Below the pieces are notes generated by a model. It did no database searches. It was not told where the DNA came from and saw only the letters and a program-made list of their open reading frames with translations. Below are positions 1-64,000 of a stretch of 64,000 bases of DNA, piece after piece. The stretch comes from Pseudomonadota bacterium. GTDB taxonomy: Bacteria; Pseudomonadota; Gammaproteobacteria; Acidiferrobacterales; UBA6901. A program made the translations under genes and the position numbers. How positions within the stretch are numbered: position 1 is the first letter of the stretch; the number at the start of each line of letters is the position of its first letter. The stretch spans positions 29,414-93,413 of the forward strand of contig JAJYEE010000005.1 of NCBI GenBank assembly GCA_021790335.1. The letters run 5' to 3'.

Positions 1-108
1 ATCGCGGAGCACTGCGCGAAGCCGAATCGCGCTCCCGCATTCATCCCGGGACCGGCAGGTGGTGATCTGCCTTACCGTCTTCCCGGGTATTTCGTTACAC
101 TTGTCCGG

Positions 109-1125
109 ATGGCACTCCTCAAGGCAAAAAAAAAGCGCAAATCGAAATCCGCCCGAGGCGCCAGCGCCCGTACCGGATTGGCACCCCGCAAGATCACGCG
201 CGGTCTGGTGGCTGCGGAAATTGCGCTGGGGCTGGAGGCTCCCGATCTTCTCCCCCTGGTGGAGCAGGTGCGCTTGGCCGGCGGTGCCGCCATTGGCGGT
301 TATCGCGAACCGCTTTCTGGCCGGCCGCTGCTGCTGGCGGCATTGCCGCTTTCGGCAGTGCAGCCAACGCCATTCCAGAGAGACCTGTCTCCAACGCATA
401 CCAAGCGTCTCGCACGGAGGATCGAGGAGGCCGGTGCGTTTCTGGATCCGCTCATCGTCGTGCGCGGCCAGGACGGAAAGTTGTGGACCCCCAATGGCCG
501 GCATCGGCTGGCGGCCGCCAAGGTGCTGGGGCTGCGCCAGATCACGGCCTTAGTCTCTCCGGATGAAGATCTGGCATTCCGTATTTTGGCCCTGAATACG
601 GAAAAGTCGCACAATCTCAAGGACCGCAGCCTTGAAGTGATCCGTATGGCACGAAACCTCGCAGGTCGCAGACCGGCAGCCAGGGAATCGGAGTTCGCCG
701 CCGAGTTTGAATCCCCAGAATTGCTGACTCTGGGGCTTGTATACGAGAAGAACAGCCGGTTTGCGGGAGGCGCCTACGGTCCGTTCCTGCGGAAGGTTGA
801 GCGCTTCAGCGAGAGTCGCCTTTCTGCCAGCATCCGGAAACGCGAAGGGTTTGCGGCGCGAATCGAGGCAATCGATGCCGATGTCCGGCGGATCATCGCC
901 GGTCTTCAGGCCCGAGGGTTCAATTCGCCCTATCTTCGCAACTACGTCGTGGCACGCATCAATCCGCTGCGCTTCCATCAGGTAAAAAAAGGCAGTGCCG
1001 GGCCACCCATGCCGATGGCCGCAGCGCTTACGCGCATGGCTGCGGCCGCCCGGAAATTCGATCTTGGGTCGGTCAGACCCGGAGATCTCGCGCTGGTGGC
1101 CGCGACAGCGGGAACTGAGGCCTAG
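109..1125 (+). CDS. ParB/Srx N-terminal domain protein (no parA partner within the window)
   Basis: QPTPFQR...FLDPLIVVR...WTPNGRHRLAA matches the ParB/sulfiredoxin GxxR box; basic N-terminal tail. Confidence 0.75.
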   Translation: MALLKAKKKRKSKSARGASARTGLAPRKITRGLVAAEIALGLEAPDLLPLVEQVRLAGGAAIGGYREPLSGRPLLLAALPLSAVQPTPFQRDLSPTHTKRLARRIEEAGAFLDPLIVVRGQDGKLWTPNGRHRLAAAKVLGLRQITALVSPDEDLAFRILALNTEKSHNLKDRSLEVIRMARNLAGRRPAARESEFAAEFESPELLTLGLVYEKNSRFAGGAYGPFLRKVERFSESRLSASIRKREGFAARIEAIDADVRRIIAGLQARGFNSPYLRNYVVARINPLRFHQVKKGSAGPPMPMAAALTRMAAAARKFDLGSVRPGDLALVAATAGTEA

Positions 1126-1258
1126 CGCCCTCCAGGGACGGTGTTTCGACTCTGGGTATCGCGCCATGGTCGATACGGCCTGTAGACCGGGCCAGGACTT
1201 CTCCGCCATTCTGGTAAACTGTAGCGATATGTTCTGCAACCAGCGGTGAGGAGTTTCG

Positions 1259-1570
1259 ATGAACGATTCCGAAACGGACCCGGATACTGCATTCAACGAC
1301 GTATTCCACAAGGCGGTAGAGCTGGGAAACCGCCAGGCCAACAGCGACGAGGAAGCCGACCTCTGGGACATCGCCGACGGTCTGCTGGCGGGCGCCGTAC
1401 AATACTGGCTGTATTCGCGCCAGCCCTGCGGAGATCCGCGCTGCGAAGACTGCGCCTCTATCGGCACGGCCGACATGCGTCTGGCGGAACTGCAGCGGCT
1501 GATCAGGCAGTTCGCCGAAGAAAGCGAATACTATCATTCGCCATCCGACACCAACGCCGGGCGCGCATAG
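1259..1570 (+). CDS. hypothetical acidic protein with CxxxxCxxC motif
   Basis: SD GAGGAG just upstream; natural-looking composition; QPCGDPRCEDC. Confidence 0.75.
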   Translation: MNDSETDPDTAFNDVFHKAVELGNRQANSDEEADLWDIADGLLAGAVQYWLYSRQPCGDPRCEDCASIGTADMRLAELQRLIRQFAEESEYYHSPSDTNAGRA

Positions 1571-1822
1571 ACCCGCCTGTGCACCGCCGAGTGCGGTCAT
1601 GTGGAGCAGGAGCTTGCCCCCCGGGAATCTCCCTTGTCGCATTCCGTCCCGATGGGCGGATGCGCGTATTGCGCAGATCGCCCCGGGGTGGCGCGCAGAA
1701 TGCGACGGCGCCGCTGGTTCAGTTGTGCTCGAGAAGAACAGGCCGGGTTGCCCGCACGCAAGGAGCCACAATGCTTGCGCACGTGCAGCGAACATTCGAA
1801 TCCGGTTCCGGAACGCCGCCGG

Positions 1823-2215
1823 TCATATTGACCGGTCGGGCAGTACAATGCGGTAGGTGTTCCATGGTGGGCCGGCTGCTGCAATTATCTTCGCCAGCGC
1901 GTGCGCGTCGAACGAACCGTATGCCTGTGACTCATCCCAGAGCGTCAGAGTCCGAATGGCGGAATCGAGTCGATAGCGTCCGCCGCCCATCACCCGCAGT
2001 TCCGGATAGTCGACCTGAAGTTCCTTCGATGTAAGCCAGCGGTGGGGGATTTTCTGGTCTACCAGGAAATGCGCCAGAATCTGATTGTGATAGCGATGCA
2101 ATTCGCTCGAAGCGAACAGCAGATATTCCTTTCCGTGAACAGCGACTTCCAGGAACTTCCCCTCGCTCAGAGCCGGTACCGGCCTGCCTGGAGGATGGTA
2201 GACCCGGATTATCAC
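1823..2215 (-). CDS. hypothetical protein resembling the Janus/Ocnus (PHPT1 phosphohistidine phosphatase) family
   Basis: GKFLEV...YHNQIL...MGGGRY...SQAYG motif order; GTG start at 2215 preferred (ORF open to 2266); follows pirin on the same strand. Confidence 0.55.
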   Translation of the reverse strand: MIIRVYHPPGRPVPALSEGKFLEVAVHGKEYLLFASSELHRYHNQILAHFLVDQKIPHRWLTSKELQVDYPELRVMGGGRYRLDSAIRTLTLWDESQAYGSFDAHALAKIIAAAGPPWNTYRIVLPDRSI

Positions 2216-2275
2216 GCAGGATGCAGCCGAGGCCCGAATGGCCCCGCATGCCGGTCGTTGCAGCAAGCTCGGGCG

Positions 2276-3133
2276 TCAGGCGGTGCCGACGCGGGCCGCC
2301 GCTCGGACAAGGCGGTCGTTGCGATAGTCATCGATGGCTTCACGAATCTCCTTTTCCGTGCTCATGACGAAGGGTCCGTACTGGACGACCGGCTCGTTCA
2401 GCGGATGTCCGGCAACCAGGATCAGGCGTGCGCCCCGCTCGCCGGCGGTGAGCGCTACCTGGTCTCCGGCGCCAAGCACCACCAGATTGTGTGTGGCGAC
2501 CCTTCGCTCGCCGATCCGGATTTCCCCTTCGAACAGGTAGAGAAACGCGCTCAGCGCGCCGTGAAGCGCATGACTGAACTCGGCATTCGGCGCGAGCGCG
2601 ACATCGAGATACAGAACCTGGGTAAGCGGGTCATCGACCGGACCGCGTTGCGAAGCATATTCGCCGCTAATGACCTTGACGTGCACGCCGCCTGCATCGA
2701 CTTCAGGGATGCGTGCGGCCGGAAACTCCTGGTATCCCGGCTGGCTCATTTTTTCGGCCGCCGGAAGATTGATCCAAAGCTGAAAGCCGCGCATAAGACC
2801 GTTGGTCTGTTGCGGCATTTCCGAATGGATGACGCCGCTGGCCGCTTTCATCCACTGGATTCCGCCGGCGCGCAGATCCCCGCGGTTACCCATGCTGTCC
2901 TGGTGCAGCATGTGCCCATCCAGCATGTAAGTCAGCGTGATGAAGCCGCGGTGGGGGTGGTCGGGAAATCCGGCAATATAGTCATCCGGGTTTTCGCTGG
3001 CGAAATGGTCGAGCATCAGAAAAGGATCCAGGTGGCGCAGCCCCGGAGTTCCAAGCGTTCTGTGTACGACGACACCGGCCCCTTCCGAAACGGCCAGCGC
3101 CTGGATAACCTGTTCGATCTTGCGTAGGGTCAC
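2276..3133 (-). CDS. pirin family protein
   Basis: DPFLMLDHF, GFPDHPHRGF, WMKAASGVIHSEMP, FQLWINLP, EPVVQYGPFVM. Confidence 0.95.
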   Translation of the reverse strand: MTLRKIEQVIQALAVSEGAGVVVHRTLGTPGLRHLDPFLMLDHFASENPDDYIAGFPDHPHRGFITLTYMLDGHMLHQDSMGNRGDLRAGGIQWMKAASGVIHSEMPQQTNGLMRGFQLWINLPAAEKMSQPGYQEFPAARIPEVDAGGVHVKVISGEYASQRGPVDDPLTQVLYLDVALAPNAEFSHALHGALSAFLYLFEGEIRIGERRVATHNLVVLGAGDQVALTAGERGARLILVAGHPLNEPVVQYGPFVMSTEKEIREAIDDYRNDRLVRAAARVGTA

Positions 3134-3353
3134 TGGACTGGTCCTCCCGGTGGCGGTATTGCGGAGAGCAGGACGCGGGGCATGCCCCGGATTTTCGTCT
3201 GCGGCAGACGGATTCTGCGCCTGTATAAATCGATGCTCAAGTCGGGACAGCGGGGCCTTTGCTCAAGCCGGGCGATTGACCACAAAAAGCAAGAGGACAA
3301 GCGTCGCGCAAAGGATGCCCCCGCCAGCCGCCTGCGGGCCGATTCCGAAAACG

Positions 3354-6300
3354 TCAGCCTTCGCGCATCCGGCGACGGGCCGAAGCGCTGCGTCTGTGCA
3401 GAAATCCGGCAAGCGCCCGGGCGGTGTGGGAATGGTGCTTGTGTGCGATGACATCGGGCGCGCCCTGGGCGACGATGCGCCCGCCGCTGTCGCCGCCTTC
3501 CGGACCGAGGTCTATGATCCAGTCCGCTTCCGCGATTATGTCGAGATTATGTTCGATCACCACGACGGTGTTTCCGGATGCAACCAGCCGGTGGAGCACG
3601 TGTATGAGCTTGTCCACGTCCGCCATGTGCAGACCGACGGTGGGCTCGTCAAGGATGTACAGGGTGTGCCGGGCGGTGGTCGCCGGGGCGGACCTGGACC
3701 GCAGGCGTGCGGTGGGGCTGTTTTTGGCCAGCTCGGTCACCAGCTTGATGCGTTGCGCTTCCCCGCCGGAGAGGGTCGGACTGGGCTGGCCGAGAGTCAG
3801 ATATCCGAGACCCACGTCCTGCAGCAGGCGCAATGCCCGGTGGATGCGCTCTTGGGCGGCGAAGAACTCCGTCGCCTCGTCTATGCTCATTGCGAGCACC
3901 TCGGCGATATTTTTGTCCTTGAAACGCACCATCAGCGTTTCGGTACCGAAGCGAGCGCCCGCGCAGGCTTCGCACGCCACCGTCACGTCCGGAAGGAAAC
4001 TCATCTCTATTTTCTTGACGCCCTGGCCTTCGCACGTCTCGCAGCGGCCGCCCGGGGTGTTGAAGGAGAATCGTGCCGGCGAGTATCCGCGCAGGCGCGA
4101 CTCGACTGTTGCCGAAAACAGCCGGCGGATCTGGTCCCAGAATCCGACGTAGGTGGCCGGACAGGAACGCGGTGTCTTTCCGATCGGCGTCTGGTCGACT
4201 TCCAGCACGCGGCCGATTGAATCCATGCCTCGAATCGCGCGGCAGCCGCGCAGCGGAGGCATGCGGCCGCTGCGCGCCTGCAGGACGTGACGCAGGTTCT
4301 CGTACAGGATCTGCCGTACCAAAGTGCTCTTGCCGCTGCCGCTGATTCCGGTGACGCATACCAGCCGTCCCAGCGGGATGCGTGCATTGAGGTTTTTCAG
4401 GTTGTTCAGTCGGGCTTTCTCGATCTCGATGCTGGCTGTGACCGTTTTTCCGGAAAAGTGCACCGGCCGGTATTGAAAAAGCGGATGGCTCATCGGATTC
4501 GCCAGGCAGCGTCCGGTGATCGACTCCGGGTTCGCCAGCAAAACGTCGAGGGTTCCTTGGGCAACCACGCGTCCACCGTTGATGCCGGCGCCGGGGCCGA
4601 GGTCGATCACGTGCTGAGCCTTGCGGATGGTCTCCTCGTCGTGTTCGACGACAAGCAGGGTGTTACCGTTGCGCCGTAGTGCCTGTAGCGCCCCGAGAAG
4701 CATTCGATTGTCATGCGGGTGCAGTCCGATCGTCGGTTCGTCGAGGATGTAGCATACACCCCGCAGGTTGGAGCCCAGCTGTGCCGCAAGCCGGATGCGT
4801 TGTGCCTCGCCGCCGGACAGAGTCGGCGCGGCCCGGTCGAGCGTGAGATAGCCCAGTCCGACGCGTGTCAGGAAGCCGAGTCGCGCTCCCAGTTCCGCGA
4901 GGATATCGCGGGCAATCGCCGCGGCCCGACCGGTCAGACGGATGCGGCCGAACAGCCGGGCCGCGGCGATTGCTGGCATGGTGGAGAACTCGGCAATGGA
5001 CCGGTTCTGAAAGCGTACGGCGAGTGCCACGGGGTTCAGGCGCTGGCCGTCGCAGTCGGGACAGGTGCGCTCCTCGCCTTCCCACCATTCGTTCCACCAG
5101 ATTTCCTCGCCTGACTGGCCTGCATCGAAACCGGAAAGCAGTACTCCGGTGCCGTAACAGCGGTTGCACCACCCGTGCTTCGAGTTGTACGAAAACAGCC
5201 GCGGATCGAGCGCATCGAACCCACGTCCGCACACGCTGCAGGCACGATTCGTCGAAAACAGGACCGGCGCGTCCGGAAGGCGCTTTTTCCGCGATGGCTC
5301 GGGAAGCAGCTGCAGATTTCCCTTGCCCAGCGCGAGTGCGTGTTCCAGCGCTGTGCGCAGCCGCTCTTCGCCGTCCGGACTAATCTCCATCTCATCGACG
5401 GGCAATTCGATATCATGCTCGCGGAAGCGGTCCAGGCGCGGCCAGTCGGCCGTGCCGACATAGGTGCCGTCGACGCGTAGCCGTGTGTGACCCTTTCCGT
5501 AGGCCCACTGCGCGAGATCCGTGTAGTAGCCCTTGCGTGCCGTCACCAGCGGGGCCAGTAAAGTGACCCGTTGACCGCGGTAATCGCGAAGTATGCGCCC
5601 CAGTATCGATTCTGCGGTTTGCGATTCGATCGGAACACGGCAGTCCGGGCAGTGCTGGATCCCCAGCTTGACGAAGAGCAGCCGCAGGAAATGATGGATC
5701 TCGGTGAGCGTACCCACAGTGCTCTTGCGCCCGCCGCGGCTGGTGCGCTGCTCGATGGCCACTGTAGGCGGTATGCCGCGGATCGCATCGACGTCCGGAC
5801 GGGCAGCCGGTTGCACGAACTGGCGTGCATAGGCATTGAGCGATTCGAGATAGCGGCGCTGTCCTTCGGCGAAAAGAATGTCAAAGGCCACGGTACTCTT
5901 TCCAGATCCGGAGATGCCGGTGATCACCGTGAAACAGTCGCGTGGTATGGCGAGATCGATTCCTTTCAGGTTGTGTTCGCGCGCATTCCAGATGCGGATG
6001 GCGCTGTCCGTCCCCGCCGGCCTTGGCGCCGCGACGGGCGCGTCATTCCCGAGGTAGCGGTCCGGCAGCCGCGTGGTACCGGTATGCCCCGGGGCCGGCA
6101 TGTGCTCCCGAAGCGCCTTGCCGGTATGGCTGGTGGGATGCCGGGATACCTGTTCGGCAGTGCCGGCGCAAATGACCGTGCCACCGCCCTCGCCACCCTC
6201 TGGGCCGAGATCGATGATCCAGTCCGCGGAGCGGATGACGTCCAGATTATGCTCGATCACAACCACGGAGTGGCCTTCCTCTAGGAGCCGGCGGAATGCG

Positions 6301-9017
6301 CGCAGCAGTGTGGCGATGTCATCGAAGTGCAGCCCGGTCGTGGGCTCGTCGAAAAGGAACAGGATGGACCGGTCAAGGTCGCGCCGCCGGCGCGCCTCGG
6401 CCAGATGGCCGGCGAGCTTGAGGCGCTGTGCTTCACCGCCGGAAAGCGTCGGAACCGGCTGTCCGAGCTTCAGATAGGATAGCCCGACGGCTGCCAGCGG
6501 CTCGAGCACGCGCTGCAGCTCCGCATGCCCCGAAAAAAAACCGATGGCTTCCGACGCGGTCATGTCCAGGACATCGGCAATCGACATGGCAGTCGCCGCC
6601 GGGCGTGATCGGTGCGGTCGGCCTTTCCGGTTTCGGGTGGCAGGCACCTTCGAAGATGCCTGCGCAAACAGCTTCACCTCCAGAACTTCATTTCGGTAGC
6701 GCCGGCCGTCGCAGTCCGGACAGCGAATGTAGACATCGCTTAGAAACTGCATCTCCACGTGTTCGAAGCCGGAGCCCTGGCAGGTAGGGCAGCGGCCGGT
6801 TCCGGCGTTGAAGCTGAACGTGCCGGCGGTATAAGCGCGCTGCTTCGCGAGCGGCTGCCCGGCGAACAGCCTGCGTATCGGATCGAGAGCGCCGACGTAA
6901 GTTGCCGGATTGGAGCGCGAGGTCCTTCCGATCGGAGACTGGTCTACCAGCACGACGTCGCGCAGCTGCTCATGTCCGCGCAGTTCACGGTGGTGCCCGG
7001 CGGCACCCGCCGCATGACCCTTGAGCTTGCGCAGTGCGTTGAAGCAGACGTCTACCATCAGCGTCGATTTGCCGGAACCTGACACGCCGGTGATGCAGAC
7101 CAGGCGGTTCAGCGGTATCCGCACGTCGATGTTCCTGAGGTTGTTTTCGGTCGCGCCGAGTATCTCGATCGCCGCATCCTGATCCGGGTTTCGGGTTGGC
7201 CCGGTTTCTTCCGCGGCAACGGATTTCTCGCCGCGCAGGTAGCGTGCGGTAAGGGAGCGGCGCGACCGCAGCAGCGCTGCGGGTGTTCCAAAAAAGACCA
7301 CCCGGCCCCCGTGTTCGCCCGGACCCGGCCCGAGGTCGAGGATGCGATCGGCTCCGAGCATGACCTGCGGATCATGTTCGACCACGAGCAGTGAATTTCC
7401 CGCGTCGCGCAGTCGATGGAGTACCTTCATCAGGCGCTGGACATCGCGCGCGTGCAAGCCGATGGACGGTTCGTCCAGAACGAATAGTGCATTAACCAGG
7501 GAGGTGCCCAGTGCCGTGGTCAGATTTATGCGCTGCACCTCCCCTCCCGACAGCGTGCGCGACTGCCGGTCCAGCGTCAGGTATCCGAGACCCACCTCCA
7601 CGAGGTAAGCGAGGCGCGTTCGCACCTCGCCCAGCAGCAGCTCCGTCGCCTCGTCCAGGGGCGCGCCGAGGCGCAGCTGCGCAAAGAACTCCCGGCAGCG
7701 GCCAAGCGGAAGAAGCGTGATGTCGCGAAGCGTCAGTCCCGGCAGCGGCACGGCGCTGCCGTGGCCGCCCGGAGCAAGGATGCCTGAGCGTGCACGGGCG
7801 GCGTCGGCGTCCGTACCGAGACGCCAGAGCAGGGCCTCGGGCTTCAGCCGTGCTCCGCCACAATCCGGACAGACCGTGTATGCGCGATACTTCGACAGAA
7901 GCACGCGGATGTGCATGCGGTAACTCTTGGTTTCCAGCCACTCGAAAAATCGTCTTACCCCGTACCACTTCGCCTCCTCCCAGGCGCCTTCTCCCTCCAG
8001 CACCCATTGCCGCTGAGCCGCAGACAGATGACTCCACGGGACATCGGTGGGGATCTTGCGCTTGCGTGCAAAGCGCAGAAGGTCGGATTGGCACTCGCGG
8101 TAGCTTTCGGTCTGCCACGGCCTTACCGCGCCTGCGGCCAGCGTCCTGGATTCGTCGGGAACGACGAGGTTGTAGTCGATCCCTATGATACGGCCGAACC
8201 CCCGGCAGGTCGGACAGGCGCCGATCGGAGAGTTGAACGAAAACAGGTTCGGAACCGGATCGTGGTATTCAATGTCGCAGTCCGCGCAATGCAGTCCGGA
8301 AGAGAAACGCCATGGATCGTTCTCCTCGCCCTGCAGTCCCAGAGGATAAACCGAGACGCGGCCGCGGCCGGCCTTGAGCGCCGCTTCAAGATCCTCTGCG
8401 AGCCGCGCGCGGTTTTCCGGCGCGATCAGGATGCGGTCCTGGATGACTTCTAGAATGTCGGGCGCGCGGTGCCGTACGCGCGTGTAGCCCTGGGCTGCGA
8501 GCAGACCGGCAACCTCGGTTTCGCTGAAGTTCTCCGGTATCTTGACGGAAAAGGCGATCAGTACCTGTTGCGACGGACCGCCGGCACGCTCCCGAAGGCG
8601 GGCGTAAATGCTGTCCGGGGTGTCGCGCATTACCGGGCGACCGCATTTGCGGCAATGGAGGCGGGCGGCCCGGGCAAACAGGAGCTTGAGGTGGTCGTTC
8701 AACTCCGTCATGGTTCCGACCGTAGACCGTGATGTGCGGACCGGATTGATCTGGTCGATGGCGATGGCCGGAGGGATGCCGTCTATGGCATCCACCTGAG
8801 GCCTGTCCATGCGGTCCAGGAACTGGCGGGCATAGGGCGAAAATGTCTCGACATAGCGCCGCTGGCCTTCGGCAAAGATCGTATCGAAGGCCAGTGACGA
8901 CTTTCCGCAGCCACTCACACCCGTGACGACGACCAATTCGTTGAGGGGAAGCCTCAGGTTGAGGTTCTTGAGATTGTTCTGGCGCGCGCCTCTGATGCGA
9001 ATCCAGTCGGAGCCCAT
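3354..9017 (-). CDS. uvrA: excinuclease ABC subunit A, double-length (tandem) UvrA, ~1887 aa
   Basis: Four Walker A motifs ([24 protein letters not shown] x2), four LSGGE signatures, multiple CxxC zinc modules; start taken at [17 protein letters not shown]. Confidence 0.92.
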
Positions 9018-9250
9018 TTGCATACCTGCCTGCGTGACCGCGAGCGCACGGTCCCGTGGATGCCGTCGGTCGCGATGGAGGGGCGTTATGTTAGGGGCGG
9101 GTGGCGCACAGGTAAAGCGTCGCCCTCGCTTGTCAGTACCGCGCGAATGGAGGCACAATGATTGCGCTGGCCTCGGCTGCCCGCCTTCACCGGTACTTGT
9201 CCCATGCAACCGGAGCGGCTCTCGCCGAGGCAAGGATCCAGGAGGAGCAG

Positions 9251-9958
9251 ATGGCTTGCTTTACCAGAACGATCACAGCAGGCGGTGCCGGCATGGCGGT
9301 GTACGAGGCGCTTCCTGACGGTGCGCAACGTTGTCCTGCGATTGTCGTAATCCAGCATGCGCCCGGTGTTGACAGGTTTCTTCATCGCATGGCCGATCGC
9401 CTTGCCGAGGCCGGCTACGCCGCGGTCGCACCCGATCTCTACCATCGCCTCGATCCGACGCGTGAGGCAATGGAACGCTTCCGGCTGCTGAAAGACCGCG
9501 AAGTGGAAGAGGATGTCAACGCAGTCGTGGACTACCTGCATCGTCATCCCCGCGTCGATAACGCGCGTCTTGGCATAACGGGTTTCTGCATGGGGGGCCG
9601 CGTGACCTACCTGATGGCGGCGGCTAATCCGCACTTCAAGGCGGCCGTGGCCTACTATGGGGGAAACATCATGGTTCCATGGGGGGACGACGTCGTCGCG
9701 CCGTTTGCGCGCAGCGCGGAGATCCACTGTCCTCTGATGTTCCACGCCGGCGCCGAGGATACCAATCCGGCGCCACAGGACCTGCAGCAGTTCGATGCCG
9801 AACTGTCCCGCCTCGGCAAGCCTCATGAGTTTTACAGCTATTCCGGCGCCGGGCATGCATTCATGAATTTCACCAATGCCGAGCGGTATCGCGAATCCGC
9901 CGATCAGGCTTCCTGGCCGCGCACGCTGGAGTTCTTTGCGCGTCATCTGCGCCCCTGA
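9251..9958 (+). CDS. dienelactone hydrolase family protein
   Basis: [16 protein letters not shown] nucleophile elbow, YYGG, AGHAF; SD GGAGGAG before ATG 9251. Confidence 0.92.
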
Positions 9959-10192
9959 CGGCGGCCGCAAAGGCCGGACTGTCGTTATCGGCATCGATGC
10001 GGTCGCGAGGTCCCGGGGTTCGGCGTGCGAGGCGGCACGAGGGCCGGGCCGGTGTATCCGGGGTGGGATGCTTGCCTGTTGAACCGTGGCGGGACAGGAT
10101 GTCACGCAAATCTCGACCGTTTCTCGCGCGGCCGGAGGCGGACATGGACACCCGCGCTGGATGTTTTGTCGCTGAACGAGAGGACTTTGTCT

Positions 10193-10516
10193 ATGGCATA
10201 CAGCTACGAGGAACTCAAAGGGAAGACCGTTGCCGAACTCCGCGAAATCGCGTCCGGTCTCGAACATGAAGCGGTGAAGGGCTACACGCAGCTGAACAAG
10301 GATCACCTCCTTGTCGCGTTGTGCAAGGCGCTCGGTATAGACGCGCACGAGCACCACGAGGTGGTTGGCGTCGACAAGTCCGGCATCAAGACACGCATCC
10401 GGGAGCTCAAGAAAAGGCGCGATGTGGCACTTGCCGCCAAGGACCACGATGAATTGCGCAGCATTCTGCGCCGCATTCACGACCTCAAGCGCGGGATCCG
10501 TCGGGCGATGGTTTAA
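10193..10516 (+). CDS. small protein with Rho-N-like helix-extension-helix and C-terminal coiled coil
   Basis: ELKGKTVAELREIA...YTQLNKDHLL is the Rho_N pattern; SD GAGAGGA. Confidence 0.75.
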   Translation: MAYSYEELKGKTVAELREIASGLEHEAVKGYTQLNKDHLLVALCKALGIDAHEHHEVVGVDKSGIKTRIRELKKRRDVALAAKDHDELRSILRRIHDLKRGIRRAMV

Positions 10517-10666
10517 GGAGTGGTTTCGCCCGATGGGGGCGGGTTGTGCGACCGCATTCCGGGATCGAGTCGAGGCCGCAAAGAGCCATGGTTTAATGCC
10601 GGCACCCTGCCTGCGGTTGCGGTTTCGACCCGACGCAGGCGGTGTCCTGGCTATGAGGAGGAACCC

Positions 10667-11068
10667 ATGCCAGGAGATATCGAGTTTTCAGTCAACCCCG
10701 AGACGGTCTGTTTCCTGATCGACAAGGCACACGAGTTTCACGCCAAGGAGGAAGTCGTCCTGCCGGATACGCCATTCAGTCCGAGCGAAGACTGGGCCCT
10801 GCAGGTGCTCGCTGACCATCAGGACGACTCCGTCTACGCGGAGTTCAAGGCCACGATCAATGATCTTGAACCCGACCAGCAGCAGGCCCTGGTGGCGCTG
10901 ATGTGGGTCGGGCGCGGAGACTTCGACATCGACGAATGGATCCAGGCGCTGGACGCTGCGCGTGCCTCATGGAATGCGCGGACAGCGGACTATCTGATTG
11001 CCACTCCGCTGGTTGCGGATTACCTGGAGGAGGGGTTGTCGCAGCTCGGATATTCCTGCGAGGAGTGA
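10667..11068 (+). CDS. DUF3775 family protein
   Basis: VNPETVCFLIDKA...LVALMWVGRGDF...YLIATPLVADYLEEGL; SD GAGGAGG. Confidence 0.85.
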   Translation: MPGDIEFSVNPETVCFLIDKAHEFHAKEEVVLPDTPFSPSEDWALQVLADHQDDSVYAEFKATINDLEPDQQQALVALMWVGRGDFDIDEWIQALDAARASWNARTADYLIATPLVADYLEEGLSQLGYSCEE

Positions 11069-11159
11069 CGGCTGGATCCCGGGATTCGCGCCATTGCGCC
11101 AGCCGGGGGGGCCATGGTAGGTTTTGCTGCTCGTTGCAACCCGCATGCTCGTGGAAAAT

Positions 11160-11498
11160 ATGCCGGATCCCCTGATATTCAATGCCAATGAAGACGATTT
11201 TTCGCAGTCGGTTCTCGAAGCCTCCCACGTCCAGCCTGTGATCGTCGATTTCTGGGCTGACTGGTGCGCCCCGTGCCGGGTGCTGACTCCGGTCCTGGAG
11301 AAGGTGACCCGTGCCTATGCGGGTGCGCTGTGCCTTGCCAAGGTGGAGGTGGACGATAACATGCGCCTTGCCGGCCGCTTCGGACTGAAAGGATTTCCCA
11401 CTGTCATTCTGTTCGACCGCGGTGTGGAACGCGGACGCTTCAGCGGCGCCAGGCCGGAGACCTATGTACGCAGCTTTATCGACGACCATCTCGCCTGA
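11160..11498 (+). CDS. thioredoxin
   Basis: VDFWADWCAPCR, GFPTVILF. Confidence 0.93.
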   Translation: MPDPLIFNANEDDFSQSVLEASHVQPVIVDFWADWCAPCRVLTPVLEKVTRAYAGALCLAKVEVDDNMRLAGRFGLKGFPTVILFDRGVERGRFSGARPETYVRSFIDDHLA

Positions 11499-11533
11499 TC
11501 CGGGAGCGGTCGCGGTGCACCGGGGTCAGGAAC

Positions 11534-11944
11534 ATGCAGCCGAAGAATGAACGTAGTGACCGGGCGTTATCCATGGGGCCGGAAAAGGGCGGTGAGGCCG
11601 GATGCGCCTGTGCGCCGGCGGCAGCGGATCTGTCCGGGTTGACGGTTGCGGAGATCAGCCCGCAGCGGCCGGTCGCCGATCTGCAGGTCGCCATGGCGCT
11701 GGCTGAGCATGAGGCGAGTGCGCGGCTTGGTGACCATATGCTGTTGTCATGGTACGACCGCGACCGGGACTTCGAGTCGCCGCAGCACTCGAGCGAATGT
11801 CACCAGGCGAGCGCCGTTCCTGGCTACGTGGACTATGGCGTCAATCACGGCGCAACGCTGAAAGTTGACGTGGAGGGAGGACGCTTCGTGTTTTTTTATC
11901 TTCCCCTGCAATTCCCGGACGGGGAAAGTGCCCCGCGGGCCTAG
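11534..11944 (+). CDS. AF1514/DUF5619-like protein
   Basis: MLLSWYDR...SP...EC...PGYVDYGVNHGATLKVDV...FVFFY pattern; true start may be 11573. Confidence 0.65.
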   Translation: MQPKNERSDRALSMGPEKGGEAGCACAPAAADLSGLTVAEISPQRPVADLQVAMALAEHEASARLGDHMLLSWYDRDRDFESPQHSSECHQASAVPGYVDYGVNHGATLKVDVEGGRFVFFYLPLQFPDGESAPRA

Positions 11945-12118
11945 ATCTTTTCCGGCGAGAGAAAACCTGTCTGCAGGTACGGCCCTTGATCGCGCGCTGT
12001 AGCCGGGGTTCTGCCGCGATATCCGCAAGCAGGAAGTGCCGATGGCGGCTTTTCCGGAAGCAGACCGGCCGGTCAGGCGGTCACGCGTGACGCATCGCCG
12101 GGGGAAGCAGGCAGGGCG

Positions 12119-13141
12119 CTAGTTCTGCGCGCTCGCCAGCCTCTCATTGAGATAATCCGGGATCCGCCGGTCGGTACTGAGAATCCAGTGACGGATTCGT
12201 CGCGCATCCGCGAACCTCGCGTCCCACCCCCAGCCATCCATGAGCACGATGATTACCGGCCTGTGCGCTATCGCGGTTTCCATCGCGAGGCATTGGCCGG
12301 CATTGGAGGTGTAGCCGGTCTTGCTCAAGCTGATGTTCCAGGTCCTGTTTCTGACCAGAAGGTCGGTGTTGAGGAATCTTATTACGTGACCGGTACGCCG
12401 GTCGGCGACACTGAACATCCCGGTAGTCGTGAATTTATGCAGCAGCGGATATTTGTCCGCCGCCATGATGAGCTTGCCGAGGTCGGCGGCGGTGGACACA
12501 TCGCCGTTATACAGGCCGGTGCTGTCGACGTAACGGGTATTGGTCATTCCGAGCGCCCGTGCCTTGGCATTCATGGCCTGCACAAATGCGGCCTTGCCTC
12601 CCGGGTAGGTACGGGCCAGGGCCGCGGCGGCGCGGTTATCGGAAGCCGCAAGTGCAACATGAAGCATGTCGTAGCGCGTCAGCACCGTTCCGAACGGAAG
12701 GCGCGAACTCGAGCCCCGGAAGGTGTCGCGATCAGCCTGGGTGATCGTGATGAGCCGGTCCATCGGCAGGTGTGCATCAAGAACCACCACGGCGGTCATC
12801 AGCTTGGTGAGGGACGCAATAGGGCGCTGCGTGTCGCTATCCTTGGAATACAGCACGGTGCCATCTCTTTCGTCCATGACCAGGGCGGAGCCGGACCGCA
12901 GATAAAGCCCATATGGATTCGCATACCGCAGGAACTCTTCGGCCCGATTGAGCAACCTCGGGGGAGACTGGGTGGCAACGGCCGTCACCGCCCGCGCAGT
13001 CGGCGGTGCTGCCGCGATCACCGCCGCGGGTCTGGTGAAGTCGGTCCGGTGCTCATCGGCCCAAATCTTCGGCAAGAGTATCGCCGCAAAGATTATGCTA
13101 GCCGTCGTTGCCAAGGCGATGGTCTGCTTGTGCGGCTTCAT
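12119..13141 (-). CDS. pbpG: D-alanyl-D-alanine endopeptidase (PBP7-like, peptidase S11)
   Basis: Signal-like N-terminus; LRSGSALV, SLTK (SxxK), SDN, SKTG; RFADARRIRHW. Confidence 0.85.
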   Translation of the reverse strand: MKPHKQTIALATTASIIFAAILLPKIWADEHRTDFTRPAAVIAAAPPTARAVTAVATQSPPRLLNRAEEFLRYANPYGLYLRSGSALVMDERDGTVLYSKDSDTQRPIASLTKLMTAVVVLDAHLPMDRLITITQADRDTFRGSSSRLPFGTVLTRYDMLHVALAASDNRAAAALARTYPGGKAAFVQAMNAKARALGMTNTRYVDSTGLYNGDVSTAADLGKLIMAADKYPLLHKFTTTGMFSVADRRTGHVIRFLNTDLLVRNRTWNISLSKTGYTSNAGQCLAMETAIAHRPVIIVLMDGWGWDARFADARRIRHWILSTDRRIPDYLNERLASAQN

Positions 13142-13383
13142 GTCCGGTCGGTTCGCTCTTTAAAAGTCTTATCAGGATTACCGAAATCGCGCATGTTCGG
13201 CCCGTGGCACATAAACCACTCTTGCGGGCCAAGCCCCCATATCCTTAAATAATATAGCAGTTTGCCATCGGAAGGAATAATAGTTTTCGACGAGCGGCGC
13301 CGGTGTGGCGCGCGAAAGTCGTTATGTCGACGAGGCCTCTCCAGTGCCGGTTTCCGGCTGCGCAAAAGACGCCGGGGTCGGGT

Positions 13384-13413
13384 TTGATGGAATCAGCATG
13401 TTGCGTGTACACT
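13384..13413 (+). promoter_or_regulatory. putative sigma70 promoter of nrtR-nadA-ald
   Basis: TTGATG-N18-TACACT immediately upstream of the operator palindrome. Confidence 0.35.
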
Positions 13414-13418
13414 GCCTG

Positions 13419-13437
13419 CAGTGTCTCTTGGACACCG
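13419..13437. promoter_or_regulatory. putative NrtR operator
   Basis: Perfect GTGTC-TCTTG-GACAC palindrome (13421-13435) 14 nt before the nrtR ATG; fits the NrtR GT-N7-AC core. Confidence 0.7.
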
Positions 13438-13449
13438 AGTACCCGTGCA

Positions 13450-14115
13450 ATGGGTTCAGAATCCGCCAATTGCCCCCTGGTCAGCGTGGTCGTCGCGATC
13501 TTCGCGGTGCATGAACGCGCCCTCAGACTGCTTCTAGTCCGGCGAATGCGCGAGCAGCATCACCAGCGCTGGGTTCTTCCGGGCGGCCGGGTCCGTCTGG
13601 ATGAGAATCTGGAGGATTGCGCGCGCCGTGAACTCGCAGAGCAGGCCGGGATTTGCGGCGTCTATCTTGAGCAGCTGTACACCTTCGGGCGAGTATCCGC
13701 AGATCCACGCGGCAGAGTCGTAAATATTGCGTACTATGCAGCGATGCCGCCAGACAGAGTGGTGCTGCGGCAATCTGCGGGCGCCGGAGAAGCTGAATGG
13801 TTCGGATTCGATGCGTTGCCGATCCTTGAATTCGATCATCAGGAGATTGTGACGGCAGCCCGACGGAGGCTTGCGGCAAAGCTGGACTACTCGACTGTGG
13901 CTTTTCAATTGGTGCCGGAGATGTTTACTCTGGGCGAACTGCAAGAGGTCTACGAGATCATACAGGGCGCCGATCTGGACAAGCGCAATTTTCGCAGGCG
14001 GGTGCTGGCACTGGGTGCCATCGAGGAGACCTGCGAAAAGCGGAATGATGGCCGCAGCCGTCCGGCACGGCTGTATCGCGCCAGGCAGCTGGGGTCGGTG
14101 GCAATCGTCCGCTAG
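13450..14115 (+). CDS. nrtR: NrtR, Nudix-related transcriptional regulator
   Basis: WVLPGG...E..EDCARREL Nudix box, YLEQLYTFG...DPRGR, FDH, C-terminal wHTH FTLGELQ..YE...DKRNFRR...RPARLY; upstream of nadA. Confidence 0.9.
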   Translation: MGSESANCPLVSVVVAIFAVHERALRLLLVRRMREQHHQRWVLPGGRVRLDENLEDCARRELAEQAGICGVYLEQLYTFGRVSADPRGRVVNIAYYAAMPPDRVVLRQSAGAGEAEWFGFDALPILEFDHQEIVTAARRRLAAKLDYSTVAFQLVPEMFTLGELQEVYEIIQGADLDKRNFRRRVLALGAIEETCEKRNDGRSRPARLYRARQLGSVAIVR

Positions 14116-14288
14116 GCGGTACCGGAAGCAATCGGCAGCCACGTTGCCATCGGTGTCGGACGCCGCCAGCTGCGCCGACCGGCCGGAATCGGTCGAATTT
14201 TCGAGGCAGCGGCGCCTCGCATCGAGACTTTCAGAGCGTGCCCGTGCGATCACACTGCTCGGATCCACGAAGCCGCTGGAGGTGATAC

Positions 14289-15374
14289 ATGAATAGTCCT
14301 GTGACCCTACCTGCCATCCCGGTCGTTAAGGCACCCGCTACCGCGGAGGTACTGGCGCGCGCTATCCCGATGACCGCAGGCGAGCGACAGGAGATCATCG
14401 ACCGGATCAAGCGCCTGCTCAGAGAGCAGGATGCGGTGCTGGTGGCCCATTACTACGTGCACGAAGACCTGCAGATCATCGCCGAAGAAACCGGCGGTGT
14501 TGTTTCGGATTCTCTCGACATGGCGCGTTTCGGCCATGAACATCCGGCAACGACGCTGATCGTGGCCGGCGTGCGATTCATGGGCGAGACGGCCAAGATA
14601 CTCAATCCGGAGAAGCGGGTTCTGATGGCGGCACTGGAGGCGGAGTGCTCGCTTGATCTCGAGTGTCCGGCGGATCGGTTCGTTCCGTTCTGCGATGCCC
14701 ATCCAGACTGCACGGTAGTCGTGTACTCGAATACCAGCGCCGAGGTCAAGGCGCGTGCTGATTGGGTTGTAACCTCTGGCATTGCCGTGCAGCTGGCCAG
14801 GCACCTGAAGGAGCAAGGCGAACGCATACTGTGGGCGCCGGATCGCCATCTCGGATCCTATATAGAGCGCGTTACCGGAGCCGACATGGTGCTGTGGCCG
14901 GGGGCCTGTGTGGTGCATGAGGCATTCAAGGCCCAGGCCCTGGCGGCACTGAAGGAAATGCATCCGGAGGCGGCCGTGCTTGCCCACCCGGAATCTCCCG
15001 CCGCCATCCTGGAACTTGCGGACGTGGTTGGTTCAACCACGCAGCTCATCAATGCCGCACGCCAGTTGCCAAATCTCTCCATGATCGTCGCAACCGATAA
15101 TGGAATCTTCCATAAGATGAAGCAAGCCGCGCCAGGTAAGCTGCTGATCGAAGCGCCCACTGCCGGTGCCGGCGCGACCTGCCGCAGCTGTGCCCACTGC
15201 CCGTGGATGGCAATGAATGATCTGCGCGGCCTGGTGCGCGTGCTGGAGCGGGGAGAGAACGAAGTCCGACTCGACGAGGAGATACGGGTCAAGGCGCTGC
15301 GCGCCACCTCGCGCATGCTCGAATTTTCGCGGTCGATCAGACCATCGGTAGGCACGAAATCCTCGACTGCCTAG
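14289..15374 (+). CDS. nadA: quinolinate synthase A
   Basis: [44 protein letters not shown]. Confidence 0.96.
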
Positions 15375-15409
15375 CGTCCGGTCACGAGTCCGTTGCGGGA
15401 GCGTCTGTC

Positions 15410-16507
15410 ATGAAAGTCGGTGTGGTCAGGGAAATAAAGGATCAGGAAAATCGCGTTGCCCTGACCCCGGCCGGCGTGCGCGCAATGATCTCCGCGGGAC
15501 ACCACGTCTGCGTGCAGCTTCTGGCCGGGGCCGGCTCCGGATTTGGCGACAGGGAGTATCGCGAGTCAGGAGCGGAGCTGGTGTCTGCCGAAGAAGCATG
15601 GAATTGCGACCTGGTTCTGAAGGTCAAGGAACCGCTGGAGTCCGAATACCGCTGCCTGCGGGGGCAGATCGTGTTCACCTATCTGCATCTCGCCGGCGCT
15701 CCCAGGCTCCTGACGGAAAGTCTGCTTGCCAGCAAAACCACTGCTGTCGCCTACGAAACGGTCGAGAACGAGGCCGGACGGCTGCCGTTGCTGGCTCCAA
15801 TGAGCGCCGTTGCCGGGGCCATGTCGATTACGGTCGGAAATCACTATTTGTCACGACCGAACGGCGGCAAGGGAGTACTGCTGGGCAACCTGCTCGGCCG
15901 CAGCCACGGCAAGGTGGTCATCATCGGCGACGGAGTAGTGGGGCAGCATGCGGCACGGGCGGCAGCCGGCATCGGCTCGGAGGTGGTGGTTTTCGGGCTG
16001 GACCCGAGGAAAGCGGCGTCTGTGCTGCCTGCCGTTTCCGGGCAAATCCGCTTCCTGTCCTCGGACGAACAGCGCATCACGCAGAATCTCAGGGATGTCG
16101 ATCTGCTGGTCGGAGCCGTCCTTGCTCACGGTGCCCGCGCGCCGCATGTGGTCAGCGAGGCCATGGTGCAGCACATGGAGCCGGGTTCGGTGATCGTCGA
16201 CGTCAGCATTGACCAGGGAGGATGCATCGAGACCTCACGGCCGACCTCCCATTCGGATCCGGTTTTCCTGCATCACGGAGTGATCCACTATGCGGTAACG
16301 AACATGCCCGGCGCCTATCCCCGCAGTTCGACGATGGCACTTACCGACGCGACGCTGCCGTACGCCCTGCGCCTTGCGCAAGGAGGTGTGGATGCGCTGC
16401 GCGCAGATCCTTACTTCGCCAAGGGGCTGAACACCTTCGACGGGCATGTCCGTTGCAAGCCGGTCGCCGAAGCGCTTTCGCTTCTGGATAATTTCAGGCC
16501 CTTTTGA
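15410..16507 (+). CDS. ald: alanine dehydrogenase
   Basis: EIKDQENRVALTP, KVKEP, FTYLHLA, PLLAPMS, DVSIDQGGCIET, NMPGAYPRSST. Confidence 0.92.
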   Translation: MKVGVVREIKDQENRVALTPAGVRAMISAGHHVCVQLLAGAGSGFGDREYRESGAELVSAEEAWNCDLVLKVKEPLESEYRCLRGQIVFTYLHLAGAPRLLTESLLASKTTAVAYETVENEAGRLPLLAPMSAVAGAMSITVGNHYLSRPNGGKGVLLGNLLGRSHGKVVIIGDGVVGQHAARAAAGIGSEVVVFGLDPRKAASVLPAVSGQIRFLSSDEQRITQNLRDVDLLVGAVLAHGARAPHVVSEAMVQHMEPGSVIVDVSIDQGGCIETSRPTSHSDPVFLHHGVIHYAVTNMPGAYPRSSTMALTDATLPYALRLAQGGVDALRADPYFAKGLNTFDGHVRCKPVAEALSLLDNFRPF

Positions 16508-16613
16508 CCAGATATCCATGGATGCTCGATGGTCTGCGCGTGATGCTCGTCCGCGCCGTGCGGCAGCTTCCGTGTGACACGGCGCTTTGGTGGGACTCCG
16601 GGCATGCCCGGAG

Positions 16614-17528
16614 TCATCGGGACGGGAACCCGGAAATGGCCACCTTGCGCAGTATGTTCATGGGCCCGACGCGCCGGACCGTTGCAAGCTCGTGCTCATT
16701 GCGCAGGAAAAATGATCCGGCGAAACCGAGAGCATTTACCGAAATGGTGGTGAAGCGCTCGCGCGATCGCGGCACCATCAGCATCCAGTTCCTGCTGACA
16801 AGGAGGTTGTAAGGAGCCGGCCGTGTCCCTCCCTCGGTGCGCGCGGCTGCGATGCCGAGTCGATCGAGCATGGACAGGTAATGTTCATGGCTTGCAGCCG
16901 CAGCGTCCGCAGGGCGCAGAAGGAGCGGATCCAGCCTCGTCATGGCGTGCGCGAATGGCAGCGAGACAAGCCGCCCGTCCTGCATGTGCCCGCCCAGCAA
17001 CGGTGCGATCGGAATGGCATCGCCCTGCCGGGAAAGCGGCAACGGCACAAGCTGCAGATGCCTGTGCGTTTCGCTTGCGCCGGCAATGGCGCCGCTGTTG
17101 TAAAAGCCGAGCGTGTCGAATTCTGCCATGCATGTCCATAGGGCTTCGAAGTCACTTCGGTTGAGGACAACCTCCTGCGGCTCGAAGCGGCGGGTGACGA
17201 TGAGCACGTGATGATCGATCACGCTGAATTTGTTGAGAAGGCAGAAATGCGTCGCCGAAACATCGGCAACGAACAGATCCGGGTCGGGCGGAAGAAAGGG
17301 ATCCGTCTGGCCTCGTGCGGCGCCCGCGGAGTCGCGCTGTCTCCGGCTCGAGTCCTTGAGCGCGAGGTTCATGACGACGCGTGCCATGTAGCGCACGTTT
17401 TCCTGTTCGATGATCTCCTCGCGCGTTCCAATGGGTTGCAGTGCCCCGGATTCCAGCGCCTCTTGCGAGCGCCGCAGGATCGCGGGCCACAGGCGATTTG
17501 GTGCCGGCTGGTTTGTGTCGCGGTTCAT
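16614..17528 (-). CDS. ATP adenylyltransferase / Ap4A phosphorylase (Apa1/2-like HIT)
   Basis: DPFLP, LLNKF, FYNSG..AGAS..HRHLQ (HxHxQ), YNLL, VPRS, VNALGFAG. Confidence 0.88.
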   Translation of the reverse strand: MNRDTNQPAPNRLWPAILRRSQEALESGALQPIGTREEIIEQENVRYMARVVMNLALKDSSRRQRDSAGAARGQTDPFLPPDPDLFVADVSATHFCLLNKFSVIDHHVLIVTRRFEPQEVVLNRSDFEALWTCMAEFDTLGFYNSGAIAGASETHRHLQLVPLPLSRQGDAIPIAPLLGGHMQDGRLVSLPFAHAMTRLDPLLLRPADAAAASHEHYLSMLDRLGIAAARTEGGTRPAPYNLLVSRNWMLMVPRSRERFTTISVNALGFAGSFFLRNEHELATVRRVGPMNILRKVAISGFPSR

Positions 17529-17648
17529 CGGAATGGGGCGCGGTCGATGTCCCTGTGTTGCGGTGGTGCCGCCTCGATGCGATTTGTGTCGCGGCCGGTT
17601 CTTTGTATCGCTTGTTCTGCCGGCAGGCAAGGGTGATAATTGCCTGCC

Positions 17649-17891
17649 ATGCGCGGCATATCGCTGGATCCGGATACGGACATTGTCGAAGAGCGCTACG
17701 CAGTGGTTTATGCGCCGCGACGGAAACGTGGACGTTTTGCCGAGGATTGCGTACAGGTCGTCGAATCGGAAGCGGCGGCGCTCGCCGCTGCCAACACCTC
17801 CGAGGACCGCTATCCGGCCAGGGTTGTCGGTCCGGCACGCTCCTCCGAGGGGTTCCGCCTGTATTATCTGGTTTGCTGGCTGCAGGACTAG
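17649..17891 (+). CDS. small hypothetical protein
   Basis: 80 aa, globular-looking (YAVVYAPRRKRGRF...GPARSSEGFRLYYLV). Confidence 0.6.
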   Translation: MRGISLDPDTDIVEERYAVVYAPRRKRGRFAEDCVQVVESEAAALAAANTSEDRYPARVVGPARSSEGFRLYYLVCWLQD

Positions 17892-18035
17892 TCCGGCCGG
17901 CTGGGGTGGACTGGCGTCACCGCCCTGCCTGAGCGCATGCCTGAGGTGCGGTTCCCGCGTGCGGAAGGACGACGAAAGACAGGCCTCTTTCGCCGTGCGG
18001 CCGGAGGATCGCGCAGTCCCGCGGGAGCATAGCTA

Positions 18036-18851
18036 ATGACAGAAAGACGGCATTACTCGGTCAAGGCCTACCGCAACGAATCATTCCTCGACAGCCGCGA
18101 TGCCCGCGCGCTGCGTATCCTCGCTGAGTATCTGGAGCCGGAGAGCCGCTTCTCGCACTACCGGGTTCATGACACCATTGTTTTCATGGGGTCGGCACGC
18201 GTGGTCCCGCGCGATCAGGCCGAGGAGGAGGTGCGGGCCGCCGAACAGGGAAGCGGCGATTTGGTCCAGGCGAAATTGCGGCTCGACATGTCGCACTATT
18301 ACGAGGCTGCACGCGAGCTAGCGCGGCGTCTCACGGAGTGGTCCAAGAAGCTGAGCGACGAGGAGCGACGTTTTGTCGTCTGCACCGGGGGCGGCCCAGG
18401 CATCATGGAAGCGGCGAACCGCGGAGCATCCGAGGCCAAAGGCATGAACGTAGGCCTGACGATTTCGATACCCGTGGAGGAGTTTGATAACCGGTACGTG
18501 ACGCGCGAGCTTTCATTTCATTTCCACTACTTTTTCATGCGCAAGTTCTGGTTCGCCTATCTTGCCAAGGCGGTCATCGTTTTCCCCGGTGGTTTTGGGA
18601 CACTCGACGAGTTGTTCGAGCTGTTGACGCTGCTGCAGACCCACAAGATCCGCAAGCATCTGCCGATCGTATTGTTCGGCCGCAAATACTGGAGTGAGGT
18701 GGTCAACTTCGATGCCATGGTCCGTAGCGGCACCATCGATGCGCAGGACCTGGCGATCTTTTACAGTACGGACTTGATCGACGAGGCGTACAATTATGTC
18801 GTGGAACAGTTGTCTCAGTATGCGCTCAAAGAACCTGGGGCAATTTTGTGA
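18036..18851 (+). CDS. LOG family nucleotide phosphoribohydrolase (TIGR00730-like)
   Basis: TGGGPGIMEAANRGA, FHYFFMRK, PGGFGTLDE. Confidence 0.92.
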   Translation: MTERRHYSVKAYRNESFLDSRDARALRILAEYLEPESRFSHYRVHDTIVFMGSARVVPRDQAEEEVRAAEQGSGDLVQAKLRLDMSHYYEAARELARRLTEWSKKLSDEERRFVVCTGGGPGIMEAANRGASEAKGMNVGLTISIPVEEFDNRYVTRELSFHFHYFFMRKFWFAYLAKAVIVFPGGFGTLDELFELLTLLQTHKIRKHLPIVLFGRKYWSEVVNFDAMVRSGTIDAQDLAIFYSTDLIDEAYNYVVEQLSQYALKEPGAIL

Positions 18852-18905
18852 CCGGAGACCGCAATGAGCCGGACCGGTGCGACCTGCAGACAACGCGGAG
18901 AACAG

Positions 18906-19490
18906 ATGGGTAAGGGTGGAGCGGGCAGTCTGGCGGAAATCTATGTCAGCACGGACATCGAGGCGGATGGACCCATTCCGGGCCCGCACTCGATGCTGAG
19001 TTTTGCATCCGTCGCCTATGGTGCCGACAAGACGATCGTGAGTACCTATACGGCCAACCTGCAGACTCTGCCCGGGTCCAGCCCACATCCGGTTACCGAG
19101 GAGTGGTGGAAAGGCTTTCCTGAGGCCTGGGCTGCGTGCCGCGAAGACGTGCGTGCACCGGAGCAGGTCATGTCGGAATATGCCGCTTGGCTTGAACGGC
19201 TACCCGGTCGCGCAGTATTCGTCGGATGGCCGGCCAGCTGGGATTTCATGTGGATTTACTGGTATCTGGTGCGATTTACCGGCATGCGGCCGTTCCGCGA
19301 AAACGCCCTGGATATACGTTCCTATGCAATGGGGATGCGTAAGACCGAATTCCGCATGACTTCGCGCACCTATCTTCCCAAGCGCTGGTTCGACGAACTG
19401 CCGCATAGCCATGTGGCGCTGGATGACGCGCTCGAGCAGGGGGCCGTGTTCTGCAACATGCTTGCCGAAAACCGCAGGTCCGGAGCATAG
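18906..19490 (+). CDS. DEDDh 3'-5' exonuclease (Rv2179c/RNase AS-like)
   Basis: [29 protein letters not shown]. Confidence 0.8.
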
Positions 19491-19555
19491 ATTCAGGGGC
19501 GGGATCCGGCGGATCCGGCGTGTGCTTCGTTTAACGTGGATTCTGGGCTGTTTCG

Positions 19556-20116
19556 ATGGCACAAGACGAGTTGACCTTGATACTTCAGGCGCTGCACTTT
19601 GCGGCCGACAGGCACCGCGATCAGCGGCGCAAGGATGAGCAGGCATCGCCCTACATCAACCATCCGATAGCCGTGGCGGAAGTGCTGTGTGTCGTAGGAG
19701 GGGTACGTGATGCGGTAGCCATTGTGGCCGGTATTCTGCACGATACGATCGAAGACACTGAGACTACCGCGGCGGATATAAGGGACCGCTTCGGGAAGGA
19801 CATCAGCGAGGTGGTCGAGGAGGTGACGGATGACAAGACCCTGCCTCCGTTGCAGCGCAAGCAGCTGCAGATCGACCATGCGCACCTGAAATCAAAACGC
19901 GCCCGACTGGTCAAACTGGCGGACAAGATCTGCAACGTCCGCGACATCGTCGAACGTCCCCCGGAGGGCTGGCCGGTCGATCGCAAACGCCAGTATATTG
20001 CATGGGCCAGGGCGGTGGTTGACCGCATGCGCGGAAGCAATCGGCCCATGGAGGAATACTTCGATGCCCTATGCGCTCGTGCCGATGCGCATCTCGCTCC
20101 GGACGCATCTGAATAG
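19556..20116 (+). CDS. stand-alone HD domain (p)ppGpp hydrolase (Mesh1/SAH type)
   Basis: HRDQRRK, PYINHP, LHDTIEDT, EVTDDK, KLADKICN; no synthetase domain. Confidence 0.88.
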   Translation: MAQDELTLILQALHFAADRHRDQRRKDEQASPYINHPIAVAEVLCVVGGVRDAVAIVAGILHDTIEDTETTAADIRDRFGKDISEVVEEVTDDKTLPPLQRKQLQIDHAHLKSKRARLVKLADKICNVRDIVERPPEGWPVDRKRQYIAWARAVVDRMRGSNRPMEEYFDALCARADAHLAPDASE

Positions 20117-20220
20117 GCGGCGGTGCACGCAGTGGCCAGCGGCGGAAGGCGGTGTGCCGGCCAGGATTTTTGATGTCGGCGATCGGGGTCGGGTGGCGGG
20201 ACGAACCGGGTTGCGCATCC

Positions 20221-20535
20221 ATGGCCAATAGCGGCGCAGCACCGCATATCGAGATTGAGTACTGTATCCGGTGCGGATTCCTTTTGCGCGCCGCGTGGAT
20301 TGCACAGGAGCTGCTCCGCGCCTTCGAAACGGAGATCGGCGAAGTTGCCCTGAAGCCGGGCAGCGGTGGGGACTTTATTGTTCGTCTCGATGGCGTCGTG
20401 CTTTTTTCGCGCCGCGAACAGGAACGTTTCCCTGAGGCAAAGGAGCTCAAGCTCCTGCTCGGAAACGCCATCGGGTCCGGCCTCAGTTTCGGGCACAACC
20501 GGACTGACGGCGATCCTGACCGGACGGCAGACTGA
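20221..20535 (+). CDS. SelT/SelW/SelH (Rdx) family protein, Cys form
   Basis: IEYCIRCGFLLRAAWIAQELL...LKPGSGGDF...FPEAKELK. Confidence 0.9.
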   Translation: MANSGAAPHIEIEYCIRCGFLLRAAWIAQELLRAFETEIGEVALKPGSGGDFIVRLDGVVLFSRREQERFPEAKELKLLLGNAIGSGLSFGHNRTDGDPDRTAD

Positions 20536-20740
20536 AGGCGCATGCGACTCGATTTTCGGTTGGTATTGCCGCCCCGGGATCCGCATGGCGCTCCGGTGCA
20601 TGTCTGGTTCCAAGAGAGGCGGAATCGGGGTTGTACTTCGCGCCAGCGTGATTATCATCAGCGACGGACGGGGAACTCCAACCGCATTTTCCGCCGTTTC
20701 TGGAGTCCCGAGTGTTGAAATTTTTCACTGGAGCAGATTG

Positions 20741-21916
20741 ATGAATTCGTTGATATCCCGCATTGCGCGCATCGGCTTGCTTGCTGCCGGCGTCGCGCTG
20801 TTTGTGCCCCAGGCACTTGCATCTTCCGGAACAGGGAATGAATCGTTCGGCCCCCTGGTCCCGCCATCGCCGCCGCTGCCCGCCGTCGGCAGCTATGTAT
20901 TGATGGATTTCGGAAGCGGGCAGGTGCTCGCGGAAAAGGACGATCAGGTGCATGCCGCACCAGCGAGCCTCACCAAACTGATGGTTGCCTATCTAACCTA
21001 TCAAGCGATTCAGCACCGGATGCTGTCGATGGATCAGACCGTGCCCGTCTCAACGGCCGCTTGGCACACCCCGGGGTCGCGGATGTTCATCCAGCCCGGA
21101 CTGGCTGTCAACGTGAATCAGCTGCTGCACGGTCTGATCATAGATTCTGGAAATGACGCGGCGGTCGCATTGGCGCAGGCGGTTGCAGGCAGCAGAACCG
21201 CGTTTGTTGATCTGATGAACGAGACCGCCCGCCGACTGGGGATGAGCGATACGCACTATGTCAACGTCACCGGGCTTCCGGCGCCGACGCTTTACACGAG
21301 CGCGCTGGATGTCGCCCGGCTCTCGCGGGACTTGATCCAGAATTATCCGCAGATCCTCACGGTTTCTTCGCGCAAATTCTACACATACAACAAGATCAAG
21401 CAGCCTACCTGGAATCCGGTGTTGTTTCGCGACCCGACCGCAGATGGCCTGAAGACGGGACTCACGGATGCATCGGGCTATTGCATTGACGCCACGGCCG
21501 TGCGCCACGGCCGCCGTCTGATCGCAGTGGTGATGCACGGACCGAGTTGGAAGAAGAGCACTTCCGGCGTGGAGTCGCTGCTCGATTACGGCATGCGCTT
21601 TTTCAAAAACCGCACCTTCTACGGTGACAGCACGCCGGTCGTGACACTGACCCGGGTAGACCTCAATCCCCTGCATCTGCCTGCCGGAACGGGCCATGCA
21701 GTGACCGTTACCGTCCCCAGGGGAAGCGGCCTGAAGATTCACTGGTATCTGGATTCCGGCCTGCCCCGTACTGTCAGCATGGGTCAGGCCATCGGACACC
21801 TTACATTCACTGCCGCAGGACAGGTGCTCAAGACGGTTCCGCTGATCGCCCTGAAGCCGGCGCGGGAGGCCGGCACCATCGACGAGTTGTGGAACCGGCT
21901 GCGGCTCGCCGTGTAG
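20741..21916 (+). CDS. D-alanyl-D-alanine carboxypeptidase (DacA/DacC type PBP5/6)
   Basis: Signal peptide; PASLTKLM, SGNDAA, DGLKTG; C-terminal PBP5-type domain. Confidence 0.9.
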   Translation: MNSLISRIARIGLLAAGVALFVPQALASSGTGNESFGPLVPPSPPLPAVGSYVLMDFGSGQVLAEKDDQVHAAPASLTKLMVAYLTYQAIQHRMLSMDQTVPVSTAAWHTPGSRMFIQPGLAVNVNQLLHGLIIDSGNDAAVALAQAVAGSRTAFVDLMNETARRLGMSDTHYVNVTGLPAPTLYTSALDVARLSRDLIQNYPQILTVSSRKFYTYNKIKQPTWNPVLFRDPTADGLKTGLTDASGYCIDATAVRHGRRLIAVVMHGPSWKKSTSGVESLLDYGMRFFKNRTFYGDSTPVVTLTRVDLNPLHLPAGTGHAVTVTVPRGSGLKIHWYLDSGLPRTVSMGQAIGHLTFTAAGQVLKTVPLIALKPAREAGTIDELWNRLRLAV

Positions 21917-22095
21917 TGGGCGGTGACCTGCGGGAAGCGGCCCACGAGGCATTATCCCGATGGATTGCCAGGCAAAGTGCGGAACCTGGTTCCGGGTGCA
22001 TGCCAATGCCTGGTATCGCCACGATGGCCTGAGCTGCCGATTTGAGTTTTCATTCCCCGTAGAGCAAACTCGCTGATCAGCCACCAGCCCGGATC

Positions 22096-22755
22096 GTGCG
22101 CATGCCGGCATACCGAAAAATCGAGCTTCCCGCCCTGACCGAAGCGCTCCCCGGTCGCAGCGAGCGCATGCCGATTCCGCCGCGCCATTTTGTCAGCGGC
22201 CGGCCTATCGCACCACCGTTTCCGGAAGGCCTGGAACTGGCGCTATTCGGGCTCGGCTGTTTCTGGGGCGCGGAACGCAAATACTGGCAGCTCGCCGGTG
22301 TCTACGCCACCGCCGTGGGATATTCGGCCGGATACACGCCGAATCCGACCTATCGCGAGGTATGCAGCGGCATGACGGGTCACAACGAAGTCGTGCGCGT
22401 CGTATTCGACCCTGCGGTCACCCGCTACGACGAGCTGCTGAGGCTCTTCTGGGAGTCCCACGACCCCACCCAGGGCATGCGCCAGGGCAATGACATCGGC
22501 ACCCAGTACCGCTCCGGAATATATACGTATGGCAGTGCGCAGAAGATGGCTGCCCAGGCATCGCGCGACCTCTACCAGGAGGCGCTCGGTGCAGCCGGGT
22601 TCGGTCGGATCACCACCGAGATTCTCGATGCTGCCGAATTCTATTATGCCGAGGAATATCACCAGCAGTATCTCGCCAAGAACCCGGGTGGATACTGCGG
22701 TCTGGGTGGCACTGCAGTACCTTGTCCAGATTTGCACCAGCGTCAGGGATCGTGA
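22096..22755 (+). CDS. msrA: peptide methionine (S)-S-oxide reductase
   Basis: [43 protein letters not shown]. Confidence 0.97.
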
Positions 22756-22896
22756 TTCCGGGACAGGCGCCGGGATCCATCCGTCTGCGTTGCGCTGTTT
22801 CCGCGAAGTCACCGCGTGCCGGCTTCCGGAACCCATCGCATGCCAGTGCCAAGGTCCGACCGGCTCGACCGGGGCGATAGAGTTCCCGCGAGCCTG

Positions 22897-24069
22897 ATGG
22901 ATAATCGACGAGCGATGGTGTTCCTCGCCCTGGCGCGTACCTGCCGCAGCATCGCGGCCGGGATGTTAAATCTGGCTTTCCCATACTACATCCTCACCAG
23001 ATTCCAGCATGGCGCGCTGGTGATCAGTTTCATATTTGTTGCCGCCACCCTGGCGGGTGCAGCGCTCAGCTTGCTGGTAGGGATCGGCGCGGACGTCTGG
23101 GGCAAACGCGGCACACTCATCGCGGCCAACCTTCTGTTGCCGCTCAGCGCGATCATGGTTTACCTGTCGCATAGCCTCTGGCTGATTGTGCCGGCAGCCA
23201 TGCTCGGCGGCTATTCCTCCACCGGATCGCTCGGAGGCGGCGGGGTCGGCGGCGTGGCCCAGCCGGTCCAGAGCGTGGTTCTGGCGAGCCTTACGTTGTA
23301 TCAGGAGAGGACGAAGTATTTTTCGCTCTTTACCTTTCTTGCCGGGATCGCTGGGGCGCTGGGAGCGTTGCTCGCGAGGGCGCTGGAGGTGCGCGATATC
23401 TTCCTGGCCGCTGCGATTATCTCGGCTGCGGGAATCCCGCTGTTGTGGTGCATCAAAGTCGACACAAGTCACGGAAAACTGGTTCGCCTCAAGACCAGGG
23501 CAACCATAGGCAAGTTCAGCTTGACCGGAATGCTTAATGGATTTGCACAGGGTCTGGTCGTGCCGTTCCTTATTCCGTTTTTCATCCTCGTCTATCACCT
23601 GCCCAAGTCGAAGATGTCGGTATTTGCTTTCTCCGCGGGATTGCTTGCCTCACTGTCGCTTCTTGGCGCGCCGCTGCTCGAGAAAAGGCTTGGATTTCTC
23701 AAAAGCATTCTGATCACCAGAGGAACCGGGCTGCTGCTGTTTCTGGTTTTCCCGATTATCCGATTCCTTCCGTTGTCCGCCGCAATCTATATTGTGGCGC
23801 CGGCGCTCAGGGTTGCCGGGCTGCCGATACAGCAGTCGGAACTGACAAAGCGGGTCGATGAAGACGAGATGGGGTGCGCGCTCGGTATCAACCGTGTGGC
23901 GAGGCTGATCGCAACATCGGCCGGGATCGGCGTCAGCGGACATCTGCTCGATGCTGCGCACTTCGAGGTCCCGTTCTTTCTTTATGGACTGGTCATGGCG
24001 GGAAATCTGCTGCTGTATGTGAAATTTTTCGGCGCCGGCCGGTGGCCGGCGAACGGGAACGGAGAATGA
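22897..24069 (+). CDS. MFS transporter
   Basis: About 12 hydrophobic segments; motif A GIGADVWGKR. Confidence 0.85.
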   Translation: MDNRRAMVFLALARTCRSIAAGMLNLAFPYYILTRFQHGALVISFIFVAATLAGAALSLLVGIGADVWGKRGTLIAANLLLPLSAIMVYLSHSLWLIVPAAMLGGYSSTGSLGGGGVGGVAQPVQSVVLASLTLYQERTKYFSLFTFLAGIAGALGALLARALEVRDIFLAAAIISAAGIPLLWCIKVDTSHGKLVRLKTRATIGKFSLTGMLNGFAQGLVVPFLIPFFILVYHLPKSKMSVFAFSAGLLASLSLLGAPLLEKRLGFLKSILITRGTGLLLFLVFPIIRFLPLSAAIYIVAPALRVAGLPIQQSELTKRVDEDEMGCALGINRVARLIATSAGIGVSGHLLDAAHFEVPFFLYGLVMAGNLLLYVKFFGAGRWPANGNGE

Positions 24070-24147
24070 AGGGCAGCGCACGGGATCGCGATGCGGCAGA
24101 CACCACGCGGCGAGCAGCCGGGCAGGTCCGGACACTCTGGTGCAGTG

Positions 24148-24540
24148 TCAGGTGAGGATTCCGTTCCTGGGAAGGCCGACACCACCGCCGGCTACTATCC
24201 AGCCGAATACCAGCAGGGCGGCGAGATTCAGCAGCGCCAGCACTACCGCGGCCAAAAGCGCGGCGCCGAATCCGTCCACTTCGAAATCGCGTACGAACCA
24301 GGACACGAGCTTGATCATCAGAGCGTTGATCACCAGTGCGAACGCGCCGAATGTAAGGAAAGTCAGCGGCAATGTGAGCCAGAACAGGACCGGGCGGATG
24401 AACGCGTTGATCAGTCCCAGCACCAGGGCGGCAAGCCACAGCCCACGGCCCGAGCGGGCGCGTACTCCGGGAACGATGTGCGTCACCAGCCACAGACCGA
24501 AGGCAGTTGCCACCCACAACATCAAAAAGACAATCAACAT
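24148..24540 (-). CDS. YvlD / 4-TM 'phage holin family' membrane protein
   Basis: AALVLGLINAFIRPVL..LTLPLTFLTFGAFALVINALM. Confidence 0.85.
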   Translation of the reverse strand: MLIVFLMLWVATAFGLWLVTHIVPGVRARSGRGLWLAALVLGLINAFIRPVLFWLTLPLTFLTFGAFALVINALMIKLVSWFVRDFEVDGFGAALLAAVVLALLNLAALLVFGWIVAGGGVGLPRNGILT

Positions 24541-24846
24541 GGATTTATCCTTATTGCGCCCGGGAAGGTGTCTTGCCTGGCCATTGTACCTGCTGAAGCG
24601 TAGGCCCGCACGCGCTCCGACGCTTCAGCGCGCGGAGACGACGGCAACGGCTCGATGCCGCGGGCCGGGGAGGGCCTTTGTCTGCGGCGATCGTCTTTTG
24701 TCAATCCCAGGACGCTGCACTCATCCGGAGGCTCGGTGTCCGGCGTATCGGATTTGCACAAGGATGTCGCGCGGACAAAGTCCGCAGTTCGCTCCCGATG
24801 ATCGTGCTGTGCGCCCCATATACTCGCGGAGCCAGATCGGACGCCT

Positions 24847-26079
24847 GTGAACCTTCCGCTCATAACGCTGTTCTGCGTGTTCGCGCTCATTGCGTTGCGC
24901 CGGCTCGGCCGTTTGCGCGTCGCGATCTGGCAGGCCATGGTCGTTGGCGCTGCCGTGGTGATGCTGACCCGGCAGATCGGCATCGAAGCATCGATCCGGG
25001 CCATCGATCCGGATGTGATGCTGTTTTTGTTCGGAATGTTCGTGGTGGGTCAGGCGCTTGTGGCCAGCGGCTATCTGTATTTCCTGGCGTACCGGCTTTT
25101 TAGCCGCGCGGCCTCGCCGGGCGCGCTGGTATTCATGGTGCTGTTTGCTGCCGGCATGGCATCAACGGTGCTCATGAATGACACGGTGGCAATCATTGGA
25201 ACGCCGCTCATGCTGCGCTTGGCCCGCGAGCACCGCATGGATCCGAAATTGCTGCTCCTGGCACTGGCGTTCTCTGTGACGATCGGCAGCGTCATGAGCC
25301 CCATCGGAAATCCCCAAAATCTGCTGATCGCGGTGCAGACCGGGATGCATGCGCCGTTCAGCGTCTTCTTCAGGGCCCTGGCCGTTCCGAGCCTCGTCAA
25401 CCTCATGCTTGCCTACGGCGTGCTGCGCCTGTTTTTCCGCGGGTCTTTTCACACACGTGTTCTGGTGCACGCGCCAGTGGCTGTCACCGACCCGGCATTG
25501 GCGCGCCTGGCGCGCATCGCACTGCTGACGGTGATTGTCCTGGGGGCAACAAACGCGCTGCTGGAGCAGACCGGCGCAGCCCGCGTGCTTCCGCTCAGCT
25601 GGATTGCCGTCGCGGCCGCTCTGCCGCTGCTCGTCCTGAGTCCGCGTCGCGGCGAGCTGCTGCGCGACGTCGATTGGAAAACCCTGGCATTCTTCGCCGC
25701 CCTGTTCGTGCTCACCAAGAGCGTGTGGCAGACGGGGTATATCCAGTCACTGCTTGCACGCGAGCGGCTCGATCTGACCGACGTGCATACGATAATGGGG
25801 CTCAGCGTGCTGCTCAGCCAGCTGATTTCGAATGTACCGCTCGTGGCCTTGTACCTGCCATTGCTCGTGCATGCCGCCACGGTCCATGCCTCTCTGGCGC
25901 TCGCTGCCGGCAGCACCATTGCCGGCAATCTGCTGATCCTCGGGGCCGCGAGCAATGTCATCATCGTCCAGAATGCGGAGCGCCGCGGTGTTGCCCTGAC
26001 GTTTCTGGAATTTGCGCGCGTCGGCGTGCCTCTGACGATCCTCAATCTCGCCGTATATGGCCTGTTCCTGGCCCGTTAG
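24847..26079 (+). CDS. ArsB/NhaD/CitMHS-type ion transporter
   Basis: NDT, IGSVMSPIGNPQN, VDWKTL, SQLISNVP, STIAGNLLILGAASN. Confidence 0.85.
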   Translation: MNLPLITLFCVFALIALRRLGRLRVAIWQAMVVGAAVVMLTRQIGIEASIRAIDPDVMLFLFGMFVVGQALVASGYLYFLAYRLFSRAASPGALVFMVLFAAGMASTVLMNDTVAIIGTPLMLRLAREHRMDPKLLLLALAFSVTIGSVMSPIGNPQNLLIAVQTGMHAPFSVFFRALAVPSLVNLMLAYGVLRLFFRGSFHTRVLVHAPVAVTDPALARLARIALLTVIVLGATNALLEQTGAARVLPLSWIAVAAALPLLVLSPRRGELLRDVDWKTLAFFAALFVLTKSVWQTGYIQSLLARERLDLTDVHTIMGLSVLLSQLISNVPLVALYLPLLVHAATVHASLALAAGSTIAGNLLILGAASNVIIVQNAERRGVALTFLEFARVGVPLTILNLAVYGLFLAR

Positions 26080-26141
26080 GAAGGCGGGAGTGCTCGCGCG
26101 CGGATCCGCCGCCGGGAAGGGGGCCGCCGGTCGCAAACCGA

Positions 26142-28589
<2,448 letters not shown>

Positions 28590-28609
28590 AGTTTATGCAC
28601 CTGATCGTG

Positions 28610-29014
28610 CTACACCTTGCGCAGACTCAGTATCAGAACGCCGTTGACCAGATCCCTATGGTCGAATTCATAATGCCCGGGAGGCAGTTCGATACGCCGT
28701 TCATAGCGTCCATAGGGAATCTCAAGGCGGTGTATCGTCGCTGCCCGCAGTTCCGGCGGCAGTGTCCGTTCTCCCGAGACCCGCAACACGCCAGCCTCGA
28801 TTCCGACCTGAACCTGTGCTGCGACCATCCCCGGCAAGGCGATCATCATCCACAGATGACGGGACGTTTCGAAGATGTCCGCCGGCGGTTCCCAGATCGG
28901 GCGCTGTCCGGTGCTCTGAGCGAGGCGGAAGAACTGCCGCTGCATGCGTTCGGCCCGTTCCAGAAGTTCGAGGGCCTCGTCCCACATCCAGGATTTCGGA
29001 TCATGTATTGACAT
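28610..29014 (-). CDS. Hsp20/alpha-crystallin small heat shock protein
   Basis: WEPPADIFET, LPG, VSGER, EIPYGRYERRIELP, NGVL; SD AGAGGA. Confidence 0.88.
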   Translation of the reverse strand: MSIHDPKSWMWDEALELLERAERMQRQFFRLAQSTGQRPIWEPPADIFETSRHLWMMIALPGMVAAQVQVGIEAGVLRVSGERTLPPELRAATIHRLEIPYGRYERRIELPPGHYEFDHRDLVNGVLILSLRKV

Positions 29015-29018
29015 GCGG

Positions 29019-29043
29019 TTCCTCTGGCCTATATGCAAGAGAA
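29019..29043 (-). promoter_or_regulatory. ROSE-like RNA thermometer candidate
   Basis: mRNA UUCUCU-U-GC-AUAUAG-GC-C-AGAGGA pairs the SD in a weak hairpin. Confidence 0.4.
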
Positions 29044-29214
29044 CTTCGAAGACAACACCGCGCCCCTTGACGCGCGCCTCATCCCCTGGCGCCACCCATG
29101 CGGCGCGACCTGCGGTGCCGGGGCTGGGAGCACGTGTGAATGCTAGCCGCCCGAAAGCCGTTGCGGCCGTCACCTTCGGTATCCGGCTCCATGGTCGCGC
29201 TCTTACAGCTATGC

Positions 29215-29241
29215 ATGCGGACGCATCGCCCGGTTTGCAAG
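29215..29241 (-). promoter_or_regulatory. possible sigma32 promoter of hsp20-lon
   Basis: CTTGCA-N15-CCGCAT against the consensus CTTGAA-N13-17-CCCCAT. Confidence 0.3.
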
Positions 29242-29449
29242 ATCTCCGGGCCGGATTCGATCCTCATATTATGTTATGTTCCGCCACCAAGCACCGCAGC
29301 GCAATGGCGGCTGCGCAATCGCTATACAGCGGCCGCCGGCCCGGCGGCAAATCCCTGTTTGCGCCAGTCCGGCCGAAGTCCACACACAGTCCTGGCGCGT
29401 TTCCCCGGATTTCCCGCAAGCGCCGCGCAATGGTGTGCTGCCCACGATC

Positions 29450-29979
29450 CTACAGATCGAATGCGATGACCTCGGCGTTGGCAAAGCGCAGCGCCAGCAT
29501 TTGCTGATCTGAGAGGCAAAGTGAATGAGCGACCGCTACCCGCATCGTTTCCTCGTGGGCAACCACCAACACGGTACGCTCCGGCTGCAACCGCAGCCAG
29601 TCGAGAAAGCCGAGCACACGCTGCTTGTGTTCGAAGAGCGTTTCGCCTCCACCTATGCGGGTATGCATGGGATCAGCGGCGATGGCGCAGTACAGCTGTT
29701 TCACCGTCTCGCCGTCGAGCCCGGTACGGAAGTCGTTGACTGCAGGATGCACGGTGATGGGTACATGATGATCACCATTGACGATCTCGGCTGTCTGCCG
29801 CGTGCGTGGCAGTTCGGATACGACGATACGCTCCAGTGCCACATCCTTCAGATCGCACGCTGCGGCTGCACCTGCTCTATCCCCAGGTCGGTCAGGTGAA
29901 CCGGTCGTGCCGGGTCGTCGTTGCACAGACCGAGAACATTGTAATTTGTCTGTCCATGACGCATGAAGTACGTCTTCAT
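29450..29979 (-). pseudogene. histidine phosphatase family gene split by a 1-nt deletion (pseudogene or sequencing error)
   Basis: MKTYFMRHGQTNYN...LTDLGIEQV in one frame and DLKDVALERIVVSELPRTRQTA...GGET...VVAHE in another; break near 29866. Confidence 0.75.
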
Positions 29980-30164
29980 GGCCGCACCCTCCGCAAACCA
30001 TGCTGCCGCAGATGGCGTCCGGCATATCCCGATCCGTGTCCGCCGCTTGCGGCGGTGACCGCATTTTCGTAGTCTGGCATGGTTCATCCGGTGGACATGC
30101 AATGGCGGGGCGCGATTGTATGCCGTTTGGATCGTTGGGTCGAAGCTTCGGGGAAGCTCTTTAG

Positions 30165-30705
30165 ATGATCGGGACGGGGTCGACGAGGGTGCATGCGGGC
30201 TGGCTGGGCAGATGGTATGCCGAGCCGCTTGTCCCGGAACGGGCGCGCAGCCTGCTGGAGCAGGCGCAGCGCATCATGCACCGCGGGCAACGCTCCGGGC
30301 ACCATTGCATCACCGGGCGGCTGCAAATCCTGATTGCGCGCTATTGGCTGGATGGGGCAGCGCAAAGCTACGATTATGATATGGCTGTGCGCGCCGGTTT
30401 CCGCAACCGGCGCGCCAGGGCGCTCGCCGAACTTATATTATGGTCAGCTCCTTCTCAGCCGCAAACTCACCGGAGCATTCGAACACCTGAGTGCCGGGTT
30501 CTCGCTCGCCGGCCCGATGATGGCGGCGGAAGATTATCTGAACGTGCGCCGCCGCCATGCCCTGTTGCGCCGGCTTGAGCTGGCTTCGACCCCAGCATCA
30601 CCGCACAGCCTCGATGCGCTGCTTGTCGAAGCCGCGGTCATCGTCAAGCTGGAAGGCAGATCGATGCCCCGGTTCACGCATGATCCATGTGATACCTCGG
30701 GCTAG
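30165..30705 (+). pseudogene. hypothetical protein split by a 1-nt insertion (pseudogene or sequencing error)
   Basis: ...RARALAELI continues as YGQLLLSRKL... if one T at 30438/30439 is removed, giving ~179 aa. Confidence 0.55.
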
Positions 30706-30887
30706 GAGTCGCGGCGTCTGCCGCCGGGCGACAACAGCACCGGGCTGATTACGGTCCGCGCGGCTGCGCGGGACGGGGGCATGGCGGTACCGGCTCCGCG
30801 GGGCCGGCGGGTCACTGGCGCCGTGTGCAGCGTTGCGGTGCATGGATGTGCAGGCAGCCCTATCCGCTTCGACAGCCTGCAACGACA

Positions 30888-33716
30888 TCATCCGGTATTG
30901 CGCATCCCGGCGGCGATGGCGTTGATGGAGCGCAACAGCGGGTCGCGCCAAACGGACGGACGGCTCTCGTCACCGGGTGCGGCGCGGTAGCGCTTGAGCA
31001 GAACCGTCTGGATATGGTTGAGCGGATCCAGATAGGGGTTGCGGCGGGCGAGCGAAAGCGCAAGGACCGGATTGTCCTCGATCAGATGCTTGGCACCGGA
31101 GACATCCAGCGCCTGGGTTATCGTGCGATGGAATTCATCTTTTATCATTCGGTAGACCCTCTGGCGTGTATCGGGGTCCGGACATAGTTCGGCGTACTCG
31201 CGCGCGATATCCATGTCACTCTTGAACAGTGCCATCTGGGTATTGCTGAGCAGTGACCGGAAGAATGGCCATTCAAGATACATGCTCTGCAGTTTTGCCA
31301 GCCGCGCCGGATCGTTGGCGCGCCAGGATTCGAGCGCGCTGCCAAGGCCGTACCATGCCGGCAGAGTGTGACGCGATTGGGCCCAGCCGAATACCCAGGG
31401 GATCGCACGTACCGAAGCTTTCGACCGGTCAGTCCGGTTCCTGTGGCTCGGGCGCGAGCCGATGTTCAGTAATCCGATCTCATTGACCGGTGTTGCCTCA
31501 TAGAAATAGTCCATGAAGCCCGGGGTGTGGTCCGTCAGAGACCGGTAACTCGTTTCACCAGCGCGCGAGAGTTCTTCCATGACCGCGAGATGGTCTTTGC
31601 GGTCTTGCACTGTGGGGCGCACGAGAGAAATGCTTGCCTTCATGAGGCCCGTGGCGCCCATCGTAAGCTCATAGGCAGCAGTCTCGGCATTGCTGTACTT
31701 GTAATACAGCACCTCACCCTGTTCGGTGAACTTGATCTGGCCGTTGACCGTTCCGGGAGGCTGGGCCAGGATTGACTCGTGCGTGGGCCCACCGCCCCGG
31801 CCGATGGTGCCGCCCCGGCCGTGAAACAGGCGGCAGCTGACTCCGAAGTGCTCGGCAATGCCGATGATCTTCTTCTGTGCCTCGTACAGGTTCCACGACG
31901 AAGACAGGGTACCGCCGTCCTTGGCGGAGTCGGAGTAGCCGAGCATGACCTCCTGCACGTTTCCGGAAGCCTTCAGCAGCGCGCAATAGGTTGGAATGCT
32001 TAACAGCGTATGCATGACGTCTTCGATACGTGCAAGATCGTCGATCGTTTCGAACAGCGGACTTATCCTGATCTCGCAGTGCCAGCCTTCCGCGCCCAGC
32101 CCGGCCAGCCCGGCCAGACGTGCCAGCAGCATCACCTCCAGAATGTGGCTGGCCGCATGGGTCATAGATATCACATAGTTGCCGAACACATGGCGGCTGA
32201 CACTATCCTGGAGCCGCGCCATCAGTTCGAAGGTTTCGAGGGTCTCGCGAGCGGCCGGGCCCAGGCGTCGGCGATCGACCGCCGTGGGGGCGGGTGCCGC
32301 AATCAGTTTGGTTAGCAGCTGCAGTCGCGCAGGCTCGTCGAGGGAGAGGTAGGGCTTCTGTCCCGGAAGCTGCGCCAAAATCTCGTTCAGGGCCTCGGAG
32401 TGGCGCGAGGCCTCCTGTCTTATGTCGAGCTGCACAAGGTGGAAGCCGAAGGTTTCCGCCAGGCGAATCAGGTCCTTGAGCTCGCCATCGGCTATTTCCT
32501 GGTCACGATGACTGACAAGCGAGTCGCGGATCAGGTACAGGTCGGTGAGGAACTGTTCGTCTCGTCCATATGCCGCCGACACGTCCCCGCTGGGCTCGCC
32601 GTGAAGCCGCTGATGTACCGCGCGCAGCGTATGCTCGAGCCGGTAGCGCATGAAGTAAAGCTTGCGTCGGTAAGGTTCGGAAAAGAATTGTTCCGGCTTG
32701 GTGCCGAACGCGTGATGGCCGAAGCGTTCGTCGCGCGCCAGGCTTTTCATCAGCTCATCCGACGGACGGGTGAGCAGTATCGAATAGGTAAGTATATTGC
32801 TGAGCGCAGTCAGCCGACGCATGTATTCCTGCAGAATCTCCTCAACGTGAAAGCCAACCGCGAGTAGTGTGGTCTCCGGCTTTACGTTTGGGTTGCCGTC
32901 GCGGTCTCCGCCGATCCATGAGCCGAACCTCAGGAAGCTGGGGACCCGGACAAGGGGCTGGCCGGCAGTGTCGTCGCCATAGATCCTGCGCACGGCGTCC
33001 TCGACCAGCCGGTAGGTGGTGGGCACCGCCCGAAACAGACTTTCGCGAAAATAGAAAAGACCATTGCGGATCTCATCGCGTACCGCGGGACGCAGCGTCC
33101 GCACTTCATCGGTTTTCCAGAGGATCTGGATCTGGGCCCGCAGTTGCCCGATGGTATCCTGGATTTCCTCTTTGCCGAGGCGCGGATCGTTGAGACACTC
33201 GGAGGTCACGAAAATCCGTCTCAGTGCTTGCATGATCGTGCGGCGCTTGGCTTCGGTGGGATGGGCGGTGAACACCGGCACAAACATCAGGCGGTCGAAC
33301 AGCGTCTGCAGCTCGCCCGCGCCTATGCCCTGTGCATGGAACCAGCGCAGTGTTTCGTCGAATGACCCGGTCCACAATGGCCCGCCCGAGCGCATCATGC
33401 GCCGCCGCTGGCGGTGCTGAAACGCCTCTTCCGCGATGTTGACCAGGCTAAAATAGGCGTTGAATGCCCGCAGGACGTGGGTCAGGGTTTCAGGGTCGAG
33501 GCGGTCGATGAGGCGCATCAGCTGTCGCCGTATGCGCGGATTCTCCCGCCGGTGCAGACTGATGAATCCCTTGCGCAGCGTTTCGACCGCCTTCAGCACC
33601 TGCCCGCCGGCCTGGCTGTGCAGGACGTCGCCGAGGAGTTCGCCGAACAGCCTGACGCGGCTGCGCAGCTCCTTGTCACCGGGGATGGATTCTGGGTTCG
33701 TGTTTTGTCGGTTCAT
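30888..33716 (-). CDS. ppc: phosphoenolpyruvate carboxylase
   Basis: VFTAHPTE, SWIGGDRDGNP, QEVMLGYSDSAKDGG, FHGRGG, RAIPWVF, GMRNTG. Confidence 0.97.
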   Translation of the reverse strand: MNRQNTNPESIPGDKELRSRVRLFGELLGDVLHSQAGGQVLKAVETLRKGFISLHRRENPRIRRQLMRLIDRLDPETLTHVLRAFNAYFSLVNIAEEAFQHRQRRRMMRSGGPLWTGSFDETLRWFHAQGIGAGELQTLFDRLMFVPVFTAHPTEAKRRTIMQALRRIFVTSECLNDPRLGKEEIQDTIGQLRAQIQILWKTDEVRTLRPAVRDEIRNGLFYFRESLFRAVPTTYRLVEDAVRRIYGDDTAGQPLVRVPSFLRFGSWIGGDRDGNPNVKPETTLLAVGFHVEEILQEYMRRLTALSNILTYSILLTRPSDELMKSLARDERFGHHAFGTKPEQFFSEPYRRKLYFMRYRLEHTLRAVHQRLHGEPSGDVSAAYGRDEQFLTDLYLIRDSLVSHRDQEIADGELKDLIRLAETFGFHLVQLDIRQEASRHSEALNEILAQLPGQKPYLSLDEPARLQLLTKLIAAPAPTAVDRRRLGPAARETLETFELMARLQDSVSRHVFGNYVISMTHAASHILEVMLLARLAGLAGLGAEGWHCEIRISPLFETIDDLARIEDVMHTLLSIPTYCALLKASGNVQEVMLGYSDSAKDGGTLSSSWNLYEAQKKIIGIAEHFGVSCRLFHGRGGTIGRGGGPTHESILAQPPGTVNGQIKFTEQGEVLYYKYSNAETAAYELTMGATGLMKASISLVRPTVQDRKDHLAVMEELSRAGETSYRSLTDHTPGFMDYFYEATPVNEIGLLNIGSRPSHRNRTDRSKASVRAIPWVFGWAQSRHTLPAWYGLGSALESWRANDPARLAKLQSMYLEWPFFRSLLSNTQMALFKSDMDIAREYAELCPDPDTRQRVYRMIKDEFHRTITQALDVSGAKHLIEDNPVLALSLARRNPYLDPLNHIQTVLLKRYRAAPGDESRPSVWRDPLLRSINAIAAGMRNTG

Positions 33717-34074
33717 GTTGCTGCAAATACCCACCGCCAGCACGCGCCTTGCGCCTAGATCGGCCGGGATGATCGGCAATGACGGGGCGTTATCATGCCC
33801 GAAGCCGGCCTCAATATAAAGCCGCTGCCGCACAGGCTGGAGCTGTACCACGCATGGGCGGCGGCTGCGGACGGCGCGCCCGACGAATACGAGATGGTGG
33901 CGACGGCCCAATTCGGGGCGCGCCCGCGGTGGTGCGTATGACAGCGTTTCGGATTCCGTGCTAGTCTTAATATAAAAGCGGGTCGACAGGCGCGGGGGCG
34001 GATTTGCTCGGTCCCCGAGCCCGGGGTGCACCGGGCAGTCGTGCCGATTTCACGGATTCTTTGGAGTGCGCTCA

Positions 34075-34467
34075 ATGCATGAACTGAGTCACGAACAGCG
34101 CGTGGATCTCGCGCGGGCGGTCATATCCATATTGGACCACTGGGGACTGTCGGCGGCGGATCAGGTGGCGATTCTTGCGCTCCCGCCGGGTACCCGCCCT
34201 GGAATGATAAGACAGTATCGCGAAAACAAGGCGCTTCCCGACGATGCCGAGGTCGCCGAGCGCATCGAGCATCTGGCCGGAATCGCGGACGCGCTTCGTA
34301 CCAGTCATCCGCTCAACGGTACAATGGATGCGATATGGATGCACACGGTCAATCGCCGATTCGATGATCGCACGCCGCTCGAGGTCATGATCAACGACGG
34401 GCTGAGCGGAGTCATTGCGGTGCGTGCACATCTGGACTGTACCTTCGACTGGAGCCGTCTGGCCTAA
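34075..34467 (+). CDS. Xre/MbcA/ParS-type antitoxin-like protein (DUF2384)
   Basis: ILDHWGL...ERIEHL.GI..AL...WMHTVNRRFDDRTPLEVM..GL. Confidence 0.7.
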   Translation: MHELSHEQRVDLARAVISILDHWGLSAADQVAILALPPGTRPGMIRQYRENKALPDDAEVAERIEHLAGIADALRTSHPLNGTMDAIWMHTVNRRFDDRTPLEVMINDGLSGVIAVRAHLDCTFDWSRLA

Positions 34468-34563
34468 ATCCCTTTTTTTTAAGACTGATTGCTCCGGTGC
34501 TGCCGGTTCTCCCGGACTGCCGCCCGCAGCGCAGGCACTGGCCCTGCCGCGACCCTGCCCGGT

Positions 34564-37500
34564 TCAGAGCAGAACCTGCTCCAGTCCGCCACGGCGGACG
34601 CGTTCGACGAAATGCCGCTGCCAGTCTGCACCCAATCGCTGATTGGCCAGTTCGACGACGATGTAATCCGTGTCGAGTCCGGTTTCGTCGCGGTATCGGG
34701 ACAGACCCTGTACGCAGGCGGGGCACGAGGTGAGTATTTTCATCCCAGTGCCGGATGTCTGGCTTTGCCCCGCGATCTGCTGACTTGTGCGACGAAGCTC
34801 CTCCAGCTTTCGAAATCTGACCTGGTTTGCGATGTCGGGACGTGCGATGGCAAAGGTTCCGGCTTCCCCGCAGCAGCGGTCGGACAGAGCCACCTCCTGT
34901 CCCATCAGCTTTGAGGCGACGCTCACGGGATTGTAGGTCTTCATGGGTGTATGACATGGATCGTGGTACAGGTAGCGCACGCCCTTGACCCCGGTCAGGT
35001 GCACGCCCTTCTCCATGAGGTACTCGTGGATATCCAGAAGGCGGCATCCGGGAAAAATCGCGTCGAATTCGTATTTGAGCAGCTGATCCATGCAAGTGCC
35101 GCAGGAAACGATCACGGTCTTGATGTCGAGATAGTTCAGCGTGTTTGCGACGCGGTGGAAGAGGACGCGATTGTCGGTGGTTATCTTCGAGCCCCTGCGC
35201 TCGTCGCCGGCAGACAGTTGCGGGTAGCCGCAGCACAGATAGCCGGGAGGCAGGACCGTCTGCGCACCAACCTCGTAGAGCATCGCCAGCGTCGCGAGCC
35301 CCACCTGACTGAACAGTCGCTCTGATCCGCATCCGGGGAAATAGAACACCGCGTCCGAGTCTTCGCTGATGCGGGCCGGATCCCGCAGTATCGGAATCGT
35401 CTTGCTGTCTTCGATGCCAAGCAGCGCGCGCGTGGTCATGGACGGCAGGCCGCCAGGCATCGGTCTGCGCACGAAGTTGATGATCTGCGCGGAAATCCGG
35501 GTGTGCCCCGTGGTTGCCTCAGGCGGCCTGCTGTTGTGCAGCAGGCCGACATGCCGGGCAAGACGATAGGCAATGCGTTGCGCGCCGTAACCCCACTCGA
35601 TGAGCGACTTGCGCAGCAGCCTGATTTTTGTCGGGTCGGTGGCGTTGAGATAGGCCATGGACAGCCAGGTCGCGGGATTCGGACTGCGCTTGCCCCGATC
35701 CTTGAGGATCCGGCGCATGCGGATCGTCACGTCCCCGAAATCGATGTCGACCGGACAGGGGTTGAGGCACTTGTGGCAGATCGTGCAGTGGTCGGCGACA
35801 TCATTCATCGCCTCGAAATGGCGCAGCGAGATGCCGCGGCGTGTCTGCTCCTCGTAGAGAAAGGCCTCGATGATGAGACCCGTGGCGAGGATCTTGTTGC
35901 GCGGGGAGTACAGCAGGTTTGCTCTGGGTATGTGGGTGCTGCACGTCGGCTTGCATTTTCCGCAGCGAAGGCAGTGGCGAATGTCGTCATTAAGAGCGCC
36001 GAGCTCGCTTTCCTCCAGTATGATCGCCTCCTGCTGCAGCAGGCGCAGGGACGGCGTGTAGGCGCGTTCCAGACCCGATTCCGGCAGCAGCTTTCCGCGA
36101 TTGAAGTTTCCGTTCGGGTCGACCTTGCGCTTGTATTGCGCGAACGCCTCAACGGATGCCTTGTCGAGATACTGGATCTTGGTGATGCCTATGCCATGTT
36201 CTCCGGATATGACTCCGCCTAGCGACAGCGCCAGGGCCATGACACGCGCAACGATCCGATCCGCCTCCTGCAGCATTCCGTAGTCGTTGGAATGGACCGG
36301 GATGTTGGTGTGAACGTTGCCGTCGCCCGCGTGCATATGGGTCGCCACGAAAAGCCGGGCGTTGCGCACCCGCGAGTGGATGGCGTCGAGTTGGCGGTGT
36401 ACGGGGGAGAATTCAAGCCCTCCGAAAATCTGTTTCAAGGGTCGCTCGACATCTGCGCGATACGAAATCCGCAGGTCACGCCTCAGCAGCTGCTGGATCA
36501 GCGTCTCGCCCGGCTGTGCCGGCGCCTGCGGCTCCGCGTCGAAAAGATTTTCGGCAGCGTCGACAGTCCGGTCGAGCCCGCTCAGGATGGATGACCAGCG
36601 CGCATGCACCCGATCGAGCAGTTCCAGGGCGGCTGTCTTCTTGTCGCCGAGAATGGCCATCGCCTCGTGGCTTGTCTCGTAGTCGGCTGCTGGCGGTGGA
36701 ACGTCGGAAAGATCCTGAAGGTATTCACGGACCGCCTCGATAATGCGTAGCTTGTTGGAAATAGACTGCTCTATGTTGATGCGTTCGATGCCCGCGGAGT
36801 ATTCCGCGAGTTTGTCCAGGGGTATCACTACGTCTTCATTGATCTTGAAGGCGTTGGTGTGCTTGGCGATGGCCGCCGTGCGCGAGCGGTCGAGCCAGAA
36901 CCGGCGCCTGGCCTCCGGGCTTACCGCGATGAACCCCTCCGCCCCGCGCGCATTGGCCATGCGTACTACCGCAGATGCGGCGGTGGCTACCGCCGCCTCG
37001 TCGTCGCCCGCGATATCGACGAGCAGTACCATCTTGGGGCGATCCCGCCGTGCGGCTTTGGTTGCGTAACCGACTGCTTTCAGGTATCGCTCATCCAGGT
37101 GTTCAAGGCCCGACAAGGAGACCCCCGGGCACCCGTCGAGGTAATTCTTGGTTTCGACAATGGCGGGAACCGCCTTGCCGAGATCGTGACCGAAGAACTC
37201 GAGACACAGGGTACGCAAATAGGCCGGCATGCGGTGCAGGATGAACACCGCGGAAGTGATCAGGCCATCACACCCTTCCTTCTGAACACCCGGCAGACCG
37301 GCCAGAAACTTGTCGGTCACGTCCTTGCCCAGCCCGATCTTGCGGAAAGCCTTTCCCGGGACGGACAGCACGCGTGGCTCGCCCAGCGGGGTGCGGCCGT
37401 CGATCTTGTAGCGCGTAATGCGGAACAGGACCTCCTCCTGCTCGTGAATTTTTCCCAGATTGTGATTCAGCCGCGTCACCTCCAGCCAGCGCGCATCCGG

Positions 37501-38400
37501 AGTCACCATGCGCCACGATGCAAGATTGTCGAGCGTCGTGCCCCAGAGCACCGCTTTTTTGCCTCCGGCATTCATCGCGATGTTGCCGCCGATCGTGGAG
37601 GCATCCTGAGACGTAGGATCGACAGCAAAGCTGTAGCCGCTTGCTTCCGCGAGCTTTGCTACGCTCAGGGTGATCGCTCCGGCCTGGGCCCGCACCACCG
37701 GCACGGGCGACGCGACTCCCTCCAGCTGCCGGACTTCCACAGGCCCGAGCTGGTCGAGCTTTTCGGTGTTGATCACCACCGATTCGGCGTGCAGCGGGAC
37801 CGCACCGCCCGTATACCCGGTACCTCCGCCGCGCGGAATGATGGTTAGCCCGAGATCTATGCAGGCCCTAACGATGTGGGCCGTCTCTTCCTCGCTGTCC
37901 GGATACACGACCGCCAGCGGATATTCGACGCGCCAGTCGGTAGCGTCGGTAACATGAGAGACGCGTGCGAGTCCGCTGAAATCCACATTGTCGCGGCGCG
38001 TCAATCGTCCGAGGTGTTTGCGCAGACGCCGACGCCACTCACGTTGGCGAGGGAACCAATTCTCGAACTCGCACACCGATTCGCGCGCGCGCTCCACCAG
38101 CGCCAGCGTGAGCGGGTTGCCTTCGGCGCGTTCGCTGATCTGGTCCAGGCGATGGTGCAGGGCGTGGACCAGCGACCCGCGCCGTTTCCGGTTCTCCAGG
38201 AGGTCGTCCTGGATGTAGGGGTTGCGGTGGATTACCCACATGTCTCCCAGGACCTCGAACAGCATGCGTGCCGAACGCCCGGTGCGGCGGGTGCCGCGCA
38301 GTTCGTTGAGGGTTTCCCACATCGCATCGCCAAGATAGCGGATGACGATTTCCCGGTCGGAGAAGGACGTGTAGTTGTAAGGAATTTCGCGGATTCGCAT
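34564..38400 (-). CDS. DUF3683 FAD-linked oxidase / 4Fe-4S / CCG-domain oxidoreductase (GlcD-GlcF-like fusion)
   Basis: [45 protein letters not shown]...C, CTICHKC...CP, CCG motifs; start 38400 or 38451. Confidence 0.9.
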
Positions 38401-38776
38401 AAAGCTGAGGCTCGTGGGACCGTGCCGATTTCCTTGGGGCACGTTACGCATATTAGCATGTACTTCTGGTTTTCCCGATTGGCCGCAGACATGCCGGGCA
38501 GGCCGGGGCTCCGGACGGCGGGTTTCGCCGTCCGGCCAGTCTGTGTGGCGGGATTCCGGTATCGGCTGCTTCTGGGCCGATGGATCGAGCCAGGCTCGTG
38601 CGTCACCCGCCGCACGAGCGGAATATTGCCCCACGGAGCGGTGATCGGCGCATTTTTAGCATGTGGGGCAGCGGACCGGAGTTCATGGCTCCGGCGGATT
38701 TTGACGTGGGTCAATGCGTCCGTGCAGGACGGATGACTATGCTCTTCCATGACGGTGGATACAGGGAGAGTGTGCC

Positions 38777-39166
38777 ATGGAGCATCGTTGGAACGCGCGT
38801 CGACCGCTGACGGTAAAGGCCATACTCCACAGCCCTGTGCTCGGGCCCGAACGAGTAAAAATACGGGACATCGGGGCAGGCGGAGTGCGCGTCGAGGTTC
38901 AGGACGATGTACCCGCCACAAATCTGCATGTCGAGCTGGTTGTCGTAGGAAACGAGCACGGCATTCTGCGTATTTACCGGGTTCCCGCACTCATCGTGTG
39001 GACATCCAGGAATATGGTCGGCCTCATGTTCTACGAGATGAACCCCCGCGCCGTCGTGGCGGCACTGAATGCGTTTTCGGCTGGCGAGGTAGAAGGAGAC
39101 TTCGAGTCTGGGCCGAGTTTTGCCGGCGGGCCGAGTAATACGTCGGGCAAGCTGACCAGACCATAA
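38777..39166 (+). CDS. PilZ domain protein
   Basis: EHRWNARR (RxxxR), DIGAGG (variant D/NxSxxG), GLMF. Confidence 0.75.
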   Translation: MEHRWNARRPLTVKAILHSPVLGPERVKIRDIGAGGVRVEVQDDVPATNLHVELVVVGNEHGILRIYRVPALIVWTSRNMVGLMFYEMNPRAVVAALNAFSAGEVEGDFESGPSFAGGPSNTSGKLTRP

Positions 39167-39182
39167 AAGGGAGGGCATCCCC

Positions 39183-39647
39183 ATGACTGTTGCCAGAACG
39201 ATCACCGATTTTCTCCAGCGGCAGCGTGCGCACTATGCCGTGGTTCCTCACCCGCACACCGAGACGAGCCGCGCGACAGCCAATACCGTCCGGGTAGCAG
39301 CGGACCAGCTGGCAAAGGCCGTGGTTCTGATCGACGAGCGCGGCTACCTCATGGCTGTCGTTCCCAGCAGCCGTCACGTGAGCACCAATCGGCTATCGGA
39401 ACTGCTCGGCCGCCGCCTTGAGTTGGCGACCGAGAACCGTATTGCACCGGTCTTCCGGGACTGCGATCCGGGGGCGATCCCGCCGCTGGGACCCGCCTAC
39501 GGCATGGACACGATCGTCGATGACAGCTTGGTTGGCCAACCGGTGATCTATTTCGAGGCCGGCGACCACGAGCAGGTAATCCAGGTGGACGGCGAGGTAT
39601 TCCTTTCGCTGCTGAAAGAGGCACGACACGGCCAGTTTACGCACTAG
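39183..39647 (+). CDS. YbaK/EbsC family aminoacyl-tRNA deacylase-like protein
   Basis: LAKAVVL, FRDCDPGAIPPLG, YFEAGDH. Confidence 0.9.
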   Translation: MTVARTITDFLQRQRAHYAVVPHPHTETSRATANTVRVAADQLAKAVVLIDERGYLMAVVPSSRHVSTNRLSELLGRRLELATENRIAPVFRDCDPGAIPPLGPAYGMDTIVDDSLVGQPVIYFEAGDHEQVIQVDGEVFLSLLKEARHGQFTH

Positions 39648-39792
39648 GCGCGAAAATTCGTGGCCGGGTTGCCGCGGGAAGCGGCGGTGTGCGCTGCAGA
39701 ATGATCGGCCACCGGCTCCGGCCCGCGCATCTTTGCACCGCTGCGGTGAAGGATGCGGCGGGGTTCTCGGCCGGCTGAGGGGCGGTGATTAG

Positions 39793-40779
39793 ATGGATGT
39801 CGCAGACATCAGTCTGTTCGCGCTCAATTGGGGCTCGGATCTTGCGTCGCGCGTTGCCGCAGCCCTGGATCTGCCTCTGGGCCGGCACGAGGAACGGGAG
39901 TTCGAGGACGGTGAGCACAAGATACGTCCACTCGAGAGCGTTCGGGGTCGTGACGTCTTTGTTGTCCAGTCCCTGCATGACGAGCCGGCCGGCAGCGTCA
40001 ATGACAAACTGTGCCGCCTGCTCTTCTTCATCGCTGCCCTCAAGGACGCGGCTGCCGCGCGAGTCACTGCGGTCGTGCCGTATCTTTCCTATGCGCGCAA
40101 AGATCGCAAGACCCAGCCGCGGGATCCGGTGACTACGCGCTATGTTGCGAAGCTGTTCGAGAGTGTCGGCACGGACCGGGTAATGACGGTCGACGTCCAC
40201 AACCTTGCCGCATTCCAGAATGCATTCCGGTGTCAGACCGAGCATCTGGAGGCACGCATGCTGTTCGTCAGACACTTTGCGCAGCGCATGCGGGGAGACA
40301 GCGTGGCGGTCGTGTCGCCTGATGTCGGTGGCGTCAAGCGTGCGGAGCTGTTCCGCCGGGCGCTGGCGGGCGCGCTCGGGCGCGAGGTCGATATGGCCTT
40401 TATCGAAAAAGAACGCGCGCTCGGGAAGGTCACCACGGGAGCGCTGGTCGGAGAGGTGCGCGGACGTATCGCCATCATCGTGGATGATCTCATCAGTTCC
40501 GGCACAACCATTGCGCGTGCTGCCAGTGTCTGCCGCACGGCCGGTGCAGTGTCGGTTTTCGCGGCGGCAACACATGGGTTGTTCGTGGCCGACGCCGAAG
40601 CGGTCATTGCCGAGGCGCCCATCGAACGCGTGCTCGTGACCGATACGGTTCCTGCATTCCGCATCGCAGGTCAGGCGGCGCGCGCAAAACTCGAAATCCT
40701 GGATATTGCCGGATTCCTGGCGGAGGCGATACGTCGGCTGAATGCAAACGGATCCCTTGTAGAGCTCAACCGGGCATGA
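39793..40779 (+). CDS. prs: ribose-phosphate pyrophosphokinase (atypical paralog)
   Basis: FEDGE, PYLSYARKDRK, DVH, SPDVGGVKRA, IVDDLISSGTT. Confidence 0.9.
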   Translation: MDVADISLFALNWGSDLASRVAAALDLPLGRHEEREFEDGEHKIRPLESVRGRDVFVVQSLHDEPAGSVNDKLCRLLFFIAALKDAAAARVTAVVPYLSYARKDRKTQPRDPVTTRYVAKLFESVGTDRVMTVDVHNLAAFQNAFRCQTEHLEARMLFVRHFAQRMRGDSVAVVSPDVGGVKRAELFRRALAGALGREVDMAFIEKERALGKVTTGALVGEVRGRIAIIVDDLISSGTTIARAASVCRTAGAVSVFAAATHGLFVADAEAVIAEAPIERVLVTDTVPAFRIAGQAARAKLEILDIAGFLAEAIRRLNANGSLVELNRA

Positions 40780-40793
40780 GCTGGTCCTGCAGC

Positions 40794-41843
40794 TCAGCCG
40801 AGGCCCAGATCCCGCACATACCGTTCGGCGCGATCGAGATAGTCGCACGCCGCCGCCGACCATTTTTTCGTGTTCCGGACCTCGGGGTCCAGGACGTGCC
40901 AGACCGCAATCTTGCAGCGGAAGCAGGCCCAGCAGCTCTTGTAGAAACTCAGAAGCGCCGGCGCAGGGGTGTCGGAGCTGATGCGTGCGTGACTTTCGAG
41001 GAACAGCCGCCCGACCGGCGCGGCGCCGAGCCGCTCGCACTCCACGGCGAGCAGGGAAAGTTCATCGGCGGGGTCAAGGATGCGGAAGTCGCGATTGAAT
41101 TCCAGACGGTCGATGATCACCGGCTCCGGAACCAAACAGATGTGCTCCGGCCTCAGGTCACCGTGAGCCTCGATGATCTTGTTGTGTTCCGCGCGCTCGT
41201 CGACAAGCGTCTGGTGAAGGTCGAGGAACCGGAGTTGGGCGGCGGCGACATGCCTCAACTGCGCTTCGGGCAGCGCGTATTCCGGGCGCGAGAGCTCTCG
41301 GCAGGTATCCTCGACCCGGTCGCGCAGGCGGCGGCGATAGGTCGCGCAGTCCATCGCAATCGGGCGGGCCTGCCGGTAGAAGCAGGCCAGGCGCTCGGCC
41401 GCCAGGCGCGTTTCGGACTCGGGGATTGAGCCATTCAGTATTGCCTGATCAAGGAATCGCTCCGCCGGCAGGCGCCGCATCTTTACCAGCCAGTCGGCCA
41501 CCGGACCGGTTCCGCCAAGCTGAAGCTCACCGGACAGGCTGGCAATGAGCGGGATCATCCCCAGGTAAATACCCGGAGCCAGCGGGCGATTGAGCATGAT
41601 TTCTGCTTCGCAGTCGCGGCGTCGAAGTTCGATGGAGCTGAAGTCCAGAAAGTCCCGGCGGACCGGCTTCTTGAGCTTGTATGCATGCGTATCGGTGAGA
41701 AATACCCAGGACATGTGGGTTTCGAGCGCGTAAACTTGTACGGGATGTTCCGGATAGGCGTGCGGACGGGAAAGGAACGCAACCTTGGCGGCCGTCGGTA
41801 TCTCCGGTTCACCGCGATTCCTGGAATTCGGTGCCATGGTCAT
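40794..41843 (-). CDS. COG2187-type aminoglycoside-phosphotransferase-like kinase, no P-loop tail
   Basis: ETHMSWVFL, AYKLKKPV..DFLDFS, HGDLRPEHI, IDRLEFN. Confidence 0.8.
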   Translation of the reverse strand: MTMAPNSRNRGEPEIPTAAKVAFLSRPHAYPEHPVQVYALETHMSWVFLTDTHAYKLKKPVRRDFLDFSSIELRRRDCEAEIMLNRPLAPGIYLGMIPLIASLSGELQLGGTGPVADWLVKMRRLPAERFLDQAILNGSIPESETRLAAERLACFYRQARPIAMDCATYRRRLRDRVEDTCRELSRPEYALPEAQLRHVAAAQLRFLDLHQTLVDERAEHNKIIEAHGDLRPEHICLVPEPVIIDRLEFNRDFRILDPADELSLLAVECERLGAAPVGRLFLESHARISSDTPAPALLSFYKSCWACFRCKIAVWHVLDPEVRNTKKWSAAACDYLDRAERYVRDLGLG

Positions 41844-42015
41844 GAGCCAGTTCTGCAGCAAACCCGCCGGCTAACACTATCGCAAAAGGCGCACGCGGCA
41901 AAATATCGCTCTGATCCGGCGGTGCCGTGAGCCCGAGGCACTAGTCAGTACGCCGGTGAGGAGCCAGTATCCAGGCAGCCGTGCGAACGCTGCCAGAAGA
42001 GGATTCGACACGCGG

Positions 42016-42762
42016 ATGCAGCTTCGGATCGTATCGTACAACATTCATCGTGCGATCGGCATTGATCGCCGTTTCCGTCTCGACCGGATCGTGACGATCC
42101 TGGGGCATGTGCGACCGGACGTGGCGCTGCTGCAGGAAGTTGACTCCGGAGCGCCGCGCTCCGGAAATCTCGATCTCGCGCGCGAACTGGCGGACCTGCT
42201 CGGATACCCTTACTATGCGGTCGGTCATAACGTCGACCTGCGCAAAGGGTGTTACGGTAACGCGACGCTCAGCCGTTTCCCGATTCTGCGCGAACGCAAT
42301 ATCGATCTCACGATCGATTCGCACAAGCGCCGCGGCTGCCAGCACACCCGCATCCAGGCGCAGAAGCAGTCCGGTCACGCGCATATCATCGAGGTATTCA
42401 ATCTCCATCTGGGTCTATCGGCGCGCGAGCGGCGGCTCCAGATTGCGCTTCTGCGGCGCTCCAGAGAGTTCTCGGACCTGGACCAGGCCCATGCCTGTCT
42501 TGTTGGCGGAGACTTCAATGACTGGCGCAGCCAGTTGCCGCCGATATTCACCGAAGAACTGGGATTCCAGTGTGCGACGTCGTGCGGTGGCGGGCGGCAT
42601 TATCCGATGCGCACGTTCCCGGCGTTTTCTCCGACCGGGGGCCTGGACAAGATCTTCTTCCGCGGCCAGTTCCGGCTGCTCGATGCGCGTACCTGCCATT
42701 TGCGTGTCTCGCGTGTGGCAAGCGACCATCTGCCAGTGATTGCGGATTTTGAGTTGCAGTGA
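42016..42762 (+). CDS. endonuclease/exonuclease/phosphatase family protein (YbhP-like)
   Basis: SYNIH, LQEV, YGNA.LSR, HLGL, GDFNDW, SDHLP; overlaps the clsB start (GTGA). Confidence 0.9.
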   Translation: MQLRIVSYNIHRAIGIDRRFRLDRIVTILGHVRPDVALLQEVDSGAPRSGNLDLARELADLLGYPYYAVGHNVDLRKGCYGNATLSRFPILRERNIDLTIDSHKRRGCQHTRIQAQKQSGHAHIIEVFNLHLGLSARERRLQIALLRRSREFSDLDQAHACLVGGDFNDWRSQLPPIFTEELGFQCATSCGGGRHYPMRTFPAFSPTGGLDKIFFRGQFRLLDARTCHLRVSRVASDHLPVIADFELQ

Positions 42763-43949
42763 ATGTGCCTGTAGCCAAGGTGCCGGCTGCGGGCCGGGAG
42801 CGGCGACCTTCAATCTCGAAATACCGGTTTCCATGGCGCGGCGGCAATCGCTTCCAGCTGCTGGTCGACGGAAACCAGTTTTTCCCCCACATGCTCCAGG
42901 CCATCAACGACGCGGCCCATCACGTGCATCTGGAAATCTACCTTTTCGAGACCGGGACTGTTGCCGGCCGCTTCATCGACGCGCTGGTGGCGGCAGCGGC
43001 ACGCGGTGTGGACGTGCGCGTCATATTGGACGATTTCGGTGCGCGCGGCCTCGGCCGCGGTGACCGCGAGCGCCTGCGCGGCGGCGGCGTGAAGCTTGCC
43101 TTCTACAATCCGTTGCGTATCGGGAAATGGCTGAAGAATCTTGCCCGGGACCACCGCAAGCTCCTGGTCACGGACGGAACGACGGCGTTTGTCGGAGGAA
43201 CCGGCATCACCGATGAATTCGACCCGGCGGATTCTCCGGAATCGCGTTGGCGCGAAACCGTAGTGAAGGTGGCAGGACCTGTGATTTTCGACTGGCAGCT
43301 GCTGTTCATCGAAAGCTGGAAGCGCCATACCGGCGAGATGCTGCGACTGCCGGCCAAGCCGGCAGTCGCAGCGGGCGAGCGCATGCTGGGGCGTGTCACA
43401 TTGATGCGCGGAAGATCGCAGCAGGGAATAAAGCGCGATCTGATTGCGCATGTGCATTCCGCAGAGCGGCGGGTGTGGTTTTCCACTGCCTATTTTGTGC
43501 CGCCGCGCCGTATCCGGCGTGCGCTGCGGAGGGCTGCACGTCGCGGTGTCGATGTGCGGTTGCTGCTGGCGGGTCCGCGAACCGACCACCCCGCTGTGCG
43601 TCTGGCGGGACGGAGATTCTACGCTTCGATGCTCCGAAGCGGAGTGCGCATTTTCGAATTTCAGCCACGCGTTCTGCACAGCAAAGTGAGCCTGTGCGAT
43701 TCCTGGGTGTCGATAGGGTCGAGCAATCTCGATAACTGGAATCTGCGCTGGAACCTGGATGCTAACCAGGCAATCGAAGACCAGGAATTCGCCGAGCAGG
43801 TTCGCGCAATGTTCGATGCCGATTTCGCCCAGACCATCGAGTACACCTACCGGGACTGGACGCGCCGGTCGTGGCGCCTGCGCGTCAGCGAGTGGCTGTG
43901 GGGGCTGGTTGACCGGTTCCTCAACAGCATCGGTGACGGACGGCGCTGA
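42759..43949 (+). CDS. clsB: cardiolipin synthase B-like phospholipase D
   Basis: Two HKD motifs, HRKLLVTD and HSKVSLCD; GSSNLD; ybhP-clsB synteny. Confidence 0.85.
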   Translation: MNVPVAKVPAAGRERRPSISKYRFPWRGGNRFQLLVDGNQFFPHMLQAINDAAHHVHLEIYLFETGTVAGRFIDALVAAAARGVDVRVILDDFGARGLGRGDRERLRGGGVKLAFYNPLRIGKWLKNLARDHRKLLVTDGTTAFVGGTGITDEFDPADSPESRWRETVVKVAGPVIFDWQLLFIESWKRHTGEMLRLPAKPAVAAGERMLGRVTLMRGRSQQGIKRDLIAHVHSAERRVWFSTAYFVPPRRIRRALRRAARRGVDVRLLLAGPRTDHPAVRLAGRRFYASMLRSGVRIFEFQPRVLHSKVSLCDSWVSIGSSNLDNWNLRWNLDANQAIEDQEFAEQVRAMFDADFAQTIEYTYRDWTRRSWRLRVSEWLWGLVDRFLNSIGDGRR

Positions 43950-43965
43950 CCGCGCGCAAAGGCGT

Positions 43966-44991
43966 TCAGGCGGGTTCCGGAGCATTTCCGGAAAAGGCCT
44001 CCTCTACCTCTCGGTAGATGTCTGCCTCGTCTCCGGCATAGCGTGCAGAAAAGTGCATGGGCACGAGGCGCCTGGCGCCGCAGGCGCGCCCGAGCGCGCC
44101 GGCCTGACGCGCCGTAAGGTGGTATTTCCGGGCGGCATGGTCGGCGTCCCGGTGCAAGAAGACCGCCTCGATGAACAGGCAGTCAGCATTGTGCGCGAGC
44201 TCGCGGACGCGCTGCGCATTCTCCGCGTGGTAGACGATATCGACAATATAGGCGATCTTCTGGCCAGCGGCGAAGCGCAGCACATTGCGGCGCAGGTCGC
44301 CGAGCGGAATCATGCGTTCATGATGGCTGTCGCGGTCGGTCCAGTGGACACGGACTTTCGTGTTATCGGGGTCTCCGTGGCGCACCGCCGCTTTCAGTTC
44401 ATTCAGCCACGGACCTGTGGGAAGCCCAAGTTCGGTCAACCGGTTCTTCCAGACGTTGATGTGCTGTTTTTCCTCGAGCGCGAAGCCCAGGCATGCGGTA
44501 CGGTGATCAAGCAGCGTGGCGAGCACGCGAAAATTCTCCTCGTCCAGCAGCACGCCGTCGGCGGCAGGGCGGGACGGCAGGTCCTCGCGTTTGAAACCTG
44601 ATCGGCAGCGGAAGCGGGCCATGCGCAGCTCTCCAGACGGCCGCCATTCGTTTGCCTCGAGCGTAAAGTCGGTCGCGTAGTCTTGCACGAGATTCCAAGT
44701 ATAGGCCGCGAGCTTGTGTTCGACGCGGTCGATGAATTCCTGGGGGCCGAACAGGGCGAGAGTGCGGGCACGGCCCAGGCAGATGCGCACGATCCGATCG
44801 AGCCCCATGAAGTGGTCCATATGGGCGTGCGACACGAAAATGTGTGTCAGGCGAAGTATCTTGCGCGCCGACAGCGACTGGATATCCCCCAGATCGAAGA
44901 GCAGCGCCCGTCTGGCAAACCGGAAGTCCACGTAAACCGAGGGATCACCGAACGGACCGTTGACGAGGAGAGGCTGTAGAGTCGACGCCAT
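43966..44991 (-). CDS. metallo-beta-lactamase fold protein (RNase Z-like)
   Basis: LVNGPFGDP, SHAHMDH, LDH, HLTARQAG, MHFSARY. Confidence 0.85.
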   Translation of the reverse strand: MASTLQPLLVNGPFGDPSVYVDFRFARRALLFDLGDIQSLSARKILRLTHIFVSHAHMDHFMGLDRIVRICLGRARTLALFGPQEFIDRVEHKLAAYTWNLVQDYATDFTLEANEWRPSGELRMARFRCRSGFKREDLPSRPAADGVLLDEENFRVLATLLDHRTACLGFALEEKQHINVWKNRLTELGLPTGPWLNELKAAVRHGDPDNTKVRVHWTDRDSHHERMIPLGDLRRNVLRFAAGQKIAYIVDIVYHAENAQRVRELAHNADCLFIEAVFLHRDADHAARKYHLTARQAGALGRACGARRLVPMHFSARYAGDEADIYREVEEAFSGNAPEPA

Positions 44992-45088
44992 GGCGAACCC
45001 GCCGCTGTGGTCATTATCGGGGTGGGTGTTCCATATTAACATGCCCTGCGGCCGTCGCCCGATGCGGGTGAACCCCCGGTCAACGGTG

Positions 45089-46387
45089 CTAGCGTGCGCA
45101 GCTGCGAAACCCCGCGAATATGTCGTTTCTGTCTGGTGTGTAGAAGTTGCGCCAAGTATTCCACACCAGCCGCGCCGGGGTTGCCCAGCTTCCGCCGCGC
45201 AGAACCTTGTGCGTTCCGAACCATGGCGCGGAATAGTCGCGGTAAGGGTCGGGAGAAAAGCCCGGATAGGGAGCGAAAGTGGATGCGGTCCATTCCCAGA
45301 CGTTGCCGATCATTTGGCGGCAGCCGCAGGCGCTGTCGCTTTGCGGAAGCGCCGCGACATCGATGCTGGCGAGTGTGCCGCCATGCAGATTGGCGTGCGT
45401 TCCAGTCGGGGTTTCGTCCCCCCACGGATAGCGGCGCTTCCGTGCACCCTTTACGCCACCCGGCATGACCTCGCAGGCTGCCGCCGCCTCCCATTCGGCC
45501 TCGGAAGGCAGCCGCCGCCCCGCCCAGCGACACCAAGCCTGGGCTTCGTGCCAGTTCACGTGCATCACCGGCGCGTGCGGTGCCAGTGCGGTCCAGCGAT
45601 CGAAACGGCGCACTTCCCAGTCCGGGCCGTTCCTGCGCCAGTACCGCGGCGCTTCGGCGCCGGCCCGTGCGCGCCATTCCCATCCGCAGTCGTCCCAGAA
45701 CTCGCGTCGGCGGTACCCGTGGTCGTCGACGAAGGCCACATAATCCGCATTGGTCACCGGTGCCCGTGCTATGCGGAATGGCGCCAGTTCCACCGGGTGC
45801 GCCCACTTTTCGTTATCGAATACGAAACCCTCGGTCGACGTGGCGCCAAGCAGGAAGCGGCCGCCCGGCACCTCCACGTCCCCCGGCAGCGGGCCGGCCG
45901 ACGTCGCAAGCGCAGCGGTTCCGGCCGGTGCCGGGTAACCCAGGGTCTGGCGCATGTACGTGAACGCCTCGGAGTGCATGTCCTGGTGGAAAATGGCGAG
46001 CAGATAAAAGTAGGCATCCCTCTCGGGCACCGAGTCCCCGTGGTCATGCAGGCGCTGACGCAGCGCATCATTCACCGCCTGCAGATAGGCGAGGGTGTCC
46101 ACCACCGGGGGCAGGGGCAGGTCCCAACGCCGGTCATGCGCGATCGCGGAGGAGTCGTACAGGGTATCGGCCTCGGGCATCAGCGGGGCACGCCGGTCCA
46201 GATTGCGCAGGATCCAGTATTCGCTGAACCACGCCAGATGTCCGATTTCCCAGTTCGGGGGGTTCACCGTGGGCAGGCGCGGGCCGAGCATCTGGTCCGG
46301 GCCGAGATCGGTGACCAGACGCAGGGTGCGCGCGTGCGTATCGTCGAGGTATTCGAGAAGTTCTGCCGCTGTCACGGGATTGGCCAT
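45089..46387 (-). CDS. senA: selenoneine synthase SenA (EgtB-like sulfoxide/selenoxide synthase)
   Basis: DinB-like WEIGHLAWF and HQDMHSE metal motif plus FGE-sulfatase domain (FDNEKWAH, RLPSEAEWE, GNVWEW, RNFY, GFR); adjacent to senB and selD. Confidence 0.85.
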   Translation of the reverse strand: MANPVTAAELLEYLDDTHARTLRLVTDLGPDQMLGPRLPTVNPPNWEIGHLAWFSEYWILRNLDRRAPLMPEADTLYDSSAIAHDRRWDLPLPPVVDTLAYLQAVNDALRQRLHDHGDSVPERDAYFYLLAIFHQDMHSEAFTYMRQTLGYPAPAGTAALATSAGPLPGDVEVPGGRFLLGATSTEGFVFDNEKWAHPVELAPFRIARAPVTNADYVAFVDDHGYRRREFWDDCGWEWRARAGAEAPRYWRRNGPDWEVRRFDRWTALAPHAPVMHVNWHEAQAWCRWAGRRLPSEAEWEAAAACEVMPGGVKGARKRRYPWGDETPTGTHANLHGGTLASIDVAALPQSDSACGCRQMIGNVWEWTASTFAPYPGFSPDPYRDYSAPWFGTHKVLRGGSWATPARLVWNTWRNFYTPDRNDIFAGFRSCAR

Positions 46388-46425
46388 ATACTATGCCTGT
46401 TCCGAATTATGTCCCTGTGAAATCC

Positions 46426-47373
46426 ATGCGTATATTGATTGTGACGCCTGCGCCGCGTGGATCGCGGGCTGGCAACCGTACTACGGCACGCCGCTGGGCC
46501 AGAATCCTCAGGGCCGAAGGCCACCGCGTCTCGGTCACGGTCGGGTACGATGGTGCGCCGGCGGACCTGATGGTCGCGTTGCACGCCTGGCGCAGCGCGG
46601 ACGCAGTGCAGTGTTTCCGGGAGCATTGTCCCGACCGGCCATTGATTGTAGCACTGACGGGTACGGATCTTTACCACTTCCTGCGCACCGATTGCGAAGT
46701 CACGACGCGTTCCATGAAGCTCGCTCACCGGCTCGTGGTTCTGCACGAGGCTGCGATCGACACGGTTCCTCAGCCGCTGCGCGGCAAGGTGCGGGTGATT
46801 CTGCAATCGGCGGATGTCTTTCCCGAGAGAAAACCGTCTCCGCGGCGCTTCGACGTCTGCGTGATCGGACATTTGCGCGATGAAAAGGATCCGTTGCGCA
46901 CGGCCTATGCTGTGCGCAACCTTCCGTTGCAGTCGCAGCTGCAGGTGCTGCATCTGGGGAAGGCGCACACCGATGCCTGGGCGCAGGCGGCGCGCGCAGA
47001 GATGGCGCAAAACCCGCGATATCGCTGGCGCGGTGAGGTCCCATACCGGGAGGTGCGGCGGGTGTTGGCGCGCAGCCGGCTCATGGTGCTGTCATCGCGC
47101 ATGGAGGGGGGCGCCAACGTGATCTCGGAAGCCGTGGTTGCCGGCGTGCCGGTAATCGCCTCGCGCATCGACGGATCGGTCGGCCTGCTTGGCTCCGGGT
47201 ACCCGGGGTATTATCCGGTCGAAGACACGGCGGCGCTTACCGGGATGCTGTTGCAGGCCGAGCGTGACCCGGTTTTCTACGCGCGCCTTCAGGATGCCTG
47301 TGCGCTGCGTGCACCACTGTTTGATCCGCAGCACGAGCGGCAGGCATGGCGCGCTGTGCTGGCCGAGCTGTAG
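46426..47373 (+). CDS. senB: selenosugar synthase SenB (TIGR04348-type glycosyltransferase)
   Basis: IVTPAP.GSRAGNRTTARRW, ALHAWRS, LTGTDLY, GHLRDEKDP, SRMEGGANV. Confidence 0.9.
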   Translation: MRILIVTPAPRGSRAGNRTTARRWARILRAEGHRVSVTVGYDGAPADLMVALHAWRSADAVQCFREHCPDRPLIVALTGTDLYHFLRTDCEVTTRSMKLAHRLVVLHEAAIDTVPQPLRGKVRVILQSADVFPERKPSPRRFDVCVIGHLRDEKDPLRTAYAVRNLPLQSQLQVLHLGKAHTDAWAQAARAEMAQNPRYRWRGEVPYREVRRVLARSRLMVLSSRMEGGANVISEAVVAGVPVIASRIDGSVGLLGSGYPGYYPVEDTAALTGMLLQAERDPVFYARLQDACALRAPLFDPQHERQAWRAVLAEL

Positions 47374-47389
47374 CGGACGGTTCTGACCT

Positions 47390-49657
47390 TCATCGCAGGA
47401 CGAGTGTCACCGATGCAGCCGCGTTGCCCGGTTCCATGACGCGCCCTATGACCGCGCTCTGGGCATAGCCGAGCCGGCGCAGAGCGGCAAGGCAGAGGTC
47501 CGAGTTTTCCTCGGGGACGGACGCCAGCAGACCCCCCGCCGTCTGAGGATCAAACAGCAGCGGGTAGCGCGCATGCGCGACGGCGGTATCCAGGTTGCAG
47601 ATCGCGCGCCGCAGGCGGATGTTCTCCGGTTGCAGGGAGCTGAAGATCCCTTGTGCCAGGGATTCGAGTGCACCGTCCAGGACCGGCAGACTGTCGAGTT
47701 CTATTTCGACGTCGACCTGGGAAGGGCGGGTCATCTCCAGGAGGTGACCCAGCAGCCCGAAGCCGGTGACGTCGGTGCAAGCGTGTGCTCCGTGAAGCAT
47801 CAGGCAGTCGGCGGCCGCGCGGTTTGACTGCAGCATGGACTCCAGCGCCGCATCGATCCAGCGTCCCTTGGCAAGCCGGCGCATGTCGGCGGCGAACAGG
47901 GTGCCGGTGCCCAGGGCTTTCGCGAGAATCAGTCGGTCTCCCGGGCGCATGCCGCCCTTGCGCAGAAGCCGTCCGCGTTCCGCCAAGCCGTTGACGCACA
48001 GCCCGAAGGCCAGCTCGGCGCCTTCGCTCGAATGTCCGCCGACGAGTGCCGCTCCGGATTCTTCGAGCGCCACCGCGGCGCCGGCCATCATCTCGTAGAG
48101 CGCCTGCTCGATCTTGGCTTCAGGGCCGAACGGAACGCTGGCAATGGCGAGGGCCGACTGTGGCTGTGCGCCCATCGCATAGATGTCGCCGAGGCTGTGG
48201 TTGGCGGCGATCCTGCCGAACAGGTACGGATCGTCGACGATGGCGCGGAAAAAATCCACAGTGTGCACCATGACCTGTCCGGCGGGTACTTCGACGACCG
48301 CGGCGTCGTCCGCATCGCGCATGCCGACAAGAATGTCGGTGCGCGGTGCTATCGAGATGCGGGCGAGCACGCGGGCAAGTACCGTGCTGCCGATCTTGGA
48401 TCCGCATCCGCCGCAGCGCATCGCCCACGCGGATATCTCGCGTAAAGCCTCGCCGTCCGCCGGCGTATCCGGCCGGCCCGCGCTGCCGGCCATGTGGTTC
48501 GGCAGCAGCGGTTCCCGGTAGCGCTCCATCCAGCGTCTGTCTATCCAGTCCTTCCAGCGCCATATGGCCGCTCCTGCGATGGTCAGCGGTCCGCGCGAAG
48601 CGATGGCGGAGCGGTCTCCCGTGCTTATCAATGCGAGAAAACGGCGCTGCGGAACGAACGCAACCAGCGGTTCGCATTTCGATGCGCGCCGCAGATTCAC
48701 GGCAAGCGCCGGACCCTGACGTACCGCCATCACGCCGGATTTCGCGCGCGGATGATTGCGCATGGTCGCGATGTCGCCGGCGGCGAAAACACCCGGGTGA
48801 GAATAGGACTGCAGGAAGTCATCGACCTCGATAAACCCGGTCGAAGTGGTCGTGAGCCCGGTGCGGGCGATCCAGCCCGGAGCCGCCGCGTTCGTCGCCC
48901 AGATGAGCGCATCGTAGGGAAAGGACAGAGTGGCGCCAGCGTGTATCGCAGTAATATGTTCCGCCGTGACTTTGTGCACGCGATGTTCGGGATGGACCGA
49001 TACCCCTCGTTCCGAAAGGATGTGCATGAACTTCCGTCTCACCCGCTCATGGTGCGTGGGAAGGATCTGCGGCGCTTCCGAAAACAAATGGAACTGCGCC
49101 CGCCCGGCGCCGCCGGCGGATGCAACGCGATGCTGCAGCGAAAGCGTGAGCTCTACCCCTCCGGCGCCGGCGCCCACCACTGCGATGCGGAAGGTACTCG
49201 CGGTATTGCGCATGCGCCTCTCGATCAGATCCCATCCTGCGAGAAAGCGGTCGACTGGCTTTACCGGCAGCGCATGTTCTGCCACTCCCGGAATGCCGCT
49301 TTCGTCCGGTGTCGAGCCGATGTCGATCGAGAGCACGTCATAGGGGACCGCCGGGCGCCCGCGGCACAACACCCGGCGGTTCGCCAGGTCCAGCCCGACC
49401 ATTTCGTCGTGGTAGAGCCGGCAGCCGGCGAAGTGCGCGAGCGGGCGCAGGTCCACATGGACTTCGTCGAAGCCGTAGTGGCCGGCGATATAGCCGGGCA
49501 ACATGCCGGAATAGGGCGTGTGGACGTCGCGCGTTATAAGGGTGAGCCGTACCCCCGGTTCGGGGCGCATCCCGAAAGCCCGCAGCACAGCTACGTGGCT
49601 GTGGCCGCCGCCAACGAGCACCAGATCCTTACGAACGATGTCTGACTGGCCTTGCAT
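47390..49657 (-). CDS. selD: selenide, water dikinase (SelD/SenC) fused to an N-terminal pyridine nucleotide-disulfide oxidoreductase
   Basis: N-terminal LVLVGGGHSH, GAGAGG, FAAGD; C-terminal MRCGGCGSK, DDAA, HTVDFF, GGHSSE, TDVTGFGLLGH, DPQTAGGLL. Confidence 0.92.
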   Translation of the reverse strand: MQGQSDIVRKDLVLVGGGHSHVAVLRAFGMRPEPGVRLTLITRDVHTPYSGMLPGYIAGHYGFDEVHVDLRPLAHFAGCRLYHDEMVGLDLANRRVLCRGRPAVPYDVLSIDIGSTPDESGIPGVAEHALPVKPVDRFLAGWDLIERRMRNTASTFRIAVVGAGAGGVELTLSLQHRVASAGGAGRAQFHLFSEAPQILPTHHERVRRKFMHILSERGVSVHPEHRVHKVTAEHITAIHAGATLSFPYDALIWATNAAAPGWIARTGLTTTSTGFIEVDDFLQSYSHPGVFAAGDIATMRNHPRAKSGVMAVRQGPALAVNLRRASKCEPLVAFVPQRRFLALISTGDRSAIASRGPLTIAGAAIWRWKDWIDRRWMERYREPLLPNHMAGSAGRPDTPADGEALREISAWAMRCGGCGSKIGSTVLARVLARISIAPRTDILVGMRDADDAAVVEVPAGQVMVHTVDFFRAIVDDPYLFGRIAANHSLGDIYAMGAQPQSALAIASVPFGPEAKIEQALYEMMAGAAVALEESGAALVGGHSSEGAELAFGLCVNGLAERGRLLRKGGMRPGDRLILAKALGTGTLFAADMRRLAKGRWIDAALESMLQSNRAAADCLMLHGAHACTDVTGFGLLGHLLEMTRPSQVDVEIELDSLPVLDGALESLAQGIFSSLQPENIRLRRAICNLDTAVAHARYPLLFDPQTAGGLLASVPEENSDLCLAALRRLGYAQSAVIGRVMEPGNAAASVTLVLR

Positions 49658-49714
49658 CCACGGCCCGCTGGCATGGTGACGTCGCAGATCGCTTCTCCGG
49701 CGGCGGACCGCCGT

Positions 49715-50392
49715 TTATTTGATCTTCAGAAGTTCAATGTCGAAAATCAGCGTCTCATTCGGCCCGATGACGCTGCCCACACCGCCCGCGCCGTAGGCAA
49801 GATTGGCGGGAATGTAGACCCTCCACTTGGATCCGACCGGCATCAACTCCAGCGCCTGTTGCCAGCCCTGGATCACTCCGGTGAGCGGGAAAGTCGCCGG
49901 CTTCCCGCGCTTGTAGGAGCTGTCGAACTCGGTGCCATCGATCAGCAATCCCCGGTAGTTGGCGACGACGGTGTCGCTCACGTTCGGCCTGGGACCCTTG
50001 CCCTCGGTGATCACCTTGTACTGCAGTCCGCTGGGAAGGGTGACGACGCCCGGTTTTTTCGCGTTTTCCGCGAGAAACTTCGTTCCAGCCGCCAGGTTCC
50101 TCTGTGCCAGCGTGGCCTGGTCGGCCTCGCGTTTGTGCTGGTAGGCGAGGACTGCCGCGCGCATCTGGTCGCTGCTGAGTCGCGCTGGCCTGCCGCTTTC
50201 TGCATCATTGATCGCCAGCAGCAGCGCCCTGGAATCGATATCCATGCGCTCATTCTTGAGGTTCTCCCCGATTCGATATCCGACCACGTAGCTGATGCGC
50301 TGCTTTTGGGTAGTCAGTTTTGAGGGGGTCGCAGCACAGCCGCACAGAAAAATCGCGACCAAAGCGAAGCTAAGTGGATTCCGGATACTCAT
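49715..50392 (-). CDS. FKBP-type peptidyl-prolyl isomerase (Mip/FklB-like lipoprotein)
   Basis: Lipobox LCGC; LPSGLQY, FDSSY, VIQGW, LAYG. Confidence 0.93.
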   Translation of the reverse strand: MSIRNPLSFALVAIFLCGCAATPSKLTTQKQRISYVVGYRIGENLKNERMDIDSRALLLAINDAESGRPARLSSDQMRAAVLAYQHKREADQATLAQRNLAAGTKFLAENAKKPGVVTLPSGLQYKVITEGKGPRPNVSDTVVANYRGLLIDGTEFDSSYKRGKPATFPLTGVIQGWQQALELMPVGSKWRVYIPANLAYGAGGVGSVIGPNETLIFDIELLKIK

Positions 50393-50844
50393 GACTGTCC
50401 CTCAGGGATTGCTTGTGTGATGTTCTCATCCAGGAATGGAACGGCAGTTCCGACCCCTTTCAGTGCCCTACGGGCTGTGAATGGGAACGCTCCCCGGTGC
50501 CGGTCCCGTCACGGCGTCATGTTCCCATAACCTTTCGTTCCAGCCAAGCGTGCAGCGATGCAGCTGCCGGCGGTACTGCGCCTGGCAAAGACTCCGTGTC
50601 GTCTGGGCGGGCGACATCGAACCCGGAAGCAGCCGCGCCTGCCTCAGGTGCTGGTCGTGACGCCGCGACCGGTGCCGTTGTCCGGCATCCGTAATCGGCG
50701 TGGCGATGGCGCCGTTGCCCGCCGGTACCGGCGGGCAGGCCTTGCACGGACATGTTAAAGTGACGGCGAGTGCGGAGGGATCGCCGGCGCTGTCACGCTC
50801 GCGCTCCTGATTTTTCAAGCGCAACCGGTTGGGAGTGGCAACAG

Positions 50845-53559
50845 ATGGCGGCATCCAGGGCAGCGGGCAAAGCAAAAGCGGTTCACCTCAAGGACTACCG
50901 GCCGCCTGACTATCGCATCGATCATGTGCGCCTCGAGTTTCTCCTGGATGAGGAGACAACCCGGGTACTTGCGCAGCTGGACGTGACCGGCAGTGACACC
51001 TCCCGCGGCCGGCCGCTGGTGCTCGACGGGCGCGAGCTCGACCTGAAGTCTATTGCGCTGGACGGGCAACGCCTCAGCCCCGGCCGGGACTATCTGCTGG
51101 ATACCGAGCACCTTACGATTCCACGCGTCCCGGGCCGGTTCACCGTGGAGATCGAAACCGAGATTCATCCGCGGAACAACACCACGCTCACAGGGCTGTA
51201 TGTCTCCGGTGGCAACTTCTGCACCCAGTGCGAAGCCGAGGGGTTCCGCAAGATCACGTTTTTCCCGGACCGCCCGGATGTGATGGCCAGGTATACGACC
51301 ACGATCGTGGCGGACAAAGTCCGCTATCCGGTTCTGCTGTCCAACGGCAATCCGTCGGAGCGCGTCGACCTGGGCAATGGCCTGCATCGCGCAACCTGGG
51401 TGGATCCCTATCCGAAACCCTCCTACCTGTTCGCGCTGGTAGCCGGAGATCTTGCATGTATCGAAGACCGGTTTGTGACGCGCTCCGGTCGTCCCGTGCA
51501 GCTGCGCATGTATGTTCAGCACCACAATGCCGACAAATGCGGGCATGCCATGGCGTCGCTCAAGAAAGCGATGCGCTGGGACGAGCAGGTGTTCGGGCGC
51601 GAGTACGATCTTGATATCTACCAGATCGTCGCCGTCGATGATTTCAACATGGGGGCGATGGAGAACAAGGGACTGAATGTCTTTAATTCCGTGTATGTCC
51701 TGGCCAGACCCGATACCGCCACCGATGCCGACTATCAGGCGATCGAGCGGGTGATCGCACACGAGTATTTTCATAATTGGTCGGGAAACCGGGTGACCTG
51801 CCGCGACTGGTTCCAGTTGAGCCTGAAGGAGGGTTTTACCGTGTTTCGCGACCAGGAGTTCGGCGCGGACGTGACCTCTCGCGGGGTGGCGCGGGTGCAG
51901 GACGTGAACGTGCTGCGCACGCACCAGTTCCGCGAGGACGCGGGCCCAATGGCGCATCCGGTGCGGCCCGAATCCTACGTCGAGATCAACAATTTCTACA
52001 CGACGACGGTCTACAACAAGGGTGCCGAAGTGGTCCGCATGCTCCGGGAACTGATCGGCGCAGACGCATTTCGCCGTGGCACTGATCTGTATTTCGATCG
52101 GCACGACGGCCATGCCGTTACGACCGATGATTTCGTCAAGGCGATGGAAGACGCCAGCGGCATCGATCTGGGACAGTTCCGGTTCTGGTACAGTCAGGCG
52201 GGCACGCCGCATGTGCATATCGGGCGGGCCTATGATGCGCGCACGGGGGTATACATCCTGCATGTGCGCCAGACCTGTCCGCCGACACCCGGCCAGCCGC
52301 ACAAGGAGCCCTTTCATATCCCGTTTGCGATCGCATTGCTGGATGGTGACGGGCGGGAGCTGCCCGTCAGCCTGATGGGTGAGCATTCCGGGGTGGTGGG
52401 CACGCGCGTGCTGCAGGTGCGGCAGGCCGAGCAGACCTTTGTGTGCGTCGGTGTTCCGCAGGAGCCGGTACCGTCGCTGCTGCGCGGGTTTTCGGCGCCG
52501 GTCAGACTGCAGACCGATCTGAGCGAGAGCGAACGCTGCTTTCTGTTGGGCTGCGACAGCGATCCGTTCAGCCGCTGGGAAGCCGGCCAGCAGCTGGCTG
52601 CCGGATTCATCCTCGATCTTGCGGCAAAGCCCCGCAGGCGCGGCAGCACGCAGCCACTGAATCCGCAGTTCGTCGAAGCCTTCCGAGCGACGCTGCGCAG
52701 CGACGATCCGGACAAGGCGATGATCGCGCAGGTGCTAGCCCTGCCGTCCGAAGCCTACCTTGCCGACCTGATGGATCCGGTCGACCCCCAAGCGCTGCAC
52801 GACGCACGCGTGTCGGTGCTGCGTGTCCTGGCGCAGACACTGCGCGACGATCTGCTTGCCATATACCAGGACAATCTCGGGCGGGGAGGCTACAGCGTCG
52901 ATCCGGAGTCTGTCGGACGCCGCAGTCTGAAGAATCTGTGTCTTTCATACCTGATGGAGCTCGATGATCCGCAAGTGCGGGAGGTGTGTGTCGCGCAGTT
53001 TCGCCACGCCGACAACATGACCGACGTGATGGCTGCATTGCGTGCGCTCGCCGGTACCGACTGCCGCGAGCGCCGTGATGCGCTTGCCGAGTTTCATGAT
53101 AAATGGCGGGATGAGCCATTGGTTCTGGACAAGTGGTTCGCGCTTCAGGCCACGTCCCGGTTGCCCGGGACCCTCGCTGAGGTGAAGACGCTCACGCGCC
53201 ATCCGGCGTTCACCCTGAAGAATCCCAACCGGGTGCGTGCACTGATAGGTTCGTTCTGCGCCGGCAATCCCGCGCGGTTCCACGACCGCAGCGGCGCCGG
53301 CTACGCGTTTCTGGCCGACCAGGTTCTGAAAATCGACCGGCTGAACCCGCAGCTCGCTGCCCGGCTCGCCGGGGCGCTCAGCCTGTGGCACAAGTATGAA
53401 GCGCGCCGCCAGGCGCTCATGAAGAAGCAGCTCGAACGCATTCTGGGTGAGCCGGCGCTTTCCCGCGACGTGCAGGAAATTGCGTCGAAGAGTCTCGGAT
53501 CAGCGGGCGCGGAAGGGAAGACCCGGGGCGGTGTGGGTCGCCGGAGCGGGCGACGCTGA
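50845..53559 (+). CDS. pepN: aminopeptidase N
   Basis: TQCEAEGFR, GAMENKG, HEYFH, NNFYT.TVY.KG, NPNRVRAL. Confidence 0.96.
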   Translation: MAASRAAGKAKAVHLKDYRPPDYRIDHVRLEFLLDEETTRVLAQLDVTGSDTSRGRPLVLDGRELDLKSIALDGQRLSPGRDYLLDTEHLTIPRVPGRFTVEIETEIHPRNNTTLTGLYVSGGNFCTQCEAEGFRKITFFPDRPDVMARYTTTIVADKVRYPVLLSNGNPSERVDLGNGLHRATWVDPYPKPSYLFALVAGDLACIEDRFVTRSGRPVQLRMYVQHHNADKCGHAMASLKKAMRWDEQVFGREYDLDIYQIVAVDDFNMGAMENKGLNVFNSVYVLARPDTATDADYQAIERVIAHEYFHNWSGNRVTCRDWFQLSLKEGFTVFRDQEFGADVTSRGVARVQDVNVLRTHQFREDAGPMAHPVRPESYVEINNFYTTTVYNKGAEVVRMLRELIGADAFRRGTDLYFDRHDGHAVTTDDFVKAMEDASGIDLGQFRFWYSQAGTPHVHIGRAYDARTGVYILHVRQTCPPTPGQPHKEPFHIPFAIALLDGDGRELPVSLMGEHSGVVGTRVLQVRQAEQTFVCVGVPQEPVPSLLRGFSAPVRLQTDLSESERCFLLGCDSDPFSRWEAGQQLAAGFILDLAAKPRRRGSTQPLNPQFVEAFRATLRSDDPDKAMIAQVLALPSEAYLADLMDPVDPQALHDARVSVLRVLAQTLRDDLLAIYQDNLGRGGYSVDPESVGRRSLKNLCLSYLMELDDPQVREVCVAQFRHADNMTDVMAALRALAGTDCRERRDALAEFHDKWRDEPLVLDKWFALQATSRLPGTLAEVKTLTRHPAFTLKNPNRVRALIGSFCAGNPARFHDRSGAGYAFLADQVLKIDRLNPQLAARLAGALSLWHKYEARRQALMKKQLERILGEPALSRDVQEIASKSLGSAGAEGKTRGGVGRRSGRR

Positions 53560-53571
53560 TCAGGCTGCCGG

Positions 53572-53778
53572 TCAGGCGTTCAGGTCCGGAATCATGCGGC
53601 TTTCGAGACGTGCAATGAAGTCCTTCAACTGCAGTTTCCGTTTCTTCAGGCGCCGCAGCTGCAGCTGGTCGGCGAACAGATCCGCCGACAGCTGGGAAAT
53701 GACCTGATCGAGGCCCCGGTGCTCCAGGCGCAACTGCAGCAGCTGCTGACACAGAGATTCGCTGTCTTCGTTTTCCAT
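53572..53778 (-). CDS. DUF465 (YdcH) family protein
   Basis: LRLEHRGLD...LRRLKKRKLQLKD.I. Confidence 0.88.
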   Translation of the reverse strand: MENEDSESLCQQLLQLRLEHRGLDQVISQLSADLFADQLQLRRLKKRKLQLKDFIARLESRMIPDLNA

Positions 53779-54141
53779 GTTTGTGTTCTTCTCGTTGCTG
53801 CCAGGTTGGCACCTCGTGCCTCGTGACGGCCAATGCCGCGATCCGGCCGCCGCCTGCGGCCGGATTCCGGTTGGGATCATAGGGCCTTGCCATGTTCCGG
53901 TACATGCCGGCGCAGGCCATACATTGATAAATTATAGTCGCATGGAGCCGCAGCGATGAGCCGTGATTGCCGCCCTGCGCCCCGCGACATGCGGTCCGAA
54001 GCTCCCCGGAGGCGCCGCGGAGCGGGGTGGTTTTTGTTCCGGCTTCAGGGACGTTCTGTAATGCGGTCGATCAACCAAGGTGCGATGTCCGGGATCGTCC
54101 TGCCGGTAGGGATTTCGCGCAACCGCGCCCCGCCTGAGCCG

Positions 54142-54370
54142 GCTGCGCCGCAGCGGGGCAGCATGAAATTTCCGGCGGCACCGACCGGCCCCGGTTCCAG
54201 GGCTGGACGACGGGGCGGAATAGGGGAACATGGTCCGGCAGACCGAGCTTATCGCGGCCCAGGCTGCGGAGTCGGTATGGTGCCGGTGCGCAGGCCGTTG
54301 CCTCCGTCCTGTCTTCGGAAGCGACGGAGGAACCATTGGCTCCGGGCGCTGTCGGACGGACCAGATCCCC
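54142..54370 (+). ncRNA. candidate structured RNA (5' leader of the 54401 gene)
   Basis: Nested helices 54223-37/54357-70, 54301-08/54323-30 with cUUCGg, plus several flanking hairpins; no family recognised. Confidence 0.35.
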
Positions 54371-54400
54371 GAATTGACGCACTGTTAGAGGAGTACGACC

Positions 54401-54796
54401 ATGGATTACACCGAGGCAGAAAATCAGATCGCACAGGTCCAGCAGCAGTCCCAGACCGTGATCCAGAACATGCAGCAGTTCGCACAAAAGCTGCGTTCGG
54501 CGGCCCCGGACGAGACGACCGGGCGCGAGTGGGCGCTGGACCTGCGTGAAATCGCGATGTCCATGCAGACCCAGAATCAGGCCATGGTGGGACTAGTCAA
54601 CCAGATGGCGGAGTACATCAAGACGCTGGAATCGCAGCTGGCGACGCATCCCAGCCCGAGCGTTCAGCCGCGCGGATGGGCAGCGCAGGCCTCCGGCGGC
54701 GGAGGGTTCTGGAGCAGTGTCACGAGCGGCCTGGGGGTTGGCGCCGGATTTGCCGTGGCAAACGATCTGGTCGGCGATCTTTTCAGCATGTTCTAG
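54401..54796 (+). CDS. hypothetical Gln-rich coiled-coil protein with C-terminal glycine-zipper-like helix
   Basis: SD AGAGGAG; QVQQQSQ helices; GGGGFWSSVTSGLGVGAGFAVA. Confidence 0.8.
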   Translation: MDYTEAENQIAQVQQQSQTVIQNMQQFAQKLRSAAPDETTGREWALDLREIAMSMQTQNQAMVGLVNQMAEYIKTLESQLATHPSPSVQPRGWAAQASGGGGFWSSVTSGLGVGAGFAVANDLVGDLFSMF

Positions 54797-54944
54797 CCGG
54801 ATTCCGGCGCGTTACCATGCGGTTTCCTGGCCTGCGCCGACCGTATCGGGCGCCGCCGCGGACTGATTGCGCAGGCCCGTAAATTGCTGGCGCGCCGCGA
54901 ATGAGGGATGATGGCTTCGTTCCCGTCGGACGGTCGAAATCCCC

Positions 54945-55298
54945 ATGGACAAACCCAAGATAATCACGGCCCTGCCGCAATGCCGCTACAAGCTCGGCGC
55001 ATTCCTCATTACCGTGCTGGGCGAGGTCGAAAGCGGCGATGGGGTAAGTTATCGCTACATTGCAGCTGTCATCACGGAAGGTGACCCGGAGCCGGGTCTG
55101 TACGTGACATCCGAGCGTGCGGCAGGCGGTTCCGGGGGTACGGGCAAGCACGCCATGCGCATCATCATGCGCGACGGTGCGCAGGTCATCGGTACTTCGG
55201 ACCGCTGGGGCAATCTCGATATGTTCGTCAGTGACGCCCTGGAAGTCGTGGCGCGGCTCCTCGATCTGCAGGATGAGCAACCTTATCCGCTGACTTGA
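54945..55298 (+). CDS. hypothetical protein
   Basis: 117 aa, beta-rich, natural-looking composition. Confidence 0.7.
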   Translation: MDKPKIITALPQCRYKLGAFLITVLGEVESGDGVSYRYIAAVITEGDPEPGLYVTSERAAGGSGGTGKHAMRIIMRDGAQVIGTSDRWGNLDMFVSDALEVVARLLDLQDEQPYPLT

Positions 55299-55347
55299 TC
55301 CGTAGCGCCGTGCATGCCCCCCCGGACGGTCTTGTCCACCGGGGTCC

Positions 55348-55656
55348 TCAGTCCTGCTCTTCAGGCTTCCCCGGCTTCGTCCGGCCGACCCTGCTCAGCG
55401 GAATCACGGCATGCCCGCCACCGGCCGGTTCGTCGACATAGCGGGGCCGCTGGCTCATGGACCTTCCGGCCGCCTCCGCGAGTTCTCGCTCGCGTGCGGC
55501 AATGAGCCCGAAGCATTCGCGGATCCCCTGCACGGTCTCATCGGAAAGCGGATGGCTGTGTCCGGGCCGGGTAAACGTGTCCTTGGCGACGTTGGCCAGC
55601 ACTTTCTTGACTGAGCGCAGAATTCGTTCTTCCGCGGAGAGAGTCTCGGTGTTCAT
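55348..55656 (-). CDS. conserved hypothetical protein (family often mislabelled 'segregation and condensation protein A')
   Basis: EERIL...KDT...HPLSDET...IRECF.LI.ARERELA...RPRYVDEP; SD AAGGTG. Confidence 0.7.
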   Translation of the reverse strand: MNTETLSAEERILRSVKKVLANVAKDTFTRPGHSHPLSDETVQGIRECFGLIAARERELAEAAGRSMSQRPRYVDEPAGGGHAVIPLSRVGRTKPGKPEEQD

Positions 55657-55763
55657 GGTTCACCTTCTGGCGCCGCCTGACGCCGTCGTGTTTGGGATTG
55701 ATTAATACGTATTCTGACACAGTTTGCCCACCGGTCCGCGATCATCTTGTGCCGGGCGGTATT

Positions 55764-57140
55764 TCATCGAGGCATTGCCTGGCTGTTTGGGGCAAGTCTG
55801 TTTGCCGACGCCGCCGTGGCTGGAAGTGCCAGGTCTTTCAGGGTCTTGCTGCCCACCGAATCCTCCAGGGCCCGATCCATGCCCTCGATCAGCCGGTCCA
55901 CAAGGGGTTCATTCGGCAGCCTGCGGGCCAATGGGGCATCGTCTTCCCCTGAGCTGCGCACCGCGTCAATCAGGGCTGTCAGGGGTACGGTCTCGGGACA
56001 TCTCGCCGGAAGGTAATGCTCCGGTTCTCCGGCCGATCGCACCACGAGTCCGTGCCGTTCGAGCAGGTCCAGCATGCCTGAGACGAGCGTCTCGGGAATT
56101 CCGGCCTGGCGGGTGAGGCTGTCGCGGGTGCACTCCGGTCCGCTGCCGTAGTGATTGCGGACGATCCAGGCCATGAGTATGAGCGCAAGCTGCTCCTGTC
56201 CGCGGGCGCTGAGATGCAGTTTCCGGCGATGCAGGGCGAGAGATTCGGGGTGCTGATGATAGAAGGCGATGCTGGCGCCCACCAGCAGTATCGACCAGCT
56301 CAGATACAGCCAGATCATGAACATGACCACGATGGCAAAACCTGAATAGATCGCGCTGTAGCGCGTCGAGCCGACGACAAACGAAGCGAAAAGCCAGCCG
56401 CTCCCCTCCCACAGGGCGCCGGCAATGATGCCGCCGGTTACGGCAGACCGCAGCCGTACCTTGGTGTTCGGAATGAACATGTAGACAAACGAGAAGGCCG
56501 CGATGACCAGCGCGTACGGCACCAGAGCCCCGATGATCCGCAGCGCTGTGCCCAGCGGCTCGGTTTGCGCCAGCGCCTTTACTATGGATGCATTCATCAG
56601 GGTGGCCGTCAGGCCCATTGCCGAGAACACCAGTACCGGGCCGACGGTCAGCACGCTCAGATACTGGCTGAAGCGCTGGATCAGCGGTCTGGTCTGTTCC
56701 ACCTGCCAGGTGTAGTTGAAGGCGCGCTCCACCTTCTGGACCAGAGACGCTACCGTGTAGATCAGCAACCCCAGTCCCAGAGCGCCGAGTACGCCGACCT
56801 TGATGTGCTCGACGAACCCGATGATATGCGCGCTGATTACACCGCTCTTGTCGCCCAGCGGCGCCAGAAAGTGAAGCAGCAGCGGCCGTATGGCATTGTG
56901 CACGCCGAATGCCTTGAGCACGGAAAAGCTGACGGCAAGCAGCGGCACGAGCGACAGCAGTGTGGTGTATACCAGCCCCATGGCCTGTAGCGTGAGCTGT
57001 CCCTCGGTAATGTCGTGTATCACGACATGGACCACGCGTAACAGCCATCGGATCCGCCGGCGTAGCGGGCTAAGCGATGCCAGATCCGCATTCCAGAGGG
57101 ATTCGTTTAAAGCGTTGCGGAATCTGCCGAAATCCATCAT
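55764..57140 (-). CDS. YihY/virulence factor BrkB family membrane protein with C-terminal winged helix
   Basis: LVYTTLLSLVP, AFNYTW, YSAIYSGFA, WLYLSW; tail LTRQAGIP...LERHGLV...YLPAR. Confidence 0.88.
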   Translation of the reverse strand: MMDFGRFRNALNESLWNADLASLSPLRRRIRWLLRVVHVVIHDITEGQLTLQAMGLVYTTLLSLVPLLAVSFSVLKAFGVHNAIRPLLLHFLAPLGDKSGVISAHIIGFVEHIKVGVLGALGLGLLIYTVASLVQKVERAFNYTWQVEQTRPLIQRFSQYLSVLTVGPVLVFSAMGLTATLMNASIVKALAQTEPLGTALRIIGALVPYALVIAAFSFVYMFIPNTKVRLRSAVTGGIIAGALWEGSGWLFASFVVGSTRYSAIYSGFAIVVMFMIWLYLSWSILLVGASIAFYHQHPESLALHRRKLHLSARGQEQLALILMAWIVRNHYGSGPECTRDSLTRQAGIPETLVSGMLDLLERHGLVVRSAGEPEHYLPARCPETVPLTALIDAVRSSGEDDAPLARRLPNEPLVDRLIEGMDRALEDSVGSKTLKDLALPATAASANRLAPNSQAMPR

Positions 57141-57517
57141 GGCGTGCATCCTCGTGCCGTCCGTCGGAGCGGTTATTGGTGTATTTCGCAGATTGCGACA
57201 GGCCGGTGACCGATAATATACAATGACCCCGGACACAAGCATAACCGCGGGCCGCCCGGCTCTGCGGCATTACCTTCATTTGCGCTCACCGCACTGCACT
57301 GCCGGTGCCGTGAGCTTCGTCCGTCCATTGACCGTCTATCCGGCGGGAATTTTCGGGGTGCCGGTTTGCGGAAACAATTGGCCCGACGCTGGTCTATGAA
57401 GATAGGAAACCAGAACCAGCAGCAGTCCCGGGGCTGGCTATGGTCCGTTGCCATACCGAACAAGACGGGTTTATGTGGCAAGGGAATCGTTGTCCTGCTT
57501 TGGAGGTGATTGAGACC

Positions 57518-57655
57518 ATGAAACTGCGCAATCGGTTTGCGACCATGTCCCGCGTCGTGCGGCAGCGGCAAAAGCGGCGTGCGGACGCCCATTCGCCCGG
57601 AACCCCTCCGGCAAAGCGCCTGAAGGGGCCATGGTCGGTGAAGAGCGATCGATGA
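57518..57655 (+). CDS. putative 45-aa basic small protein
   Basis: SD GGAGGTGA at 57502-57509, 8 nt before ATG, in an otherwise empty 600-bp intergenic region. Confidence 0.45.
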   Translation: MKLRNRFATMSRVVRQRQKRRADAHSPGTPPAKRLKGPWSVKSDR

Positions 57656-57761
57656 TGCCGTGCCGGGCGGCGGGGCAAGCTCCGTTATCCGGTGAGAGCA
57701 GGGCCGCGGAATGCACAAAGCCCGGGCGGGCGCGGTCCGCAGACGGGGACCCAGTCGGCCG

Positions 57762-59219
<1,458 letters not shown>

Positions 59220-59232
59220 CGTTTCTCCTGTG

Positions 59233-60420
59233 CTACGGATAATCCGCCATCTCGCCGGCGCGTTCACGCAAAAGCAGCTGCTTGAAGCTGGGCCAGATGT
59301 CTTCCTTGTTCTCGATCATGAGGGCGTGGAAGTTGGCAGCTTCTATCTTCTCGAAAAGCTCCAGCAGCGAATCGCCATAGGATCCGGAATTGAGCGGCTT
59401 GATTTCTCCGTAACCGAACAGATTGCAGACTTCGGCCAGTTCCCGCGCCGCCCTGAGTGCCGCCGGATTGTCCTGTGTCCAGTTGTCCCCGTCCGAGCAA
59501 TGGAAGGCATAGACATTCCAAAGCGAAGGATGAAACCGCTCCTTGATGATTTCCAGTGCCTTCAGATATCCCGAGGAAATGATTGTTCCCCCGGACCCGC
59601 CCTTGGTGAAGAACTCTTCTTCGCTCACCTCCCGGGCCTGTGCATCGTGCGCTATGAATACGACCTGAACATTGTTGTAGCGGGTTCTGACGAACTGGTA
59701 CAGCAGGAAGAAGAAGCTGCGCGCAAGATATTTCTTCATGGTATCCATCGATCCCGAGGTATCCATGATGCACAGGACCACGGCGTTGGATTGAAATCGC
59801 AGATCGCGCACGATGTGGCGGTACTTGAGATCATCGCGGTGAAATGGGAAGCGCGCCAGTCCAAGTTCGCTGACGGGGGGTGTGCGCGCCGCCTGCTTGC
59901 GGCGCATGCGCGCCATCGCCGTTCGCTTCTTGTCGAGGTGGGCGCGGACGCCCACCCGGCGGAACCCCTTGCGCTTGCGCATGCTTTCGACAGGAACCTC
60001 GCGCAGCTTCTTGCGCTCCATGTCGGGCAGATCCAGGTCCTCGAACATGATGTCGACCAGTTCCTCGAGCGTGATTTCGGTCTCGTAGTAGTCGACACCC
60101 GGCTGGTTCCCGGCCTTGCCGCCGGGCTGCGCGCCTTCGGTCTTGTCGATCACCTGTCCCGGCTGGCTGTCGCCTGGCCCGCTGCCGACCCTCGGGGAGT
60201 CGTCACCGAATATGAAGTGGTACTCGCGTACGCCGCGGATCGGAACCTTGATGATCTTGTCGCGGCTCTGGCCGATGATGGACTCCTCGGCCACGATGTC
60301 GACCACGTTCTCGCGGATGGCCTCGCGCACCTTCTGACGGTGACGCAGACGGTCCCCGGCACTGCGGTCCGAGCGCAGCGCATCGGACTCGGAATATGAG
60401 CGAAACACCGATTCGGTCAT
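59233..60420 (-). CDS. yeaH: YeaH/YhbH (DUF444) vWA-like protein
   Basis: DRLRHRQKV, MDTSGSM MIDAS, GGTIISS, SDGDNW. Confidence 0.92.
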   Translation of the reverse strand: MTESVFRSYSESDALRSDRSAGDRLRHRQKVREAIRENVVDIVAEESIIGQSRDKIIKVPIRGVREYHFIFGDDSPRVGSGPGDSQPGQVIDKTEGAQPGGKAGNQPGVDYYETEITLEELVDIMFEDLDLPDMERKKLREVPVESMRKRKGFRRVGVRAHLDKKRTAMARMRRKQAARTPPVSELGLARFPFHRDDLKYRHIVRDLRFQSNAVVLCIMDTSGSMDTMKKYLARSFFFLLYQFVRTRYNNVQVVFIAHDAQAREVSEEEFFTKGGSGGTIISSGYLKALEIIKERFHPSLWNVYAFHCSDGDNWTQDNPAALRAARELAEVCNLFGYGEIKPLNSGSYGDSLLELFEKIEAANFHALMIENKEDIWPSFKQLLLRERAGEMADYP

Positions 60421-60442
60421 GCCATGAACTCCGCGATCGCAC

Positions 60443-62374
60443 TCAGTCCTTCCACAGGTTGTTTGCGGCGTATTTCAGCACGACTTCCGCTGAATGCGGA
60501 CTGTAGCCGCGTTCCAGAAGCGCCTTGACGAGATCATCGTACTTCTTGAGCTGCTCCTCGTCGCGCGTGCGCGATTTGGTGATGACGCGGCTCATTTCGC
60601 GCACCGAGCTCATCAGTTTCCGCTCGATTGCCTCCTTCAGCGGCTCGTAGGAATGATGCGAAACTTTCTCCCCGCGGCGGCTCTTGGCCCAGAGATAGGC
60701 CATGACCTCCTGCCGGAAGCCCTGCGCAGCGGAGCCGACGATGGCGATCTGTTCCTCGACGGATTTCAGAAAGCTCTCGTCGGGCTGCAGGTCTTCGCCC
60801 GTATTGCGGTCTTTCAGACGCGTCTTGTTGACGTAGGCCTCGGCGTGATCCAGGTAATTCTGGAACAGCGCCTCTGCCTGCTCCTCGAAGGAGAACACGA
60901 ATGCCTTCGTGATTTCCTTTTCCAGCATCTCCAGATAAGCCTTGTGCAGGACATCCTGTAGAAATTCCAGGTACTGTTTGCGTGTGTCGTCCGGAAGGTC
61001 CGCGCCCTTGACCATGCTGATCAGGGCCTCGCGCACGTTTATCGGGTTGATTCCGTCCGGGCTTTCGGCAAGCGCATTGTCGATCGCCTTCATGATAAAG
61101 CGCGGCGAGATGCCGAACATCCCCTCGTGCCTCGTCTCCTCGCGCAGCTCGCGCACGTTGATCTTCGCGGTCTTTCCCTTTTCCACCACGTCTTCGCCGT
61201 TGTACAGGCGCAGCTTGGTCATCAGGTCGCACTTGTTGGTCGGTTCCAGACGAGAAAGGATGGCAAACATGGCGGCCAGTTCCAGGGTGTGCGGTGCGAT
61301 ATGCTCGCGGAAGTCCGACCTCTCCAGGAGTTTCTTGTAGATCTTGATCTCTTCCGCCAGACGCAGGTTGTACGGAACCTTGATTACCACCACGCGATCG
61401 AGTATCGCTTCATTGGTCGGGTCGCCCTTGAAGCGCTGCCACTCGGCCTCGTTGGAATGGGCAACGATGCAGGTGTCGACGTAGACCGTACCGTGGCGGC
61501 CGGGTGCCGGAATGAACTTCTCCTGGGTTGCCGTGATCATCGTATGCAGGTATTCCGGTTCGTTCTTGAACACCTCGATGAATTCGGTCATGCCGCGGTT
61601 GCCGACGTTGAATGCGCCATTGAGATCGAGCACGCGCGGATCACCTTCGGAGTAGGTGTCGAGCTTGGAAATGTCCACCGAGCCGATCAGCACGGACGTG
61701 TCCTGGTTATTCGGATCCACCGGCGGCACCACGCCTACGCCGCGGCGCTCATGCCGTGAAAACGGTACAGTCGCGACCGGCACGTCCTCGTAATGGCCGT
61801 TGAATTCCTCCCTTAGGCGGTGCCGGCACACTGGGCAGAGCTCGCCTTCCAGATGAAGGCCCAGCATCTTCTGGAACTCGCCACGAAGATGTTTGGGAAT
61901 GAGGTGAAGCGGTTCTTCGGCCATCGGGCACCCCTCGATGGCGTATACCGGAGGGCTCTCCTCGAGGCCACGTTGCAGCCGCTCGACGAGCGAGCTCTTC
62001 CCGGCACCGACGGGCCCCATGAGATACAGCACCTGGCGCGACTCTTCGCCATGCATGGACGCGGAATGGAAATAGCGGACGACCTGAGCGAGCGTGGGTT
62101 CGATTCCGAAGAACTCGTTGCTGAAGAAAGGATAGATCTTGATCGCCTCGTCGCCGAACAGCCTTTTGATGCGCGGATCGGCGGGGCTTGTGATGTCCGA
62201 GGCGCCGTGCTGGATAAGTGCGTCGTAGAGGCGCGCATGCGCGAGTTTCGGAATGGATGGATCGGCTTTGACTTTTTCGAGGTACTGGAGAAATGTTCCG
62301 CGCCACTCCAGGTTTTCGCGGTTGGCACGGTCTTTCTCGATCAGCTCAACGAAACCGGATGTCTTGTTAGCCAT
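60443..62374 (-). CDS. prkA: PrkA/YeaG AAA+ serine protein kinase
   Basis: GPVGAGKSS, EEPLHL, GNRG, AHSNEAEW, EAILDR, GISPR. Confidence 0.93.
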   Translation of the reverse strand: MANKTSGFVELIEKDRANRENLEWRGTFLQYLEKVKADPSIPKLAHARLYDALIQHGASDITSPADPRIKRLFGDEAIKIYPFFSNEFFGIEPTLAQVVRYFHSASMHGEESRQVLYLMGPVGAGKSSLVERLQRGLEESPPVYAIEGCPMAEEPLHLIPKHLRGEFQKMLGLHLEGELCPVCRHRLREEFNGHYEDVPVATVPFSRHERRGVGVVPPVDPNNQDTSVLIGSVDISKLDTYSEGDPRVLDLNGAFNVGNRGMTEFIEVFKNEPEYLHTMITATQEKFIPAPGRHGTVYVDTCIVAHSNEAEWQRFKGDPTNEAILDRVVVIKVPYNLRLAEEIKIYKKLLERSDFREHIAPHTLELAAMFAILSRLEPTNKCDLMTKLRLYNGEDVVEKGKTAKINVRELREETRHEGMFGISPRFIMKAIDNALAESPDGINPINVREALISMVKGADLPDDTRKQYLEFLQDVLHKAYLEMLEKEITKAFVFSFEEQAEALFQNYLDHAEAYVNKTRLKDRNTGEDLQPDESFLKSVEEQIAIVGSAAQGFRQEVMAYLWAKSRRGEKVSHHSYEPLKEAIERKLMSSVREMSRVITKSRTRDEEQLKKYDDLVKALLERGYSPHSAEVVLKYAANNLWKD

Positions 62375-62923
62375 AACCGACCTCCTCATTGATCCTGCAT
62401 TCAATTACCGCATCTCGTCACTTTCCCCCTTCGACCCTGATTTTTGTGGATCTTATTTATCTTATATAGCGCTTTTCCGCACCGGAATCCAAGAGCGCAA
62501 TATGTCGTGCGCCGTGCACCTTGCGGCGGTGCGGTCTTGACATTTGCGAATCGCGCCGCCCCGGCGTTTCGCGGGTCTTCCGAGCGCCGGCGGCACACGG
62601 ATTGCCTGTTGTCTGCCTCCTTATAATGAGTGAGACCGGAAAACGGGCGATGCGTTTCAGGCGACCGGGTTCGGATATCCGCTGTGAAGGCGCCAGGGTA
62701 CCGGGAGCGCGGTTTGCAGAGCATCGGGGCGAAATGGATGTATCCGTCCCGACCGAAAGCCGCCTTGGTCACCGTCGGGTCGCTGCTCCTGCAGCGCCGC
62801 TGCCGCGCAGGAAGTTCCCTGTGACGCGCGCCGCTGGCGGCTGATATAGTACCGGCCAGGGACCGGTTCGGCGCGGTGGAATGTCCGATCGCACAGTGAC
62901 CGTTGAAGACAAGGGGGAGAGCA

Positions 62924-63388
62924 ATGCCTTCAAAAGAAAAACCCAGGGGTCGAGCGGTGACGACGGCGGAATACGAAATGCTCGCGTCATTCCGGTATGC
63001 CCTGAGGCAATTCCTGCGTTTCAGCGAAAACGTCGTGGGCCGCGTAGGACTGACGCCACAGCAGCATCAGGCGCTGCTGGCGATCCGCGGATTTCCCGGC
63101 CGCGAGCAGCTTACCATCGGCGAACTTGCCGAGCGGCTGCAAATCAAACACAACAGCGCGGTGGGGCTTGTGGACCGGCTTGTGAACGGGCATTTGATGG
63201 TGCGGCGTCCGGCATCGGCGGATCGCCGCCAAGTCTACGTATCGCTGACGCCGCGTGGTGCCCGGGTGCTGGAGCGCCTGACCGCGATGCATCGGGAAGA
63301 GATACGGCGGGTCGGCCCTGGCATCGGGCTGCTGCTGCGGCGTCTGGCGGCGGCCAAGCGCGGCTCGGGCGTGAAACGGAGACGCTAG
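62924..63388 (+). CDS. MarR family transcriptional regulator
   Basis: GLTPQQHQALL, TIGELAERL, LVDRL, DRRQVYVSLT..G. Confidence 0.9.
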   Translation: MPSKEKPRGRAVTTAEYEMLASFRYALRQFLRFSENVVGRVGLTPQQHQALLAIRGFPGREQLTIGELAERLQIKHNSAVGLVDRLVNGHLMVRRPASADRRQVYVSLTPRGARVLERLTAMHREEIRRVGPGIGLLLRRLAAAKRGSGVKRRR

Positions 63389-63805
63389 AAACCGCATTGC
63401 CCCTTTCCACGGCATGGTCTTCCATAGCCGGAAGTTCTTCCCCCGCCTACCGGTCTGCAACCCCGGAGCGGCAGAGCATCCCCCCGATTCGAACGTGGCG
63501 CGGCGCGGTTTCAGACCCGTATCCGGGCAGAGCGGCCAGTCTTTCCTGTCCGGATCGGCATGAACAGGAGTAGAGGTTGCCTTTTGCCCTTGCCCCCACC
63601 ACAATTGACCACAAAAAACAGCAAAATGGCCTAAGATGTATTACGAATCCCTCGCCGGGGACACGGCAAGGGGTCGGCACGGGCCGGTGATTTTCGAGGA
63701 TGCCCGCAAGAAGTATCCTCAGCCAGGCGGATCACGACGTTGAGGGCCTGGATGTCCGCATCGCCACCGACCTGCCGGTGCGGTGGCAATGAGGAGGGTG
63801 GCTGG

Positions 63806-64000
63806 ATGTATGAATCCTTCTTCAGACTGAAGGAGAAGCCGTTTTCGCTGCTTCCCGATACGGGCTACCTGTATCTGAGCCGAAAGCACGGGACGGCGCT
63901 GGCCTTGCTCGAATACTGTCTGCTCAGACAGGATGGGTTCTGTGTCATCAGCGGCGAGGCCGGTGTCGGCAAAACGACGCTGATTCGCAGGCTGCTCTCC
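63806..64000 (+). CDS. ExeA/GspA-type AAA ATPase (5' part, runs off the window; absent from the ORF track)
   Basis: My translation: MYESFFRLKEKPFSLLPD...GFCVISGEAGVGKTTLIRRLL; SD GAGGAGG. Confidence 0.88.
   Translation, partial: MYESFFRLKEKPFSLLPDTGYLYLSRKHGTALALLEYCLLRQDGFCVISGEAGVGKTTLIRRLLS

Follow-up and report, generated by a model that had tools for sequence, protein, structure and literature searches.

A predicted selenoneine (sen) locus with a flavoprotein–SelD fusion in an uncultured bacterium

Three adjacent genes in a 64 000-nucleotide stretch of bacterial DNA (the window) raise the question of whether they encode a complete pathway to selenoneine, a selenium antioxidant, when the gene for EgtD, the source of hercynine, lies outside the window. 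An earlier note had described an EgtB-like enzyme, a TIGR04348-type glycosyltransferase and a SelD side by side, and the three open reading frames were recovered with exactly the boundaries it gave (Table 1). Its naming of the genes as senA, senB and senC was upheld, since the products scored above cut-off with the curated SenA, SenB and SelD equivalog models and kept the residues by which these enzymes are defined in the literature. From its sequence the locus is predicted with high confidence to be a functional, canonical selenoneine (sen) locus, for which hercynine would come from an EgtD encoded elsewhere and in which SelD would be dedicated to the pathway.

Table 1. Genes and domains of the sen locus and its two flanking genes (positions in the window).
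Feature	Position	Strand	Length or residues	Assignment
MBL-fold 'ribonuclease Z' neighbour, PRK02126-type	43966..45042	(-)		NF002558, 452 bits
senA	45089-46387	(-)	432 aa	NF041186; Pfam DinB_2 + FGE-sulfatase; non-haem iron selenoxide synthase (selenoneine synthase)
senB	46393-47373	(+)	326 aa	TIGR04348; selenosugar synthase, GT-B Se-glycosyltransferase
senC, whole ORF	47390-49657	(-)	755 aa	Flavoprotein::SelD fusion, one frame
senC, C-terminal half (SelD domain)	47405..48418	(-)	Residues about 414-751	TIGR00476
senC, N-terminal half	48518..49627	(-)	Residues 11-380	TIGR03169, Pfam Pyr_redox_2; NADH-dehydrogenase-like FAD/NAD(P)H flavoprotein
FkpA-like FKBP peptidyl-prolyl isomerase neighbour	49715..50392	(-)		NF008602, 178 bits; Pfam FKBP_N + FKBP_C

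The genes are not co-directional; senA, senB and senC lie in the strand order - + -. senA and senB are divergent, with 5 bp between their start codons, or 38 bp if the second ATG of senB at 46426 is used; this ATG (Met12) is probably the true start, because the match to TIGR04348 begins only at residue 14. senB and senC are convergent, with their stop codons 16 bp apart. Since the three genes stand on alternating strands their co-expression is not evident, and a promoter scan of 43800-50600 predicted no sigma-70-like promoters, an uninformative result. Of 80 related loci, 7 repeated the order senC> <senB senA>, and 72 had SenB next to a SenA homologue.

The profile check that the earlier note had proposed for SenA and SenB placed both proteins above their cut-offs. 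SenB gave 441.9 bits against TIGR04348 (cut-off 300) and 199 bits against SenB of Variovorax paradoxus (8fbx); in the alignment to the latter the motifs GN..T, GHLR..K and EGGA.V were conserved, and with them N20/T23, K158 and E231, which are given as diagnostic of SenB in PMC10891094. SenA gave 535.2 bits against NF041186 (cut-off 420), a score that by itself does not exclude an OvsA because no separate OvsA model was among the hits. The same protein gave 334 bits against the EgtB model TIGR03440, below the cut-off of 360.

The assignment of SenA was examined at the level of active-site residues. The iron triad His50/His134/His138 and the catalytic Tyr382 aligned with those of OvsA and EgtB. 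At the selenosugar site, His84 and Tyr416 were found at the positions of EgtB Arg87 and Asp416 (alignment to 4x8b; motif table), and it is the replacement of this pair by His and Phe/Tyr that defines the SenA selenosugar site in the report of the sen cluster (10.1101/2022.04.13.486033). At the hercynine site, Tyr385, Asn414 and Phe415 occupied the positions of OvsA Met401, Gln430 and Ala431; the site is defined in 10.1101/2024.04.10.588772 by SenA Tyr366, Asn395 and Phe396, and a Tyr/Asn/Phe triple is reported there to have switched OvsA experimentally to hercynine and C2 chemistry. In an alignment of 94 sequences (MAFFT, faster settings) the complete ten-residue motif of the window SenA was the most frequent one, being shared by 24 of the aligned sequences. 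A quick tree search placed the window SenA on a side of 48 rows with the SenA motif, split with an SH-aLRT of 98 from a side of 19 rows that contained all 16 rows with the EgtB motif. The grouping with Cys- or gamma-GluCys-using EgtB that the earlier note had set against its own reading was thus not seen, either in the tree or in the thiol site, which holds His84 and Tyr416.

SenC consists of two domains in one frame. The SelD part matched TIGR00476 over residues 414-718 with 313.9 bits (cut-off 125), in agreement with Pfam, and scored 173.5 bits against Escherichia coli SelD (3u0o), with Cys418 and Lys421 aligned with Cys17 and Lys20, both of which are essential in the E. coli enzyme. The N-terminal part matched TIGR03169, the 'Nterm_to_SelD' pyridine nucleotide-disulfide oxidoreductase, with 479.9 bits (cut-off 310); against TIGR04369 ('fusion_not_SelD') SenC scored 460, below the cut-off of 700. 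The nearest solved relative of the flavoprotein part was the NDH-2-type 4nwz (65.8 bits). Flavoprotein and SelD were fused in-frame in all 15 related loci that hold both. A redox-active cysteine in the flavoprotein domain was considered and rejected, no cysteine being invariant among 16 sequences (Cys98 was present in ten); the SelD part contains an invariant Cys-Gly-Gly-Cys loop.

The fusion of an NADH-dehydrogenase-like protein with SelD has been published since 2008; two reports describe it as the most frequent fusion of SelD, with a scattered distribution among bacteria, and predict that it supplies reduced selenium (Zhang et al. 2008, PMC2432076; Mariotti et al. 2015, PMC4561486). The window protein shares with the fusions described there the N-terminal flavoprotein and the C-terminal SelD in a single frame. 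In these reports the fusions are tied to selenocysteine and selenouridine traits, whereas that of the window serves the sen cluster, as do those of 15 related loci, in a genome with neither trait. With the fusion already published, and both the fused SelD and the order of the genes seen again in related loci, the architecture is not novel, and the suggestion of the earlier note that host and architecture might be undescribed did not hold. The SelD fusion and the alternation of strands are observations that the note did not contain.

The assembly, 97.6% complete, yielded no selA, selB, selU or yqeC. Two tRNA-Sec candidates, which at 48.6 bits barely exceeded the Rfam threshold of 47, were both tRNA-Ser(CGA) and were rejected, leaving no tRNA-Sec in the assembly. 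SenC of the sen locus was the sole SelD in a search of the genome, and it would be dedicated to the selenoneine pathway since the genome holds no other known client.

In the proposed pathway the SelD half of SenC would convert selenide and ATP to selenophosphate, as has been shown for its homologues, and the fused flavoprotein half would most likely use NAD(P)H to provide reduced selenium for SelD, in line with the published prediction. SenB would transfer the sugar of a UDP-sugar onto selenophosphate and hydrolyse the bond between Se and P, yielding a 1-seleno-sugar. SenA, an Fe(II)/O2 enzyme, would join the selenosugar to C2 of hercynine, and the resulting selenoxide would eliminate the sugar to yield selenoneine. 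The hercynine would be supplied by a stand-alone EgtD whose gene is expected in a gap at the end of contig C28 of the assembly.

As the earlier note had stated for the window, no egtD was present there, and the whole assembly was likewise found to be without one (TIGR03438, no match; PF10017, best score 18.3 bits against a cut-off of 23). The genome search that the note had outlined thus returned no match in the assembly for egtD, egtB or selA/selB/selU, of which the missing egtD probably lies beyond a contig end. In four congeners of the window genome (G000; relatives are numbered from G001) egtD and epmB are about 4.5 kb apart, and in G003, of 94% nucleotide identity, the genes run ppsR-ppsA-fabB-egtD-GGDEF-epmA-epmB. 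Contig C28 of G000 starts inside epmB, at residue 74; at least 18.6 kb of G003 adjoining this point have no counterpart in G000, and no orthologues of PpsA, PpsR, FabB and EpmA were found in G000. EgtD was above cut-off in all seven other SenA-positive relatives and, in a sample of 300 genomes of the class, was present in 14 of the 15 that were SenA-positive, the single miss being a 62%-complete genome; both sets together give 21 of 22 other SenA-positive genomes. Because contig C28 cuts epmB, because the housekeeping neighbours ppsA, ppsR, fabB and epmA are missing as well and because egtD accompanies SenA in these 21 genomes, its absence is most likely an assembly gap that starts at the end of contig C28, as judged from synteny. 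The first bases of contig C28 matched no records in an exact-match scan of metagenome contigs.

That the organism genuinely lacks egtD, and takes up hercynine from its environment, ends the pathway at the selenosugar or uses another acceptor for SenA, is an unlikely alternative. It would account directly for the failure to find EgtD in so complete an assembly, and egtD is indeed variable within the genus: G005 has a clean absence between fabB and the GGDEF gene. G005 is, however, also the only congener without senA, so that loss of egtD in the genus accompanies loss of sen and not its retention; the expected position of egtD falls exactly past the end of the contig, four housekeeping genes are missing with it, nearly all other SenA-positive genomes have it and no betaine or hercynine transporter stands beside the sen cluster. 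Of the two options that the earlier note had left for EgtD, a location elsewhere is favoured, in the form of a distant housekeeping locus in the congeners and a gap here; a different acceptor or product is not, since the hercynine-binding residues of SenA are intact and give no reason to expect one. Should the egtD block truly have been lost and sen kept, which is improbable, selenoneine might be made from hercynine scavenged in a mine-drainage community, or the selenosugar might accumulate, and the flavoprotein with the Cys-Gly-Gly-Cys loop of SelD might together reduce and activate selenium as a self-contained unit driven by NAD(P)H.

An ovoselenol (ovs) cluster, in which an OvsA-type enzyme selenylates free histidine at C5 and EgtD is not needed, was considered seriously because the best solved-structure match of SenA was OvsA of Halomonas utahensis (8ux5, 319.9 bits; 8u41, 309.9 bits), ahead of SenA 8k5i (281.8 bits). 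The ovs clusters of H. utahensis and Marinobacter vinifirmus, as described in 10.1101/2024.04.10.588772, comprise OvsA, OvsM, SenB and SenC and so share the selenosugar cassette (SenB and SelD) with the window; their hosts are according to that report mostly aquatic gamma-proteobacteria without egtD, and in the tree the window SenA shares a weakly supported group of 12 rows (SH-aLRT 89) with the OvsA representative P0062. This reading was nevertheless rejected as very unlikely, because the active-site residues do not fit it and OvsM is missing. The residues that define OvsA, Met401/Gln430/Ala431, are Tyr/Asn/Phe in the window SenA, whose score was higher with the OvsA-YNF mutant than with wild-type OvsA; OvsM, the required N-pi-methyltransferase and a homologue of the OvoA C-terminus, is absent from the genome (TIGR04345, best score 24.9 bits against a cut-off of 170; as a positive control, the model was above cut-off in 12 of 300 class genomes); and the congeners have egtD.

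An ergothioneine locus, with a sulfur-using EgtB and with SelD and the glycosyltransferase as mere neighbours, is extremely unlikely: although SenA scores appreciably against TIGR03440 and against EgtB of Mycobacterium thermoresistibile (4x8b, 285.8 bits), with which it shares the fold, the iron triad, the catalytic Tyr and the hercynine-site Asn, it passes the SenA cut-off and not that of EgtB, has His/Tyr for the thiol-binding Arg87/Asp416 pair and Phe for the hercynine-site Trp, has homologues that adjoin SenB in most related loci and occurs in an assembly with no second NHISS enzyme and no EgtA/C/E context.

The two flanking genes probably lie outside the pathway. The MBL-fold gene, 46 bp downstream of senA in the window, follows senA in G000, G001, G003 and G004 and not in G002, G010 and G029, that is in 4 of the 7 loci of SenA-positive relatives that reach far enough past senA (G008, whose contig ends 272 bases past senA, was left out of the count), and it was found in none of the 80 wider loci. 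The FKBP gene upstream of senC was likewise found in none of the 80, and both were rejected as accessory sen genes on these counts. Both belong to a stretch of 6.9 kb that the congener G005 lacks. The host is an uncultured, gammaproteobacterium-like bacterium, and its DNA is present in mine-drainage metagenome runs; all or part of the sen stretch was found in 11 sequencing runs, four of which held 86-100% of the sampled words.

The pathway was described for the sen cluster (senA, senB, senC) of V. paradoxus DSM 30034, in a report that catalogues 827 sen clusters and states that egtD is co-localised in only 'a small subset' of them (Kayrouz & Seyedsayamdost 2022, 10.1101/2022.04.13.486033). The same three enzyme families are adjacent in the window, with the SenA and SenB diagnostic residues given for that system, and the cluster does not include egtD, which is also true of most of those catalogued there. 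The V. paradoxus counterparts are moderately similar, at 282 bits for SenA and 199 bits for SenB. The sen genes of the window alternate in strand, and their SenC is a flavoprotein::SelD fusion. A further difference lies in the genus: since EgtD stands there without any EgtB, the hercynine is not 'siphoned' off ergothioneine synthesis.

The selenoneine cluster is a real but ordinary finding, which adds one host to the hundreds of genomes in which the pathway has been catalogued. It illustrates that selenoneine and ovoselenol synthases, which the SenA model and whole-sequence similarity cannot tell apart, are separated by three active-site residues, and that a precursor gene may appear to be missing because of an assembly gap, which calls for caution in similar cases. 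Within the genus, gain or loss of egtD goes with gain or loss of the sen block, at two separate loci, and egtD is present in the absence of any egtB; hercynine synthesis there seems to serve selenoneine alone.

The region 45089-49657 holds three long open reading frames with hardly any spacing, on alternating strands (-, +, -). The earlier note had read them as a complete selenoneine cluster with the SenA, SenB and SelD genes side by side; all three products passed NCBIfam equivalog cut-offs and the Pfam domains agreed (DinB_2 and FGE-sulfatase for senA; Glycos_transf_1 for senB; Pyr_redox_2, AIRS and AIRS_C for senC). The EgtB model TIGR03440 scored 334 bits on the senA product, under its cut-off of 360. 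The start codons of senA and senB are separated by 5 bp, or by 38 bp if the second ATG of senB is used (46385-46428), which is where the TIGR04348 match starts; each promoter must therefore sit within the neighbouring coding sequence. senB and senC are convergent, with 16 bp between their stop codons. Tight divergent senB/senA pairs, much alike, were seen in many related loci. The SelD fusion and the alternating strands are features beyond the earlier note. Judged by its sequence, the locus is a true selenoneine cluster that looks intact and belongs to a type described before.

Coordinates of the features discussed (G000, genome holding the window; G003 and G005, related genomes)
Feature	Location	Strand	Description
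senA	window 45089-46387	-	432 aa; SenA NF041186, 535.2 bits (cut-off 420)
senB	window 46393-47373	+	326 aa; SenB TIGR04348, 441.9 bits (cut-off 300)
senC	window 47390-49657	-	755 aa; TIGR03169 'Nterm_to_SelD' oxidoreductase, residues 11-380, 479.9 bits (cut-off 310); SelD TIGR00476, residues 414-718, 313.9 bits (cut-off 125)
cls/pepN interval, G000	window 43952-50844		6.9 kb
cls/pepN interval, G005	G005:C11:176463-176628		165 bp
fabB/GGDEF interval, G005	G005:C5:8285-8797		about 0.5 kb
egtD, G003	L127 (G003:C5) 7957-8922		between fabB and GGDEF response regulator
tRNA-Ser(CGA)	G000:C25:21966-22052		
tRNA-Ser(CGA)	G000:C52:21-107		at contig start
UvrA-like ORF	window 3354-9233	-	1959 aa; UvrA interaction, DNA-binding and ABC ATPase domains
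Oxidoreductase	window 34564-38634	-	1356 aa; DUF3683, FAD_binding_4/FAD-oxidase_C, 4Fe-4S dicluster, CCG, DUF3400
PrkA, DUF444, SpoVR	window 57762-62404	-	adjacent genes

Elsewhere in the window, the UvrA-like frame is roughly double the usual UvrA length, pointing to a paralogue that arose by duplication or fusion; the 1356-aa protein is, from its domains, a predicted large fused flavo-iron-sulfur oxidoreductase, and the PrkA, DUF444 and SpoVR genes are probably a single operon.

Among solved structures, the top match of the senA product was OvsA from Halomonas utahensis (8ux5, 319.9 bits; 8u41, 309.9 bits), the YNF mutant (8ux5) scoring above the wild type; EgtB from M. thermoresistibile gave 285.8 bits and SenA from V. 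paradoxus 281.8 bits. OvsA is described as an ovoselenol selenoxide synthase that branched recently from SenA, works in a pathway needing the methyltransferase OvsM and is hosted mostly by aquatic gamma-proteobacteria without egtD; its histidine and C5 specificity is ascribed there to Met401/Gln430/Ala431, replacement of which by Tyr/Asn/Phe converts it into SenA (10.1101/2024.04.10.588772). In alignments these positions are occupied by Tyr385/Asn414/Phe415 of the window protein. OvsM had no match over the cut-off in G000 (TIGR04345, best 24.9 bits against 170); across the class, 12 of 300 genomes gave matches to this model above the cut-off, and the search is therefore able to detect the domain. 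An OvsA identity was rejected on the Tyr/Asn/Phe residues together with the lack of OvsM in the genome. As for EgtB, its thiol-site residues Arg87/Asp416 are reported to be His and Phe/Tyr in all SenA (10.1101/2022.04.13.486033), and the window protein has His84/Tyr416 at these sites.

Active-site motifs were counted in 150 representatives at 50% identity, of which 93 of 385-530 aa were kept and 57 dropped, plus the window protein, whose ten-residue motif HHH-H-Y-Y-W-N-F-Y was the commonest (24 of 94 sequences). A quick IQ-TREE tree, not a careful search, covered the 67 sequences in which both the triad and the catalytic Tyr are intact. It placed the protein on the SenA-motif side, in 48 rows including 41 with the SenA motif, separated with an SH-aLRT of 98 from 19 rows holding all 16 with the EgtB motif. 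Within the larger side it fell, with weak support (89), into a group of 12 rows that includes the only OvsA representative (P0062, 554 bits against 8u41). From its residues the window enzyme is thus best classified as SenA rather than OvsA, within the branch closest to OvsA. Several SenA-side representatives carry odd motifs (HHHHYYWKYH, HHHHYYSSFH, HHHNYYSNFY, HHHHYFRYWA), which might be further substrate variants or alignment errors.

SenB aligned over its full length with V. paradoxus SenB (8fbx, 198.9 bits) and retains the Asn/Thr (GN..T loop), Lys (GHLR..K) and Glu (EGGA.V) corresponding to N20/T23, K158 and E231, which are reported as important by mutagenesis (PMC10891094). The N-terminal half of SenC was closest to NDH-2-type flavoproteins (4nwz, 65.8 bits) and the SelD half gave 173.5 bits with E. 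coli SelD (3u0o). Cys418/Lys421 align with E. coli Cys17/Lys20, which we take to be essential. Both halves were in one frame at all 15 related loci compared; among these and the window protein, 16 fusion proteins in all, the SelD-loop Cys415 and Cys418 were invariant, and no invariant cysteine was present in the flavoprotein half. The fusion is already in print: it has been predicted to reduce a selenium compound for SelD (Zhang et al. 2008, PMC2432076) and described as by far the commonest SelD fusion (Mariotti et al. 2015, PMC4561486).

G000 (3.08 Mb, 109 contigs, 97.6% complete) contains one SelD gene. The genome search proposed earlier for selA, selB and selU found none: SelA, SelU and also YqeC were absent from the contigs, and the best SelB match (192 bits, cut-off 242) lay within a GTPase gene. 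Two matches to the tRNA-Sec model were rejected as tRNA-Ser(CGA); the copies score equally, at 48.6 bits against the Rfam threshold of 47, and would be false tRNA-Sec if taken literally. SenB is therefore the sole known client of SelD in this genome.

The architecture, which the earlier note thought perhaps undescribed, recurs in related loci. A pattern scan of one-genome-per-species contigs gave at least 600 stretches; 576 of the 600 listed encode a SenA relative, the nearest being from an Acidiferrobacterales MAG (66% identity). The best 80 of those listed, from many phyla, were searched with the window proteins by tblastn (E <= 1e-15, matches covering less than half the query dropped). SenB was present in 72 (47 on the opposite strand to SenA, 25 on the same), the flavoprotein domain in 19, that domain together with SelD in 15, an unfused SelD (36-41% identity) in nine, EgtD in 20 and an MBL-fold or FKBP gene in none. 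The exact order senC> <senB senA> occurred in seven (L029, L031, L034, L039, L042, L050, L107) and <senB senA> egtD> senC> in four. The - + - order was also found in six of the seven SenA-positive relatives (G001-G004, G008, G029); the G010 locus has a matching senA/senB pair and ends before senC. The window architecture is therefore a common variant.

EgtD, noted earlier as lying outside the window, had no match over cut-off anywhere in the G000 assembly (none for TIGR03438; PF10017 best 18.3 bits, cut-off 23), nor did the search for a canonical egtB find a second EgtB-like gene. SenA was over cut-off in eight of 61 relatives, G000 included, and EgtD in all seven others. In a class sample (300 genomes scored, one further genome unscored), 15 other genomes had SenA; 14 of these matched EgtD at E <= 1e-20, 12 over cut-off, two of the matches being fragments in genomes 80-86% complete and the lone miss a 62%-complete genome. 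EgtD is thus carried by 21 of the 22 other SenA-positive genomes. G003, 94% identical to G000 in nucleotides over 3.4 kb, has the run ppsR, ppsA, fabB, egtD, GGDEF response regulator, epmA and epmB. Contig C28 of G000 begins at base 13615 of this locus, inside epmB (residue 74 of 347), and egtD lies 4.2-4.7 kb from the homologue of the C28 end in G001, G002 and G004. The first 18.6 kb of the G003 contig otherwise have no G000 counterpart except one 248-bp match of 69% identity, to a paralogous GGDEF gene. PpsA, PpsR, FabB and EpmA orthologues, whose genes adjoin epmB in four congeners, were absent from G000 by tblastn, which found only distant paralogues (27-40% identity). Because this housekeeping block stops mid-gene at a contig edge, the absence of egtD is attributed to a gap in assembly or binning and not to deletion: most likely at least 18.6 kb next to C28 bases 1-800 are unassembled or unbinned, and the gap most likely holds egtD. 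An exact-match scan of metagenome contigs for the C28 end gave no matches.

Both SenA and EgtD are absent from G005 (99% complete, 20 contigs). There, fabB and the GGDEF gene are collinear with their G003 counterparts, with about 0.5 kb in place of the roughly 1.4 kb that contains egtD, and the cls (cardiolipin synthase) and pepN genes lie 165 bp apart. In G000 the same pair encloses an MBL-fold RNase Z-like gene, senA, senB, senC and an FKBP isomerase gene; no mobile-element gene was seen in this block, which at 0.645-0.652 is slightly richer in GC than its flanks. sen and egtD are therefore present or absent together although at two loci, which fits a functional link in a small sample of related genomes. 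In G001-G004 EgtD is present and the sole match to the NHISS class of SenA and EgtB is SenA itself, unlike G010 and G029, in which egtD adjoins an EgtB-like gene. This gene content suggests that selenoneine is the only purpose for which the genus makes hercynine.
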